Source: Sphyrna mokarran (lineage: Eukaryota). Taken from it: a stretch of 64,000 bases of DNA. The DNA is taken from the NCBI GenBank assembly GCA_024679065.1, contig JAGIQG010000004.1, positions 54,312,001-54,376,000 of the forward strand, read 5' to 3'. A program made the position numbers and the translations under genes. Under the pieces are notes generated by a model. That model saw nothing but the letters and a program-made list of their open reading frames with translations. It was not told the DNA's origin and made no database searches. Positions 1 through 64,000 of this stretch are shown here, piece by piece (within the stretch, counting starts at the first letter, position 1; every line of letters begins with the position of its first letter).

Positions 1-194
1 TATGTTTGGAACATCATTTGTGACCAAAAATGAATATGTCCTTTCTTAAAAAACTATCTGTACTCCAGCTTATAAGATAACAATCACTCCTTCTTTACCT
101 GCACATATACTTTCAGTGATTGATATATGAGAACATCAAAGACTCGAGTATCCACTCAACTACACTCATTTGATTATTAATCTGAATTCCTATT

Positions 195-1060
195 ATTACT
201 ACCAAAGTGGATAACCTCATATTTATTCACATTATACTGCATCTATCATGCATATGTCCATAAACTCAATGTATCCAAAACACAGAAACTTCGCTGCATG
301 CTCTTCACAGCTCACCTTTCCACTCAACTTTATGTAATCCACAAATATTGGGCTGATATTAGCCACCCTCCAATTTATAGGAACCAGAATAGAGTTCAAA
401 GAATTTTGGGAAGTAAGCATCAATGGATATACTATTTCCATGGATAATTCCTCAAGCACACGGAGATGAAGATAATCAGGCCCTGAAGATTTATCCACCT
501 TCAATTCGATCAATTTTGCATTTATTTTTCTCTATGATTGCTGATTTCCTTCAATTCCTTACTGAAACTTATTTCTCTCAGGAGTTCCGGTACATTATTC
601 GTGTTATTTCTTTGTGGAGATTGAAGCAAAGTATTAATCACTTCTTTGTTCCCGTTATGAATTCTCCTGTTTCCCACTGTAAGGGGCCTACTTTCGTTTT
701 TACAATCTTTTTCTCTCTACATATCTGTAGAAACGTTTACAGTCAATTTTTATGTTCCTCACTAACTTACTTCCATACTCTATTTTCCCCTCGTTAATCA
801 ATCCCTTGGTCCTGTTTGGCTGAATTTTAAACTGCACACAATTGACAGGCTATTGCTTTTCCTTGTCAATATGTGTGCTTCTTCCTTGAATATAATATTA
901 TCTCTAATTTCCCTTGTAAGCCATGGTTTGGCCACAGTTCCCTTACCATTCTTAAGCCAGATAGGAATAAACAGTTTCTGGGGTTCACCTATTCATTTCT
1001 TAAATGCCTGCCATTGTCTACCCACTGTCTTTCCTTTCAGTAATGTTTCCCAGTCCATCA
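195..1060 (-). mobile_element. Degenerate CR1 LINE fragment
   Basis: ELKVDKSSGPD...NWRVANISPIF motif of CR1 ORF2. Confidence 0.8.
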
Positions 1061-2619
1061 TGGAATGTGACATGAAGGGACAGAGCACACCAATATAACA
1101 GCGCACCAGCAAATGGGAGCAAAGTAGGAAACAAGGTACAAGGACACAATTTGATTCAATTGTGGTTTCCAAAGAAGAATTGGACAATCATCAGGTGAGA
1201 GAAAATGTAGGGCTGTGGGGACGAGGAGAGTTGCCATTGCAAACAGCTGGCATGGACATGACAGGCAACAGGCCCTTTTATATGCCGCAAACATTTTATT
1301 AGTTGACTCTAAGTGAATTTATCTGAATGCATGCAAGATTAATTTCAAGGTAGATGAAGAGACAGCACAAGTAGGAACAAACTGATATTTCATTGTTGTT
1401 TTTGTAGAAACATAGGCTGTGATTCTTCCATTGCAGCCCACAACTTTTCTGTTGGGTTGCAGTGAGAGATGCGTGTCATCGTCATTGAACAGGGATTTGC
1501 ACATGCACCAGGAACGCATCTCCCAGAGCCGGTGAACAGTCGCTAATCAGACCTGGAAGCTGACGGGAAGGCAGGTAAATAATTTAAATCTTTTTTTATT
1601 ATGTTTAAATACGTTTACTAATTCATTATCAGGACTTTCAAATTAAATCTCCCATCACACCAGGAATACTTCATTCCGACAGGGTTCAGACCAGCTTTCA
1701 TGTTCAGGGATCTTGTGGGAGTTGCTTCTGCAATGAAGTGTGGAGGGTGGCACCTAGGGTTCCTCAGTGGGTTGGACGGCATTGGGGTGGTGCCCCTGGG
1801 GCATGGGCACACTGACAATGCCAGCATGCTGCCATGGGGTACCTTGGCACTGCTAGTTGAGCATGGGCTGTGCTAATGGGGAGGGCTTATTGTGGGAAGG
1901 GCTCGGGGTGATCAGTGGGTGTAGGTGTCTATCTGCCACTATGCAGACAGTATCAGTCTGGGATGGAGGGAGTGCAATGATTGGGGTGTGGTGGAAGAGG
2001 ATGCCAGTGGGCTGGAGGAAGATCTCCTGAGGAGTGGGCTGCATTGGTGGGGAACTGGGTGTGGGGTATGGCAAGGTGAGGGGACTGAAGGGATCACCAC
2101 TGTTTGGGAGGGGCATGGTTTGTGAATCAGTGCACTCCAGGATCGGGGGGTGGTGGCGGTGGGATGGGGGGTGGTCAGGGCCAGTCCTGGAATTGTTGCA
2201 GTACCACGATCGGGCTATGGGTGTCAGGAGGGACAGCGCTAGGCTGGCTAATGATTGGGCTGTCCAGCAAATGGGGTGTCTGACAGATTGGGACAACTGT
2301 ATATGTGCAGAGTTTCAGAATGGTCAACCTTTGGGATGAATAGGGCCCCGACCACTCCCTGGTTTTTAATGAGATTCATGACTAGAACTTCTGCAGTGCA
2401 CAGAGTGCGGAGATTCGGATGAGAAAGTGAACTGACAAAACAGTTAGGATCTTCCCACAATCCAAATATGGGCAGCTTAGTTTGATCAGTCATGCTAAAT
2501 TCACTTCATTGACAGGATAAATACATGGAGTTATTGGGATAGGGCATGGGTGAAACTGTTGTCAGTGCAGGCATAATGGTTGAAAGGCTTCCATCTGAAC
2601 TGTGGGGATTCTGTGATAT

Positions 2620-3540
2620 TCAAAAAAAGAGGGAGATGGAGAGCAGAAAATCATGAACCAATTGGCTGAGCACTTGTCATTGGAATAATGCTGGAATGCA
2701 TCAATAAAGAAGTAGTAGTAATAGTAGAGCATTCTTAAACTCATGGTACAACGAAGCAGGAACACTATTTTATGAAAGATACTTTTTGACAAACTTTGAG
2801 GTGTAACAAGCAGGTTGGATAAATGGGAACTAATTGATGGAGTGCATTTGGAATTCTAAAAAGGATTTGATAAATTGGCACATCAAAAATTACTGTATGA
2901 GAATTCAAAGTCTTGATATTAATTCATTAACCTGAATAGAGGATTGACTAACAGGAAACAGAAAGTATGAATAAATCAGAAATAACAAGGCTGGGAATGA
3001 ACTAACTGAATGCCAAAAGGATTGTTGCCGGACCCTCAAGTCTTTGCTCTCTGTATTAACTAATTATTTTGCCGCTAATTTTGCTGATAATATAAAAATA
3101 GAAAGGAAAGCAATCATGAAGAGAGCATGAAAAGAGTATGCAAAATTGTACAATAGTTTAGATGATTGGCTAAAATTTGATAGATACAATATAATATGAG
3201 AAAATATGGGGCTATCCACTTTGGTAGAAAGAATAAAAGAAGGATATTATTTACATGGTCAGAAATTACAGGGCACAAAGGGATCTGGGTAATATTATAC
3301 ATGAATTACAAAAGTATTAATATGTAGTTAGACCAAGTGCTTGGGAATGCTTGGAATATTGCCCTTATTCAAGGGTTGGGGTAAGAAGCAGGAATTGTTA
3401 CAACTGCAAGGACATTAACAAGATAATGCTAGAAGACACCATATAGTTTTGGCCTCCCTATTTAAGGAAGATATTCTTGCACTTGTCAGGTTGGAGAAGG
3501 TACACTAGGTTGATTCCAGGGGTGAAAGGTTCCACTTAGA
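2620..3540 (+). mobile_element. Degenerate CR1 RT fragment
   Basis: Decayed remnants of the DFxKAFDK, FADD and HFGRKN motifs. Confidence 0.65.
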
Positions 3541-5374
3541 AAGTTCAATCCAGTTAAAGTGATCAATTAGAAACATGCAGTCTCATTTCTTTAGACATTG
3601 AATTAATAATAATGTTATAATTTAATTTGCTTTTGCATCTAATTTGTAATTTGCCAATTCTAATTCTGCATCTTTTTCAGCCCTTCATCTATTTCTCCAT
3701 CTCTAAATGTCATTGGTTCACATACAATTTACTATGTTATGAACCAAAGCCTCAGAAGCCCTGTTGACTTTCAATTCGTATCTATAGCAATATACAACAC
3801 AAAGCTATTCAGTCATTAGTGTGCTTGCACTATGAACAATTATGAGGCCTGACTTGCTGTTGTGAGCTTAATAAGCAATTAATCTGCAAAATGCAACAGC
3901 TTCATCAAAGAAAAGGACTAAAACTAGTGACTAATTGGTGCAAAACCACCATCACAGAATCCCCATCACAAGTACATTTTGTTTAATGATTTTATTGCTG
4001 GGCCTAGTAATTTATTTCTGGTCAAGAACTTTAATATCAATCTATAAGGACAGTGTAACTGACTCTGTCAAGTATTCCAGTTAAAGTCAGGTTTGCTGCT
4101 TTGCATTCAATGATTAACCTCAAGTCCTCAATACGCATTGCGGTTTTAGAGAACTTCATCCTTTAACGCATTTGTGTTCAAATGCATGCACTTTAATGAA
4201 AAAACATATTTATTTAATGTTCTGTGTAATATTCTCATTTTTCAATCTATCTAGGGCTTCCTAGTTCTTCTTAAAACCTGAGTTTCAATTTTCTTTATAA
4301 CTGAACATTATTGACATGAGAGACACTATGTTGGCCATGTAGGTCCAAGTTCCCTGAAAATCTTCAAACTGACATCAATCAGCCACAGCCCATAATCAAT
4401 TCGTAAACAAAATCCATTATCATTTCATAGCACCTGCCCTGACTTGACTGGTACCCAGTTAAGCTCCACACAATCACATAAAGACAAAAGTTTATTTTCT
4501 TCAAAAAAATATTTCTCCTTGTTTGTGTGTAATTGTTTGCTTTTTCTGTTTTATTATGTGGAGAAAAGCATCATTATTTTTGAAGGTTTTGATCGAAATT
4601 CTTGCATTTCATTGTATTTTTCCATGTTTATTTTGAGTTCCAAGTTGTTATTTGTTGTAGCTGTAAAAGCCTAGTTTTATGAATAATTAACTGCTGCATT
4701 TTGCTGCTTTGACTTGTGTGGTAGAGACATGAAACATCTCTTTCTTTGGTCTTTGGAACAGTAATTTTTTAGGCCAACTCCGGTCTCCTATACTTTTGAC
4801 ATTGTTTACGGTCAGCTCTCAACATTGACACTTGGCTATTGGTTCACATGCTAACTCTTTCCTGCTTACACTAAACACGAATGCTTCGAGGCTTCATATC
4901 ATGTCATTGAGACATGCAAATTATCTGGCTATTGCTTACATTCTGCTGGCTTGTGGGTCTGTCCAATTTGCTGTCGTGCCTGCTGAGATAAATTGTGTAG
5001 GAGCAATTATAATCTGCAGAGAATTGAAATGTTCGGAATTAATAAATACTTCTGTAAATGTCAGATTGTAGGCAGTCATAAGGCTTTAGGCAGATCTTCA
5101 ATTCCAATTGATACGTATTCATAAAACCGTGGGTGGAGATTGTTAAAGATAAATAGTAAAAGAAAATTCATGTACTGTGAGTGCAGCTGACAAGATAATA
5201 TGTCTGGTTACCCTTGAGAACTGCTGCAATCCATGTGGTATAGATGCACCCACAGTGCTGTTAGGAAGATAGCACCAAGATTTTAATCCATCTGAAGTGA
5301 GGGACTGGTGATTTAGTTCCAGATCAGGATGCAGTATGTCTTGGAGGAAGAACTGCAGCTGGTAATGTTAACAT

Positions 5375-6232
5375 GGGAGCAACCTTATAAAAAAAAAAGT
5401 GCCGATTAGTGCCAAATGATCAAGAAAATGGGAGACTTTCAGATCCATTTTTTGGTCGAGTTTAAAAATGCAACCTTACGTCACTTTGTGCAGAGAAAAT
5501 GCACAACCTGTTTCTTGCCAGTAGGGGAGGGGGCGGGTTCGAGGCTCACATAAAAGTCGTCTGCTTCCTCCAGAGGGTGCATAGTCAGACGTCTTGGTTC
5601 TGTGGAAGAGAGATCTGCCAAGTAACTACTCCCCCCTCCAGATATTGCTGGCCTCCCTGGCCAATCAGCAACCCTCATTGCGCAAATGATGCTGACCAAA
5701 ATACCAGCGCATACCTTTCTTGCCAAACTGATTGCCTCCTGAGACCTCGGTCCTGGTCTGGCTGATCGCTGTTGCACAGTAAGCAGCTTTCTCCCCAGTC
5801 GCTTGCTCTTGCAGAGTGCACAGTTTCCCTTCCCAGCCAAACTTCATTGCAGTGTGCGCAAATTCCCTCTCCCAATTCCCCTTCGGCCTTAGCCCCATCA
5901 TAGCCCTCTTCCTTGTCAATGCCCACCCCCTCAGGCCACGCCTCCTTGGCATTGACCCGCCCTCTGCACTGGACCTCCCAGGGGGCTTCAACAACTTTTG
6001 GTCCTATCAGTGACGCCATCATGTCAAGTTCCTGTTGATGCTATTTAAAATAGACTTAAATATTGAAATTAGACTAATACCCCTTTAAAGTGCAAGACTG
6101 ATCATGCTGGGCATCCGGGTCTGGTAAAATCGTGAATGGCGAAAATCGAGAGTGAACCCAATCTTTCATCTCTTGCACAAACTTATCAGTTCATTCTACG
6201 TGATTTCATGACAAGAAGGTAAGATTGTTCCC
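5375..6232. mobile_element. PIF/Harbinger-like non-autonomous DNA transposon
   Basis: TIRs GGGAGCAACCTTAT / GTAAGATTGTTCCC (11/14 match); 3-bp TSD CAT (5372-5374, 6233-6235); minus-strand Myb/SANT-like remnant (GEKAAYCATAISQTRT...NQFGKK); inserted in an older LINE. Confidence 0.6.
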
Positions 6233-7389
6233 CATGTGTTTGCTGTCCTAATCTTTCTAGTGATAGAAATTTGTTGAAGGAGTTTTACTGCATATGGTAT
6301 ATGGTACATACTGATGACATTGTGCATTGGTAGTGAAGAGAATGAAATCTAAATAGCCGTGGATAGAGAATTGATGAAGTGTGATGTTTTGTCCTGGATT
6401 GTGTGGACCCCTTTGTTGTAGAAACATTCATCAAGGTTAGTCCATCTCACTCCTGAGTTGTGATTAGATGATGGCAGGAAGGCTTTGAGGAGCTTGAAAC
6501 TGAATTGCCTATTGCAAAATTCCAGTTTCTATTCTGTTCTTGTAACCACATTGTTATATGGCTGGTCCGATTAAATTTCGGTCAATGATAACCCCTAGGT
6601 AATGTCTCTAAATGTCAAGGGGAGGTAGTGTGTTATCCCTTGTTTGATGTGTTCATTTTCTGACATTTCTGTGATATGAATGTTACTTGCCACATATCAA
6701 CACAAATCTGAATATTTTCCAGGTATTGCTGCATATGGACACAGACAATGACAACCTCTCTAAGTGTGGGTGGAGACACTAACGAGCCCAGAAAATACCG
6801 TTCTGGTTTTGGTAATCATACTGAAATTGGAACTGCAACATGGTAATCAATCTTGCACAAATTTCCAGCACATGGCTGATTACGTTCAAAAATATTGCCT
6901 TGGGACTTATGATCAGCCAGGCACCAGTCAGAAGTTCCACTATAGGCTTTCCACTGATGTCTCCCTGCCTGGGCTACTCAAACAATGTAATGGTCTGGGA
7001 GAATTGCCCCGTAATGAGTTAGACAATAGGAATCATCATGTACACAGCAATTCAGGGAGAATGTGCACTGTAATCTTGTTAATGCCAAATAAAGCTTTGC
7101 CTATTCAATCCACATACTAAAAAGAATGTCGTGCTCTACTCTCTATACACTCAGAGATTTAGAACTCTGACCCTTTTTGGTGTTGTACATCTTGTGGTGC
7201 TGCACTTCATTTTGCCAGCACAACATGGTAGAACATAAATCGAATCCTCCTAGCCCGCTGAATCTGGCCCATCACGAATTTCCCAGGCCCTTTTTTAGTA
7301 TAATCTCTTCCATGATGGAAATAGATGTAGGGCTGATGGGTATATTGATTTCAATTTTAGTATGATGAGTAGGCCCAGGATGGTTGACT

Positions 7390-8750
7390 CAGGGCATGCT
7401 AGAATCTTCCCCACTGCCGGGAGAGTTTCTCACCAGCGGGTTTATAACGCTCCCCACCAATGGGAAAAAGACGTGCTCATGCTGCTGATGGGGATGAAGC
7501 CTTAGAGGGCCCCCCTGGGAGGTCAGAAGAGGGGATGCCCCTTGTGTATTGCTAGCTTGGCACTCTGGCACTGCCCATTCAGCACGATTCAATGCCAAGG
7601 AGGTGGGGCCAGAGGAGGAGGGACACACTGGAAAGGCGGAACAAACTGGTAGGGTAAGTGGTGGTGGTTGTTGGGAACACACTGCCACTCTGCAATGGGA
7701 TTAATGGGGAAGGATTGAGGCAGCCATTGGGGCTGACCATGTGGGAAGTATTGGGGCTGGTCTAGGGGGCCGGTCTGGAAGGCTAGCAATCGGTGTGTGG
7801 AGATCACGAAGGCCTGTGATTTGGAGAACTCAGTGCCCATGCATTAATGTACCTACTGACAGATTGGCGCATACGCAGTGGTCCACTGCGCGCTTTGCTG
7901 CCTTACTCTCAGATGGGAATAGGCCCCGTCCCCTAGTTACAAGCATGGATTTTCCCTGCGGCGATTTGTGGAGAACAGAGAACTGAGATTTTACTGGTTT
8001 GATCTGCACATTGATGCCTGGGACATTGGCAATTCCCATTGGGCACCAAGGGGGCGGAGCCCATGGTGAGCGGGACATGAAGAGGTGGGACCTTTTTGGA
8101 AGACCCGAAATGAACAGTCCCATGGTGGGCGGGGACTGCGGGACAGGGCATTTAGTGGCGACACCTGAAGGAGACAGGACCAGTAGGGTGGGGCCTGGAG
8201 GGTTGGGGTCAGACTGGGGGCATGTCAGGGAGATAGAGGAGCTCTGTGGTATACTCTAAAGCTATGACGGTGAAGCCCGCAGCTGCTTTGAAGCTGGATT
8301 CAGTGGGGACGGGAAGGAGGGCTGCTGCACTGTCTGCATGTGATTGGTGGTGGGAGACCGGGGGCAGTACTGGCGGTGTTTTGTGATTGGTGGGAAGGGA
8401 GGAATGGGAGGGCCACTGTGGAATCGGTCTTGGCGGCGAGGCGGAGGCTGTATTTTCAGACAGTGTGGGACTTGTGATTGACCATGGGCCTCTGTGATTG
8501 TGTTGGGGTGTGTGGCGGATGGTGCTGTGTTGATGCTTGACGTTTCTTTGTCGCTGTCAGGCCTCTGCTATTGCAATTGCCTATATGTAGACACACAGAG
8601 ATCTGTGCGTGTGCAATAGCTCCTTCTGCTTCCTGATTAGGCTGGTTGGCAAATTTATTCCTGCTTATAGTGTGTAATAGCTAGAAACAATCTGGCCCAT
8701 TTTATCATACATATTGTGCACAACATTGGGAGTAAAAACTCGCCCCAAAA
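7390..8750. repeat. GC-rich interspersed repeat(s), probably non-autonomous DNA-transposon derived
   Basis: Abrupt GC/G-rich composition resembling 1560-2400 and 59900-60800; no convincing coding frame. Confidence 0.35.
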
Positions 8751-10327
8751 GGGATTTGCAACTCATCTATTTTCACGCTAGCTGGATGGGGTTAGGTTGG
8801 AATTTTACCGTCCCACCCGCCACGGGAATCATAAACTGAATACATGCAGGGATTTACCATTGATGTCAGGTAACTTCGGCAACACAAAAAGAGTACATAA
8901 ATGGCTGTTTACATCTTCTCTTCCCGTTGCCACTTGCTGCCCCATAAATAACCTGCTAAATTCATAGCAGGGAATTGATGATTGTAGCCTTCTGGAATTT
9001 CAAAATCAATATTTTCCATATTTATTGTGCATTTTTCACAAATACATGATAGTTTTATGCTTGAACTCTATAGAAAGACCCTTAGTCTATTGGCATTAGT
9101 AATCTTACCTTTCTGCAGCCTAAACCTTAGTGGACTCAGCCAACTGGCACATATTACAACACCATAGTGAAAACTGCACAACCCTGAATCACAGGCAGAT
9201 GAACATCGGCCAGAATCCTGGTGCTATCTCATTTTTCCTGTTAGATGTCCACGATTTGTCCCTGTCTGAGCTTTGTTCCCTTGGAGTGCAAGGAATCAAT
9301 TTCTTCTTTATTACAGTGGGCACTGCCTGTACTGTTCTGTCCAGCTCATTCCATCTCATCTAGTACAGATTTGGTAAAACAGGTGGGCCACATACTTCAT
9401 TTTCCAAGTTAATTTTGAATAACCACATTACGTTAAATGTAATTGAAAATAATTTATTGAATGAGCCTCTGGTCTATATTTCTGCAGCACTTGGTGCGAA
9501 TGGGAACAAAGTTATGGGGGAAAACAGGATTAGGCTATTGTATTGGATGATCAGCCATGATCGTAATGCATTGTGAAGCGACTCGGAGGGCCAATGCTTC
9601 CTCTTGCTCCTATCTTCTATGTTTCTATGTACTCTAGTGATCTTTCCTCTCTAACAGTAGAACTTGTGTCCCTGTGGAGATTAGCTTGTCTGACTCTCTA
9701 ATCAAAATGGGCCACTGTAAAGAATAATTTTGGAAGCAGCTTCAGTGCATTTTATGGAGTTTCGGGCGCAGAGGCTTTCCTCATCCCTCTCTATCCTGTG
9801 AGTGGAAAGACTCTAATTCAGATAGTATTTACAGCGAATGATTGCTGTCACCTCAGGCAATCGCTTGGTGACAACGGACTTTGAAAGGCAATTGTTAAAT
9901 TTGTTACACAATGGAAATTAATACTCATTTTTTAAAAGTTTAACTGATTGACAGTTTCTTGAAGTTCAAGTGACTCCTCATGAAATTGTATGATACAAAC
10001 CATGCACGCCGCATTTTAAGAATGCTCACGAGTTGAAGTTACAAAATGTCGATGCTACTTGATTGCTAATATCATAAAAAGATCGTCCTGCACATTTGAA
10101 ATCCGGAAGATTTTCAACTTGTCGACAGCTTCAACCTGGTTTTGGAAATCTTGTCATGGATTTGTTCTACAATAGTCCAGCAAGCAATTCCTTCAGGTGT
10201 GCTGTTCTACATTTTAGCCTGGCTGCAATCAATGTAAACAGTAATGAATGTATTTTAAAGTTTATAATCGAAAAGTCTGATCTTGCAATCATAAATATCT
10301 CACAACTGCAAACAGTATTTTAGATTC

Positions 10328-10465
10328 TCAGCTTCTTTCTTTCTTTGTTGAGTTCACTTTAGTATATTTTGCAAGTTTGTTTTGTTTAAGTTTTGATGCG
10401 TCTTTGGAATCAGCAAGCTGCAAGGCGACATTTGTCAGCTTCTTGTCTCCACCTCTTTGTTTAGT
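10328..10465 (-). pseudogene. Terminal-exon paralogue B3, open frame but ITIMs eroded
   Basis: Same acceptor and start as A3 (ctttcacag|ACTAAACAA); TKQRGGDKKLTNVALQLADSKDASKLKQNKLAKYTKVNSTKKERS*; first Tyr replaced by Asn. Confidence 0.75.
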
Positions 10466-11035
10466 CTGTGAAAGTAATATTTAATATCACAGTAAATCCA
10501 TCGTCCAATCATTATTGAGACAATTGACATTTTAACGAAAGACTTATGGAATTTCCTTCCATTAGTTCCAATTTCAGATTGTAATCAGATTTTGGATTGG
10601 CTTCCTTTCCCTTTTCGGCAGCCCTCCCCCAACCTTGTTGAAATTCCATTTGAAATTTCATGCAAAATGAATTCGCCTGTTAATATAGTTCATTGAAGAA
10701 AACAAATGAATTATTTGACTAAAATAGAAAAAGTAATTCCATGCTGCTTTGTTAAGGCTGTTGGGAAAGGTGATAGTACTCAAGATTAATTTAAGGCCCA
10801 ATTGTCTGATCATTGATAGCCGCAGTTATCTCACGGGGTTAGACTCTAGGAGACATTTTTCAATCGCCTTACTGCCATTCCCACTAACCTTCTGATCTCT
10901 GGACTTGAGGCAAAAATGGCAAACTTGTTTGAAATCAGCCGACAGTTCACAGTTGGTAGATTAAGCAAGGGAACTTTCCCATTTCCTACATTTCAGTGTC
11001 CTATCACATAATATTGATGCCATTACAGTAGATGA

Positions 11036-11151
11036 CTAAAGATCTACCTGGGAATATATGATACTTTCCTCTCTCTCCCTGGGGGTCTCCTTTTCCCTGG
11101 TTCAATTTTGATGGTGGAATAGGCCGAGCTATTGTCGGTACCTTTTTTTGT
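11036..11151 (-). pseudogene. ITIM-exon paralogue B2 (1-nt frameshift at a C run)
   Basis: Acceptor attttacag|; TKKGTDNSSAYSTIKIEPGKRRP, then shifted frame REREESIIYSQ|GTAGAT; read-through IIYSQVDL*. Confidence 0.65.
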
Positions 11152-11444
11152 CTGTAAAATAGATATTTTCCACATGTAGTTGAGGAATTTCTTGTTTCGT
11201 AGTTTGGACAAGCATTATTCCAGGCAGACCCGAAAAAGAAACGTGGATAATATTGACTTTGATTTTTGTGTGAAACCGACCACGAGCCCGCAGCCCGATT
11301 TGCATCTCTCCAGATTGCTATTTCCAACCAAGTCAGTAAGCGAAATGCCAATTAATAAGGATTTAATGAAATCTGTCCCATAAAGACAAAACTTTCCCCA
11401 ATCCCCTCAGATTCTGAACAATTAATCTGTTATGTATGGTCATA

Positions 11445-11690
11445 TCGTAGAATCCATATGGTGCCCTTCGGCCTACAGAGTCTGCATCCATCACAATCCC
11501 ACCCAGGTTCTATCCCCTTAACTCTACCTAATCCCCGCTAATCGGCTGACATAAAGGGATAATTCCCTTTATGTAAGAGGAAACCAGAGTCCCCAGAGGA
11601 AACCTAAGCCAATGTGGGGAGAATATGAATGCACAAACTCCACATAGATAGTTACCCGACTGAACCCGGGTACCTGGTGCTGACCACCTA
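11445..11690 (-). mobile_element. HE1/V-SINE-type tRNA-derived SINE
   Basis: Reverse of tgtggagtttg...ttctcccca core and CR1-derived tail. Confidence 0.65.
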
Positions 11691-11707
11691 GTTGAGTATC
11701 TTTCACC

Positions 11708-11835
11708 TCAATCCGTCAGTCCTGCCTGAGAATAGATGGTGTGCTCTTTCTTGTGTTTCGGTTTGGAGGGGCCCTTTTCCTTTCGTAGGCTTGAGTAGCG
11801 TAGGCGTCAATGTTCTCACCCGGCCTTTGTCTAAC
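11708..11835 (-). pseudogene. ITIM-exon paralogue B1 (1-nt frameshift)
   Basis: Acceptor tatttttacag|; VRQRPGENID, then shifted frame LRYSSLRKEKGPSKPKHKKEHTIYSQ|GCAGGA; read-through AGLTD*. Confidence 0.65.
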
Positions 11836-12929
11836 CTGTAAAAATAAGACACAAAATATTGAAAGCGGCGACTCTGCCTCTATAGCGAGCTACTGTCAAT
11901 TCTAATTAATTCTGTCAATGTAAATATGCAGACCGTAAACAATAAAACTAGTTTGCAAGTGCACTCTTTCCCTTTTCGACTATTGTATCCAATATTGAAC
12001 AATAGGGTGGAGAGTATTTGTTGAATCACTTCAAGGGATGTTGGCTTCGCTGGCTAAGCTAACATACATTGACAGTCAATAATTGCACTTAAACCACTCC
12101 AGTCGGTGTCGGGTACGTGTGTTTCTGGTATTTTTAGGGAAGTCCTTCCACGATTCCGACTCAGCGACAGTGAAGAAACTGCAATATTTTTCCAAGCCAG
12201 GGTTTTCATTGATTTAGAGGGGAACTTCAACGTAGTGTTCCTATATATCTGCTTCGATATAGGACGAGTTGGTGCTGCTGGAGAGCCAGATCAGTCGGAA
12301 AGAAAAGCAGAACTTCTTCAGATAGGCATTCCTGGAAGATAAATGGCAGTGAAGTAAACATTAAGATAAAAACAAAATATTGCAATGCTGGAATCTGAAA
12401 CAAAATCAGAAAACACAGGAAAATCTCAGTAGGCCTGACAGCATCTGAGGAGAGAGGATAGAATATTAGCTCAATTCTGTTTCCACTGACGCTCATGATG
12501 TAGAGGTGCCGGCGTTGGATTGGGGTAAACTCAGTAAAGTTTTACAACACCAATTTTAAATCCAACCAATTTATTTGATAGTACTATCAAAGAAATTGGT
12601 TGGATTTAAAATTACAAAGAACAAAGAACAAAACAGCATGGGAAACAGGCCTTTCGGCCCAACGAGCCGCGCCGCCACCCCGATGTTCCCATCTCTACCC
12701 GCGATCCCGGTCCATGTTTATAGATCAGTGGATTTAAAACCAAATTTGAGACAATTTAGGGAGAATTTGTTTTGCCAATTAGCCTAAGAGCACATCTTTG
12801 GGATGTGGGAGGAAACCGGAGCACCGGTTGTGTTGTAAAACTTGACTGAGTCCACTGATGCTGTCAGACCTGCTGAGATTTCCAGCATTTTCTGTTTTTG
12901 TCTCAGATTCCAGCATCTACAGTATTTTA

Positions 12930-13310
12930 CTTTTAGCTTTTGGGCCATATGTTCGAAGCCCTTGTCCTTTTAGATGACAGTGGTCGTGAGTTTGGAAGGT
13001 GCTGTCTACGAAGCCTTAATGCGTTTCTGCAATGTATCTTGCAGATGGTATACACTGCTGCCACTGTATGTCGGTGGTAGAGGAAATTTTCTTTCTGGTT
13101 GGGTTGCCAATCAGACGCCCACTTTGTCCTGGATGGTGTCGAGCTTCTTGAGTGTTGTGGAACTGCTGTCATCCAGGCAAGTGGAAAGAATTCCATCACA
13201 TTCCTCACTTGTGCCTTGTAGATTGTGCACCTGCTTTGGGGAGTCAGGAGGTGAGATACTCGCTGCTAGATTCTTAGCCTCTGACCTGCCCTTGTAGCTA
13301 CAATCTTTAT
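12930..13310 (-). mobile_element. Non-LTR LINE 3' fragment (CR1/L2-group)
   Basis: VMEFFPLAWM...TTLKKLDTIQDK, typical of LINE ORF2 C-termini; related fragments at 5180-6760 and 57180-57660. Confidence 0.6.
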
Positions 13311-13959
13311 GTAAGAACATAATAAACTTAAGAATACAACAACTAGGAACAGGAATAGGCAAGTTAACACCTCTGCCATTCAATACGATCATAGCTGATC
13401 TCATGTCAGCTTCATCTGCACCTTCCTAACCATTCCCCACAACTATTCATCAGAGGGAGCAAACCATGTGACACACTACTAGTTACATCTTGGCGAATAG
13501 AAAAAGACCCATTGTTCCCACTTTCTGTTTTCTGTTGGTTAGTGAATCCTCTATTCAAACTAACATATTACCCCTAACCCCATTTTACTGTCGGTATTAA
13601 TCCTTTGTGTGGCACCTTATCAAATGCATTCTGAAAGTCCAGATATTCTGTACCTATAGAATCTGCTGTAATAATCTCATCTTTGAAGAGTTAGTTAAAC
13701 ATGATTTACTCTTCTTAAAGACATGCAGACTCTGATGGATTGCATTTTGATTTTCCAAAGATACCTTTACTACTTCCTTAATGAATAACATGCTCTTTTG
13801 GTGACCCAATCCAGGTCCCTGCTGCTGTGAGGCAGCCATACTAAGCACTGTCATCATACGTTATGAAAGAGAGCCTGATGTCAGTAGAGGGGAAAAATTC
13901 GAGTCCGATTGTTCAGGTTAAAATAACAATGCTTGGAAAACCGTGGCAGAATTAGACAG

Positions 13960-15270
13960 TGTGCATTTATGAGGGAAAGGATGCTTGACAAATCAACTGG
14001 GATTCTTCAATCATGTATCTGGTAGAGTTGATGATGGGGCTCCAATGGATGTGGTTTATTTCCATTTTCAGAATGGTTTTGATAGTTAAACACATGAGAT
14101 GGATAGGAAATTCATTGGCAGACGTAGAAATAGATCTCTTTCTAAATGGCAGGCAGAGACTCATGTGGTACCACAGGGATCAATGCAAGGACCTAAGTAA
14201 TCACAATTATGTATTAATGAACTTAGATGGAGTCAAGTACAATATATCCACATTTACAGATGAGATGAAGCTGGATGGGAGGATGAGCTGAGTGATGTAG
14301 AATACTTCGTCATTATTAGTTGGATAAGCTGAATGAGGTGGGCAAATATACAGCAGATGCAGTATAATGTGAATAAATATGAGGTTATCCCTTTTGGTAG
14401 CAAAAACGGGAAGGCAGGTTATTATCTGGCTGTAAGTTGAGAAGGAGGAATGGGCAATGTGATCGGGGTGTCCTCCTAACACCCGTCACTGAAAGAAAGG
14501 AAATGGTATGCTGGCCTTAGTGAGAGGATTTGAGTAGCAGAGCTGGAATTAGTTGGCAGTTACAACTTTAATATGCTCCAATGATCCCGTTCTTATTGCT
14601 GACTCTGAAGAGAAACTGAAAGATTTTGGATTGAGTTCAGTGGAAGTGAGAAGGGCTGAGCGTAAATTGTAAAAATGTTTAGCAGTGTCCAAAAAGAAAA
14701 TCAGTGCAACCAAGAAATAAGACAAAGACTGCAGTGGTTAAAGATGCATTTCAAAACTCCAAATTAGCTGTGAAAGCAAAGCTGAGAATTCTGGAATACT
14801 ATAACATAATTGTCATAAGGATTGCTGTAATTATACAAGGTTTTGGTGAGGCCACACCTGGAATATGGTGTGCAGTTTTGGTCTCCTAGTGTGAGGAAGG
14901 ACATTCTTGCTGTACAGGGAGTGCAGCAAAAGTTCACCAGGCTGATTCCTGGGATAGTGGGACTGATGTCTGAGGAGCAGTTGAGGTGGGCAGGATTGTA
15001 TTTGCTGGAGATCAGAAGAATGAGGGGGCAATCTCATAAATGTATAAAATTCTTGCAGGACCTGATGTTGGGGGGAGTCTAGAATCAGGGATTATAGTCC
15101 ACAGATATGGGGTAAATCTTTTTTAAGACTGAAATGAGAAGTAATTTCTTCACGCAGAGAGGGGGGCTTGTGGCATTTAATTTCAGAAAGGATTTGAGGC
15201 CAAAACATGTTGTTCTCAAAAAGGTAGATTAATTCTTGGGCAAAGGGAGATCAAAAAGTGTGGGGAAAAG
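13960..15270 (+). mobile_element. Degenerate CR1 with an RTE-like fragment inserted (~14555-14830)
   Basis: VRPHLEYGVQFWSP...QKFTRLIPG; the internal piece reads VLIADSEEKL and KDAFQ...KLRILEYY. Confidence 0.65.
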
Positions 15271-15351
15271 GTCGGATTGAGTTGGAAGATACGGCACAAT
15301 GGTCAGCACTGCTGCTTCAGTGCCAGGTACAGGTTTCGATTCTGGTGAGTT

Positions 15352-16240
15352 CTATAGAACATAGAACATAGAACATAGAACAATACAGCACAGAACAGGC
15401 CCTTCGGCCTTCGATGTTGTGCCGACCAAAATAAAAAGCAATGCCCCTCCTAACTAAACCATTCCCTTCTCATCCATATACTTATCAACTAACCTCTTAA
15501 ACGCCACCAAACTTGGCGCATCTACAACAGCTGCAGGCAGGGCATTCCACTCCCTAATCACTCTTTGAGTAAAGAACCTACCTCTGATATCCGTCCTATA
15601 ACTCATACCCCTTAATTTAAAGCTGTGTCCCCTCGTGCTAGCTTTCTCCATCCTAGGAAAAAGGCTATCACTGTCCACCCTATCTAAACCTCTAATCATC
15701 TTATATGCTTCAATAAGATCCCCTCTTAGCCGCCTCCTTTCTAACGAAAACAACCTCAAATCCTTCAACCTCTCTTCATAGGACCTGCCCTCCATACCAG
15801 GCAACATCCTGGTAAACCTCCTCTGTACCCTCTCCAATGCCTCCACATCTTTCTTATAATGTGGCGACCAGAACTGCACACAATACTCCAAGTGCGGCCG
15901 CACTAGAGTTTTGTACAGTTGCAACATGATGCTGCGGCTCCTAAATTCAATCCCCCTACCAATAAAAGCTAAGACTCCATAAGCCTTCTTAACAACTTTA
16001 TCCACTTGACTGCCTACTTTCAGGGATCTATTGACACATACACCAAGATCCTTCTGTTCCTCAACACTATTAAGAGCCCTACCATTAGCCCTATACTCTA
16101 CACATTTATTGTTCCTGCCAAAGTGCATTACCTCACACTTTTCCACATTAAACTCCATTTGCCACCTCTCGGCCCAGCTCTGCAACTTGTCCAAGTCACT
16201 CTGTAAACTAAAACACCCCTCTTCACTATCTATCACTATC
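15352..16240 (-). mobile_element. Young 5'-truncated CR1 (HER1-type) inserted into a SINE
   Basis: Open ORF 15454-16245 ([18 protein letters not shown]); (TTCTATG)n tail; SINE halves on both sides. Confidence 0.95.
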
Positions 16241-19200
16241 CACACTATCTATCTGTGGAGTTTGCACAATTTCTCCACATCTGTGGGTTTCCTCCAGATG
16301 CTGCAATAAGCGAAGTTGGATTAGCAATTGTAAAGGCTCAGTTATGAGAATCGGCCTGAAAAAGATGCTCTTTTCAAATGTCCTCCTGCACTGTAAGTGT
16401 TCTATGATCTGCCCATGATACTGAATGGTGTGTTCTGAACTTGCTGTTTTCCTGCCAAGTTTAGGCTACTCTGTTCACTAGCTAAACAATGAGGATAGCT
16501 ATTTTAATAGATGCCAGTTCTGTATTTGTGAGATAGCTTTGTTTCTGCTGGTGTCTAATGATCTGTGTTTGATTACAGCACTGTTTGCAGTATCAAAGAA
16601 TTACAATCTGGTTTCTGCAACCTTATTTGAGCTTTATACAATGCTCCAGATTATAGACCCATCATCTCCAGTCTTCCTCAGCTTTTGAGCAGGTAATAAA
16701 GGAATATAATTCTTGCACACTACTTATTCAGATTTATAGATTGTTTAAAACTTAGAGGGGAAAGCTCAAGAGGGGAATCAGCACTAATTTGTTCTATTAT
16801 TTTTGCATTGGCTTTTTATAGTAGTTGCCTTAACTGCAGACAATAAATGTACCAATTTTGAATCTGATCTACACTGAAGTATTTGGATCCTTGCATCTTA
16901 AAAGTAAGACGGAGAGAATGGGACTAACTGGGAATCTACATAGAATATTGTGACAACACGTAGCATGTTTTTTTTTGTCAACATGATTGCCTTATTTACT
17001 ATCTAATGTGTATTCGAGCAAATTAAACTCTTCTTTCTTTTCCCTACTTACATTAGGGAAATGAGTAGGCCTTTTAACCCTGTAAACCTATTCCATGATT
17101 CAGTGATGTGATGGCAGACCTACGACCGAACTCCAAATACAAGGCATTCTCTCTCATGCCCCATGCTATTTCTTTAAATTTCTATGAAAGGCCTTGTTCT
17201 TGAAATAGTGTGAAACTGAAGAGACATTCTGATTTAGAAACCCTTTTTAAATCATCCAGAATCTTCCTGTAGAAACCCTGCATTAGCAAATTCAGCCCAT
17301 TGTGTCTTGTATGTATGGTTAATTGGATCTTCAGGTGAAAATTTTTGCTTTGTAAATTGCTGCAACTGCCAGTACTTAATGGAATGAGGGGATTTTTGAA
17401 ACTCTCAAACAACAAGGTGAAGTGCATCTTATGAGAGATAAGGATTGAGAAATAGGGTGGGTTGTGTCCAATCTGAACAGGATACAAAGATTAGATTGGT
17501 GAGGAAAAATCCATTGAAGGGGTACTTGTGTGATCAAAAATTATTAAGTTTAATTTTGTGGCCAGTTAATGAACTGTTAATATAAAAATCTCATGGGACT
17601 TTGACTTCTCACAAAAAAAATGATATAGTTTGCCCAGCAACCTGTGGCAATTCACAATTTTGGGAATAGCTCTTCAATATCAAGTTGGTAGCCAGTTTTC
17701 ACATAAGCAGTCTGTAATTGGGTTACATCTGCTGCTCTAGTGCATACAATTGGGCAGCCTGAAAACTAATGCAGCTTTCTTGAAATGATTTAATTAATGC
17801 CTTATAATTAATTGCATTGTTCATATTTAAGAGAAAATCAATTTCTTTACAATAAATGTTTACATTTTCCAATGTATCTCTTTTAAATTCTAGGTTTATT
17901 TTTATTTATAACTGAAATTTATGAATATCTCAGACAATATCATGGTGGCCATCTAAATCCAGTTTCCCTGAACATTGACCATGGCTTCTATCAGCCACAG
18001 ACTTGATCAGTTTTTCAAATCCAACCAATGGTATTTTGTAGCACCTACCCTGATTGGCTGGTACTTCTGTTCAACTCTACAATGAATGAAGACAAAGAAT
18101 TAACTGGCTCATTTTTTTAAAAAGAAGAAATGTTTCTTTCTGCTTGAGTAATTGTTGCATTTTCTACTTTATTAGATGGATAAAAATAACTTTTTTGAGG
18201 GTTTTAATTGTATAGAGAGATTTCACCCTGATCATTTTGACTTTGTAATTGGATGTAGCGCTCAATCTAGTAGGATTGGCAATTCACTGAATGGGTTTTG
18301 TGGCTGAGTTCTGTGATAGAAAATGTTTCACTGCTCCTCTTGCTGACCAACTCAAATCACAAACATATTTAGTTTTGTTTATGATTATATCTGAGAGTCA
18401 TGGGTTGAGATTTTAACTTTCACCTGTTTTATACAAATGAATGCTTTCTGCTCATTCCATGTGATTAAAGTGTGTAAGTAACAATGACTACTTGACTACT
18501 GCTGGTTTGTGGGTCTGTCCAATTTGCCCCAATATCTGCTGAGTATGATTTAGATTGTCTGAGGTATTTTAAGCTTCAGAAAATTGCAATGCCCAGAATC
18601 AGTGGGAACTACAGTAAATGCCAGATTGCAAGCAGTCATAAGGCTATTTGCATATCTTAAGTTTTTATTTAAGAAAACACACACTGAGTCTTAAAACTAT
18701 AAGCAATTTGAACTGCACTAAAATATTGAGGTTAGCCCAAAAATTGTAATTCTGAATGGTAATAAACCAAATGCAGGTCTAGGAGCCTTGTGTTCCCAGT
18801 TGGTGGGAAAATTGTTTATTTATGACTAATTTTGCATGGGAAAGATGTTGAATTCTTTCATAGCAAGAAATCTGGAAGTTCGAATATGAGACTTTTAGAA
18901 TCATTGTTGACTGTAGTAGCTCCAGGCCCACTATAATCTTGGTGATAAGTGAGTCCTTGGCTGTATTATCCACACTTGCATATAGAATCTTGCCTGTCTT
19001 GAATCTGTATGTCTACAGTGTTGCCCATCACCCTGGTAGAATGGAATGTTAGAACATCACCTTTGGCAGATGTAGGATGCAATGAAAAGTGCTGTTGGTA
19101 GGATTGCCGTAATCCTATATAATTAAACTGCACTGAAAACATTGCAATTTATACAATGTTTTGCCTTAAAATTGGTTGGTGCCACGAGAGAATTCTAAGG

Positions 19201-19624
19201 ATAGTAAAGTAAGAATGGAGCCATCTCTAGTGGGAGTGATTTCAAAAAAAAACTTTAGTGTGCAGCACCTGACTTTATATGGTCCTGCTGGCATTTGATA
19301 AGACTATCACTGGTTTTGCTGTAGCTTTGACAACCTAAAAGAACTAAACAGTTGGTTAAACCTTTTGTGGTTTCCGTCCATCTCCGTCTTCTTGGCCCGT
19401 GTTTCTTATCACCTTTCCACCCCCCCAATGCCAAATAAAAATTTAAAACTGATCTCCATTTTCAGCAAAGTAACCCTTTGAAATTTCTTAATCTGTGTCT
19501 CCAATCCCTCTATTCTTAGTTATCGATCTGACCATGGTTCCTGTATCATCTAACTGATAGAAATTAGTTGATGTACAATGTTTATGCACAAGGTTCACTA
19601 ATGTGTTTAGCCAGCTGGCACATC

Positions 19625-19900
19625 TTATATCACTGCATTGGAAATTGCAGTGGTTAGCTCTGCTGTCTGTGCCAGAGACCTACATGTGATTCCTCGCATG
19701 GGTCACTGTGTGTAGTTTGCACATTCTCACAATGTGGGTTTCTTCCAGATGATCCAGTTTTCTTCCACATTCTGCAGATGTGTTGGTAAGGTTGAACATG
19801 CTAAATTGCCCCATAGTGTCAGGGGGTTAGTAGGGCTATGAGAGAGGTCCTGAGTGGAATTGCAATTGGCCACCTTCTGCACTGTAGGAATTCTATGACA
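19625..19900 (+). mobile_element. HE1/V-SINE-type SINE
   Basis: cagtggttagc A box, gtttgcacattctc core, catgctaaattgcccc, attctatga tail. Confidence 0.7.
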
Positions 19901-21086
19901 GCGCAGGTGGTGTCTGTTAGCTAAAATGTTTCCTTGACCTTTGGCTCTTTTGGTTTGACTAACTGAAGTGTACTTCCCTGGGAGCAGCACTAAAATGAAG
20001 CAATTTTTCAGTAATTGCTGTCCATAAAGTATTCTGATTAGCCTAGTTGTGTTTTCTCCTTTTTTAAAAGGTAGGATTATATTGTTGCAGGCAACAGGCT
20101 GATCTGTCCCTCTTTTGAAACTAGATAGCATATTCTTGGGTTCTATTAAATAGTTTGAATTTTGCAGAATGGTGGTGCATTGAAGTTCCCATTATCCTTT
20201 GCCACATTATTGGTGATTACAACACGTTTCCTGTTGCTTCAAACAGAACAAATTTTAAAAAGAAAACTGTTAAGTACAAATATTTGTTTTATTGAAGTTG
20301 AATTGATTGGTACCTAACGCTCCATAAGGAATCTCCAAATCTGATCTCAAACCATGGAAACTCAATTTTAAGAACTATCATAAACTGACATTATAAATCT
20401 ATATGACTTGGTTGATATCGTTTCAAACTTGAGCAAATTTATGATGCGCTACTCAAAGAAATAAAATATTTGCAAAGCCTTCTTGGTATGGAAAAAATCA
20501 CCTGATATTAGACTTGTTTCATTGGATCAGTGACCAATTCTCTTGTTTTACCACCTTAGCTTTGTGGATTCTCACCATTGGTCTGTACTTTAATTGCAAT
20601 AAACGAAACTGTATGGTTAGTGAACAAATATCAGGAGTCCTTGTGACACAGTGGGCACCTGCTTCTGAGGCAGAAGATCTGGGTTCAAGTCTGATCCAGG
20701 AGTTGCTTATCAAGAAATGTTGGTCAAGGAATGATGCTAAATAAGTTGAGTAACTTGCAAATCCTTAATGGACTCCAATGGTAGACAGTAAAAACAGGAG
20801 AAATTTCCACATAATGGTCAGCCATGTGATGGAAATTAATTGAAGCCTCTACTATCACTACCCACTTGGGGTTGAACATAATGCGTGTTATTAGAGCAAC
20901 AGACTCCTTGGAGGGCTAAATAGCTGGTGTCTATCAGACTGGTACCAAAAGTTGGATTAATATCCAGACTGGAGTGGATTCCTGGCTGTGAGGTCAGAGT
21001 GCTGTAGATTAGATCTGCCTTCAGGCACAGTTGGGGAAACAAATACCTGGGTCTACTTCTATAAAAAGCTCAATTTTGAGTTGTGT

Positions 21087-21230
21087 TTAGATTTTCAACT
21101 TCTCTCTCTTTGTCATGTTTATTTCTGCATACTCTACATGTTTGTCTTCCTGTTTAAATTTTGATGCTTTCTTGAAGTGAGCAAGCTGCAGAGTGGCGTA
21201 AGTCAGCTTGTTATCTCCGCGTTGTTTAGT
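21087..21230 (-). CDS. Terminal cytoplasmic exon with two ITIMs (cluster A, exon A3)
   Basis: Acceptor ctttcacag|, phase 0; [47 protein letters not shown]; a minus-strand AATAAA lies at 20293-20288. Confidence 0.85.
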   Translation of the reverse strand, partial: TKQRGDNKLTYATLQLAHFKKASKFKQEDKHVEYAEINMTKREKLKI

Positions 21231-24200
21231 CTGTGAAAGCAATATGTAATATTTGTTAACGCATCAGCTCATTATTTGCGGCAATCAGGTTTTTAAAAAG
21301 TTTTCTTTCATTTCAAGTCACAGTTAATAAGAACACAGCCCATCAAGTTTAAAGAATTCTCTTTGGAGCAATTTAGTCCCCTTTTCTCTTTTGCTAGATT
21401 TTTGAAATTATTGGTTTCTGTTTCCCTTTATCCCTGGCAGCCCACAAACACATCTCCAACCTGTTCTTAATCTCCACTCCTCCCCCAAGTCCTTGCCCAA
21501 AAACCACATTCTTGTACCATCAGTTAATGGAAACACCACAACGAATCTTTTCTCCAAAGAGAGAAATGCTAGCTTTTCCATGCGTAGAACCATTTTACAT
21601 TACCCCTGTAGGGCTCACACATATAAATGTGTGCTGACCTGAGCAGGCTGCAAAATCTGTGGCCTAACCAAAACTTGATAAAGTTTTAATATTAAAACTA
21701 TGGAATCCATCTATGTGTGCACTAATTATCCAGACCCCAAACCCTCTCTATCCTATAACCCTGTGTCTTCAGTATCCCTAGCTTACATAATCTACTTTTC
21801 ATGTTTTACTAACCACTCTCTTACAATGTCCTGCACTACCACCTTCAATGATTGATATACATAGAATCCCAGCTTCCAGTTCTGCACTCTGTTTAGAACT
21901 GTGCCAGTACATCTACGGTGTTTATCCCTATCCTTCCTGCCAAAGTCCAGCATCTTGTGTTTTTAGATTGCATTTTGCCACTAATCTGCCTATTCCGCTA
22001 TTTGTGTCCTGAAGCAGCCCATTAAAACTCATCCTTTGTTAGCTCCTCCAAATTTGGTATCATTGAGAATTGTTTGTATTGGTTTTATTTTGGGTCTCTC
22101 TCCTCTTCAAAGTCTTTCCCCAAATCGTATTAGTATTCTGTTTCAATCTTAACGTCTCCTGCTATTATAACCAATTTAAGACAGCAGATGCATACTTCAA
22201 TTAAAATAGCAGACAAATGAATTTCATACTTGCAGACTGATGGTTACTTGGATGCTGTGATAAGCTACATACGGGGTCATGTGGTAGGAATGCAGGTCGA
22301 TGCACCATGCTGTGCAGAGTATTCCATAAACTGTTTTGTTCTAATACTTGGTCACCAGTTATTGGAATCCCCAAAGAATATTTGAATTGCTGGTATTACA
22401 ATTGGGGCTTAAGACTGAATTTTGCATGAGCCCTGCCAATTTATCTGATCTATCTACTCTCTGGGTCAAGGTTTCAAGATCCTATTTACTCACTGGGTTC
22501 CTCTCCCCTCTTCCCCCATCCCCCAATCTCTGGGTCATGAGGCAAAAATGAATGCTAGTTGAGATCAGTCAACACCATCAGTTAGTTGATTTTAAATGTG
22601 GGGCCTTGCCAATCACTGCAGCTAAGTGTAGTACCACTTAACAATGACAGTGTTTCAATTAATGATCTGAGCTGTACTGGAAATATACAATGCTCTTCTC
22701 TATCTGTATGTGTTTGCATTTTTCCTAGTGCTGGTTTCGACAGGGGCGTTGTTATGTGAGTTTCTTATTTTGTGGTTTAGAACATCATCATGGCCAACCC
22801 CAAAAAGGAAACAGAGTCCAGTGTCCTTTTTATGTTGCCTCTGATTGCTTTTTGCAAATAAATCCGTTGGAGATATGCTGGTGCTTTATTGGACAGAATA
22901 AAATAAGTCCTAAGTCAAACCACCCTCTGTGACAACAGAGTATTGATCTTGGATGAAAACAGTTTGGATATTAATTGGCCCTACCTGGGAATAGGTGGAG
23001 TGCTCTGCCTCATGTCTCCGTTTGGAGAATCCATTCTCATATTAGTACCATCAGTTAATTTAGCTGTATGCAAACAGAATCATTTCTTTTTACTACATTT
23101 CTCTTCTCTGACCATATTTGTTCCTGCACTTTTATGTTTGTGTGGTCTGCTCCCGTCAAATTGTGGCTATTATCACTCATATCTTTAACCTGCACTATTG
23201 CCTTGTTCTTTTTTTCAATTCTCAGAACGAGTCACCTTCCTAATACCTTTGATTATGATACAAAATGTATTAACAAGCATCTGGGCATATAGGAACCTCC
23301 TATTTTTGGAACAAGTTGAATTATGAAAATGTTATCAATTGGTAGAATATGTCACAATAAATACTAATACTTATCTTGCCCTTATAAATAATAGAATCCC
23401 TACAGTGTACAAAGAGGCCATTCTGCCCATCAAGTCTACACTGAATCTCAACATCTTTCTCAGGCCCATCCCACTGCCTACCCTCATAACCCTACACATT
23501 TACCTCACTAATCCCCCTAACTTACATGTTTTGGGATACTAAGAGATAATTTAACATGGCCAGTTCACCTACCCAGCACATTTTTGGACTCTGGGTGGTA
23601 ACTGGACCACCCAGAAGAAATCCACACAGATAGGGGGAGAATGTGCACGCTACACACATTGACCCAAAGCTTGAATCGATCCGAAGTCCCTGGTGATATA
23701 AGACACCACTGTGCTCACCACTGTTTCACCCTTAATAATAAAAGCACGTGGGCAAAAAAGAAGGAATTGACGCTACAACATTATAAATCTCTTTGGTGTA
23801 TCATACCCCATTCTGGGAACAACATTATTGGGAGTGTTAGAAAGTAGGCGTAGGTTCAAGTGATCTCAATCTGTATTGCTGAATATTAGAAATAAGGTAT
23901 AGATTTATGTGAGTTTACTTTAATGTTTCTGTGTAAGAAAGGATAAAACTCCGATAGATTATTGTTAAACAAAGGTGCATACGTGCATGGGGGTGAGGAG
24001 AGGGGAGGCGTTGGTTTCATTTAAAACTGTTTCTATTGTGCTTAGAGAGTTTACAGTATGAAAAGCAAGCATGAGAAAGATTGAGCTTTTGTTTACCAAC
24101 TAGGCCATCTTTAGGGGAAAAAAGCCCTTGTGTTTTTAATTTAACTGAACCCATGGCAGATAGGTCTTAGCAGCTAGAGAGACAACAGCTCACTCAGTTC

Positions 24201-27200
24201 TGCCAGAAAGATGACAGTGAAGTAAATGCAAGTCCCAGAAACTAAAAAACAGTTAGTTCTAGAAACCAGAGAATGGAAAGAGATGTTGCAGGAAACTGAA
24301 GTTTTGAGAACAAGACTGAAAAAACTGAACAATTGTACTATTTATTGAAGTTAAGGACAGAGCTGAAAAGTACAGCTTAGTGAGAAACCAAACGTCTGAA
24401 GTAATCATAAGATTGGTGATATCTTGTTGCAGCCTGTGAAGCAAAAAGTGCTTGGCTGTTCAAGACAAATAAGTTACTGAAAGGATAGTTGGAAATCCTG
24501 GAAATGAATCCTTTCGAGAAACAGTTGAGGGAAAGCATGATTTGAAAGAAGGTTTGAAGGCATGCCTTTTTGAGAGTGATGACGTGCAGTTGCTGGCATT
24601 GGACTAGGGTAGACACAGTAAGTAGTCTCACAACACCTGGTTAAAGTCCAACAGGTTTAATTGGTAGCAGGAGCTGCGGAGCTTTTGGAATACTACCTCT
24701 TTATCAGGTGAGTTTCTCCTGATGAAGGAGCAGCATTCTGAAAGCTCGTGCTACCAAATAAATCTGTTGGACTTTAATCTGTTGTTGTGAGACTATTTAC
24801 TTCCCGAAAATGGAGTCTAAAAAGACTCGTGTAAATGGTAGAGTCCAGTGATGTTAGTTGGCTCACAATATAATAAGCATCTGGGAGAATGAGGAAAAAA
24901 CAAAGAAGTTTGATTAGGAGCATCAGAGTTCGTGTTATCTGACCACAGTTAGCCTGTTGCATTACAAGGATTGTGCATTTATTGAGAATATTCTAATCTA
25001 AGATGTATTTTGCAACCTGCATCATCCTTAAGATTTCCTGTTGCTAAAAGCTAATTGACAGTCCAGTGATTCATTTCATCCACATTTTCTAAAATAAAAT
25101 GTAAAAGTTACTGTCTTTTACTTTAACTTTAACTTTACTTTAACTTTACTAATATTGATTGGAATAGCTATAGCTCTAGCTCGTTAGAGGGGTCAGTTTT
25201 TATACAAAGTGTGCAGGAAAGTTTTTTGACTCAGTATGTAGATAGGCCAACTAGAGGTGAGGTTACATTGGATTTGGTGCTGGGCAATGAGCCAGACCAG
25301 CTGTTAGGCTTGGAAGTTGGTGAACATTTTGGTGATTGTGACCACAATTCGGTTACGTTCACCTTAGTGATGGATAGGGATAGTCATGAAGCTGGGGGCA
25401 GTAGTTATAGCTGGGGGAAGGAAATTATGAGGCCATAAGGAGGGAATTAGGGTGCATAGGTTGGACTAGGAAACTACAGGGACTGGGAACATCTGAAATG
25501 TGGAGCTTATTCAAGGGGCAGCTGCTGCGAGTCCTTGATAAGTATGTCCCTGTCAGGCAAGGAGGAAATGGTCGAGTAAAGGAACCTTGGTGTACGAAAA
25601 AAGTAAATTCGCTGGTTAAAAGGAAAAAAGAGGCTTATGTCAGGATGAGGCTTGAAGGCTCGGTTAGTGCAATGGATAGCTATAGATTAGCCAGGAGGGA
25701 GCTAAAGAGTGAGTTGAGGAGAGCTAAGAGGGGACACGAGAAGACTTTGGCTGATAGGATTAAGGAGAATCCTAAAGCTTTCTTTAGATATGTTAAGAAT
25801 AGAAGATTGGTTAGGGCAAGATTAGGGCCAGTCATAGACAGCAGTGGGAAGTTGTGCGTGGAGCCTGAAGAGATTGGAGAGGCACTGAACAAATATTTCT
25901 CTTCGGTATTCACGCAGGGAGATGTAAATGTAGTTGTGGAGAACACTGAGGTACAGGGTTGCAAACTGGAAAGTATTGAAGTAGATAGGGAGGATGTGCT
26001 AGATATTCTTGAGGGTTTGAAGTTGGATAAGTCCCCTGGGCCGGACGGGATTTAGCCTAGGATTCTCTGGGAGGCAAGAGAGGCGATTGCAGAGCCTCTG
26101 GCTCTGATCTTCAGGTCGTCGTTGGTTACAGGTATAGTTCTGGAAGACTGGAGGATAGCGAATGTGGTCCCATTGTTCAAGAAAGGGAAGAGAGACTTTC
26201 CAAGGAATTATAGGCCAGTGAGTCTTACTTCTGTTGTGGGCAAAGTATTGGAGAGAATTATTAGGGATAGGATTTATAGTTATTTAGAGAGAAATGAATT
26301 GATTGGGGATAGTCAGCATGGTTTTGTGAAGGGTAGGTCGTGCCTTACTAACCTTATTGAGTTTTTTGAAAAAGTGACCAAAGAGGTGGATGGGGGTAAG
26401 GCGGTTGATGTGGTATATATGGACTTTAGTAAGGCGTTCGATAAGGTGGCCCATGGAAGGCTTCTGCAGAAAATGCAGATGTATGGGATAGAGGGTGATT
26501 TAGCTAATTGGATTAGGAATTGGCTAGCAGATAGAAGACAGAGGGTGGTGGTTGATGGGAGATATTCATCGTGGAGTTCGGTGACAAGTGGTGTACCTCA
26601 GGGGTCTGTTTTGGGGCCCCTGCTGTTTGTAATTTTTATAAATGATCTGGATGAGGGTATTGAAGGATGGATTAGTAAATTTGCAGATGACACTAAAGTC
26701 GGTGGAGTGGTAGATAGTGAAGAGGGGTGTTATAGTTTGCAGAGAGACTTGGACAAGTTGCAGAGCTGGGCCGAGAGGTGGCAAATGGAGTTTAATGTGG
26801 AAAAGTGAGAGGTAATGCACTTTGGCAGGAATAATAAATGTGTAGAGTATAGGGCTAATGGTAGGATTCTTAATAGTGTTGATGAACAGAGGGATCTTGG
26901 TGTATTTGTGCATAGATCCCTGAAAGTAGGCAGTCAAGTCGATAAGGTTGTTAAGAAGGCATATGGAGTCTTAGCTTTTATTGGTAGGGGGATTGAATTT
27001 CGGAGCCGCAACGTCATGTTGCAACTGTACAAAACTCTAGTGCGGCCGCACTTGGAGTATTGTGTGCAGTTCTGGTCCCCACATTATAAGAAAGATGTGG
27101 AGGCATTGGAGAGGGTACAGAGGAGGTTTACCAGGATGTTGCCTGGTATGGAGGGCAGGCCTTATGAGGAGAGGCTGAGGGATTTGAGGTTGTTTTCGTT

Positions 27201-30200
27201 AGAAAGGAGGCGGCTAAGAGGGGACCTTATCGAAACATATAAGATGATTAGAGGTTTAGATAGGGTGGACAGTGATAGCCTTTTTCCTAGGATGGAGAAA
27301 GCTAGCACGAGGGGACACAGCTTTAAATTAAGGGGTGATAGTTATAGGACGGATATCAGAGGTAGGTTCTTTACCCAGAGGGTGGTTAGGGAGTGGAATG
27401 CCCTGCCTGCGGCAGTTGTAGATGCGCCAAGTTTGGTGGCGTTTAAGAGTTTAGTTGATAAGTTTATGGAAGAGAAGGGAATGGTTTAGTTTGGAGGCTC
27501 ATTGCTTTTTTCATAATTGGTCGGCGCAACATTGAAGGCTGAAGGGCCTGTTCTGCACTATAATGTTCTATGTTCTATGTCTTTTGAGTGAGGGTCTATT
27601 CTGGGACCTTCTCTTCATCAACTGGATTGTAACAGAAGGACGCAAGGCTTGGAAGCAGTTGTCGAAGAGATTTACTAGAATCGTACTGGAGGGAAGGACT
27701 TACATTAGAGAGACTAGAGAACGTATTATTATTCTCCTCACAACAGAGGAGGATAAAGTGTGTTCAAAATTTGGAGAGATTTTGACGAGTAGATAAGGGA
27801 GAGTGTTTTCAATCGTGGTTGGTTCAATGTCCAAGAGACAGAGATTTCGGATCATCAAAACCATCAGAGATAGATGAGCGTTGTTGTCTGGAAAACACTT
27901 CCTGAAAACGTGGGAGTGGGGTTGGCAGGTGCAGATTCCCTTGAATAAAAAAAAATGAAGGACCATATGAAATGAGCGGGGAATTAGGCTAATTGAATAA
28001 TTATCTCAACTCAGTGGCACAGAGAGAATAGCCTCCTTTCGGGGTTGCTCCTTATTTCTTTCGATGCACTTCAGTTCTTCGCTCCTGATCTTCACCCATG
28101 CAGAGGTGGGTGGGCAGGGAGAAGGAGGACCTAACCAAGTTGGCTGTTAAGAGGTCCAGGCAGCCTATAGTCGAGTTGGTCGTCTGCTCCATCACTGTGG
28201 CTACGTTCACAGCAAGCTGGATTTGGAGAGGGAGCAGGCAATGTCTACTGATGCATTTCAGGTCAATGGGAGCCCCTGGAATGCATGATTGCGCCCTGGT
28301 ACTGACATTATGGTTCAGTTAATTAAGTTCTTTTGCCTTTTGTTTTAGTTACAATGTGACATTGGGCGCTATTATCCTCTGTCCTTTTGATTAACACAGT
28401 AAGAAGTTCACAACATTAGGTTAAAGTCTAACAGGTTTATTTGTAGCAAACACCACCAGCTTTCAGAAATGGCTGTTCCTTCGTCAGGTGGGTGGGAGTT
28501 CAACCCCAGTCCAACACCAGCATCTCCATATCATGACTTTTGATTAATAGTAACCTTTCATTCTTTTTTAAGATTAAAAAAATGAATTAACTACTTATCA
28601 GGTTGATTGAAATATTTATTTCCATTCCTCCTTATTCCCTCTTTTTGGAGTATAAAAACATTATCTTCTTACCGTCTCATCACTCTGACCAGCTTCCAGG
28701 GAATTTCTTTTAACACCTGGAGAAAAGAAGAAATTGAACTTGAGTAACTTTCTAAATGTAAGCAAAGTCAACAACATGCTTTCCATTCTGAACACTTTTA
28801 CTGCCAAAAGGAAGGAGCCTTGAAAATTGAAACATTCCATTGTGTGATCTACCCCCAATGGAACACACTGCCTTTAGCGTGATAATCATAAACATGTGAT
28901 AAGTCGCTAAATTGCGATTGAAATATGACCAGAGGGAGACGTAAAACAGTCTGCCAGTTCCATATCAGCCGTTTTACATTGCCACAGAAAATTACTTAAG
29001 ATTGTTTACACTACAAGGTCCTGATATTTTAACAAATGCGGAACGTTAAGAAGGTGTACAAATTAATTACAGTTCGAATGGGAAAATTGAACATTCGCAT
29101 TTCAAAATTGATTTGCGTTGCCATATTCAACTCTCAATCACATAACGCTCTTGAGGCATCAACTTCGTTCTTTAAAGATGCACAGGGTGCTCTTTATTCC
29201 CTTTAATGAAGCACTATTCACCTGCCGTTTCTGTCTTAACAGTTTAATTGGGCATAACAAAATAAAAGTTAGCGGTGAAATAAGAAAACTTCTTACCAGC
29301 TGAAGCTTTTAATTTGAGTCTCGTCAAAATAATTATCAACAGTACAACAGCCAGTGCGCCACTTGCACATCCGAAAATGAGCGGAAATTGCTTTCCTGAA
29401 ATAGCGACAGGATCAACAAATGATTGAAATAAGCAACTTTCGAACACAGCGAGATTTTTACACCATCTTGGGTCTGGCGCGGGAGGACGCGGTGCAATGT
29501 TGTCTTTCCTGAAATTGTGTCCATTTACTCTGTGAGGGGACAATTTTATTTCTATAGCAGTAGCTATAAAAGGATCATAACGGGATCACAACAACAGTAA
29601 CGCAATTGATGGAGGAAACTAATCTATAAAGGCGCAGGAAATTTCTCTCTAGACCTGAGGGCTTTTCGGTCAAAGTAAAGGGGCTTATATTTGTGCCACA
29701 CCAGACAGACGCGCACCGGCTACAAGGAATAGCAAAGCTTTTCATTCTTCGGCACTGACAACTAGAGAAAACACACTGCAGCTCTTAGTAGGTAACAAGA
29801 ACAGCTTGCATTTAACATTCTAAAATGCTCAAACGCAGCGTTATCAAACACAGTCAAACCACATGAATAATATTATGACAGCTGGAGGTAGAGTTGAGGG
29901 AGCGTCGAAAATGAGAGTCGGAAAAGCGGGGATACTCAAGAGCGAGAGTTGAATTCAGATAGCGGAAGCCATTATGCGGACATAACGATTTTACCTTACA
30001 TGCAATTCAAATATTCAGGATATAAAAGCGACTACTAAAACTGATCATTTTTATATGTACGTCTATTTCACTTGGCAAGAATTTGACGAGGCATAAGCAC
30101 ATAAATTAGAGCAACATAGGAAAGTTAAAGCACAGAAGGAGGCCAATCGGCTCATCTTGTCCATGCCAGTTCGTGGACACGAAGTACCCTTTCTAATTTC

Positions 30201-33200
30201 ACCTTCCTGCGTCCGCCCCTTAGCCCTGCGGCTTACTCAAGGTGCAGATCTATGTACTTTTAAAAAAAGTTTAGGGTCTCTGCCTCCAGCAACTCAGGCA
30301 GCGAATTCCAGACCCCATCTTCCTTTGTTTAAAAAAAGATATTCCTCGTGTCTTCTCTACATCTTCTGCTACTTATATTAAATCTATGACCCCTGTTTCT
30401 AGAATTCTCCGTCAAGGGAAACGATTTCATCCTGTCCATTCTATCTTTTCCTCTCATAATTGTGTACACCTCTATCAATTTACTTCTCAGGCTTTTTTCC
30501 AAGGAAAATAATCTCAGCCTATCCAATCTCTCTTCATAGCAACACTTTTCTCGTCCCGGCAATCTCTAGTTTTAGATCTTTTCAGGAAAATATTCTCTCT
30601 TCTCCAGCTACAAACTATCTTGATCATTTTAATTCGTTGCCATTGATGTGACTTTGTAATTAAACAAAGTCTACAATCACCTTGTTAATTCAAGTTTGAA
30701 CAGCTGCCAGCTACATTAATAATAAATAATACAAATCGGAGTCTTTACCCCCGCTCGTTTCTGTAAATGTTTGGAATCTTACCTTGATTGACAGTGCAGT
30801 TGACGCTGGCGGGCATCTTAAGGGAGATATGAGATGCCAGACATGTATAAACGACTCTGTTTTGGAGAGGTCGTGTTTCTTCCAAAGAACTGGTGACCTC
30901 AAAAAGACCATCCACTGCCTCTTTTCTCACACTTTGTATTCCGGCCAGAATTTCCACACCATCTCTACGCCAGGAGATGTTTAAACCCTCCGGGTAAAAT
31001 GCAGCCGTTTTGCACTCGAATCTTAGAGAAGTCGCTGAACTCTCTTCATTCCGAACGATTTTCAGTGGTGTTGGAGGAACTTTTAACAGAGGGAAGAATC
31101 ATTTTTGAATTGAAAAGAGTAAATTCTCAATTGCCGAACATCGATACGCTTTTATACTCATACTGTGATAATAGTTATCATGCTGTCGCGTTTTTTTTAA
31201 ACTTCGGGCGTGCATTTATTTTATATAATGTTGTATGACGCTCAGCAAAATTGTCGGACGTTTTGAAAGCGGATCGTTCTCCCATAAATGATTACAATCA
31301 GGGAGGAAAGACATGATAGAGTTAAAGCCGGAATTAAAGCCATGATGTGCCGGCGTTGGACTGGGGTAAATACAGTAAGAAGTCTCACAAAACCAGGTTA
31401 AAGTCCAACATATATTTATTTGCTAAATAAATGATTGTTTACCAAATAAATGAATATTTGCCAAATAAACCTGTTGGGCTTTAACGTGATGTTGTGTGAC
31501 TTCTTACGGAATTAAAACAGCAGATCCTGGCGCGGGATTGTGTTCGGCAGCAGTGACCTCCATCCAGATTCCGGTCCGAATGTATCAGACAGGGAGCAAC
31601 AACCAGTCAGCACGAACATTGGGTTCTACTCGGGTTTTTCTGTAAGAATCATTGTGGTACTAAACGTTGTGTGTTCGTTTGAAAAATGACCCACTTCAAG
31701 TATTTAATGTTTCCAAACGTATTTTGTTGTACTGATTAATGTTAAGATGCATGAAATCAAAATACCTCCGATTGCTAAACTGGCACCAGACAAGACATAG
31801 TTATATGTCCGGATGTGAGTTACCATTGACTACACAACATTTCAATGATTACAATCAGGGAGGAAAGCCATGATGGAGTTAAAGCCGGTATTAAAGCCAT
31901 GATGTGCCGGCGTTGAACTGGGGTAAACAGTAAGAAGTCTCACAAAACCAGGTTAAAGTCCAACATTTATTTATTTGCTAAATAAATGATTATTTGCCAA
32001 ATAAACCTGTTGGGCTTTAACGTGGTGTTGTGTGACTTCTTACGGAATTAAAGCAGCGGATTGAGTTACCATTGATTACACATTTCAATGCCCCTGCTTG
32101 AGGTTTCAGATCGTGCACCTTTCACCAAAACATCTTTCTGGAGGCCGGATGCGAATGTTGGCATATTTTGCAAGCCAGAATAATTTTTGATAATTATATA
32201 TCGCTATGCAGATCATAACACCCATGGATTAATTCCAGAGATAAAAACTGGTCATGTTAAGTAAACTCAGCTGGTTTGGCTGAGTTTTCATTTCAGATTT
32301 CCAGCATCCGCAGTATTTTGCTTTTACTTGACTGGGTAGCTTGCCCTTTTGCAATTTTACTCGATCTGCTGAACACATTTTGTGGGGAGAAGATTCTGCT
32401 TCGAACAGTCCAAAGTTACAATTTTCTGATGTGAACCGCTCGATCTATCTGTCCACGCTACCAGTCTTCTACCTCAACTTCCTTTTGTTCATGGGGACTG
32501 TACACACAAGTAATGAATTACATATACCGGGTTTATAGAAATGTTCGGTGGTATCGATTCTCCACTTTATCAGTTGTGAGTGCATCACAGAAAGTCCAGT
32601 TGGCGTACCCCAGCAGTGCAAAAAAGGGAATTGGTTACTTTAACTGTCCTGAAAAGGCCAGGACCCGGGGTTGAAATCCAGCATTGAGAGGAAGATCAAA
32701 ACCTTCCTTCACAGTGGATTCTTAGATTCCTTTGTGGAAAGACCGTGGAATTTCAAACAAGTTACTATTGGGCACAACTACAACATATAAACGGTTATCC
32801 TAGGAACAGGGGCCACTCAGCCCCACTCATTGTGCTCTGCCAACCTTGGTGATATGATTAACTGCCTCACGAAACTAGGGAGCCAGATTCAATTCCGGCG
32901 TCACGTCGGTGTGGAATTTGCACATTCTCCCCTTGTCTGCGTGGGTTTTCTCCCAATGCTCCGGATTCCAAAGATGTGCTGATTAGATGGATTTTCCATG
33001 CTAAATTGCCCCTTAATTTTCGGTGGTTTAGCAGGGTAAACACGTAGAGTTAGGGGGATGGAGCCTGAGTGCGATTATTGTCGGTGCAGGTTGGATGGGC
33101 CAAATACTGTAGGTATTCTATAATTCTGCCTGATCTCTAACTTTACTCCATTTGTCCGACTTAATCCGTTTTTAGCAAAAATCTAGCCGTCGCGAATTTA

Positions 33201-36200
33201 AGGCAATGACGTAAAGGAAGTATTACATCGACAATTTCTAACAGCGGGCGGAAAAGAAATCTGATTTCGGAAATATTTGTTGCTGTAGTAGAGGAATTTT
33301 CACCTGTATTTATCGTGAAGACACTAAGAGTAAAGGTTCAGGCAAGTTTTGTTGGAGATTTATCAGGGTCAAGGGACTTGGGTTACGTGCAGAAACTGAA
33401 GAAGCTACGGTTGTTTTCTTTAGATCTGATAGTTTTAAGAGGAGACCAACTTTGTAAAGTCAGTAAGCAAAAAGTATCATTAGTGACACGAGAGTCGGCA
33501 ACCAGATTGTGTTTGGCAAGAGAGCGCAAGGATTCTTTGAGTAGAACGTAATTACAGCCTAGTCCTGTTATTGTTACCATATTGTTCAGCGTAAATCGTG
33601 AGTAGCGAGTGTAGGGATCCCGATTGATTTTCACTTCCTGGTTAGATCAACTAACTCGGCAGAGAGAGCATTTCGAAACTGCCCTTAAACCGAAATGCCG
33701 TGAATAACCGCTCTTACTTTCCTCGAAATCATCTTCTTGCAATCATCTTTGCGGGGAAGGGAAGAGGACGTCGGGGGGAGGGAGGGGGCAGAGGATGGTG
33801 TGTTACTCCGTACAGTTCTCGCCCCGCACGCCGCCATTATTCCTTCCTCTTTGATGTAAATTAAATGATCTTTGAAGTTTTGTAAAAGATTTGAGCTGGG
33901 AGGTGTTAAGATTGCTTACATTGTTCAATTGTGACGCCATTGTGGCGAGAAAGAACCAGACCCTGACATTTCATTACAACATCAATGCAAAATACTGCAG
34001 AGGCTGTCACTAGACATGACCTATGGATATGGCTTTACCAACTCGAACCATATTGGAGCTTTTTCAGTCAAAACTTGGAGTACGCTACATTTGAAGATGT
34101 CTGAACTTTGTTCTCTATTGCTCTGTATGTCTGATGCAGCAGGAAGAAGATTCTTAGTTGTTGTTGCCAAACACTAATCAATGGTAGTCTTTATTTTGCA
34201 CTTGTTTCTTTGCCAGGTATGTGGGTGCACAGTGGTTAGTGCTGCTACTTGTCAGTGCCAGAGACCCGGGATTGATTCCAGGTGACTGTGTAGAGCTTGC
34301 ATGTTCTCTCTGTGTCTGTGTGGGTTTCCTCCAGGTATTGAGTTCTCTCTTACTTTCCAAAGTTGTGCAGCTACGGTGAATTAGCCATAGAAACACGAAA
34401 ACTGAAGCAAGAGTAGGCCTTTCGTGTCTGCTCCGCCATTCATTTTGATCATGGTTGATCATGAAATTCGATATCCTTAACCCCCTTCTCCTCTTTGATC
34501 TCATAAGCCCGAAGAGCTATATCTAATTTCTTCTTGAAATCAGACAATGTTTTGGCCTCAACTGCATTCTGTGGTAGCGAATTCCACACATTCATCACTG
34601 TCTGAGTGAAGAAATTTCTCCTCGTCTGTGAGACTCTGGAGAGAGTGCAGAGGAGATGCTGCCTGGTATGTAAGGTCTAAGTTAGGAGGAGAGGTTAGGC
34701 AAATTGGGACTATTTTCCTTAGAAAGACGTAGACTTAGAGGTGCACAAGATTATGAGGGGTATAGATAGAGTAAACAGGGTTAAGCTTTTTCCTAGGATG
34801 GACTCGAATAGCACGTGGGGTCACGCGCTTAGGGTGAGGGGGATAAGGTATAATTTGGATGCTAGAGGGAGTTTTTTCACACAGATGGTGGGGGTATGGA
34901 ATGCACTGCCAAGTAAAGTGGTGGAGGCAGGTACTCTGGAGTTATTTAAGAAATACGTAGATGGGCACATGAACAGAATGGGAATGGAGGGGTATAGAAA
35001 ACTGATTTAAAATAGGGATCACGAGCCTTGGGAGTCTCTGGGAAGTGTATAAATAGATGATGATATTGATGTATTTGTTTTTATCCTACAGGTACTTTGG
35101 TCCACCTTGTTGTCTAACCAGGGGCATACTCGCGATGGGTCGTGAGAGGACTGCTCTTGGACTTTTTTTCGAGTGTATCCTAATGCTTCATGTCGTTAGT
35201 GTACGCTTGACCTGGACCGTTTGGTGGGCAGCACGACAGCTCAGTGACAATCGCTGTGCTGTGCAGATACGTGGATTTGGGCCTGTGTCTGTAGGAGTTT
35301 GCGCATTCTCCCCGTGCTTGCGTGGGTTTTCTCCGGGTGCTCCGGTTTCCTCCAGCGTCCCAGGGATGTGCTCTTAGGCTGGTTGGCCTAATTCTCCCTA
35401 GATTGTCTCAAATTTGGTTTTTAATCTATGGATTTGTGGGCGTGGACGGGGATCGCGGGTGGAGGTGGGGGCACCGGGGTGGCGGCACGGGCTCGTTGGG
35501 CCGAGGAGCCTGTTTCCTGTGCTGTTTTCTTCTTTGTACATTTGAAATACAAACGGAAAATGTCGGGAATGTCCAGAGGTCGGACAAGAATTGTGTAGAG
35601 AAACTGAGTTAACGTTTCGTACCATTTCATCATTGGCCTGGGAGGTTAACCTTGTTTCTCTCCACAGGGAGAACTGATCAGTGGAAATTATTTTGTATAT
35701 TTCTATTGCTTAATTTCAAAATGAAAATATCCACTATACATCGAAGTCAGTGAAAGACAATCCAGTATTCTCTAAATATAATTCGTTAAAACCAGCTTTT
35801 CCTCCAGTGATAAAAAAAATCAAATTGCATATATGGCGCCGAGCTGGAATCCTTCCGTTTACAATTACACCTACCGTATACAGTAAGCTGGGTGCCAGTT
35901 CCAGTTTCAGTAGATTTTTCCAGATATTTTACTTTACAATAATACACTCCGGAATCTGCAAAAGTCACATTCAGCAATTCAAGCGAACTTCTTCCCTTAT
36001 TCGCAGCAAATCGTTTTCTATTGTCTGGTTCGAGAAAGGATTGCTCTCCGCGTCTCCACCAACGAACATCGGGCATATCTTGAGATAAGGGAAATGTGCA
36101 GAGTATGGAAGCATTCGCGCCTCTGTTCACCTCCAAGTATTTAGGGATCTGAACCACTTTGGCCCAAGTTACTCTGGCGGCTGTCAGGAAAGGAACAAAG

Positions 36201-36485
36201 GTGGTGATGTAACAGGTAAATAAAAATAACTGAGAGAAGTAAATTATAAAAACAAGCAATCGAATTAGAGAAGCGCGGTATTTGATTTTACAGTGAGTTA
36301 CAGCTGTAGAGTATTTCAAATTACGACCTGCCATTATAAAATTCGGAGCATGTAATACCTGGCCAAAACACGCCCAGAAGAACCAGATGGCGAACTGTAA
36401 CTTGTAACGACATGTTGCATTTCGGTGGCTACTCACTGCAAATGACAATGCTATCGACGATGGTTTGCTAAATAATAGATTCCAT
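21087..36485 (-). CDS. Spliced gene model: VJ-type IgV + IgC1 + TM + two-ITIM inhibitory receptor (SIRP-like / antigen-receptor-like IgSF), 312 aa; premature TAG in the leader, so possibly a null allele or pseudogene
   Basis: Exons 36485-36437, 36180-35875, 31079-30783, 29395-29297, 28716-28673 and 21230-21087 all have AG/GT boundaries with junction phases 1,1,1,1,0. Total 939 nt, ending in TAA. Confidence 0.85.
22660..22765 (-). pseudogene. Degenerate ITIM-exon paralogue A2
   Basis: Reads EKSIVYFQ, which aligns with EESIIYSQ of 11048-11151; flank 22770-22860 resembles 11195-11335; no acceptor evident. Confidence 0.4.
22985..23063 (-). pseudogene. Degenerate ITIM-exon paralogue A1
   Basis: Acceptor tgcatacag|. 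The 3' end reads [13 protein letters not shown]|GTAGGG (read-through STYSQV). The 5' part is shortened and out of frame. Homologous to 11726-11835. Confidence 0.55.
23390..23725 (-). mobile_element. HE1/V-SINE-type SINE
   Basis: tagaatccctacagtg tail; ggggagaatgtgca core. Confidence 0.7.
24613..24800. mobile_element. Palindromic Penelope-type terminal-repeat derivative
   Basis: agtaagtagtctcacaacacctggttaaagtccaacagg ... ctgttggactttaatctgttgttgtgagactatttac inverted arms; same motif as the termini of 42462-43585. Confidence 0.75.
24716..24750 (+). ncRNA. Minimal type-I hammerhead ribozyme motif
   Basis: ctc CTGATGA [AGGA gcagca TTCT] GAA AGCT C GTG: conserved core, stem II, palindromic stem III and CUC cleavage triplet; stem I has one mismatch. 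Confidence 0.6.
25140..27579 (+). mobile_element. CR1 LINE, 5'-truncated, ~2.4 kb (end of endonuclease + RT), a few stops and frameshifts
   Basis: ORFs 25211-27489: [28 protein letters not shown]; TTCTATG tail. Confidence 0.97.
28673..28716 (-). CDS. Short cytoplasmic exon
   Basis: Strong acceptor tttcttcttttctccag|, donor ACG|GTAAGA, 44 nt, phase 1-0; [15 protein letters not shown]. Confidence 0.8.
29297..29395 (-). CDS. Transmembrane exon (uncharged TM)
   Basis: Acceptor ctatttcag|, donor G|GTAAGA, 99 nt, phase 1-1; [33 protein letters not shown] (hydrophobic span followed by basic stop-transfer residues). Confidence 0.9.
30783..31079 (-). CDS. IgC1-set exon
   Basis: Acceptor ctgttaaaag|, donor G|GTAAGA, 297 nt, phase 1-1. 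Encodes [99 protein letters not shown], with C1 hallmarks CxxxxFYP, IxW, DGxF and YxCxxxHxxL. Confidence 0.93.
31287..32090. repeat. Local tandem duplication containing short Penelope-end palindromes
   Basis: aatgattacaatcagggaggaaag...ttaaagccatgatgtgccggcgttg at ~31287 and ~31844; the second copy has an internal deletion. Confidence 0.85.
32870..33125 (+). mobile_element. HE1/V-SINE-type SINE
   Basis: ttcaattcc B box; gtgtggaatttgcacattctcccc core. Confidence 0.75.
34628..35540 (+). mobile_element. CR1 3' fragment with long 3' UTR ending in a SINE-like module
   Basis: ORF 34741-35010 (CR1 C-terminus), then a unique spacer, a SINE body (ggagtttgcgcattctccccgtg) and a CR1-type tail; homologous to 49410-50300 on the minus strand. 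Confidence 0.75.
35875..36180 (-). CDS. IgV exon, germline-joined VJ type
   Basis: Acceptor ttcctgacag|, donor G|GTAGGT. Encodes [101 protein letters not shown], with B-strand Cys, C-strand Trp, DSGVYYC and a J-like GxGTxLxV. Confidence 0.95.
36437..36485 (-). pseudogene. Leader (signal peptide) exon, 49 nt, with in-frame stop at codon 6
   Basis: acgATGg context; reads [15 protein letters not shown], then phase-1 donor A|GTGAGT in frame with the V exon; TAG at 36470-36468; length typical of Ig leader exons. Confidence 0.65.
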
Positions 36486-36489
36486 CGTT

Positions 36490-36800
36490 AAATTTACGAA
36501 ACGTGTGACCATCACATGAGAGATCACATGATTAAAACAGCGGATTGTGTTGGTTTACATTGGTGGTGGCGGGGGGGGGGGGGGAGGCAGGAGGAAGATC
36601 GCGGTAGAAGTTGGTCTCCTAACTGCCGCCGAAAGGCGATCACTTCAAGATCATTTTTTTGCAACCACTTTTGGAACACTTGTCTCCGATTTTCTTTGTC
36701 AATACCAGACTTTGATTCTTCATTTAATCCTGAAAGTAATGATGCCCGCTGCGGGCGGCCTTCCAGCACTTCATCTGAGATATTCTTCTTCTGGAAGGAG
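36490..36800 (-). promoter_or_regulatory. Candidate proximal promoter of the receptor gene
   Basis: Locally CpG-rich, immediately upstream of the leader ATG; two ATCACATGA E-boxes (36511-36519, 36523-36531), a CCAAT on the minus strand near 36560, a G-tract, and a GAGGAA ETS-type core near 36591. Confidence 0.35.
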
Positions 36801-37704
36801 CACAAAGTCTGCAAATATTAAGACTCGAGTACTTTGAACTGAGTGCGATAGGACCTCAAGCAACTTCCAGCCATCTGACTTGTAGCGGAATCAGTGGAAT
36901 AACCATTCAGATCAACAATTTCCCTATATTAGTTGCACTCCACTGGCCTGATGAAGGAGCAGGCTCCAAAAACTCGTGATACCAAATAAATCTGCTGGAT
37001 TTTAACTTGGTGTTATGAGACTGATTACATTAATTCCAAAGTTGTTGAGGCCAAATTTAACCTCGCAGAGTCGGACTTCAAATTTTAGCCCTATATCTAT
37101 ATGTTTCCATTTTACTGTCCAGCAGATCTGATGCGCAACAAGCGACTGTCGTGGGAATAACAATAGCAAAATACCACGGATATCAGAATCCTAGAAAAAG
37201 AAACCCAGAAAGCGCTGTAAACAACTCAGCAGGCTTTACAGTATCTGCAGAGCGAGCATCCCAGCTAAAATTTCGAGTCAAATATAACTTTATTCGGAAG
37301 GAAGGAATTTTTGCCGTGTATAGGGTGATTTCCGCAGATGGAATTGTCAGAGAAGAAAACTAAATCAAACCTCGTCAAACTGTTTGCAAAGAGGAAAGGC
37401 ATCTTAATAAAAATAAGGCCGATTATTTCCAATATTCAGTTTGTGATGGGTTGCAGTTTTCAAATCTGTTCTTTTGTCGATTTAGTTGACCTGAATCAGG
37501 GGAGAAAATCAAACAGGGATCTTGTTCCTCGCTGCCGCCCGTTGCAGCTGCAGGCTTGGTAAGAATAGGATGAGACTATAATTAATTTTCATCTGTATAC
37601 CTGAAATCTCTGATCCTTTTGCCGATCACCTTAAATCTGTCTTGTATTTCGCGATGTTTGTGTTACTGGGAACACTTCTTATGTTGTCAAAATTGTTCAT
37701 AACT

Positions 37705-38100
37705 TGAACAAGATAATGAAGGGGCTGGATAGGGTAGAGGTAGAGAGATTCTTCTCGCTTAGAAAGGATAGCAGAACTAGATGGCACAGCTTCAAAATAA
37801 GGGGGGAGGGGCAGTTTAGATCGGAATTGAGGAGGAACTTCTTCACTCAAAGGTTCGTGAATCTCTGGAATTCTTTGCCCATTGAAGTGGTGGCGGCTAC
37901 CTCGCTGAATATACTTAAGTCACAAGTAGATAGATTTCTGATAGACAAGGGAATTAAGAGTTATGGGGAGAAAGAGGGAAAGTGGAACTGATCCACTTCA
38001 GATCAACCAAGTCAGATCAGCAATGATCTTATTAAATGGCGGGGCAGGCTTGAAGGGCTAGATGATCTACTCCTGCTCCTATTTCTTATGTTCCTATATT
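37705..38100 (+). mobile_element. CR1 3' fragment
   Basis: KIMKGLDRV...RRNFFTQRFVNLWNSLP; ttcttatgttcc tail. Confidence 0.85.
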
Positions 38101-38961
38101 CTTTAAGGTCGCGATGTAGTCTCGTTTTAACTTTCTGGGCTCTAAGGAGAACGACTGTATTTTCTCCGGTCTCTCTACTTAATCTCTGTCCCCAACATTG
38201 GCAAATCTTCAACAAATCTGCACCCTCTCTAAATACCCGACATCTTTCAGACTTGAACAGAGTTGCCCAACTCAGGCTGAATTGATGTTTTATCAAAATG
38301 TGGCGTAGCTTTTTTATTGCATTCTTCTTTCTGTTAAAGAAGTCCAGTATTCTCTATGTTCTCAACAGCTTCCACATTTTTTCCAAAACTTTCAAATATC
38401 GCATATTCACCCCGAGATCTTTATTTTCATTGAAATCTCCTTTCTCTCTGCAATCAGTAAAATGTGACTATCTCAGTTTTTTCTTACAGTTCTACTTTTA
38501 CAGAGGGTAGCAAAGATGGCAGAACTTTAATAACTATCAATGTAAATGAGCTGATATCTGAGCCAACTAGATGCAGGTTAGCCCTACAGTGACTTCTGTT
38601 ATTTGATAACAGTGAATGCAAATTCAATCTTGCCGTGAGACATATGATAGCGAAGTAGAATAGATAGTATTTCTATTTACTCCGGTCAGTTCTAAAGGAG
38701 GGAACTTGCGGTAGCAGCTTGATTAGTAAAGAATAATTGTCCGCCTCAACTGTCCTCCCTTACTGAATCCAATATTTGCCCAACGCTTCACTCCTATAGA
38801 GGAACCTGTTATCCCGCGGGGATTCACAAGGAACAACTAAAATTAAAAAAAGAATTATGATGGCCAATATTGGAACAGCTCCAGAACGCCAAGTTCAAGA
38901 ATGTCATAATTGTTTGTTATCTTTCTCGTGACCGCTCCTGAACTTTTAAAAGGGAAGAAAG

Positions 38962-39285
38962 CGGCGGCACGGTGACAGAGTGCCTCTATAACTAACCCAC
39001 TACGGCCTCACAGCGCCAGGGACCGGGTTCGATTTCAGCCTTGGGTGACTGTGTGAAGTTTGCACATTCTCCTGGTGCCTGCGCGGGTTTCCTCCAGGTG
39101 CTCCAGTTTCCTCTCACAGTTCAAAGTTTAGACGGACTGGCCCTTCGTGCCCCAAGTATGTAACTTAGGGTTATTGTGTGGGGTTACAGAGATGGGAAGG
39201 GAGGATGTTTGGTAAACTGCTCTGACGGAAATTCGGTGCCGATTTGATGGGCAGAATGGCCTTCTACCGGACTGCAGGGATTCTA
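38962..39285 (+). mobile_element. HE1/V-SINE-type SINE
   Basis: ggcggcacggtgacag head, ggttcgatt B box, core, gggattcta tail. Confidence 0.8.
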
Positions 39286-40329
39286 AAAATGCTGCATGAC
39301 GCATGACATTTTCCATTAGAAGCGCTTGCAGTGGTGAGTAAACCATAACAATATGTCACAGACCAATAATTTCTCATTAAACAGAAGATCTAGAATCATG
39401 AAAACAAAATTGATGAATGTTGGAAACATGAAATTAAATATCAAATATTCGAAATAGAATAAAGAGATCCCGGCTTCTGTGAAAAAAGTTTGGAGTCACG
39501 GAGAGACTGATATACTCCTGAAGATTGAATCAAATGTAATGTGAAATGACATTGTCCATGTAATCTGAAATGTCATTGGAACAAGACTGTCGCTTTTCAA
39601 CACTGTGAGAAGAGCAGTGAGTAGGAGAATCGAAGGAGGGAAGTAGTAAATGATAGGGGGTGAGAGGGAAGCAGCTAATAGGAAGGTCTGACCAGAGAAA
39701 CGGCAAGCGGGAAGTTTGGGAGGGGGAAGCGGCGGATAGGAGTTTCAGCAAATGGGAAGTTTAAGAGAGATGGTGAGCAGATGGGTCGGGAGAAGCGACA
39801 AATGATGAAAGTGGTGGTGAGCAGAAGCCTTGAGAAAGCAGCAAGCATGAGAAAAGTAATGGTGTCAGTAAGTTATGTGGAGTTAACAAGTTAGTTTGAG
39901 TATTTTTTTTGCCAGCTAGGTTTAAGGCAGCGCATAGAATCTTTCAATCAGCTCTATATAACAATACTGAGTCTATTAGAGAGAGATGGCATTTGGATTA
40001 AATTGATGATGGTAATCAAACGTGTCAATCTTAGCTTATTGGTAGTATTCCAATTCCTAACTTGGGTCACTGTCTGTGGAGTTTTCACGTTCTCCCTGTG
40101 TCTGCGTGTATTTCCTGCGGGTGCTCCCGTTTCCTGTCACAGTCCAGAGATATTCAGCTTAGGTGCATTGACCATGCTAAGTTTTTCCTCAGTATACCCA
40201 AATTGGCTCCCGAGTGTGCTGACAAGGGGATTTTCACAGTAATTTGATTGCAGTGTTAATGTAAGACTATAGTGACACTAATAAGTAAACTTTAACACTT
40301 TCTCCATGTGCTAAAGATGATGGGATCTA

Positions 40330-40550
40330 TTCCCACTCCAATAAGGTGAAAACAAATTCTAGCAGCACTGATGAAGAATTGCGTGACGGATTATCCTCTA
40401 TTTTGGAAGAGATGTTAGGATAAAATTCCCTCATTCTCCAGTGGTGAATGTGAATAATCCCAACAGGCAATTGGAATAAGAGCAGATGAGTTCTCCTCCT
40501 TTCCCCCAAAAATGCCACAGGAGATTGCTTTACAAGTCCATTCTGATTGA
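40330..40550 (-). pseudogene. IgV exon relic
   Basis: Phase-1 acceptor atattttag|, then NQNGLVKQSPVAFLGE; shifted frames give GGELICSYSN and IHIHHWR; 3' end lost next to a SINE. Confidence 0.35.
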
Positions 40551-40844
40551 CTAAAATATTGCCCTGAATTAAACAACTGGGGACTATAGGTACTGCATGC
40601 TTCCAGACAATTCAGAAAAATGCAGAGCATGTTCGTTTTGTTTGCAGAGAACTGGCCCCTGAGTTTGAACGGATATTATCAGTAACATGTGTAAAATAGT
40701 CATTTTTACCAACTTGACTAATTACTTTTATTGATTGTTAGTATATATAGCACAGCCATAATTGTTCAGCAAGAACTGCCAAGTCAAAATTCACATCTCA
40801 CAGTAGATGTCTCGTTTAGATTTTGCGAACATGGCTTGTAGACC

Positions 40845-41725
40845 ATAAAGACCACAGGATATAGGAGCAGAATTAGGCCATTCAGTCTGTCAAGTTTGCT
40901 CTATCATTTGATCATGGCGGATAACCTATGATCCCATTAACAATCAAGAATTTATCTTCTCTGTCTTAAATAAACTCAATGAACTGGCCTCCACAGCTTT
41001 CTGTGGCAATTAATTCCACAGATTCACCGTCCTCTGACTGAAGACATTCCTCCTCATCTTTGTACTAAAAGATTCTCCCTTTATTCTGAGGCCGTGTCTT
41101 TGGGTCCTAGTCTTTTTTAACTAATGGAAATATCTTCTCTACATCCATCCTATCCAGGCCTTTCATTATTCTATACGTTTCAATGAAGTTCCCCTTCATC
41201 CTTCTAAACTTCATTGAGTACAGACCAGAGTGCTTAAATGCTCCTCATTCATCAAGCCTTTCATTCCTGGGATCAACCTCATGAACTTCCTCTGGACCAT
41301 CTCCTAGGTCAACATATCCTTTCTTAGATACCAGACCCAAAATTGCTCACAATATTTCCAATGTGGCCTGACCAGAGTCTTATAAAGCCTAGAAGTGCAT
41401 CCCTGCTTTTGTATTCCAGTCCTCTTGAAACATTACATTTGCCTTCCTAATTATTAACTCAACCTACAAGTTAACCTTATGGGAATCCTAAATTAGGATT
41501 CCCAAGACCCCTTGCGCTTCTGATTTTCTGAGTGCTCTCCCCTTTTAGAAAATAGTCAATGCCGCTATTCTTTCTACCAAGGCGCATAATCTCATACTTT
41601 CCTACGTTGCATTCCGTTTGCCATTTGTTTGTCTACTCTCCTATCCTGAGCAAGTCTCTCTGTCTTCTCAATACTACGTATGTCCCCATCTAAATTTATA
41701 TCATCTGCAAATGTTGCCACAATGT
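40845..41725 (-). mobile_element. Degenerate CR1 3' fragment
   Basis: Reverse CR1 tail and decayed RT C-terminus, ending at tcatctgcaaa (FADD). Confidence 0.75.
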
Positions 41726-42461
41726 TATTGTGCATTATAGCTGAAAATAAAGCAAGCTGTACGCAAAGCTAGTTCTGGAATGTTCTCAGAAAGACAGCGA
41801 TATTTCTCTAAAATTAACTATATTTTAACATTCAAGCTGATTTCAAGATTTTTGGTTGGTATTTCAGTTTTCAGAATCAGCACGCTGGGGATTGCAAAAC
41901 ATATTTACAAATGTTTTGTTGAGAGATGCGAGGTTTCAAATTAACGTCTTAAATTATTCTTCATCTCAACTTTGAATGAGTAACACAGGCATTGTGCAAC
42001 TTGCAGGTCGTAAAACGGGAGCAGCGTCTAACCACAAGTGTTTCCGTTACACCATGAGCAGAATCGCTGTGCATTTCTTGCAATTTCCCATGATCTCTAG
42101 TGCACGTTGCGATATATAATTAGTTGACTGAAGATATGAGCTATAAGAAGAGGCATTTTATATAGACAAGTTGCAAGGGTTCTCACTCGAGCAACAGCAA
42201 TCGCGCATTACAAACTGAAATCTAAAATTGACGTCTTTGTAGTCATCAACAGAATTGAACATATTATAAATAGGAAGAACTTACAAAGGATAAGAAATAG
42301 GAATAAGAGTTAAAGTCACACATCAAGACCCCCTCACAGTCACTCACGTAGAACAAGTGGTATTTATAATGTACCTTCAACGTAGTAAATTATTACAAGA
42401 ACATTATCAAACACGTTTTAATACTGAGCAATGTTAGTGACTGTCAGGATTTAAAGGAATT

Positions 42462-43585
42462 AAGAAGTCTCACAATACCAGGTTAAAGTCGAACAAGTTT
42501 GTTTGACAGTAAATCCACAAACTTTCAGAAACGCTGTTCCTGCGTCAGGTGTGTGGAAAGTTCTGATCAGCGAAGGGCATATAAAGGCACATACAGGTTA
42601 CAGAATACTGATTAGAATCGAATTTCTATAACTCATCTGCTATTCAAGTCTTAAAGATGCAGGCAATGTAAATGGAGATAGCACTAGGCACAGATTGAAG
42701 AGACAATCTGTATTGTCTCCAGATTGGACAGTAAGTGAGATGTTGCAAGTTCAGGCAAATTATGGGGGTTGCAGGTCATGTGACATGAACTCAAGATCCT
42801 CGTGTGTGGAACTTGGCCATGCATTTCTGCTCAGTGACTCTGCACTGTTGTGTGTCATGAAGGCCGCGTTGGAAGATGCTTACCCGAAGATTGGAGGCCA
42901 AATGCCCATGACTGCTGAAGTGTCGCCAACAGGAAGGGAACCATCCTACCTGGTGATTGTCGAGCGATGTTCGTACATCCGTTGTTGTAGCGTCACCAGA
43001 CAACGTTGTCAACGATGAATAAACATCACTTGACAATGACCAGGCAAGACAGTTTACTTCTTGTTGGCGAACACTTCAGCAGTCATGGACATTCGGCCTC
43101 TGATCTTCAGGTAAGCGGTCTCCAAGGTGCCCTTCATGACGCACAATAGTGCAGAGTCGCTGAGCAGAGACTGATGGCCAAGCTCTGTACATATGAGGAC
43201 GGGCTCGACTCAGATCTTGGGTTCATGTCGCACTATCTGTAACTCCCATGACTTGCCTGGGCTTGCAAATCTCACTTACTGTCCTGTCTGGAGACAATAC
43301 ATATCTCTTTAACCTATGCCTAATGTTATCCCCACTCACATTGTCGGCATCTTTAATCTTGAATAGTAGGTTAGGTGTAAAGACTTGCATTCTAATAAAT
43401 ATTCTGTAATCTGTGTGTGCCTTCATGTATCCTTCTCTGATCAGAACTCTCCATACAGTTGATGAAGGAACAGCATTTCTGAAAGCTTGTGGATTTACAA
43501 TCAAATAAACTGGTTGGACTTTAACCTGGTGATGTGAGACTCCTTACTGTGTTTACCCCAGTCCAACGCCCACATCTCCACATCA
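42462..43585. mobile_element. Penelope-like retroelement, inverted (palindromic) pair of 3' fragments
   Basis: The minus arm (~42462-43010) encodes a GIY-YIG C-terminal-like HFSSHGHLASNLRVSIFQRGLHDTQQCRVTEQK; the plus arm (~43015-43585) is its mirror; gattt(t)aaagga is repeated at both flanks. Confidence 0.8.
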
Positions 43586-43666
43586 AGATTTTAAAGGAAG
43601 ACAGAGAGAAGCTTTGGGTATGGGATTCCAGAACTTAGCCCTTTTGCAGCTGGCATGACTGCCAAT

Positions 43667-46600
43667 TTTGATTTTGATTCGATTTATTATTGCAACATGT
43701 ATTAACATACAGTGAGAAGTATTGTTTCTTGAGCGCTATGCAGACAAAACATACCGTTCATAGAAAAGGAAAGGAAAGAGTGCAGAATGTATTGTTACAT
43801 TCATAGCTAGGGTGTAGAGAAAGATTAACTTAATGCAAGGTAAGTCCATTCATAAGTCTGAAAGCAACAGGGAAGAATCTGTTCTTGAGTCACATTGGTA
43901 TGTGACCTCAGACTTTTGTATTTTCTTCCCGTGGAAGAAATTGGAAAAGAAAATGTCCGGTTTGTGTGGGGTCCTTAATTATGCTGGTTGCTTTATCAAG
44001 GCAGCGGGAAGTGTAGACAGAGTCAATGGATGGGAGGCTAGTTTGCATAATAGTTTGGGCTGCATTTATGACTTTTTGTACTTCCTTGAATCTTGGGCAG
44101 AGCAGGAGCCAACCAAGATGTGATACAATCATAAAAAGAATGCTTTCTATGGTTCATCTGTAAAAGTTGGTGAGAGTTGTAGCTGATATGCCAAATTTCC
44201 TTAGTCTTCTGAGGAAGTCGAGGCGTTGATGGGCTTCCTTAACTATAGTGTCAGCATGGGAGGGGCGGGGGGAGTGGGGGGACCAGGACAGGTTGTTGGT
44301 GATCTGGACACAAAAACGTGAACGTCTTGACACTTTCTACTTCATTGCTGTTGATGTCTGTTAAGGTAGTATGGGCTGAGATTAGAAACAGGAGAGGAGA
44401 GGTCACCCTGTTGGGAGTCTTTTATAGACCTCCTAAAAGTTCTAGAGAGGTAGAGGAAAGGATTGCAAAGTCGATCCTGGACAGGAGTGAAAGTAATAGC
44501 GTAATTGTTATGGGGGACTTTAACTTTACTAATATTGATTGGAATAGCTATAGCTCTAGCTTGTTAGAGGGGTCAGTTTTCGTACAAAGTGTGCAGGAAG
44601 GTTTTTTGACTCAGTATGTAGATAGGCCAACTAGAGGTGAGGCTACATTGGATTTGGTGCTGGGCAATGAGCCAGACCAGGTGTTAGGCTTGGAAGTTAG
44701 TGAACATTTTGGTGATAGTGACCACATTCGGTTACGTTCACCTTAGTGATGGACAGGGATAGGCATGAAGCTGGGGGCAGTAGTTATAGCTGGGGAAGGG
44801 TAATTATGAGGCCATCAGGAGAGAATTAGGGTGCATAGATTGGACTAGGGAACTACAGGGACTGGGAACATCTGGAATGTGGTGCTTATTCAAGGAGCAG
44901 CTGATGCGAGTCCTTGATAAGTATGTCCCTGTCAGGCAGGGAGGAAATGGACGAGTAAGAGAGCCTTGGTGTACGAAAAGAGTTGATTTGCTGGTTAAGA
45001 AGAAAAAGGAGGCTTATGTTAGGATGAGGCTTGAAGGCTCAGGTAGTGCAATGGATAGCTATAGATTAGCTAGGAAGGAGGTAAAAAGTGAATTGAGGAG
45101 AGCTAAGAGGGGACACGAGAAGATGTTGGCTGATAGGATTAAGGAGAATCCTAAAGCTTTCTTTCGATATGTTAAGAATAGAAGATTGGTTAGGGCAAGA
45201 TTAGGGTCAGTCAGAGACAGCAGTGGGAAGTTGTGCGTGGAGCCTGAAGAGATTGGAGAGGCACTGAACAAATATTTCTCTTTGGTATTCACGCAGGGAG
45301 ATGTAAATGTAGTTGTGGAGAACACGGGGATACAGGGTTGCAAACTGGAAAGTATTGAAGTAGATAAGGAGGATGTGCTAGATATTCTTGAGGGTTTGAA
45401 GTTAGATAAGTCCCCTGGGTCGGATGGGATTTACCCTAGGATTCTCTGGGAGGCAAGAGAGGCGATTGCAGAGCCTCTGGCTCTGATCTTCAGGTCGTCG
45501 TTGGTTACGGGTACAGTGCCGGAAGACTGGAGGATAGCGAATGTGGTCCCATTGTTCAAGAAGGAGAATAGAGACTTTCCAGGGAATTATAGGCCAGTGA
45601 GTCTTACTTCTGTTGTGGGCAAAGTATTGGAGAGAATTATTAGGGATAGGATTTATAGTTATTTAGAGAGAAATGAATTGATTGGTGATAGTCAGCATGG
45701 TTTTGTGAAGGGTAGGTCGTACCTTACTAACCTCATTGAGTTTTTTGAAAAAGTGACCAAACAGGTGGATGGGGGTAAGGCAGTTGATGTGGTATATATG
45801 GACTTTAGTAAGGCGTTCGATAAGGTGGCCCATGGAAGGCTCCTGTAGAAAATGCAGATGTATTGGATTGAGAGTGATTTAGCTAATTGGATTAGGAATT
45901 GGCTAGCAGATAGAAGACAGAGGGTGGTGGTTGATGGAAGTTATTAATCGTGGAGTTCGGTTACAAGTGGTGTACCTTAGGAATCTGTTTTGGGGCCCCT
46001 GCTGTTTGTAATTTTTATAAATGATCTGGATGAGGGTATTGAAGGATGGATTAGTAAATTTGCAGATGACACTAAAGTCGGTGGAGTGGTAGATAGTGAA
46101 GAGGGGTGTTATAGTTTGCAGAGAGACTTGGACAAGTGGCAGAGCTGGGCCGAGAGGTGGCAAATGGAGTTTAATGCGGAAAAGTGTGAGGTAATTCACT
46201 TTGGCAGGAATAACAAATGTGTAGAGTATAGGGCTAATGGTAGACCTCTTAATAGTGTTGATGAACAGAGGGATCTTGGTGTATATGTGCATAGATCCCT
46301 GAAAGTTGGCAATCAAGTCGATAAGGTTGTTAAGAAGGCATACGGAGTCTTAGCTTTTATTGGTAGGGGGATTGAATTTTGGCGCCGCAACGTCATGTTG
46401 CAACTGTACAAAACTCTAGTGCGGCCGCACTTGGAGTATTGTGTACAGTTCTGGTCCCAGCATTATAAGAAAGATGTGGAGGCATTGGAGAGGGTACAGA
46501 GGAGGTTTACCAGGATGTTGCCTGGTATGGAGGGCAGGTCTTATGAAGAGAGGCTGAGGGATTTGAGGTTGTTTTCGTTAGAAAGGAGGCGGCTAAGAGG

Positions 46601-47025
46601 GGACCTATTCGAAACATATAAGATGATTAGAGGTTTAGATAGGGTGGACAGTGATAGCCTTTTTCCTAGGATGGAGAAAGCTAGCACGAGGGGACATAGC
46701 TTTAAATTAAGGGGTGGTAGTTAAAGGACGGATATCAGAGGTAGGTTCTTTACCCAGAGGGTGGTTAGGGTATGGAATGCCCTGCCTGCGGCAGTTGTAG
46801 ATGCACCAAGTTTGGTGGAGTTTAAGAGGTTAGTAGATAAGTTTATGGATGAAAAGGGAATTGTTTAGTTTGGAGGGTCATGGCTTTTTCCTAATTGGTC
46901 GGCGCAACATCGAAGGCCGAAGGGCCTGTTCTGCGCTGTAATGTTCTATGTTGTTCTAGACAGAGGCATGTTCTCTTTTACGTTTCTGAAGTCGATAACA
47001 ATCTCCTTTGTTTTGTTGGTACTTT
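43667..47025 (-). mobile_element. Rex1/Babar LINE fragment split by a CR1
   Basis: QTSLPSIDSVYTSRCLDKATSIIKDPT (43908-44132) and NKTKEIVIDFR (~46985-47017); TSD CTGCCAAT at 43659-43666 and 47026-47033. Confidence 0.75.
44362..46957 (+). mobile_element. CR1 LINE, 5'-truncated, ~2.6 kb, same subfamily as 25140-27579
   Basis: Endonuclease motifs YRPP, MGDFN and DSDH; RT motifs; several stops. Confidence 0.97.
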
Positions 47026-49409
47026 CTGCCAATGGCAGACTGATGAAAATTGGGCTACAACGAAGTAGACTCAAGCTCTTGGAGATTTTTGAAAGCTAGA
47101 ATGGGAATTTTGAACTAACCGTGCTGTAGGACCAGAAGGCAATGTTGATCAGCAAGTATGGAATGATGAATTAACAGGGTATGAGATGGGTTCTACACAT
47201 GTACACAAATTCATATAAACACGCAGAATACACATTTACATATAAGCACGTGCGTGTGCAGAGACGCAGTTACACATAGACATTCACACTCACTTATGAT
47301 TAGTTATTTTGTCGTCAAAAACTTTAGTATTGCTGATGATATAAGTTGAGATGTGATATTCTTTTGGATATGTAATGGTAAGTTAAAGACAAAAGATGTC
47401 AATAGCATATTTCTTTTTCAGCAATGCTCATGAATGGAAAGACTTATATTTCTGGAGCAACTTGCATGACTTCAGAATACCCCAAAACATTTTTCAGCCA
47501 ATGAAGAGTAGCCACTGTTATAATTTTTTAAAATTCATTTACAGCGTGTTTGCATCATTGGCCGGATCATCATATATTGTCCATTCCTAATTGTTCTTTA
47601 GAAGATGGTGGTGAGCTGTCTTCTTGAACTGCTACAGTCAGTGGTTTGTAAGTACTCCCACAGTGACGTTAGAAAGAGAATTCCATGATTTTGACCCAGC
47701 GATACAGGAACAGCGATATATTTTGAAATCAGAATGGTGTGTGACTAGGAATACGTACGCAAGCTCATATACACACAGGTATTCCAGTTGGCATTCACAC
47801 AAATATATAAGCATGTTCATATCTGCAAACATACAGCCATACGTAGGCATGCATGCACACACACAGGCAGAGAAGTTGCAAAACACTTAAATGGAAAATA
47901 ATGGATCAATTTTCTTCCTTGTTCAAACAGCATGTTTATATTTTCACATTCCTTTTGTTTTATGCATTTTTATCTACAATATTTTACTTGTTCAGGTTTC
48001 CACCGCACCACAGCGACATAGTTCACAAATGAAATTCTCTGTGCTATGACTACACACCATTGCAAACACTGCCTTTTATTACCTTGTAATATTATCTGTC
48101 GTCACCCCATCTCAATCCTCCGAGCTGGAACAGTTAATCATGCCGAATTGAATTCCATTGCAGAAATAAAATCTGAGGAGATATGAAATGGACTGTCCAC
48201 CCGATGTACCACTATACACAGTGACAATTACACCAATGTATTCTTGGCTAACTTCTTCCACCCTGCTGACTTCTAGTTCACATAAGCTTTAGCTCATTCA
48301 TAAGTCTGTTGCCAATATAATTTCTTGCACCTTTGTACAACCTTTATTCATATTCTGGCTGATCTACAATTGTTCTCCAAACCCTCGTGCTTCAAATGTA
48401 TAATTCTCATATTTAGTTAGATTCAGTCTTGACCGTGATCTTGCCCACCTCAGGAACTCGCCCAGCCAATCACCGCCCCGCCCTGCCCATTATTCATTCC
48501 CTGTCTGTGAAACGTAATGCATTACCTAAACTTTTACCTTCATTGCCTGGATCTTATTCTCTTTCTAAACTGTTTCCTGCACTTCTTCTGTTCCATTAAC
48601 ATTGTCTTTATTTTCCAGGGCATAGAATCCCTACAGCGCAAAAGACTATCTGGTCCATCAAGTCTGCACTGACTCTTCAACAAGCAATTTACCTAGGCCT
48701 GATCTCCATCATCCGATGTTTTTACTCCACTATTCTCACTTACCCAACCATCCTGGGACTCTGAAGGGCTATTTAACATGGCCAATCCACCTAACCTGTT
48801 GGAACCACATCTTTAATCAAAATTAGTAACAGAGGTTGATAGCATGAAAACAGGCCCTTTGGACCAACTTATCCATGCCATTCAGTTTTTACCATTAAGC
48901 TAGCCCCAATTGCCCACATTTGGCCCATATCTCTCCTACCTATCTTACCCATGTATCTGTCTAAATGCATTTTAAAAGACAAAATTATGTCTGCTTCTAC
49001 TATTACTTTTAATAACTCATCCTAGATGCTCACACGCTCTGAGTGAAAAGATTTCCCTCTGGATCCTTTTGTATCTCTCCCCTCTCACCTTAAACCTATG
49101 TCCGCTAGCTTTAGATTCCCCTACATTTTGGAAAATATATTGAATATCTATGTCCCTCATTATTTTATAGACATATATAAGATCATCCCTGAGCCCTCTG
49201 CGCTCTAGGATTCAAAAGTCTCAGTCTACCCAACCTCTTCTTATAACTCAAACCATGAACTCCCAGTAGCATCCACATAAATCTTTTCTGCACTCTTTCT
49301 AGTTTAATAATACCCTTTCGATAATAGGGAGATCAGAACTGTACTCAGTATTCCAAGTGTGGCCTTACTAATGCCTTGTACAACTTCAATGCGATGTCCC
49401 AATTCCTAT

Positions 49410-52030
49410 AAAGAACAAAGAACAACACAACACGAGAAAAAGGCCCTTCGGCCCAACGAGCCCGTGTCACCATTTAACATTGTGAGTGCCCTCCCCTACC
49501 TATGAACTTTGTCTATGCCTATTGGGGAAGATTGAGGGAAGACGAATTTAGGGACAATTTGTTACACCAATCAGTTTAACAGCATGTTTCTGGGGCGTGG
49601 GAGAAAACCCACGCAATCACGGGGAGAATGTGCAAACTGTCGCAGACACTGGCCCAAATACATGTATCTGCACAGCAAACGGTGATAGTCACTGAGCTGT
49701 CATATTGCCCGTCAGATGGTCCAGTTTAAGTGTACACCAACGACGTGAAGCACTAGGCAACTCTCGAAGCAACATTAAAGAGCAGCCCTCGCATGACCCA
49801 CCGCGTGTATGCCCCTTGTTGGACGACAAATCGGACCAAATCACCTGTGAAGTAAAAGAAAAGACATCAATAAACATGCACGACTTAGATAGACGTTTAC
49901 GGAATCTCCAGAAGATCAGAAGTAAGACAAGTGAGCCATGAAATATGTTGGAAGGTCCATAGGAATTAATTGATTCCCAGGGACTTCCCCAGGGTCTTGA
50001 TCTTTATTTAGAACAGAGTCTATACAGTCTCCTGTATCCCTCCATCTCTGTTCTGCTCATGTGTCTATCTAAGTAAGCCTTAAACAACTCTAGCATGCCT
50101 GCCTCCACTACCTTACTTGGTAGTGCATTCCAGGCCCCACCCGCCCAACCTCTGTGTGAAAAACCTCCCTCTAACATCTGAATTAGACCTCGTCCTCTCT
50201 AATCCTAAGCCGGTAGCCCCTCGTAATTTTTGTATCCAACCTAGGAAGAAGCTTACCACTATTCACTCTATATATACCCTTCATAATCTTATACACTTCT
50301 ATTAGATCTTCCCTCATCCTCCGCCTTTCTAAGGATAACAGCTCCAATTTACCCAATCTCTCCTCATAGCTCAGTCCTTCCATACCAGGCAGCATCCTGG
50401 TAAACCTCGTCTGCACTCTCTCCAGGGTCTCCACGCCCTTCTGGTAGTAAGGCAACCAGAACTGGATGCAGTACTCCAAATGCAGATGAACCAACGTTCT
50501 ATACAACTGCAACATAAGACGCCAGCTTTTATACTCTATACCGCTCCCTATAAAGGCAAGCATACCATAGGCCTTCTTTGCCACCTACTCCACCTGTACT
50601 GCCACCTTCAAGGACTTGTGCACTTGCACCCCCAGGTCCCTCTGCATTTCTATATTCTTAATAGGCCTACCATTTATTGTATAACACCCCACCCTACATT
50701 ATTTCTTCCAAAATGCATCACCTCGCATTTACCTGGATTAAATTTCATCTGCCATTTCTCGGCTCAATATACCAGCCTATCTATATCCTGCTGTATTGCC
50801 TGACACTGCTCCTCACTATTAGCAAGTCCATCTTCGTGTCATCTGCAAACTTGCTGATCACACCACTTACTCCCTGTTCCAAGTCATTTATGTATATTAC
50901 AAATAGCAAAGGTCCCAGTACTGAGCCATGGGGCACACCACTAATTACAGACCTCCAGCTAGAAAAGGACCCTTCCACTTCTACTCTCTGTCTCCTGTTA
51001 CCAAGCCAGTTCTCAATCCATCTAGACACTTTTCCTTGTATCCCATGAGCCTTAACTTTTTCAACTAACCTCCCATGAAGCACTTTGTCAAATGCCTCAC
51101 TCAAACCCAGTAGACGACATCCACGGCTCATCCTTGTCGATCGTTTTTGTCACCTCCTCAAAATATTCTACCAGATTCATAAGGCACGACCTCCCCTTTA
51201 CAAAACCATGCTACCTATCACTAATCAAATTGCCACACTCTAAATGTGTATACATCCTGTTCCTAAGAATCCTTTCCAACATCTTCTCTACTACTGACAT
51301 CAAACTCACTGGCCTATAATTACCCAGGTTATCCTTATTACCCTTTTTAAACAACGGTATCACTTTCGCTATCCTCCAGTCCTCTGAGACTTCATCTGTG
51401 TCCAACAAAGAGACAAATATTTGCATCAGAGGCCTTAAGCAGCCTAGGATAAATGCCATCAGGCCCCGGAGATTTATCAGTTTTAATACCACCTAAAAAC
51501 CCTAATGCTTCCTCCCTCGTAATAGATATTTCATCCAACGGGTCTACAACTCCCTTCAAGACAGTACCGGACAACAAGTCCCTCTCCTTCGCGAATACTA
51601 ATACAAAGAATTCATTCAGGATCTCTCCCATTCCCTCGGAGTCTAAGTATAGTTCCCCTCCTCTGTCCCTAAGAGGACCGACTTTTCCTCTAACCACCCT
51701 TTTGTTCCTAATATAGGAGTAAAATACCATTGGATTTTTCTTATTCCTGTTTGCCAAGACCAATTCATGCCCCCTTTTCGCTGTTTGAACTCCCCCCTAC
51801 TCTCCCTGTATTCCTCCAATGTTCTCTCCTTTCACAGTTGCTTAGACCTAACATACGACTCTCTTTTCTTCCTGACCCTCCTCAGTCTCTCTAGTTATCC
51901 GCAGCTCTCTGACCCTATCTTTCCCATCCTTCCTCTTAACTGGCATATGTCTTTCCTGCGACCTTTTTAGCTGTAACTTAAAAGACTCCCACATACCGAA
52001 CATGGACTTATCCTCAAATAACTCTCCCAA
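49410..52030 (-). mobile_element. CR1 (second subfamily) with SINE-containing 3' UTR, inserted into an older CR1
   Basis: ORF2 fragments at 50183-52030; 3' UTR 49410-49990 matches 35020-35540; host CR1 at 48830-49410 resumes at ~52060. Confidence 0.85.
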
Positions 52031-52059
52031 TCTGTATCTATATCAGTATCCTGTATTTA

Positions 52060-53750
52060 ATGTTCTAACCAATGAAACCAAGCATGCTGAATGCCTACAT
52101 CAGCAGTCTGTCCACCTGTGGCTCCACTTTCTAGAAGCTATATACCTGTTCTCCTCGATCCCTTTGTCCCGTAACTCTCCCCAATGCCCTACCACAGCTG
52201 AGGTAGTTATGCCTTGATTTGATCTATCAAAATGCATCAGCTCACATTTATCTAAATTATGTTCCATCCTGCCATACATCAGCCACTAGTGTAACTGATC
52301 AAGTTCCTGTTGCGATCCCAGATAATCTTCTCACTGTGCCACTATGCCACCAATCCTAGTGTCATCTACAAACTTACTATCCATGCCTCTTAAATTCTCA
52401 TCCAAATCATTAATATAAATGATAAATTATAGTGGACCCAGCACTGATCCCTAAGGCACACCACTGATCACAGACCTTCAGTTTGAAAAACAACCCTCTA
52501 CAGCCACTGCCTATCTTTTGTCATCCAGCTAATTTTGTATCCAGTTGGCTATCTTATCCTGAATCCCATGAGATTTAACGTTATGCAATAACCTACCATG
52601 CGGTACCTTATCAAAGTCCATGTATTCGACATAAACTGCACTGTCCTCATCTACATTCTTGGTTATCTCTTCACAACACTCAATCAAATTCACGAGACAT
52701 GATTTTCCACTCACAGAGCCATGCTTGCTGTCCCTAATCAGTCCTTGCCTTTCTAAATGCCTGCAGGTCCTATCCCTCAGAATACCTTTTGACAACTTAC
52801 TTATTACACTTGTTTGGCTCACCTGTTTGTGGCTCCCTGCAGCTCTTCTTAAAGAAAGGTACAATATTTGCCACCTTCAATCTTCAAGCACCTCACCCAT
52901 GGCAGTCGATGATCCAAATATCTCTCCTATAAACCTGCAACTCTCTCTCTAGCCTTCTCCCGGAATATATTTCATCGGGTCACAGGGATTTATCTACCCT
53001 GATGTGCTTTAATATTCCTCTTTCTCTGAAATACATATAATCCTCAGGCCATCACTACTTATTTCTCCAAATTTCTTAAAATCCATTCCTTTCTCAACTT
53101 ATAATTTAAGTTAAGAAAAATATTAATTTAAGATCTCACCCATCTCTTGTGCATCTGCACACAGATGACTTTTTTGATTGTTAAGAGGTCCTGCTCTCTT
53201 AGTTAGTCTTTTGCCCTTTGTGCATTTATTTATAGAAGCTCTTTGGATTCTGCTTTGCCTCATTGGCTAAGCAACTTCATGTCCCCTTTTTTTGCCCTCT
53301 TGACTTCTCTCTCAATTCTACCTCTACACCCTCTATCCTTCAAGAGATCCAATTGGTCTCAGCTATCTATGCATGTCATATGCCCTCTTGGTCTTATTGA
53401 CCAGGGCCTCCATATCCCAAGTCACCCACGGTTCTCTTCTTCTACCAGCCTTGCCCCTCACTCTAAGAGAACATGTTTACCCTGAACTCTGGTTAACACA
53501 GTTTTGAAAGCCTTCCACTTACCAGCTATGCCTGCCAACAGACTCCCACAATCAACATTCTATCTAATCCTACCTAATGTCATGGAAATTGACCTTGCTC
53601 TAATTTAGCATTTTAAATTTTGGGCGAAATCTACTACTCTCCTTAGTTATGTTAAAATTAATATAATTAGTACCAAAGTGATCCCTCATTAACTGTCACC
53701 TGCCTTCCCTTATTTCCCAAGAGGAGGTCACATTTTGCTCCCTCTCCAGT
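52060..53750 (-). mobile_element. Degenerate CR1 fragment
   Basis: HLERQGLIRDSKHG...KSCLVNLIE...YMDFDKVPHGRLL. Confidence 0.8.
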
Positions 53751-53947
53751 TTTCCTTCCTGCTAATATGCCTTTGGCTGGTTGCATTATTCTTTTTGGTT
53801 AGATCTTTTGGAAAATCTTTAGTACACATTTCTAATTCAAACACATACATATAAATATAAGAGGTGTAATTTCCTCTATTTTTCCAGGTCTGGTGGTGTT
53901 ATGATAATGCCACCGTAATCTCTTTTGTGATTTTGGCTAATACTATG

Positions 53948-54265
53948 GGGGTGGCATGATGACACAGTGGTTCGCGTTGCTGCTCCACAGTGCCAGGAAC
54001 CTGGGTTCAAATCCAGCCCTGGATCACTGTTGGTGTGGTGTTTGCACATTTCCCTGTGTCTGTGTGACTTTCCTCCGAGTGCTCCGGTTTACTCCAAAGC
54101 CTAAAGATGTGCGGGTTAGGTTAATTGGCCATGCTAAATTGTCCCTTACTTAGTTCGAGGGATTAGCAGAGTAAAGATGTGGGATTATGGAGATCGATAG
54201 GATTGTGTCAGTGCAGGCTCAATGGGCCAAATAGTCTTCTCCTCCATCGTACAGATTCTATGACA
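53948..54265 (+). mobile_element. HE1/V-SINE-type SINE
   Basis: acacagtggtt A box, gggttcaaatcc B box, core and tail. Confidence 0.8.
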
Positions 54266-54764
54266 AAGTGTTCTGATTGAGAGGTTAACTTATTGTTTCT
54301 TTTGACAGATAATGATTTGCACATTGAGCATTTCCAGTATGTTCTCTTTTACATTACATACAATTGCACTGAGTCTATAGCACAGACGATTCGGCTCAAT
54401 TGACATATGCTGGCATTTATGCATCTCTCCCTCTCTTTATTTATCCCGACCAACATCTTTCCTTCTGCCTCATCTGCGTTTCAGGCTTCTCTCTTCAGTG
54501 GACCATTCCACTGAATGATCCCTATATTTAGTGTGCTCGATATTCTTACCACTTACGATGTATAGAAGCTTCTCATGAATTCTCGATTTGATATATTTAT
54601 ATCTGTTGTATGTTTCTATCCTCAAGTTTCGGATTCCCTCGTTTGTGGGCTCATTTTCTCTACATCAAACCTATTAACGCTGTTCATAATTTCAATGACC
54701 TCGATCGGGTCTCCCTTCAGCTTCCATTTTTTCACTAATTTACAATGATTCGAATGTTATCCAT

Positions 54765-55120
54765 TATTCACTTAGCAACACTCACTCCTGCCTGAGAAAG
54801 TTGTGGTTTCAAGCCGTACTCCGCGATCTGGCCACCAAGAATTTAAATTGACATACCAGTGCAGTACTGAGCGAGTGCTGCATTGTCGGAGGTGCTGTCT
54901 CCACAAGTCGACGTTCAACCTCGGCCCCAGCTACCTTCGTGAGTATTCATTAAATATGTCATGCCACTAGTTTGGTGAAGAGCAGAAGGGTTATCCCCAG
55001 TGTCCTGATCAACTTCATCACTCAATCAACATCTCAAAAAATAAGGTTTTGGGGCGTTTGTTGTGTACATGTTTCCTTATCACGGCAGTGGCCACACTTC
55101 AGAATTTGTCTGCAAACGGC
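54765..55120 (+). mobile_element. Deu-domain SINE (SacSINE1-like)
   Basis: ccagtgcagtactgagcgagtgctgcattgtcggaggtgc core recognised from memory as the Deu domain, preceded by a tRNA-like ggtttcaagcc box. Confidence 0.55.
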
Positions 55121-55241
55121 TATGCCAAATTTGGATTAAAAAAATTACGAATCCCTTCCAGTAATTGAGACCGTTGGTATTTTACTCGTCAATAACTGAA
55201 GAAAAATATCTAGCAGCTCTTTCTAGCGAAATCTTACGTAC

Positions 55242-55355
55242 CTTAACAAAACAATTCTTTTCCCAAGAACAGGGAACATCCTGCAAGTGTCTTCGCAACA
55301 CTGCTAACCCAGATTAACCAGAGGAGGTCGCTGTTTCCCGAAAATTGTTGCTGGG
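55242..55355 (-). CDS. Candidate activating-type TM exon with intramembrane Lys and immediate stop
   Basis: Acceptor attcctccag|, phase 1; QQQFSGNSDLLWLIWVSSVAKTLAGCSLFLGKELFC*, followed by donor G|GTACGT. Confidence 0.5.
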
Positions 55356-55542
55356 CTGGAGGAATAATTGTCGGAATTATGCACCGGATGTTGCTCCGGA
55401 ATATCTCATTATTCTCAATGTGTAAATTGTAGTCCAAATGCTCACCTTCAAATAACTTTCATTTTAATGTGAATTTGCACTCCTATTGTAAAGATTTGAA
55501 TTGAAAAGCGATGTGCGCGCTGGCCATGAACGTGTGTCTTGC

Positions 55543-55660
55543 CTTTGGCACTTGACAGCTTGAAATACTGCCCAAGGATGACTATCAGCACCATTATTAC
55601 CAATAGACTCACTCAATACCGAGCGCTATTAGAGGACAATGACATTGGGAGCGCCGCAAA
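55543..55660 (-). pseudogene. Neutral TM exon relic, paralogous to 29297-29395
   Basis: CPLIALGI [1-nt gap] VSLLVIMVLIVILGQYFKLSSAK, with donor AAG|GCAAGA; aligns with [29 protein letters not shown]. Confidence 0.6.
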
Positions 55661-55875
55661 CTAAGAACAGCGGAGACATAAGACCGTTAATATTATTACA
55701 TCCAGCAAGAATACCAGGAATACACTGGATCAGAACTTATCAGTGTAGTGACCATTTAATATAAATACAGATTTTTAAAAAATCAAATTACTGCCTGTTG
55801 AAACAGTTCACATTCGGACGAATACTTCATCAATGTAATTAAAGAATACAACAAATTGAAATGCTAATAAGTTAC

Positions 55876-56140
55876 TGGATTATGCAACAGGACAAATCAA
55901 CAAGAGTTTCCGAAAAAGAAGAGAACATTTGTAATTTACAAATTCGAATCTGAACACAAAGAGCAGCCAGTTCTGCGGGTGAATGCCGCGTCTTTATATA
56001 TTCCGACTGTCCTTTGCTATTTAGAAGTAATGACCCCAGGTCCAATTTTCATGCTGTTTTTCCAGGAAAGTCGCTGGGGAGGATGGTCAGAATTTATACT
56101 CCATCGAGTCAATCCTCGGATGAATGGGACGAATTTGGGA
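55876..56140 (-). pseudogene. IgC1 exon relic
   Basis: Frameshifted pieces MEYK (vs FECK), LSWKNSMKIGPGVITSK*QRTVGIY (vs [26 protein letters not shown]) and VNYKC (vs VVYTC). Confidence 0.5.
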
Positions 56141-57534
56141 GGGAAGGAAAATGATTTTGTTTTTTAAATATTGATTACTATTTTATTTCAGCAGCTTATA
56201 ATTTAGCACACATGTTTAGGACAGAACTTTTAACATCGTGCTTCATTGGAGCTTTTTAAATTTCTTCGTTTTCCAACATTATTTATCATGGAGCTAGAAA
56301 TTATATGGACCCCTGAACAGAGAAAGAGAAGTAACAGACATAACTATGTACAGTTATGCTATAGAACATAGAGAGAAGTCATTCGGCCATGTTGCCTGTG
56401 TTGGTTCTTTGAAAGAATTATATAATTGGTCTCACCATTTGTCTTTCTCCAAAGCTCTGGATTTTTAAATTTTTAAGCATGTATCCTATTCCCACTAATA
56501 AAATTATTATTGCGTCTTTCAGATAGGGAAGTCCGGATCGTAGCATTTTAGCTCGGAAAACATTTTTTTCCCTTCCGATCTTTCTCTTATGACCATTTTC
56601 TTGAATTGGTCCTTTGGTTACTGAATCATAGTTTATGCTGTTACAGAATCTGATGACCATACAGCGTAGGAATCCAGTTATTCAGTGTGCTAGTTTGATT
56701 CTGCAGATGTAATCCAGTTTGTCTAATTGACCTATTTATTCATTTACCTTTAAAAAATATGGGTAATCTTTTACAATCACAAGTTGTAAATTTAAATAGA
56801 TGTTTGTAAGTCGGTAATCTTACTACGAAGCTGGCTGGATAATGATACTAGATGCAAAACTCTATGCAGTTGTCTCATTCTTACACTTTTCACTAACTCG
56901 TTGATATTTTACCAAACCTTTGGGTTTTGCTTAATAAGAGGCAAGTGACATTTGCACCAATCTCGTGCAAGGCAATAATTATTTCCAAACCGAGAGAATC
57001 TACCCATCATTCCTGAGTTTCAAGGGATAGCATAATATCCCTCTCCCCCTGCCTCTAGCACAAAAGCAACCTCCAACTCTAACTATTGTGAATTGCTATT
57101 GACAAAAAAACAAATTGACTCAGCCTTGCAAATATTGCCGTTACGTGAACAGATGAGAGCTTGGAATTCTGTGGCAAGTTACTCACCACCTGAAGTCCCA
57201 AATTCTTTGTATTATCAACTTAATTGTATGATGGAGATTGGCTGAATGAATGTGGTTCCAGAAGCTGAACACTATCAAGGACAAAGCTATGCATTTGATT
57301 GGCACTCCATCCATCACTTGACACATCACTTCCTCTACCATTTGTCCTAAGAGCAAAAACATCCACACAATGCAATGGGACAACTCACTGAGTTTGCACG
57401 GACGTCAAGATCAATTCCAAAATCTTTACCTTGACCACCTGGAGAACAAGAGCAGAAGATGCATGGGAATTCCAAACCTGTACGTTCCTTTGAGTGACAC
57501 AACATCTTGACCTGAGACCATATCACCATTCCAT

Positions 57535-58505
57535 CGCTGTCTCTGGGCTAAACTCCTGGAACACCCCGGAACACTCTTCAGGTGTTCATCATATGGACTG
57601 CAATGATTTAAGAAACAGCTCACTATCATCTTCTCAAGCGAAATTAGGGATGGATAATTAATGCCTGTTTTGCCATATCACTTGAACCAATAAAATATGT
57701 GATGCAATCAATAGAACATTTCCTGTTTTACTTTCAGATTTCCAATATTTATATCATATTATAACTTAAAAGTGCTCCTTAAGAGGTTCTCCCTTGTGGA
57801 GGAGTTATTATTGGAACGGAAAACAGTAAGTTTGAAGGGCAAAAGTGCTTAAATGGCAAATTGGTTGTAAGGGGCTTATTAAATGGGCAATATGTTTGGA
57901 ACATCATTTGTGACCAAAAATGAAAATGTCCTTTCTTAAAAAAACTATCTGTACTGTAGCTTGTAAGATAACAATCACTCTTTCTTTACAGCCAGCTGTA
58001 CCTGCACATATACTTTCAATTATGCCGTCTCTGTCCCTGGCTAAACTCCTGAAACACCCTTCAGGTGTTCCTTCATCATATGGATTGCAATGATTTAAGA
58101 AACAACTCACTATCATCTTCTCAAGGGAAATTAGGGATGGATAATTAATGCCTGTTTTGCCATATCCCTTGAACCGGTAAAAGATGTGAGGCAACCTGAA
58201 CATTTCCTGTTTTGCTTTCAGATTTCCAGTATCCACATTAAGTTATAACTCAAAAATGATCCCTGAGTTGTTGTCCTTTGTAGAGGAATTGTTATTGGGA
58301 TGGAAAACAGCAAGTTGGAGGAGCAAAACTGCTTAAATGGCAAATTGGTTGTAAGGGGCTTATTAAATGGGCAATATGTTTGGAACATCATTTGTGACCA
58401 AAAATGAAAATGTCCTTTCTTAAAAAAACTATCTGTACTGCAGCTTGTAAGATAACAATCACTCTTTCTTTACAGCCAGCTGCACCTGCACATATATTTT
58501 CAATG
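57535..58505. repeat. Local tandem duplication, period 484 bp
   Basis: tatgtttggaacatcatttgtgacc at 57891 and 58375; ggctaaactcctg at ~57547 and ~58039. Confidence 0.9.
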
Positions 58506-61500
58506 ATTGATATATGAGAACAGCAAAGTCTCGAGTATCCACTCAACGACACCCATTTGATTATTAATCTGAATTCCAAAGTGGATAACCTCATTTTTAT
58601 TCACACTATATTGCATCTATCATGCAATGCCCATAAACTCAATGTGTCCAAATCACATGGAAACATCTCTGCATGCTCTACACAGCTCACCTTCCCACCC
58701 AACTTTGTGTAATCTACAAATATTGGGCTGATATTAGCTATCCTCCAATTTATAGGAACCAGTGCAGAGTCCAAAGAATTTTGGAAAAAAAACACCAATG
58801 GATATACTATTTCCATGAATAATTCCTTAAGCATATGGAGATGAAGATAATCAGGCCCTGAAAATTTATCCACCTTCAATTCCATCAATTTTTCCAAAGC
58901 CATTTCTCTACGATTGCTCATTTCCTTCAATTCCGTACTGAAACTTACTTCTCTCATGAGTTCTGCTACATTATTCGTGTTTTCCTTTGTGGAGATTGAA
59001 GAAAAGTATTAATTCCTTGACTACTTCTTTGTTCCTGTTATGAATTCCTCTGATTCTGACTGTAAGGGGCCTACATTCGTTTTTACAATTTTTTTCTCTC
59101 TCCATGTAACTGTAGAAACGTTTACGGTCAGTTTTTATGTTCCTCACTAGCTTACTTCCATAGTCTATTTTCCCCTCGTTAATTAATCCCTTGGTCTTGT
59201 TTGGCTGAATTTTAAACTGCATGCAATTGACAGGCCTATTGCTTTTTCTTGTCAATTTGTATGCTTCTTTCTTGAACCTAATATTATCTCTAATTTCCCT
59301 TGTAAGCCATGGTTTGGCCGCAGTTCCCTTACCCACTCTTATGCCAGATCGGAATAAACAGCTTCTGGGGTTCACCTATTCCTTTCTTAAATGCCTGCCA
59401 TTGTCTACCCACTGTCTTTCTTTTCAGTAAAGTCTCCCAGTCCATCATGGAATGTGGCATGAAGGCACAGAGTGTAACAATATAACGGCATACCAGCAGA
59501 TGGGAGCAAAGTAGGAAACATGGTACAAGGACACACTTTGATTCAATTGTGGTTTCCAAAGGAGAATTGGACAATCATCAGGTGAGAGGAAATGTAGGGC
59601 TGTGAGGACGAGGAGAGTTGCCATTGCAAACAGCTGGCACGGACATGACAGGCAACAGGCTCTTTTTTATGCTGCAAATATTTTATTAGATGACTCTAAG
59701 TGAACTTTATCTGAATGCATGCAAGATTCATTTCAAGGTAGATGAAGTGACAGCACAAGTAGAAACAAATTGATATTTCATGTTGTTTTTGTAGAAACAT
59801 AGACTGAGATTCTTCTATTGCAGCCCACAACTTTTCTGTTAGGTTGCAGTGAGAGATGCGTGGCATCGTCATTGAACAGGGATTTGCACATGCACCAGGA
59901 ACGCATGCACATCTCCCAGAGCCGGTGAACAGTCACTGATCAGACCATGCTGGAAGCTGACGGGAAGGCAGTTAAATAATTTAAATCTTTTTTCATTATG
60001 TTTAAATATATTTATTAATTCATTATCAGGACTTTCAGGTCCTGATTGAATCTCAAATTACACCAGGAATACTTCATTCTGGAGGCGTTCAGACCAACGT
60101 CCATGTTCAGGGATCTAGTGGGAGACACTGCTGCAATGAAGTGTGGGGGGTGGCCCCTGGGGCTCCCCAGTGGGTTGGACGGTATTGGGGTGGTGTCCCC
60201 CGGGCATGGGCACACTGGCAGTACCAGCATGCTGCCATGGGGTACCTTGGCACTGCTAGTTGGGCATCGGCGAGTGCTAATGAGGATGGCTTATTGTGGG
60301 AAGGGCTCGGGGTGATCATTGGAGGGTAGTTGTCTATATCCCACAATACAGACAGTATCAGTCTGGAATGGAGGGGGGGGGCAATGATTGGGTATGCTGG
60401 AGGAGGATGCCAGTGGGAAGGTTTCCTGAGGGGTGGGGTGCATTGGTGGGGAACGGGGTGTGGGGTATGCCAAGGGGAGGGGGCTGAGGGGATCACCACT
60501 GTTTTGGAGGGGGCTGGTTGGTGAATCAGCGCACTCCAGGATCGGGGGGTGGGATAGGGGGTGGTCAGGGCCAGCCCTAGAATTGTCGCAAGACCACGAT
60601 CGGGCTATGGGTGCCAGGAGGGACAGCGCAGGGCTGGCTAGTGATCGGGCTTTCCAGCAAATGGGCTGTCTGACAGATTGGGCCAACTTTGTATGTGCAG
60701 AATTCCAGAATGGTCAACCTTTGGAATAAATAGGGCCCCGCCCACCCCGTGGTTTTTAATGAGATTCATGACTGGATCTTCTGCGGAGCACAAGAGTGCA
60801 GAGATTCCAGTGAGAAAGTGAACTGACAAAACTGTTAGGATCTTCCCACAGTCCAAATATGGGCAGCTTAGTTTGATCAACCATACTAAATTCACTTCAT
60901 TGACAGGATAAATACATGGAGTTATTGGGATAGGGCATGGGTGAAACTGTTGTCAGTGCAGGCAGAATGGTTGAAAGGCTTCCATCTGAACTGTGGGGAT
61001 TCTGTGATATTCAAAAAAAGAGGGAGATGGAGAGCAGAAAATCATGAACCAATTGGCTGAGCACTTGTAATTGGAATAATGCTGGAATGCATCAATAAAG
61101 AAGTAGTAGTAATAGTAGAGCATTCATAAACTCATGGTACAACCCAGCAGAAACACTATTTTATGAAAGATACTTTTTGACAAACTTTGAGGTGTAACAA
61201 GAAGATCGGATAAATGGGAACTAATTGATGGAGTGCATTTGGAATTCCAAAAAGGATTCGATAAGTTGGCACTTCAAAAATTACTGTACAAGAGCTTAAA
61301 GTCTTGATGTTAGTTCATTAACATGGATAGAGGATAGACTAACAGGAAATAGAAAGTATGAATAAACCAGAAATATTAAGGCTGGAAGTGAAGTAACTGA
61401 ATGCCAGTCGTATTGTTGCTGGGGCCTCAAATCTTTGCTCTCTGTATTAATTAAATATTTTGTCGCTAATTTTGCTGATAATATAAAAATAGAAAGAGAA

Positions 61501-62315
61501 ACAATCGTGAAGAGAACATGAAAAGAGTCTGCAAAATTGTACAACACTTTAGATGATTGGCTAAAATTTGATAGATATAATATAACATGAGAAAATATGA
61601 GGCTATCAACTTTGGTAGAAAGAATAAAAGAATACAGGATATTATTTACATGGTCAGAAATTACAGAGCACAGAGGGATCTGGGTAATATTATACATGAA
61701 TTACAAACTATTAATATGCAGTTAGACCAAGTGCTTGGAAATGCTTGGAATATTGCCTTTATTGCAAGGGTTGGAGTAATAAGCAGGAATGGCTACAACT
61801 GCAAGGACATTGGCGAGATAATGCTAGAAGACACCATATTTAAGGAAGATATACTCGCACTTGGCAGGTTGGAGAAGGTAAACTAGGTTGATTCCAGGGG
61901 TGAAAGGTTCTACTTAGAAAGTTCAATCCAGTTAAAGTGATTAATTAAAAACATGCAGTCTCATTTCTTTAGACATTGAATTAGTGATAATGTTATATTT
62001 TAATTTGTTTTTGTATTTAATTTGTATTTCCGTTTCTAAATTGCCAATTCTAATTCTGCATCTTTTTCAGCCCTTCACCTATTTCTCGATCTCTAAATGT
62101 CATTGCTTCACATGCAATTTGCTGTGTTATAAACCAAAGCCTCAGAAGCTCTGTTGACTTTCAATTCGTATCTACAGCATTATACAACACAAAGCTATTC
62201 AGCCATTATCAATTACCATGTCAACAGAAGTGTGCTTGCGCTATGAACAATTATGAGGCCCGATTTGCTGTTGTGAGTTTAATGAGCAATTAATCTGCAA
62301 AATGCAACAGCTTCA
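58375..62315. repeat. Segmental duplication block, copy 2
   Basis: Same sequence order as 1-3904; cut at 62316 by a CR1 insertion absent from copy 1. Confidence 0.95.
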
Positions 62316-62319
62316 AGTA

Positions 62320-64000
62320 CGTTAGAGGGGTCAGTTTTTGTTCAATGTGTGCAGGAAGGTTTCATGACTCAGTATGTAGATAGGCCAACAAGAGGCGAGG
62401 CTATATTGGATTTGGTACTGGGTAATGAACCAGACCAGGTGTTAGACTTGGAGGTGGGTGTGCACTTTGGTGATAGTGACCACAATTCGGTTACGTTTAC
62501 CTCAGTGATGGAAAGGGACGGGCACGTACTGAATAACAGTAGTTATAGCTGGGGGAAAGGTAATTATGAGGCTATTAGGAGAGATTTAGGATGCATAGGG
62601 TGGAGCAGGAAATTGCAGGGGCTGGGGACATCTGAAATGTGGATCATATTTAAGGAACAGCTTCTGCATGTCCTTAATGAATATGTACCTGCCAGGCAGG
62701 GAGGAAATGGTCGAGTGAGGGAACCATGGTGTACTAGGGAAGTTGAATCTCTGGTGAAGAGGAAGAAGGAGGCTTATATATTGATGAGACGTGAAGGCTC
62801 AGTTAGGGCAATGGAGAGCTATAAATCAGCCAGGAAGGAGCTAAAGAAGGAGTTGAGAAGAGCTAGAAGAGGACATGAGAAGACTTTGGTGGATAGGATT
62901 AAGGAGAATCCTAAAGCTTTTTACAGGTATATAAATAATAAAAGATTGGCTAGGGCAAGATTAGGGCCAGTCAGAGATAGCAGTGGGAAGTTGTGCGAGG
63001 AGCCTGAGGAGATAGGAGAGACACTGAATGAATATTTTTTGTCAGTATTCACGCAGGAGAAAGACAATGTTGTCGGGGAGAATACTGCGATACCAGGTTG
63101 TAGACTGGGCAGGATTGAGGTTCATAAGGAGGAGGTGTTAGCGAATCTTGAGGGTATGAAAATTGATAAGTCCCCTGGGCCAGATGGGATTTACCCTAGG
63201 ATTCTCTGGGAGGCTAGAGAGGAGATTGCAGAGCCTTTGGCTTTGATCTTCATGTCGTCGTTAGCTACAGGTATAGTGCCGGAAGACTGGAGGATGGCAA
63301 ATGTTGTCCCTCTTTTCAAAAAGGGAGTAGGGACCATCCTGGAAATTATAGACTGGTGAGCCTGACTTCTGTTGTGGGCAAGGTCTTGGAAAGAATTATA
63401 AGGGATAAGATTTATAAGCATCTAGAGAGGAATAAATTGATTAGGGATAGTCAGCACGGTTTTGTGAAGGGTAGGTCGTGCCTCACAAACCTTATTGAGT
63501 TTTTTGAGGAGGTGACCAAAGAGGTAGATAAGGGTAAGGCAGTTGATGTAGTGTATATGGATTTTAGCAAAGCGTTTGATAAGGTTCCCCATGGTAGGCT
63601 ACTGCAGAAAGTGCAGATGCATAGGATTGAAGGTGATTTAGCAGTTTGGATTAGGAATTGGCTAGCTGATAGAAGACAGAGGGTGATGGTTGATGGGAAA
63701 TATTCAACCTGGAGTGCAGTTACAAGTGGTGTACCTCAAGGATCTGTTTTGGGGCCACTGCTGTTTGTCATTTTTATAAATGACCTAGATGAGGGTGTAG
63801 AGGGTTGGATTAGTAAATTTGCTGACGATACCAAAGTGAGGGGAGTTGTAGACAGCGAGGATGGATGTTACAGTTTGCAGAGGGACATAGATAGGTTGCA
63901 GAGCTGGGCCGTGAGGTGGCAATTGGAATTCAATACAGATAAGTGTGAGGTGATTCACTTTGGTAGGAATAACAGGCATATGAAATATAGGGCTAATGGA
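62320..64000 (+). mobile_element. CR1 LINE, runs off the window end
   Basis: ORF 62349-63359 and downstream RT motifs ([18 protein letters not shown]). Confidence 0.95.

Follow-up and report, generated by a model that had tools for sequence, protein, structure and literature searches.

A V-C1 inhibitory receptor gene with broken tail exons and a probable headless tail fragment behind it in Sphyrna mokarran

The receptor gene and its terminal exon

The window (the whole 64-kb stretch of DNA that was analysed) contains one open V-C1-TM inhibitory receptor gene of the A-type, on the minus strand. Its leader exon (36359..36413) has an ATG at 36413 and ends in phase 1, and is followed by a V exon (35875..36180) matching the Pfam V-set with a J-like end, GTGTQLTV, inside the same exon, a C1-set exon (30783..31079), a TM exon (29297..29395) encoding a hydrophobic stretch without a charged residue, and a first cytoplasmic exon of 44 nt, CY1 (28673..28716), which leads from phase 1 to phase 0. 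The intron after CY1 carries a plus-strand LINE-type insertion (25120..27578) which is not at this place in the paralogues G194, G413 and G475. The intact terminal exon, A3 (21087..21230), is of the X3 type and encodes two canonical ITIMs, LTYATL and VEYAEI, with tyrosines 23 residues apart, before a TAA stop. Within 3 kb 3' of A3 there are six poly(A)-like hexamers; candidates on the minus strand between 20288 and 20594, by motif match only, include ATTAAA at 20594 and AATAAA at 20293.

A six-exon model running from the leader through CY1 to A3 gave one open frame of 314-315 aa followed by a stop, with all introns GT-AG. When seven joins from CY1 onward were compared, only CY1-A3 yielded two ITIMs, defined as (S/I/V/L)xYxx(I/V/L) (PMC12151841), while each of the other six ran into a premature stop, shifted the frame or had one ITIM at most. 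The tail of the window gene is thus ITIM-bearing through the in-frame motifs of A3, and the gene likely splices CY1 directly to A3, which from its sequence would give a V-C1-TM receptor with two ITIMs. For the leader-V stretch no recorded RNA dataset was listed, and two runs presumed to be RNA contained 6% of its words. Contigs of a relative (presumed RNA, 80% likeness) were 85-90% alike to the G413 tail over X3 with its 3' flank and over X1; they left the X2 pseudo-exon and the zone of read-through past X1 uncovered, blanks which were not counted as evidence. Among the joints listed for two contig sets of a relative, none crossed a tail junction.

Four activating partner genes with Arg in the TM lie near the window gene. 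All four plus-strand paralogues fetched had this Arg, with an in-frame stop shortly behind it, and their V domains were 84-96% identical to that of the closest inhibitory gene (4/4). If expressed, the inhibitory product would act like SIRP-alpha or PD-1, binding a ligand and then becoming phosphorylated on tyrosine, and, going by established knowledge of such motifs, its paired tyrosines would recruit SHP-1/SHP-2. The short-tailed Arg-TM partners, with their matching V domains, would oppose it.

Six cassettes from two gene copies

The original prediction placed six homologous cassettes, A1 to A3 and B1 to B3, in a single array downstream of one TM. All ten peptide motifs named in it were found on the minus strand at the positions given, and A3, B1, B2 and B3 do each begin after an AG acceptor and in phase 0, the phase of the CY1 donor at 28673. 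The two-tyrosine plan ascribed to every cassette survives in frame only in A3 and fails in the other five. An acceptor with an open frame was present in two of the six, and both tyrosines were kept only by A3. Counted in frame, A3 has two ITIMs and B2 one, ahead of its frameshift; B3, A1, A2 and B1 have none. ITIM-like hexamers number 152 across the three minus-strand frames of the window, so that motifs alone carry little weight. On direct DNA comparison, two of the 15 cassette pairs (A3-B3 and A1-B1) stood clearly above random segments, and the homology of the cassettes is established by intact paralogues and not by comparison within the window.

A1 (22985..23043) is the 3' remnant of a tail exon X1 whose acceptor and first ITIM have been deleted; the junction lies at 23043/23042 and about 2.8-3.6 kb is missing relative to G194. 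The AG at 23063 belongs to upstream intron sequence, and A1 read from there meets TAA at codon 3. A2 (22677..22773) is a pseudo-exon homologous to X2, with 7-nt and 1-nt deletions, the first tyrosine lost and no acceptor AG, the homologous acceptor position being without AG in all five A-type genes.

Triplet B lies in a segment (6595..13782, minus strand) that is collinear with the intron-X1-X2-X3-3' flank portion of G516, introns included, at 81-84% identity, the homology ending at 13782. G516 is a complete sister gene at a distance of about 180 kb, matched over C993:54503391-54508885. B1 (11726..11835) corresponds to X1, with 110 nt versus 111 in the intact paralogue after a 1-nt deletion, and has a GC donor; in phase 0 it gives DAYATQ, and LRYSSL and TIYSQ belong to a different frame that has two stops ahead of them. 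B2 (11048..11151) corresponds to X2, again with a 1-nt deletion (104 nt versus 105), and its motifs SAYSTI and IIYSQV sit in different frames. B3 (10328..10465), the X3 counterpart, keeps its acceptor and an open frame of 45 residues, and its first Tyr has become Asn (LTNVAL, without tyrosine), leaving no canonical ITIM.

No leader, V, C1 or TM for triplet B was found within the window fragment. Four such B-type fragments occur in the cluster, with 10 of their 12 tail exons broken; in all four units no V or C1 match was found between A3 and the B tail, and a damaged TM and CY1 are still kept in two of the fragments. The B exons were not better conserved than the B introns in any of four comparisons (0.85/0.86, 0.84/0.88, 0.93/0.95 and 0.86/0.91), a weak test in which the positive control, A3, was significantly above its flanks in only one of four. 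The pN/pS of B3 against X3 of G516 was 0.91, and intact exons ranged from 0.59 to 1.02 on few sites, values that do not separate live from dead copies. The one-base deletions might stem from errors in the assembly, yet each recurs in another unit, that of B1 in the fragment at 54.270 Mb and that of B2 in the fragment at 54.388 Mb. We conclude with good confidence that triplet B is what remains of a neighbouring copy, a headless 3' fragment, that A1 and A2 belong to the window gene itself, as broken exons, and that CY1 likely runs straight to A3. The single array is therefore replaced by cassettes of two gene copies, three of them from a neighbouring fragment, while the suggestion that a decayed neighbour had left triplet B as its orphan tail was borne out.

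That one gene tunes inhibition with the whole set of six, used as alternative or serial modules, had also been proposed and now seems extremely improbable. Four of the six do begin in phase 0 after an AG, and the cassettes are homologous to functional-looking exons in paralogues, but five are damaged, six of the seven joins fail as described, and triplet B is collinear with another gene through its introns and 3' flank. The stop lies in A3, which rules out B as a serial continuation of it. The intact splice sites and frame, the location in one gene and the conservation of exons above introns expected of a Dscam-like array of alternative or mutually exclusive exons do not hold for these cassettes as a set. 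Somewhat less remote, and still quite unlikely, is the capture of B3 as a distal alternative last exon, which would put the same ectodomain on a tail without a canonical ITIM and make a decoy or weak brake. Its AG acceptor, phase 0 and 45-residue frame leave room in the sequence for a rare CY1-B3 splice over 18 kb, AATAAA hexamers lie 3' of it, and it is among just two open exons of the 12 in the fragments. Against this, the Tyr-to-Asn change is also present in the copy at 54.383 Mb, whose acceptor is lost and which has gained a stop, B3 is conserved no better than introns, and the six hexamers close behind A3 precede it.

Intact paralogues and the ancestral tail

G516, a complete B-type gene, has the order leader-V-C1-TM-CY1-X1-X2-X3 with open tail exons of 111, 105 and 138 nt. 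Intact X1, X2 and X3 are weakly alike at the protein level, with 0-25 of 5000 shuffles reaching the score in all nine pairs tested, while their likeness at the DNA level is mostly marginal. The exon multiplication originally proposed is thus plausible for the ancestral tail on protein likeness. The ancestral gene had three tail exons, X1, X2 and X3, and the two tyrosines in each were 22-23 residues apart. These exons likely arose by early exon duplication and were likely joined in series on splicing. Each repeat of the cluster combines an A-type gene with a B-type gene or what is left of one; A-type genes have lost X2, half of X1 is also gone from the window copy and G288, and the B-type gene stays whole only as G516.

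RefSeq proteins, which are computed models, show CY1-X1-X3 in Mustelus (XP_078066556.1), CY1-X1-X2-X3 in Heterodontus (XP_067906045.1 and XP_067905822.1) and CY1-X3 in Heterodontus XP_067905823.1. In three genes with tails at 62.8-63.3 Mb, a tblastn search picked up X3-like exons and no clear X1 or X2. Comparison across cluster units and related sharks, as the original prediction had advised, revealed intact paralogue tails and broken window copies of X1 and X2. Its provision that the other cassettes are inert relics if transcripts join 28673 only to 21230 and no paralogue uses them holds by half, as paralogues keep X1 and X2 intact; the window copies of X1 and X2 are relics of exons that other genes most likely use. 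Tail length varies between genes (6, 4 or 2 tyrosines), and within one gene not demonstrably.

A different use of the three-exon tail was also considered, in which X1 of the intact paralogues is a composite exon with its donor inside an ITSM. Splicing would disable the second motif (YxQ|T) and give a long tail, while read-through of the donor with intronic polyadenylation would give a short PD-1-like ITIM+ITSM tail; the modular tail, with 6, 4 or 2 tyrosines by exon loss, would set braking strength, and the window gene would have lost the switch. The last V of STYSQV and IIYSQV is indeed the GT donor of the intron and not exon sequence, read-through of X1 completes TxYxxV with a stop after 5 residues in all four intact genes examined, and AATAAA lies 95-129 nt past the X1 donor in 5/5 A-type units. 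We nevertheless regard both the composite exon and its role in setting braking strength as unlikely. Any phase-0 GT donor will by itself supply a V, and the chance of a stop within 5 codons is 23% and that of AATAAA in 150 nt 13%. The stop and hexamer are also still there in copies whose X1 is dead, and both may be a legacy of an ancestral terminal exon. The hexamer is missing within 260 nt of the donor in 5/5 B-type units, all five distinct RefSeq tails with X1 that were read splice onward, and Yxx|L motifs cut by phase-0 introns are a known arrangement (PMC5112662). If the composite exon were real, a single splice choice would swap motif class in shark V-C1 receptors. Returning to the reading of window relics and a headless fragment, the cluster pattern is that of ordinary birth-and-death in a paired-receptor cluster.

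Relation to known receptors and significance

The window gene follows the chondrichthyan V-C1 'SHPS-1-like' plan of leader, VJ-type V exon, one C1, TM, CY1 and X3-type exon. Chondrichthyan RefSeq models labelled 'tyrosine-protein phosphatase non-receptor type substrate 1-like' (Mustelus asterias XP_078066556.1; Heterodontus francisci XP_067906043.1/45.1 and XP_067905821-23.1; Scyliorhinus canicula XP_038662024-27.1) share its leader-V-C1-TM-CY1 plan and TM type and have X1/X2/X3 exons; identity to the Mustelus models was 73% for V, 80% for C1 and 83% for A3. A short-tailed Arg-TM form also occurs in Scyliorhinus. The family and its three-exon tail are therefore already known from RefSeq models, and literature searches listed no paper on the tail of this shark V-C1 receptor family. 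Unlike the models, the window copy has lost X1 and X2 and has an orphan B-type tail behind it, a decay of the cluster which is not visible in protein models.

The SIRP family shares the V and C1-set ectodomain, a multi-tyrosine inhibitory tail and paired forms (SIRP-alpha inhibitory, SIRP-beta activating). SIRP-beta1 has a Lys in its TM, whereas the activating partner here has an Arg near the TM start. In a PDB sequence search SIRP-alpha (2wng) was third, with E 3.5e-14, behind UrIg2 (best, E 1e-16) and titin; B7-H6 gave E 5e-9. SIRP-alpha has two IgC1 domains (PMC12324903), whereas the window gene has one C1 and departs from the V-C1-C1 ectodomain. In UrIg, PRARP, NKp30 and B7-H6, too, the V exon is unsplit, has a J-like end and precedes C1; such non-rearranging VJ-C1 genes are discussed in PMC10751288, in the accessible part of which neither an ITIM tail nor a paired cluster is mentioned for them. 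Paired-receptor clusters such as KIR/LILR and Xenopus CEACAM (PMC5112662) likewise have inhibitory and activating genes in tandem whose ligand-binding domains match closely, along with truncated copies and mosaic units; they differ from the shark cluster in protein family and domain plan.

Immune-receptor clusters evolve fast, and headless fragments and dead exons are commonplace in them; the six-cassette pattern as originally given matters little. KIR/LILR are birth-and-death paired-receptor clusters and the Xenopus FcR-like genes reportedly form another. The analysis does map a shark paired-receptor cluster that has been little studied, with tails of 6, 4 and 2 tyrosines on similar ectodomains of its inhibitory genes. 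This tail series offers a natural means of testing how SHP-1/SHP-2 signalling in cartilaginous fish depends on motif number and spacing.

The window gene and its cassettes

The window gene lies on the minus strand and is composed of a leader exon (36413-36359), a V exon (36180-35875; Pfam V-set), a C1 exon (31079-30783; Pfam C1-set), a TM exon (29395-29297), the first cytoplasmic exon, CY1 (28716-28673), and the tail exon A3 (21230-21087), whose two tyrosine motifs share an open frame. Joined through GT-AG introns, these exons gave a single open frame of 314 residues in the window sequence, and CY1 is predicted to be spliced to A3. Seven joins from the CY1 donor were tested using the ITIM and ITSM definitions of PMC12151841. 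The CY1-A3 join produced two canonical ITIMs, while the join to A1 ran into a stop, joins to B1 and B2 caused frameshifts (with one ITIM kept in B2) and the join to B3 yielded none. No RNA on record was found for the leader-V stretch. Ahead of the V exon, the intron (36256-36181) reads as open, hydrophobic sequence over at least 26 codons, and the homologous stretch forms an alternative N-terminus in a Scyliorhinus RefSeq isoform (P0002).

The original prediction, of six ITIM-cassette exons in two triplets behind one TM, was partly right. All ten motifs were confirmed at their places on the minus strand; ITIM-like hexamers are common, however, numbering 152 in the window's minus-strand frames, three in all. 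The shared two-motif plan held for A3 and was lost from the other five cassettes when these were read frame by frame. A1, read from 23063, meets a stop at codon 3 and A2 has no acceptor. B1 (11835-11726, 110 nt, GC donor) reads DAYATQ in phase 0, with LRYSSL and TIYSQ in another frame behind stops; the two motifs of B2 (11151-11048, 104 nt) are in differing frames; B3 (10465-10328) is open, but its LTNVAL lacks the tyrosine. Of the 15 possible pairings of cassettes, two (A3-B3 and A1-B1) scored clearly above random window segments, the rest being marginal or null.

Cluster anatomy and the origin of triplet B

Own-genome searches returned 12 matches for A3 and 43 for the V exon, most on the window's contig. 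The interval 54.162-54.536 Mb was taken as 31 stretches beside the window, onto which the window exons were mapped. Five genes proved to be A-type (G475, G413, the gene of the window, G288 and G194; the handles reflect position). The B-type copies comprise two genes that keep every 5' exon (G516 and G230) and four fragments (at 54.449, 54.388 and 54.270 Mb, and the window's B). The V domains of A-type versus B-type are 51-54% identical. Within the window, a direct duplication (1-3904 and 57891-62315, 88% identity) gives the period of the cluster unit as ~58 kb.

X1, X2 and X3 denote the counterparts of cassettes 1, 2 and 3 in intact paralogues. X1 is whole in G475, G413 and G194. The window gene and G288 lost its acceptor together with its first ITIM through a deletion whose junction lies at 23043/23042. 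The AG at 23063 belongs to the intron, and its counterpart in G194 lies ~3.6 kb further upstream. The X2 acceptor position is without AG in all five A-type genes, as judged by eye, with the window copy also aligned. G288 has also lost CY1 through a 4.2-kb deletion, leader, V, C1 and TM being intact (L025/L024, G000:C993:54279500-54289240); since its TM (phase 1) would join X3 (phase 0) out of frame, this gene may encode a decoy without a tail or be a pseudogene. G516 is whole, with leader, V, C1, TM, CY1, X1 (111 nt), X2 (105 nt) and X3 (138 nt), the tail exons being open and in phase 0. In G230, CY1 carries a stop and X2 and X3 are lost.

The six cassettes do not form one array, as 6595-13782 is collinear with G516 (54503391-54508885) at 81-84% identity, introns and 3' flank included, a match that stops within the CY1-X1 intron. 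Across the four fragment units, the interval separating A3 from the B tail contained no V or C1. Two B-type fragments reach as far as TM and CY1, both damaged, and the remaining two, the window's among them, share one lower end point. Frameshift, acceptor loss or a stop has broken 10 of the 12 fragment tail exons, leaving open window B3, in which the first Tyr is changed to Asn, and an X1 at 54.385 Mb with a GC donor. The window shares its B1 deletion with the 54.270 fragment; its B2 deletion and its Tyr-to-Asn change recur in the 54.388 fragment. Assembly error is unlikely for these changes because each recurs in another fragment, and because the damage is shared with two different fragments the window fragment looks mosaic. 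B exon identity did not exceed intron identity in any of four comparisons, a weak test given that control A3 exceeded its flanks in 4/4 but significantly in one. On this collinearity triplet B is the orphan tail of a decayed neighbouring gene, the fallback of the original prediction, rather than a set of alternative or serial modules.

Several other features were observed. A degenerate 1.1 kb palindrome (42452-43555) with six nested inverted arms (77-92%), the outer arms being a SINE-like repeat, is possibly a fold-back or MITE-like element. Young LINE-type reverse-transcriptase elements lie at 25120-27578, 44517-46952, 15366-16237 and 62286-64000, some copies being 92-95% identical; one, antisense within the CY1 intron, is missing from three paralogues. 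G413 has a partial C1 duplicate (first 67 nt plus acceptor; L031:4086-4152, G000:C993:54410086-54410152) 390 nt upstream of its real C1. A third subfamily is represented inside and beside the cluster by V and C1 exons that are more distant (L022:1615-1920, L043:7218-7476). A second cluster ~8.5 Mb off (L054-L059, G000:C993:62.79-63.27 Mb) holds V-C1 genes with X3-like double-ITIM terminal exons; no clear match to X1 or X2 was found there.

Origin and splicing of the three-exon tail

Each intact X1, X2 and X3 has two tyrosines 22-23 residues apart, and their protein-level likeness was reached by 0-25 of 5000 shuffles in 9/9 pairs, the exons having been picked for their motifs. Because the intact exons are alike in protein, a tail built by exon multiplication, as first proposed, is plausible, with the caveat of that selection; their likeness in DNA is mostly marginal. 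Computed RefSeq models contain serial joins: CY1-X1-X3 in Mustelus, and CY1-X1-X2-X3 and CY1-X3 in Heterodontus. These genera belong to differing shark orders; with the same exons in both sets of models, the three-exon tail would thus predate the split of these orders. Our literature searches turned up no account of this tail.

Serial splicing would give six tyrosines in G516, four in G475, G413 and G194, and two in the window gene. In spliced X1 and X2 the donor cuts the second motif behind YxQ and T comes from the following exon, which makes that motif non-canonical. Phase-0 introns splitting motifs are reported for the ITAMs of CEACAMs (PMC5112662). When X1 is read through, TxYxxV is followed by a stop 5 residues on in all four intact genes; this may be left over from an origin as a terminal exon, or it may represent a genuine isoform. 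Contigs from two runs of one study, presumed to be RNA from a presumed relative, cover two parts of the G413 tail, the bin of X1 and X3 together with the 3' flank; among the joints listed, none linked one tail exon to another.

Arg-TM partners and family placement

Four plus-strand paralogues were fetched from 54.88-55.03 Mb, and all four encode V-C1 with an Arg at the TM start and a stop shortly after in the same frame. The V of two matches A-type V (88% and 94%) and that of the other two matches G516 (94% and 96%). A short-form counterpart of these Arg-TM partners exists as a Scyliorhinus model.

UrIg2, titin and SIRP-alpha headed the PDB sequence search. Filing under SIRP proper was set aside, the window gene differing in its single C1 from the SIRP-alpha domain plan (PMC12324903). 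Non-rearranging VJ-C1 genes are discussed in PMC10751288. Judged by its exons, the window gene belongs to the shark V-C1 family known from RefSeq models. The pattern of the cluster is one of ordinary birth-and-death among paired receptors, and the window receptor would work like SIRP-alpha or PD-1.

Follow-up and report, generated by a model that had tools for sequence, protein, structure and literature searches.

What kind of molecule is encoded by a gene that looks like an antigen-receptor chain on its outer side and like an inhibitory receptor on its inner side? This question arises from a stretch of 64,000 nucleotides of Sphyrna mokarran (assembly GCA_024679065.1, contig JAGIQG010000004.1, positions 54,312,001-54,376,000 of the forward strand), which is hereafter called the window and whose own coordinates are used throughout. 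An initial annotation of the window had described six phase-compatible exons on the minus strand, which encode a V domain that carries its own J motif within a single exon, one C1-set domain, an uncharged transmembrane (TM) segment and the tyrosine motifs LTYATL and VEYAEI, and all of these parts are found as described. The six exons, for leader, VJ, C1, TM, spacer and tail, are all open, their phases fit one another, and ten of the ten splice borders are canonical GT-AG borders with good polypyrimidine tracts. The features are listed below, where a slash marks an exon border.

36359-36413, minus strand: leader exon, coding part; ATG at 36413, 18 codons plus one base, phase-1 donor G/GTATTA
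35875-36180, minus strand: VJ exon; phase 1 to 1, acceptor ttcctgacag/, donor G/GTAGGT; compact V-set domain plus J motif GTGTQLTV
30783-31079, minus strand: C1-set exon; phase 1 to 1, donor G/GTAAGA; opens with the family linker (V)PPTPLKI
29297-29395, minus strand: TM exon; phase 1 to 1; 32 residues, with a hydrophobic stretch of 22 residues without charge
28673-28716, minus strand: cytoplasmic spacer exon; phase 1 to 0; 15 residues
25211-27489, plus strand: LINE reverse-transcriptase fragment in the intron that separates the spacer exon from the cassette A remnant; outside the gene product
22985-23038, minus strand: remnant of a decayed tail cassette A (a seventh exon); 18 residues up to a gt donor, ITIM-bearing 5′ half missing, in-frame stops upstream
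21087-21230, minus strand: last coding exon; phase 0; 47 residues with LTYATL and VEYAEI, stop at 21089-21087
20293-20594, minus strand: candidate polyadenylation signals from a pattern scan (ATTAAA at 20594, AATAAA at 20293), about 0.5 and 0.8 kb past the stop

The spacer exon, which the initial annotation had not placed, was located via phase, splice signals and matches in relatives, namely GSKKDSAEAGQAEEQ of Heterodontus P0154 and GVKRNSVEAGQSEEA of Mustelus P0196, and the leader exon aligns with the leader MSMQITVQCMALLGIVW of Scyliorhinus canicula P0004. Joined together, the exons rebuild the contiguous protein of the predicted relatives P0004, P0154 and P0196 across GTGTQLTVY/VPPTPLK and LKLKAS.G.K.NS.EAGQ. 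The LINE fragment matches Pfam RVT_1 (8.8e-35, at 26122-26808) and has a 94% identical copy at 15366-16237. A search of sequencing runs for words of the V exon gave a fraction of at most 0.18 of the words in any run, and no run was recorded as RNA.

Can such a gene rearrange? V and J share one open exon that runs straight into its splice donor, and the heptamers CACAGTG and CACTGTG, their six-base cores and the nonamer are all absent from 35700-36500. The gene thus differs from rearranging Ig and TCR genes, whose V and J segments are separate and flanked by recombination signals, and the V exon lacks such a signal in this interval as had been claimed. Checked against Pfam profiles, the V-set and C1-set domains both score above their cut-offs and far beyond chance. 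The V exon reaches an E-value of 2.1e-13 (50.8 bits, cut-off 26) with the Pfam V-set and 137.8 bits with a V HMM of its own family, and it is 73% identical to that of S. canicula P0004. It is to be noted that the domain is short. Canonical V-set domains have about 65-70 residues between their two cysteines, while only 54 residues lie from Cys27 to Cys81 of this exon, and in the C′-D region the V domains of Ig or SIRP are longer by about 10 residues. The V-set alignment pairs 90 residues with 107 model positions, while strands A-F follow the I-set model nearly gap-free, and the top single-sequence PDB matches are I-set domains, those of DCC, NCAM2 and contactin; the V domain of SIRP-alpha matches at about 9e-4. 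Hallmarks conserved at 90% or more in 68 family sequences are both cysteines, a WW pair, DxGxYxC and GxG....V, and the V and C1 exons of the window keep every position that is conserved to this degree in the family.

The C1 exon shows the Cys...W...YxCxVxH pattern and matches the Pfam C1-set (PF07654) with an E-value of 1.2e-7 (32.4 bits, cut-off 21) and the family C1 HMM with 144.6 bits. It is 70% identical to P0172 and P0173, and 72 sequences without exception share its C22, W36, C79 and H83. No second C1 exon was detected in the window, where the family HMM finds one C1 and a scan for Ig motifs one V and one C1.

How does the protein continue behind its outer domains? The TM exon is 90% identical to residues 8-38 of Mustelus asterias P0196, and the last exon is 83% identical to residues 91-137 of the same protein, with both motifs intact. 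LTYATL and VEYAEI both fit the ITIM consensus (S/I/V/L)xYxx(I/V/L), and their tyrosines are spaced by 23 residues. Tails in the family are built of tyrosine cassettes that end in LTYAxL ... xEYAx[I/V]; the tail of the window gene conforms to this, and its last exon lines up with the cassette that closes 18 family tails. Mustelus and Heterodontus have a further ITIM in cassette A, which is cut down in the window gene: the intact counterpart of the remnant is VQQGPNNETVAYASLNLKHDNGSSKRRHEKEHTIYSQ in P0196, and an upstream AG at 23064, if used as acceptor, would give an immediate stop. A set of orphan decayed tail exons lies 9-11 kb downstream, where the former ITIM no longer has its tyrosine (LTNVAL, at 10477-10331). 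With a neutral TM and two consensus motifs, the gene fits an ITIM-bearing inhibitory receptor, a function predicted from its sequence.

In a by-eye alignment made with no tool, 13 of 33 positions agree between the last exon and a SIRP-alpha peptide, in which the tyrosines are spaced by 24 residues instead of 23. This peptide, DITYADLNL...HTEYASIQ, is employed as an SHP-2-binding module in PMC5589908, and ITYADL and LTYADL are described as conserved in mammalian SIRP-alpha in excerpts of PMC5413580. The tail resembles the peptide in its motifs and tyrosine spacing, and SHP binding is predicted from this resemblance. Homology of the two tails lacks statistical support, since a database search with the tail alone matched just two proteins among 975 candidates, both Callorhinchus members of the family, and gave no match outside Callorhinchus. 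Pfam SIT matches of the family tails are weak and under the cut-off.

Is this gene a solitary one? A phmmer search with the C1 exon against 1.84 billion representatives returned 416 matches at E<=0.001, and many of them are proteins of 230-420 aa with the C1 domain at around residues 122-220. The V-C1 order is present in 88 of the 215 proteins collected. All 39 V-C1 clusters returned with a name or species are chondrichthyan, from 16 species, and the named relatives include no non-chondrichthyan V-C1 protein; the family has so far been found only in cartilaginous fishes, that is, sharks, rays and chimaeras. Full-length relatives are predicted proteins of RefSeq or UniProt from these 16 species, and an alignment with 23 of the family proteins gives the shared order of leader, single-exon VJ, linker VPPTPLK, one C1-set domain, TM and tail. 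Hence the gene, which the initial annotation had called hidden, is a real and ordinary new member of a large multigene family that had already been annotated automatically, and a literature search found no paper describing this family. The automatic names are inconsistent: SIRP-alpha-like is the commonest, and Ig lambda-like, TCR beta-like, NCR3LG1-like, CD276 homolog and tapasin-related-like also occur. Even isoforms X1-X4 of one S. canicula locus are variously named SIRP-alpha-like, tapasin-related-like and HLA-DO-beta-like.

The nearest relative is S. canicula XP_038662025, with identities of 73% in V and 68% in C1. The initial annotation had proposed to place the two domains in separate trees, and in such trees (quick ones of about 100 columns each) the window gene falls inside supported family clades. 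In the C1 tree, 129 family rows form one clade (SH-aLRT 98), in which the window gene belongs to a subclade of 31 rows (96) and adjoins S. canicula (91), while UrIg2-like, IgD and lungfish SIRP-like domains stay outside the 129 rows. In the V tree, the window gene joins the S. canicula P0004 group (99) within a set of 26 rows (99).

Members of the family differ in their signalling ends. An ITIM-consensus motif follows the TM in 35 of the 88 V-C1 proteins, which is an upper estimate because the search pattern also matches a membrane-proximal VRYVQL in short-tailed members. An arginine or lysine is present in the predicted TM window of 13 of the 32 V-C1 proteins without such a motif, and the 35 include five more proteins with arginine in the TM and a short or shortish tail, which enter the count solely via the membrane-proximal match. 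Since ITIM tails, and short tails behind a basic TM, occur side by side in one family, it is a family of paired inhibitory and activating receptors. S. canicula P0004, the closest relative in V, itself has an arginine-containing TM and a short tail without the ITIM tail, and therefore the signalling end is not stably tied to this ectodomain lineage. The fused VJ is common to 68 of the 68 aligned members including those of chimaeras, and thus is an old state.

What else could the gene be? It might be a copy that is not expressed or is falling into decay, in a family of the birth-and-death type, and look intact because the six main exons have not yet been hit. The truncation of cassette A at 23038-22985, the orphan exons downstream with their LTNVAL, and a fast turnover of the family, with divergence larger in V than in C1 for 3035 of 3775 pairs, speak for this. 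However, all the exons are open between canonical borders, the positions conserved at 90% or more in the family are kept in V and C1, and the last exon has retained both motifs together with its identity to the Mustelus exon, and we regard such a copy as unlikely.

Sharks carry germline-joined Ig light-chain and TCR-type genes, and the gene could also be one of these, a rearranging receptor fused secondarily. Indeed, leader, VJ and C1 are laid out as in a germline-joined light-chain cluster, lambda light chains reach 85-91 bits with the family profile, near the 95.9 bits of SIRP-alpha, and some relatives bear Ig lambda-like or TCR beta-like names. Yet the gene goes on to encode a TM segment and an ITIM-bearing tail, VJ fusion extends to every aligned member including chimaeras, the C1 clade is separate from the sampled IgD and multi-C1 domains, and the V exon, with its shortened C′-D region, has no remnant of a recombination signal in 35700-36500; such an origin is extremely improbable. 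The names NCR3LG1-like, CD276 homolog and tapasin-related-like among the relatives would point to a B7/butyrophilin-type or tapasin-related ligand or chaperone instead of an inhibitory receptor, as would the match of the C1 exon alone to the C domain of B7-H6, which at 32.2 bits is as good as that to any single Ig or MHC C1. However, the names disagree even within the single S. canicula locus. A J-type GxGxxLxV strand in V, a tail that repeats a tyrosine cassette of SIRP-alpha type, and activating-type partners in the family, the pattern of receptors, also make a ligand or chaperone very unlikely.

How, then, does the gene relate to other V-C1 and VJ systems? NITR, KIR and LILR families are likened to it by description alone, as clustered and fast-evolving multigene families with a V(J)-type outer domain and both ITIM-tailed and charged-TM members. 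The second domain of teleost NITRs is of the I type, not C1, and they are found in bony fish, whereas the second domain here is a C1 and the host a cartilaginous fish. NKp30 (NCR3) has likewise a germline VJ-type domain on a single-pass receptor, is not known to have a C1 domain or an ITIM tail, and is missing from the listed PDB matches of the V exon. UrIg and UrIg2 are elasmobranch genes in which a single-exon VJ is followed by C1 domains. Among whole chains in PDB, the C1 exon matches UrIg2 (9dmx) best (2.7e-12), and UrIg2 comes second for the family profile (114.9 bits over three stretches), but its best single domain gives 22.9 bits with the C1 exon and 37.2 with the profile, no better than a C1 of Ig or SIRP. 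UrIg is secreted and has three C1 domains while UrIg2 has nine (Flajnik et al., 2023, 2025; PMC12227049, in excerpt), and the words ITIM, SIRP and inhibitory are absent from that paper. The window gene, with one C1 and an ITIM tail, does not fit UrIg/UrIg2, which have three or more C1 domains, and the multi-C1 proteins outside the family clade are putatively UrIg2-like, judged from 10 C1 repeats and elasmobranch origin. PRARP genes, which Fu et al. reportedly described in 2019, are said to be non-rearranging VJ-C1 genes of chicken and other non-mammals with V(J)-C1-TM-cytoplasmic tail, and to have been proposed as a remnant of the antigen-receptor precursor; they are likened to the window gene by description alone, for the same order of parts. 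The initial annotation had gone further and matched the window gene to the pre-RAG ancestor of antigen receptors. This is overstated: its sole basis is the domain order, and the compact V, the I-set PDB matches and a C1 clade apart from UrIg2-like domains speak against it.

The other part of that reading, a SIRP-like inhibitory receptor, holds better. The tail of SIRP-alpha (also called PTPNS1 or SHPS-1) has two tyrosine pairs, and SIRP-beta is the activating partner of SIRP-alpha; the chondrichthyan family likewise includes inhibitory and activating-type members. The commonest name of the relatives, the tail motifs and the family profile agree with the likeness, and the profile aligns with the SIRP-alpha ectodomain (2wng) at the 95.9 bits mentioned above through d1, including a shared VPPT linker before C1. 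In both, a single exon encodes a germline V together with its J-like G strand, C1-set domain(s) come next, the TM is neutral, and the tail reads [I/L]TYAxL ... about 22 residues ... xEYAx[I/V] (PMC5589908 and PMC5413580, in excerpt). On the other side, the window gene has one C1 instead of two, while SIRPs are defined by V-C1-C1, its V is shorter between strands C′ and D and I-set-like in single-sequence search, just one tyrosine pair is intact, the tail-only search is blank beyond Callorhinchus, and both lungfish proteins in the tree that bear a SIRP-like name branch beyond the C1 clade of the family, at a node that is poorly resolved.

Taken together, this is probably one apparently intact, non-rearranging type I receptor gene of a chondrichthyan paired family, for which inhibitory signalling of the SHP type is proposed. 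From the N-terminus, the receptor would consist of a signal peptide, the compact V with its J strand, the VPPTPLKI linker, the C1-set domain, a neutral TM helix and the cytoplasmic tail. Exons, domains and motifs are observed, as are the family and its distribution, while expression, cell type, ligand and the following events are inferred. The ectodomain would bind a ligand, and next Src-family kinases may phosphorylate both tyrosines of the tail. SHP-1 or SHP-2 might then bind the doubly phosphorylated stretch through their tandem SH2 domains, as happens with its equivalent in SIRP-alpha, and the recruited phosphatase would dampen activation of the cell carrying the receptor. It is a tentative and somewhat doubtful idea that the family represents undescribed germline VJ-C1 paired receptors of chondrichthyans, a single-C1 sister or ancestral form of SIRPs. 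If it is true, a VJ-C1 ectodomain with a SIRP-type double-tyrosine, SHP-binding tail would have been present in the first jawed vertebrates beside the rearranging receptors, and the family would act as a self/non-self sensor of the NK or myeloid type.

On the minus strand of the Sphyrna mokarran window, six coding exons between 21087 and 36413 can be joined, by sequence inspection; their borders are canonical GT-AG ones and their phases agree. They encode a receptor with one V domain, one C1 domain, a transmembrane (TM) segment and a tail with tyrosine motifs, and their coding parts are as follows.

36413-36359, minus strand: leader exon, coding part; 18 residues plus one base
36180-35875, minus strand: VJ exon; Pfam V-set, 2.1e-13
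31079-30783, minus strand: C1 exon; Pfam C1-set, 1.2e-7
29395-29297, minus strand: TM exon; hydrophobic stretch without charge
28716-28673, minus strand: spacer exon of 44 bases, placed via phase, splice signals and homology
21230-21087, minus strand: last exon, stop included; LTYATL and VEYAEI

Introns 1 to 4 are in phase 1, which is usual in Ig-superfamily genes, and intron 5 is in phase 0. The C1 exon reaches 32.4 bits with the C1-set model, against a curated cut-off of 21, and a motif scan inside and adjoining the V exon found neither heptamer nor nonamer of a recombination signal. The initial annotation had proposed this six-exon model, with a V carrying a built-in J, one C1, an uncharged TM, the two tyrosine motifs and no recombination signal at the V exon, and had left the fifth exon without coordinates. 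Its observation is borne out by the phases and borders, by the exon translations, in which all these motifs are seen, by the Pfam scores and by the absent recombination signals. We regard the gene, with high confidence in its identity, as a real and ordinary member of a multigene V-C1 family of chondrichthyans, and as judged from its sequence it is probably a functional inhibitory receptor gene.

The gene model was searched one exon at a time, not as a joined protein, and the joints between its exons are found in relatives. The V/C1 border is uninterrupted sequence in a protein of Scyliorhinus canicula, P0004, and the C1/TM/spacer borders are continuous in P0154 of Heterodontus, which reads TVNRGTDNTFLLIFGC...LKLKASDGSKKDSAEAGQAEEQ. 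P0196 of Mustelus asterias, a partial model with TM and tail only, matches the TM exon at 90% identity and the last exon at 83%. As the relatives' models are automatic predictions, this support of the exon borders is that of conservation, not of RNA. Words of the V exon occur in part in six of the 18 sequencing runs listed, at a share of at most 0.18, and none is recorded as RNA. Much of the gene's length is due to an intronic LINE reverse-transcriptase fragment. LINE-type retroelement fragments lie at 25211-27489 (+), 15366-16237 (-), 62349-63359 (+) and elsewhere; the ORF at 26122-26808 encodes a reverse transcriptase (RVT_1, 8.8e-35), the stretches 26706-27580 and 16237-15366 are 94% identical, and ORFs of similar type are located near 45 kb, near 51 kb and at about 62-63 kb. 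Within 36560-36600, about 150 bases upstream of the leader ATG, there is a simple-sequence tract of some 13 C (read as G on the plus strand).

How widely is such a gene distributed? A phmmer search with the C1 exon among 1.84 billion representative proteins gave 416 matches at E<=0.001, 127 of them at E<=1e-10, and among the best 150 of the 416 many measure 230-420 residues and have their C1 near residues 122-220. A V followed by one C1 was present in 88 of the 215 proteins gathered at that stage, and all V-C1 proteins for which a source name was returned are chondrichthyan. They come from Scyliorhinus canicula, Scyliorhinus torazame, Mustelus asterias, Heterodontus francisci and Heptranchias perlo, from the chimaera Callorhinchus milii, and from the further species Chiloscyllium punctatum, Chiloscyllium plagiosum, Hemiscyllium ocellatum, Pristis pectinata, Mobula hypostoma, Mobula birostris, Narcine bancroftii, Hypanus sabinus, Hemitrygon akajei and Leucoraja erinacea. 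Word-seeded searches returned 31 proteins with P0154 as the query and 45 with profile A1 (an alignment of the window gene with family proteins), and again all the named ones are chondrichthyan. In Heterodontus, Scyliorhinus, Heptranchias, Mobula and Callorhinchus, the family members of each species are placed on one chromosome-sized record. Automatic naming of the members is inconsistent: 'tyrosine-protein phosphatase non-receptor type substrate 1-like' (SIRP-alpha-like), 'signal-regulatory protein beta-1-like', 'NCR3 ligand 1-like', 'tapasin-related protein-like', 'immunoglobulin lambda-1 light chain-like', 'M1-specific T cell receptor beta chain-like', 'CD276 homolog' and 'uncharacterized' are all in use, and isoforms of a single S. 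canicula locus bear three different names. The window gene itself, which had been called hidden, is new, and its kind is already known from databases under these automatic names. In a literature search that covered main texts and few of the subscription journals, no account of a VJ-C1-ITIM or SIRP-like family in sharks was found, and such genes may already have been described elsewhere.

The C1 tree, a quick maximum-likelihood one with 159 domains (100 columns), was built from 125 single-C1 proteins and 17 proteins hand-picked from 86 multi-C1 proteins, with at most two domains each; two of the 17 have one C1 and hence entered twice, and the remaining multi-C1 proteins were left out. The V tree contains the 88 V-C1 proteins and the stored protein P0197. 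Both trees are limited to sequences supplied by the C1 phmmer search, the two word-seeded searches for outgroups (SIRP, NCR3, TCR, IgL and tapasin) having yielded chondrichthyan proteins only. In the C1 tree, the 129 family domains fall into a single clade (SH-aLRT 98), outside of which stand elasmobranch UrIg2-like multi-C1 proteins, teleost IgD, other multi-C1 proteins, a tortoise protein and two SIRP-like-named lungfish proteins; the tree leaves its deeper nodes unresolved. The window C1 groups with P0172, P0173 and P0004 of S. canicula (91) inside a subclade of 31 rows (96) that also includes Heterodontus, Heptranchias and ray sequences, and in the V tree the window V stands beside the P0004 group of S. 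canicula (99). V is more divergent than C1 in 3035 of 3775 protein pairs, with mean identities of 41% and 46%, respectively.

To which of the known receptors does this ectodomain come close? The family profile matches the SIRP-alpha ectodomain (2wng) at 95.9 bits, composed of 53.5 for V plus d2 and 41.2 for d3, where a VPPT linker is common to both; it gives 86.5 bits with SIRP-gamma, 85-91 with lambda light chains, and 114.9 with UrIg2, the last being the sum of three stretches (46.1, 26.4 and 37.2). By these scores SIRP, Ig light chains and UrIg2 all lie at about the same distance from the ectodomain. A SIRP in the strict sense is ruled out by the number of C1 domains, since the window gene has one, and a rearranging Ig or TCR segment is ruled out by the absent recombination signals and the fused J. 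NKp30 is not known to have a C1 domain and is ruled out for this reason. What the gene and its family present is a SIRP-alpha-like tail on an ectodomain with one C1.

Non-rearranging VJ-C1 genes are looked for as relatives of the gene which the RAG transposon split, and the initial annotation had matched the ectodomain to such a pre-RAG ancestor. The basis of this match was domain order alone; it finds no support from trees or linkage, and the compact V weakens it further. In the exon, 54 residues separate Cys27 and Cys81, the Pfam V-set model requires 17 deletions while the I-set model covers strands A to F nearly without gaps, and a single-sequence PDB search with the V exon places I-set domains (DCC, NCAM2, contactin) at the top, far above TCR V-alpha (1e-4) and also SIRP-alpha V (about 9e-4). 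The residue preceding GxG in the J motif is neither F nor W, and by profile alignment SIRP-alpha d1 is longer than the family profile by about 10 residues from strand C' to strand D. The most promising candidate relatives of the RAG-invaded gene are UrIg and UrIg2, retained in elasmobranchs only, and UrIg2 has nine C1 domains, according to PMC12227049, a paper from which the words ITIM, SIRP and inhibitory are absent. Membership of the window gene in UrIg is ruled out by its one C1 and by the separate C1 clade. Four elasmobranch proteins of 980-1428 aa with 6-12 tandem C1 domains (P0002, P0003, P0006 and P0007), named 'titin-like' or 'uncharacterized', are among the best C1-exon matches by summed score, and from their domain content they are probably UrIg2-type genes.

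The tail of the window gene has motifs of the inhibitory kind. LTYATL and VEYAEI both match (S/I/V/L)xYxx(I/V/L), and 23 residues lie from Tyr to Tyr, compared with 24 in the SIRP-alpha stretch DITYADLNLPKGKKPAPQAAEPNNHTEYASIQTS, which serves in PMC5589908 as a module that binds and activates SHP-2 once phosphorylated. ITYADL and LTYADL are given as conserved ITIMs of mammalian SIRP-alpha in PMC5413580. When the window tail is aligned with the SIRP-alpha stretch by eye, without a tool, 13 of 33 positions are alike with one gap. A tail-only search for SIRP-alpha homology with the tail of P0055 retrieved from 975 candidates just P0055 itself and P0063, both of Callorhinchus, and matches of family tails to Pfam SIT are below cut-off, which together argue against a firm claim of homology between these tails and that of SIRP-alpha. 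We propose that ligand binding would lead to phosphorylation of the two tail tyrosines, and that the phosphorylated pair would engage the tandem SH2 domains of SHP-1 or SHP-2 so as to inhibit the cell. Our confidence in this inhibitory mechanism is moderate.

Within intron 5, at 23038-22985, a remnant of a further tail cassette remains. The intact form, cassette A, has 37 residues and an ITIM (VAYASL or TAYATL) in Mustelus and Heterodontus; in the window its first half is missing and in-frame stops lie ahead of the remnant. Because of this decay the window gene retains one tyrosine pair, while close relatives have more. Another set of decayed tail exons, an orphan one, is found at 10319-11838 on the minus strand, 9-11 kb downstream of the gene's stop. 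Its part at 10477-10331 is a copy of the last exon (DNA 74% identical over 172 bases to 21086-21252) in which the first tyrosine is lost (LTNVAL) and the second motif is AKYTKV, and cassette-like stretches at 11838-11726 and 11214-11039 (minus) both have frame breaks. There is no V or C1 exon between the window gene and this set, which may have been left behind by a lost paralogue or may represent alternative 3' exons that are not used. Elsewhere, the family HMMs (V and C1 profiles) found no second family gene in the window, the best other V or C1 match having E 0.4, and thus TM-like ORF pieces at 55243-55660 on the minus strand, LLWLIWVSSVAKTLAGCSLFL (with Lys) and VSLLVIMVLIVILGQYFKLSSAKGK, are without an ectodomain alongside.

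Not all members of the family end in the same way. At least one ITIM-consensus motif follows the predicted TM in 35 of the 88 V-C1 proteins, an upper estimate, as five of them owe their place in the count to a match close to the membrane (for example VRYVQL, in the P0004 group); of the others, 19 have a longer tail without ITIM, 13 a short tail, and 21 lack a TM in their models. The TM of these five, P0004, P0151, P0153, P0018 and P0173, starts with Arg and ends with 'DH'. Among the 32 proteins without an ITIM match, the predicted TM window contains Arg or Lys in 13, and P0174, one of these 13, has the same Arg...DH pattern. P0172 and P0173 of S. canicula are 83% identical in their ectodomains and differ in their membrane ends, P0172 having a neutral TM with spacer and P0173 an Arg...DH TM with a short tail. 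Likewise, P0004, the nearest V relative of the window gene, has an Arg-type TM, and the window gene has a neutral TM and an ITIM tail; from its C1 exon to the gene end no Arg-containing TM exon like that of P0004 was detected (E<5). Signalling ends seem to have been swapped among close ectodomain lineages. As far as predicted membrane ends tell, such a mixture of ITIM-tailed and Arg/Lys-TM members is what receptor families with paired inhibitory and activating forms show.

By itself the window gene adds little, being one copy in a clustered family that pipelines already predict. It is the family as a whole that deserves a proper description. No living lineage with Ig, TCR and MHC is older than the cartilaginous fishes, and the family may matter because its members are spread over sharks, rays and a chimaera, include inhibitory as well as activating-type ones, and bear no consistent name. 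A description covering synteny, expression, ligands and a phylogeny with SIRP, PRARP, UrIg, Ig and TCR for comparison could trace the SIRP-type inhibitory module back to the base of jawed vertebrates, and could give sharks a counterpart to the NITR- or KIR-like families of innate receptors.
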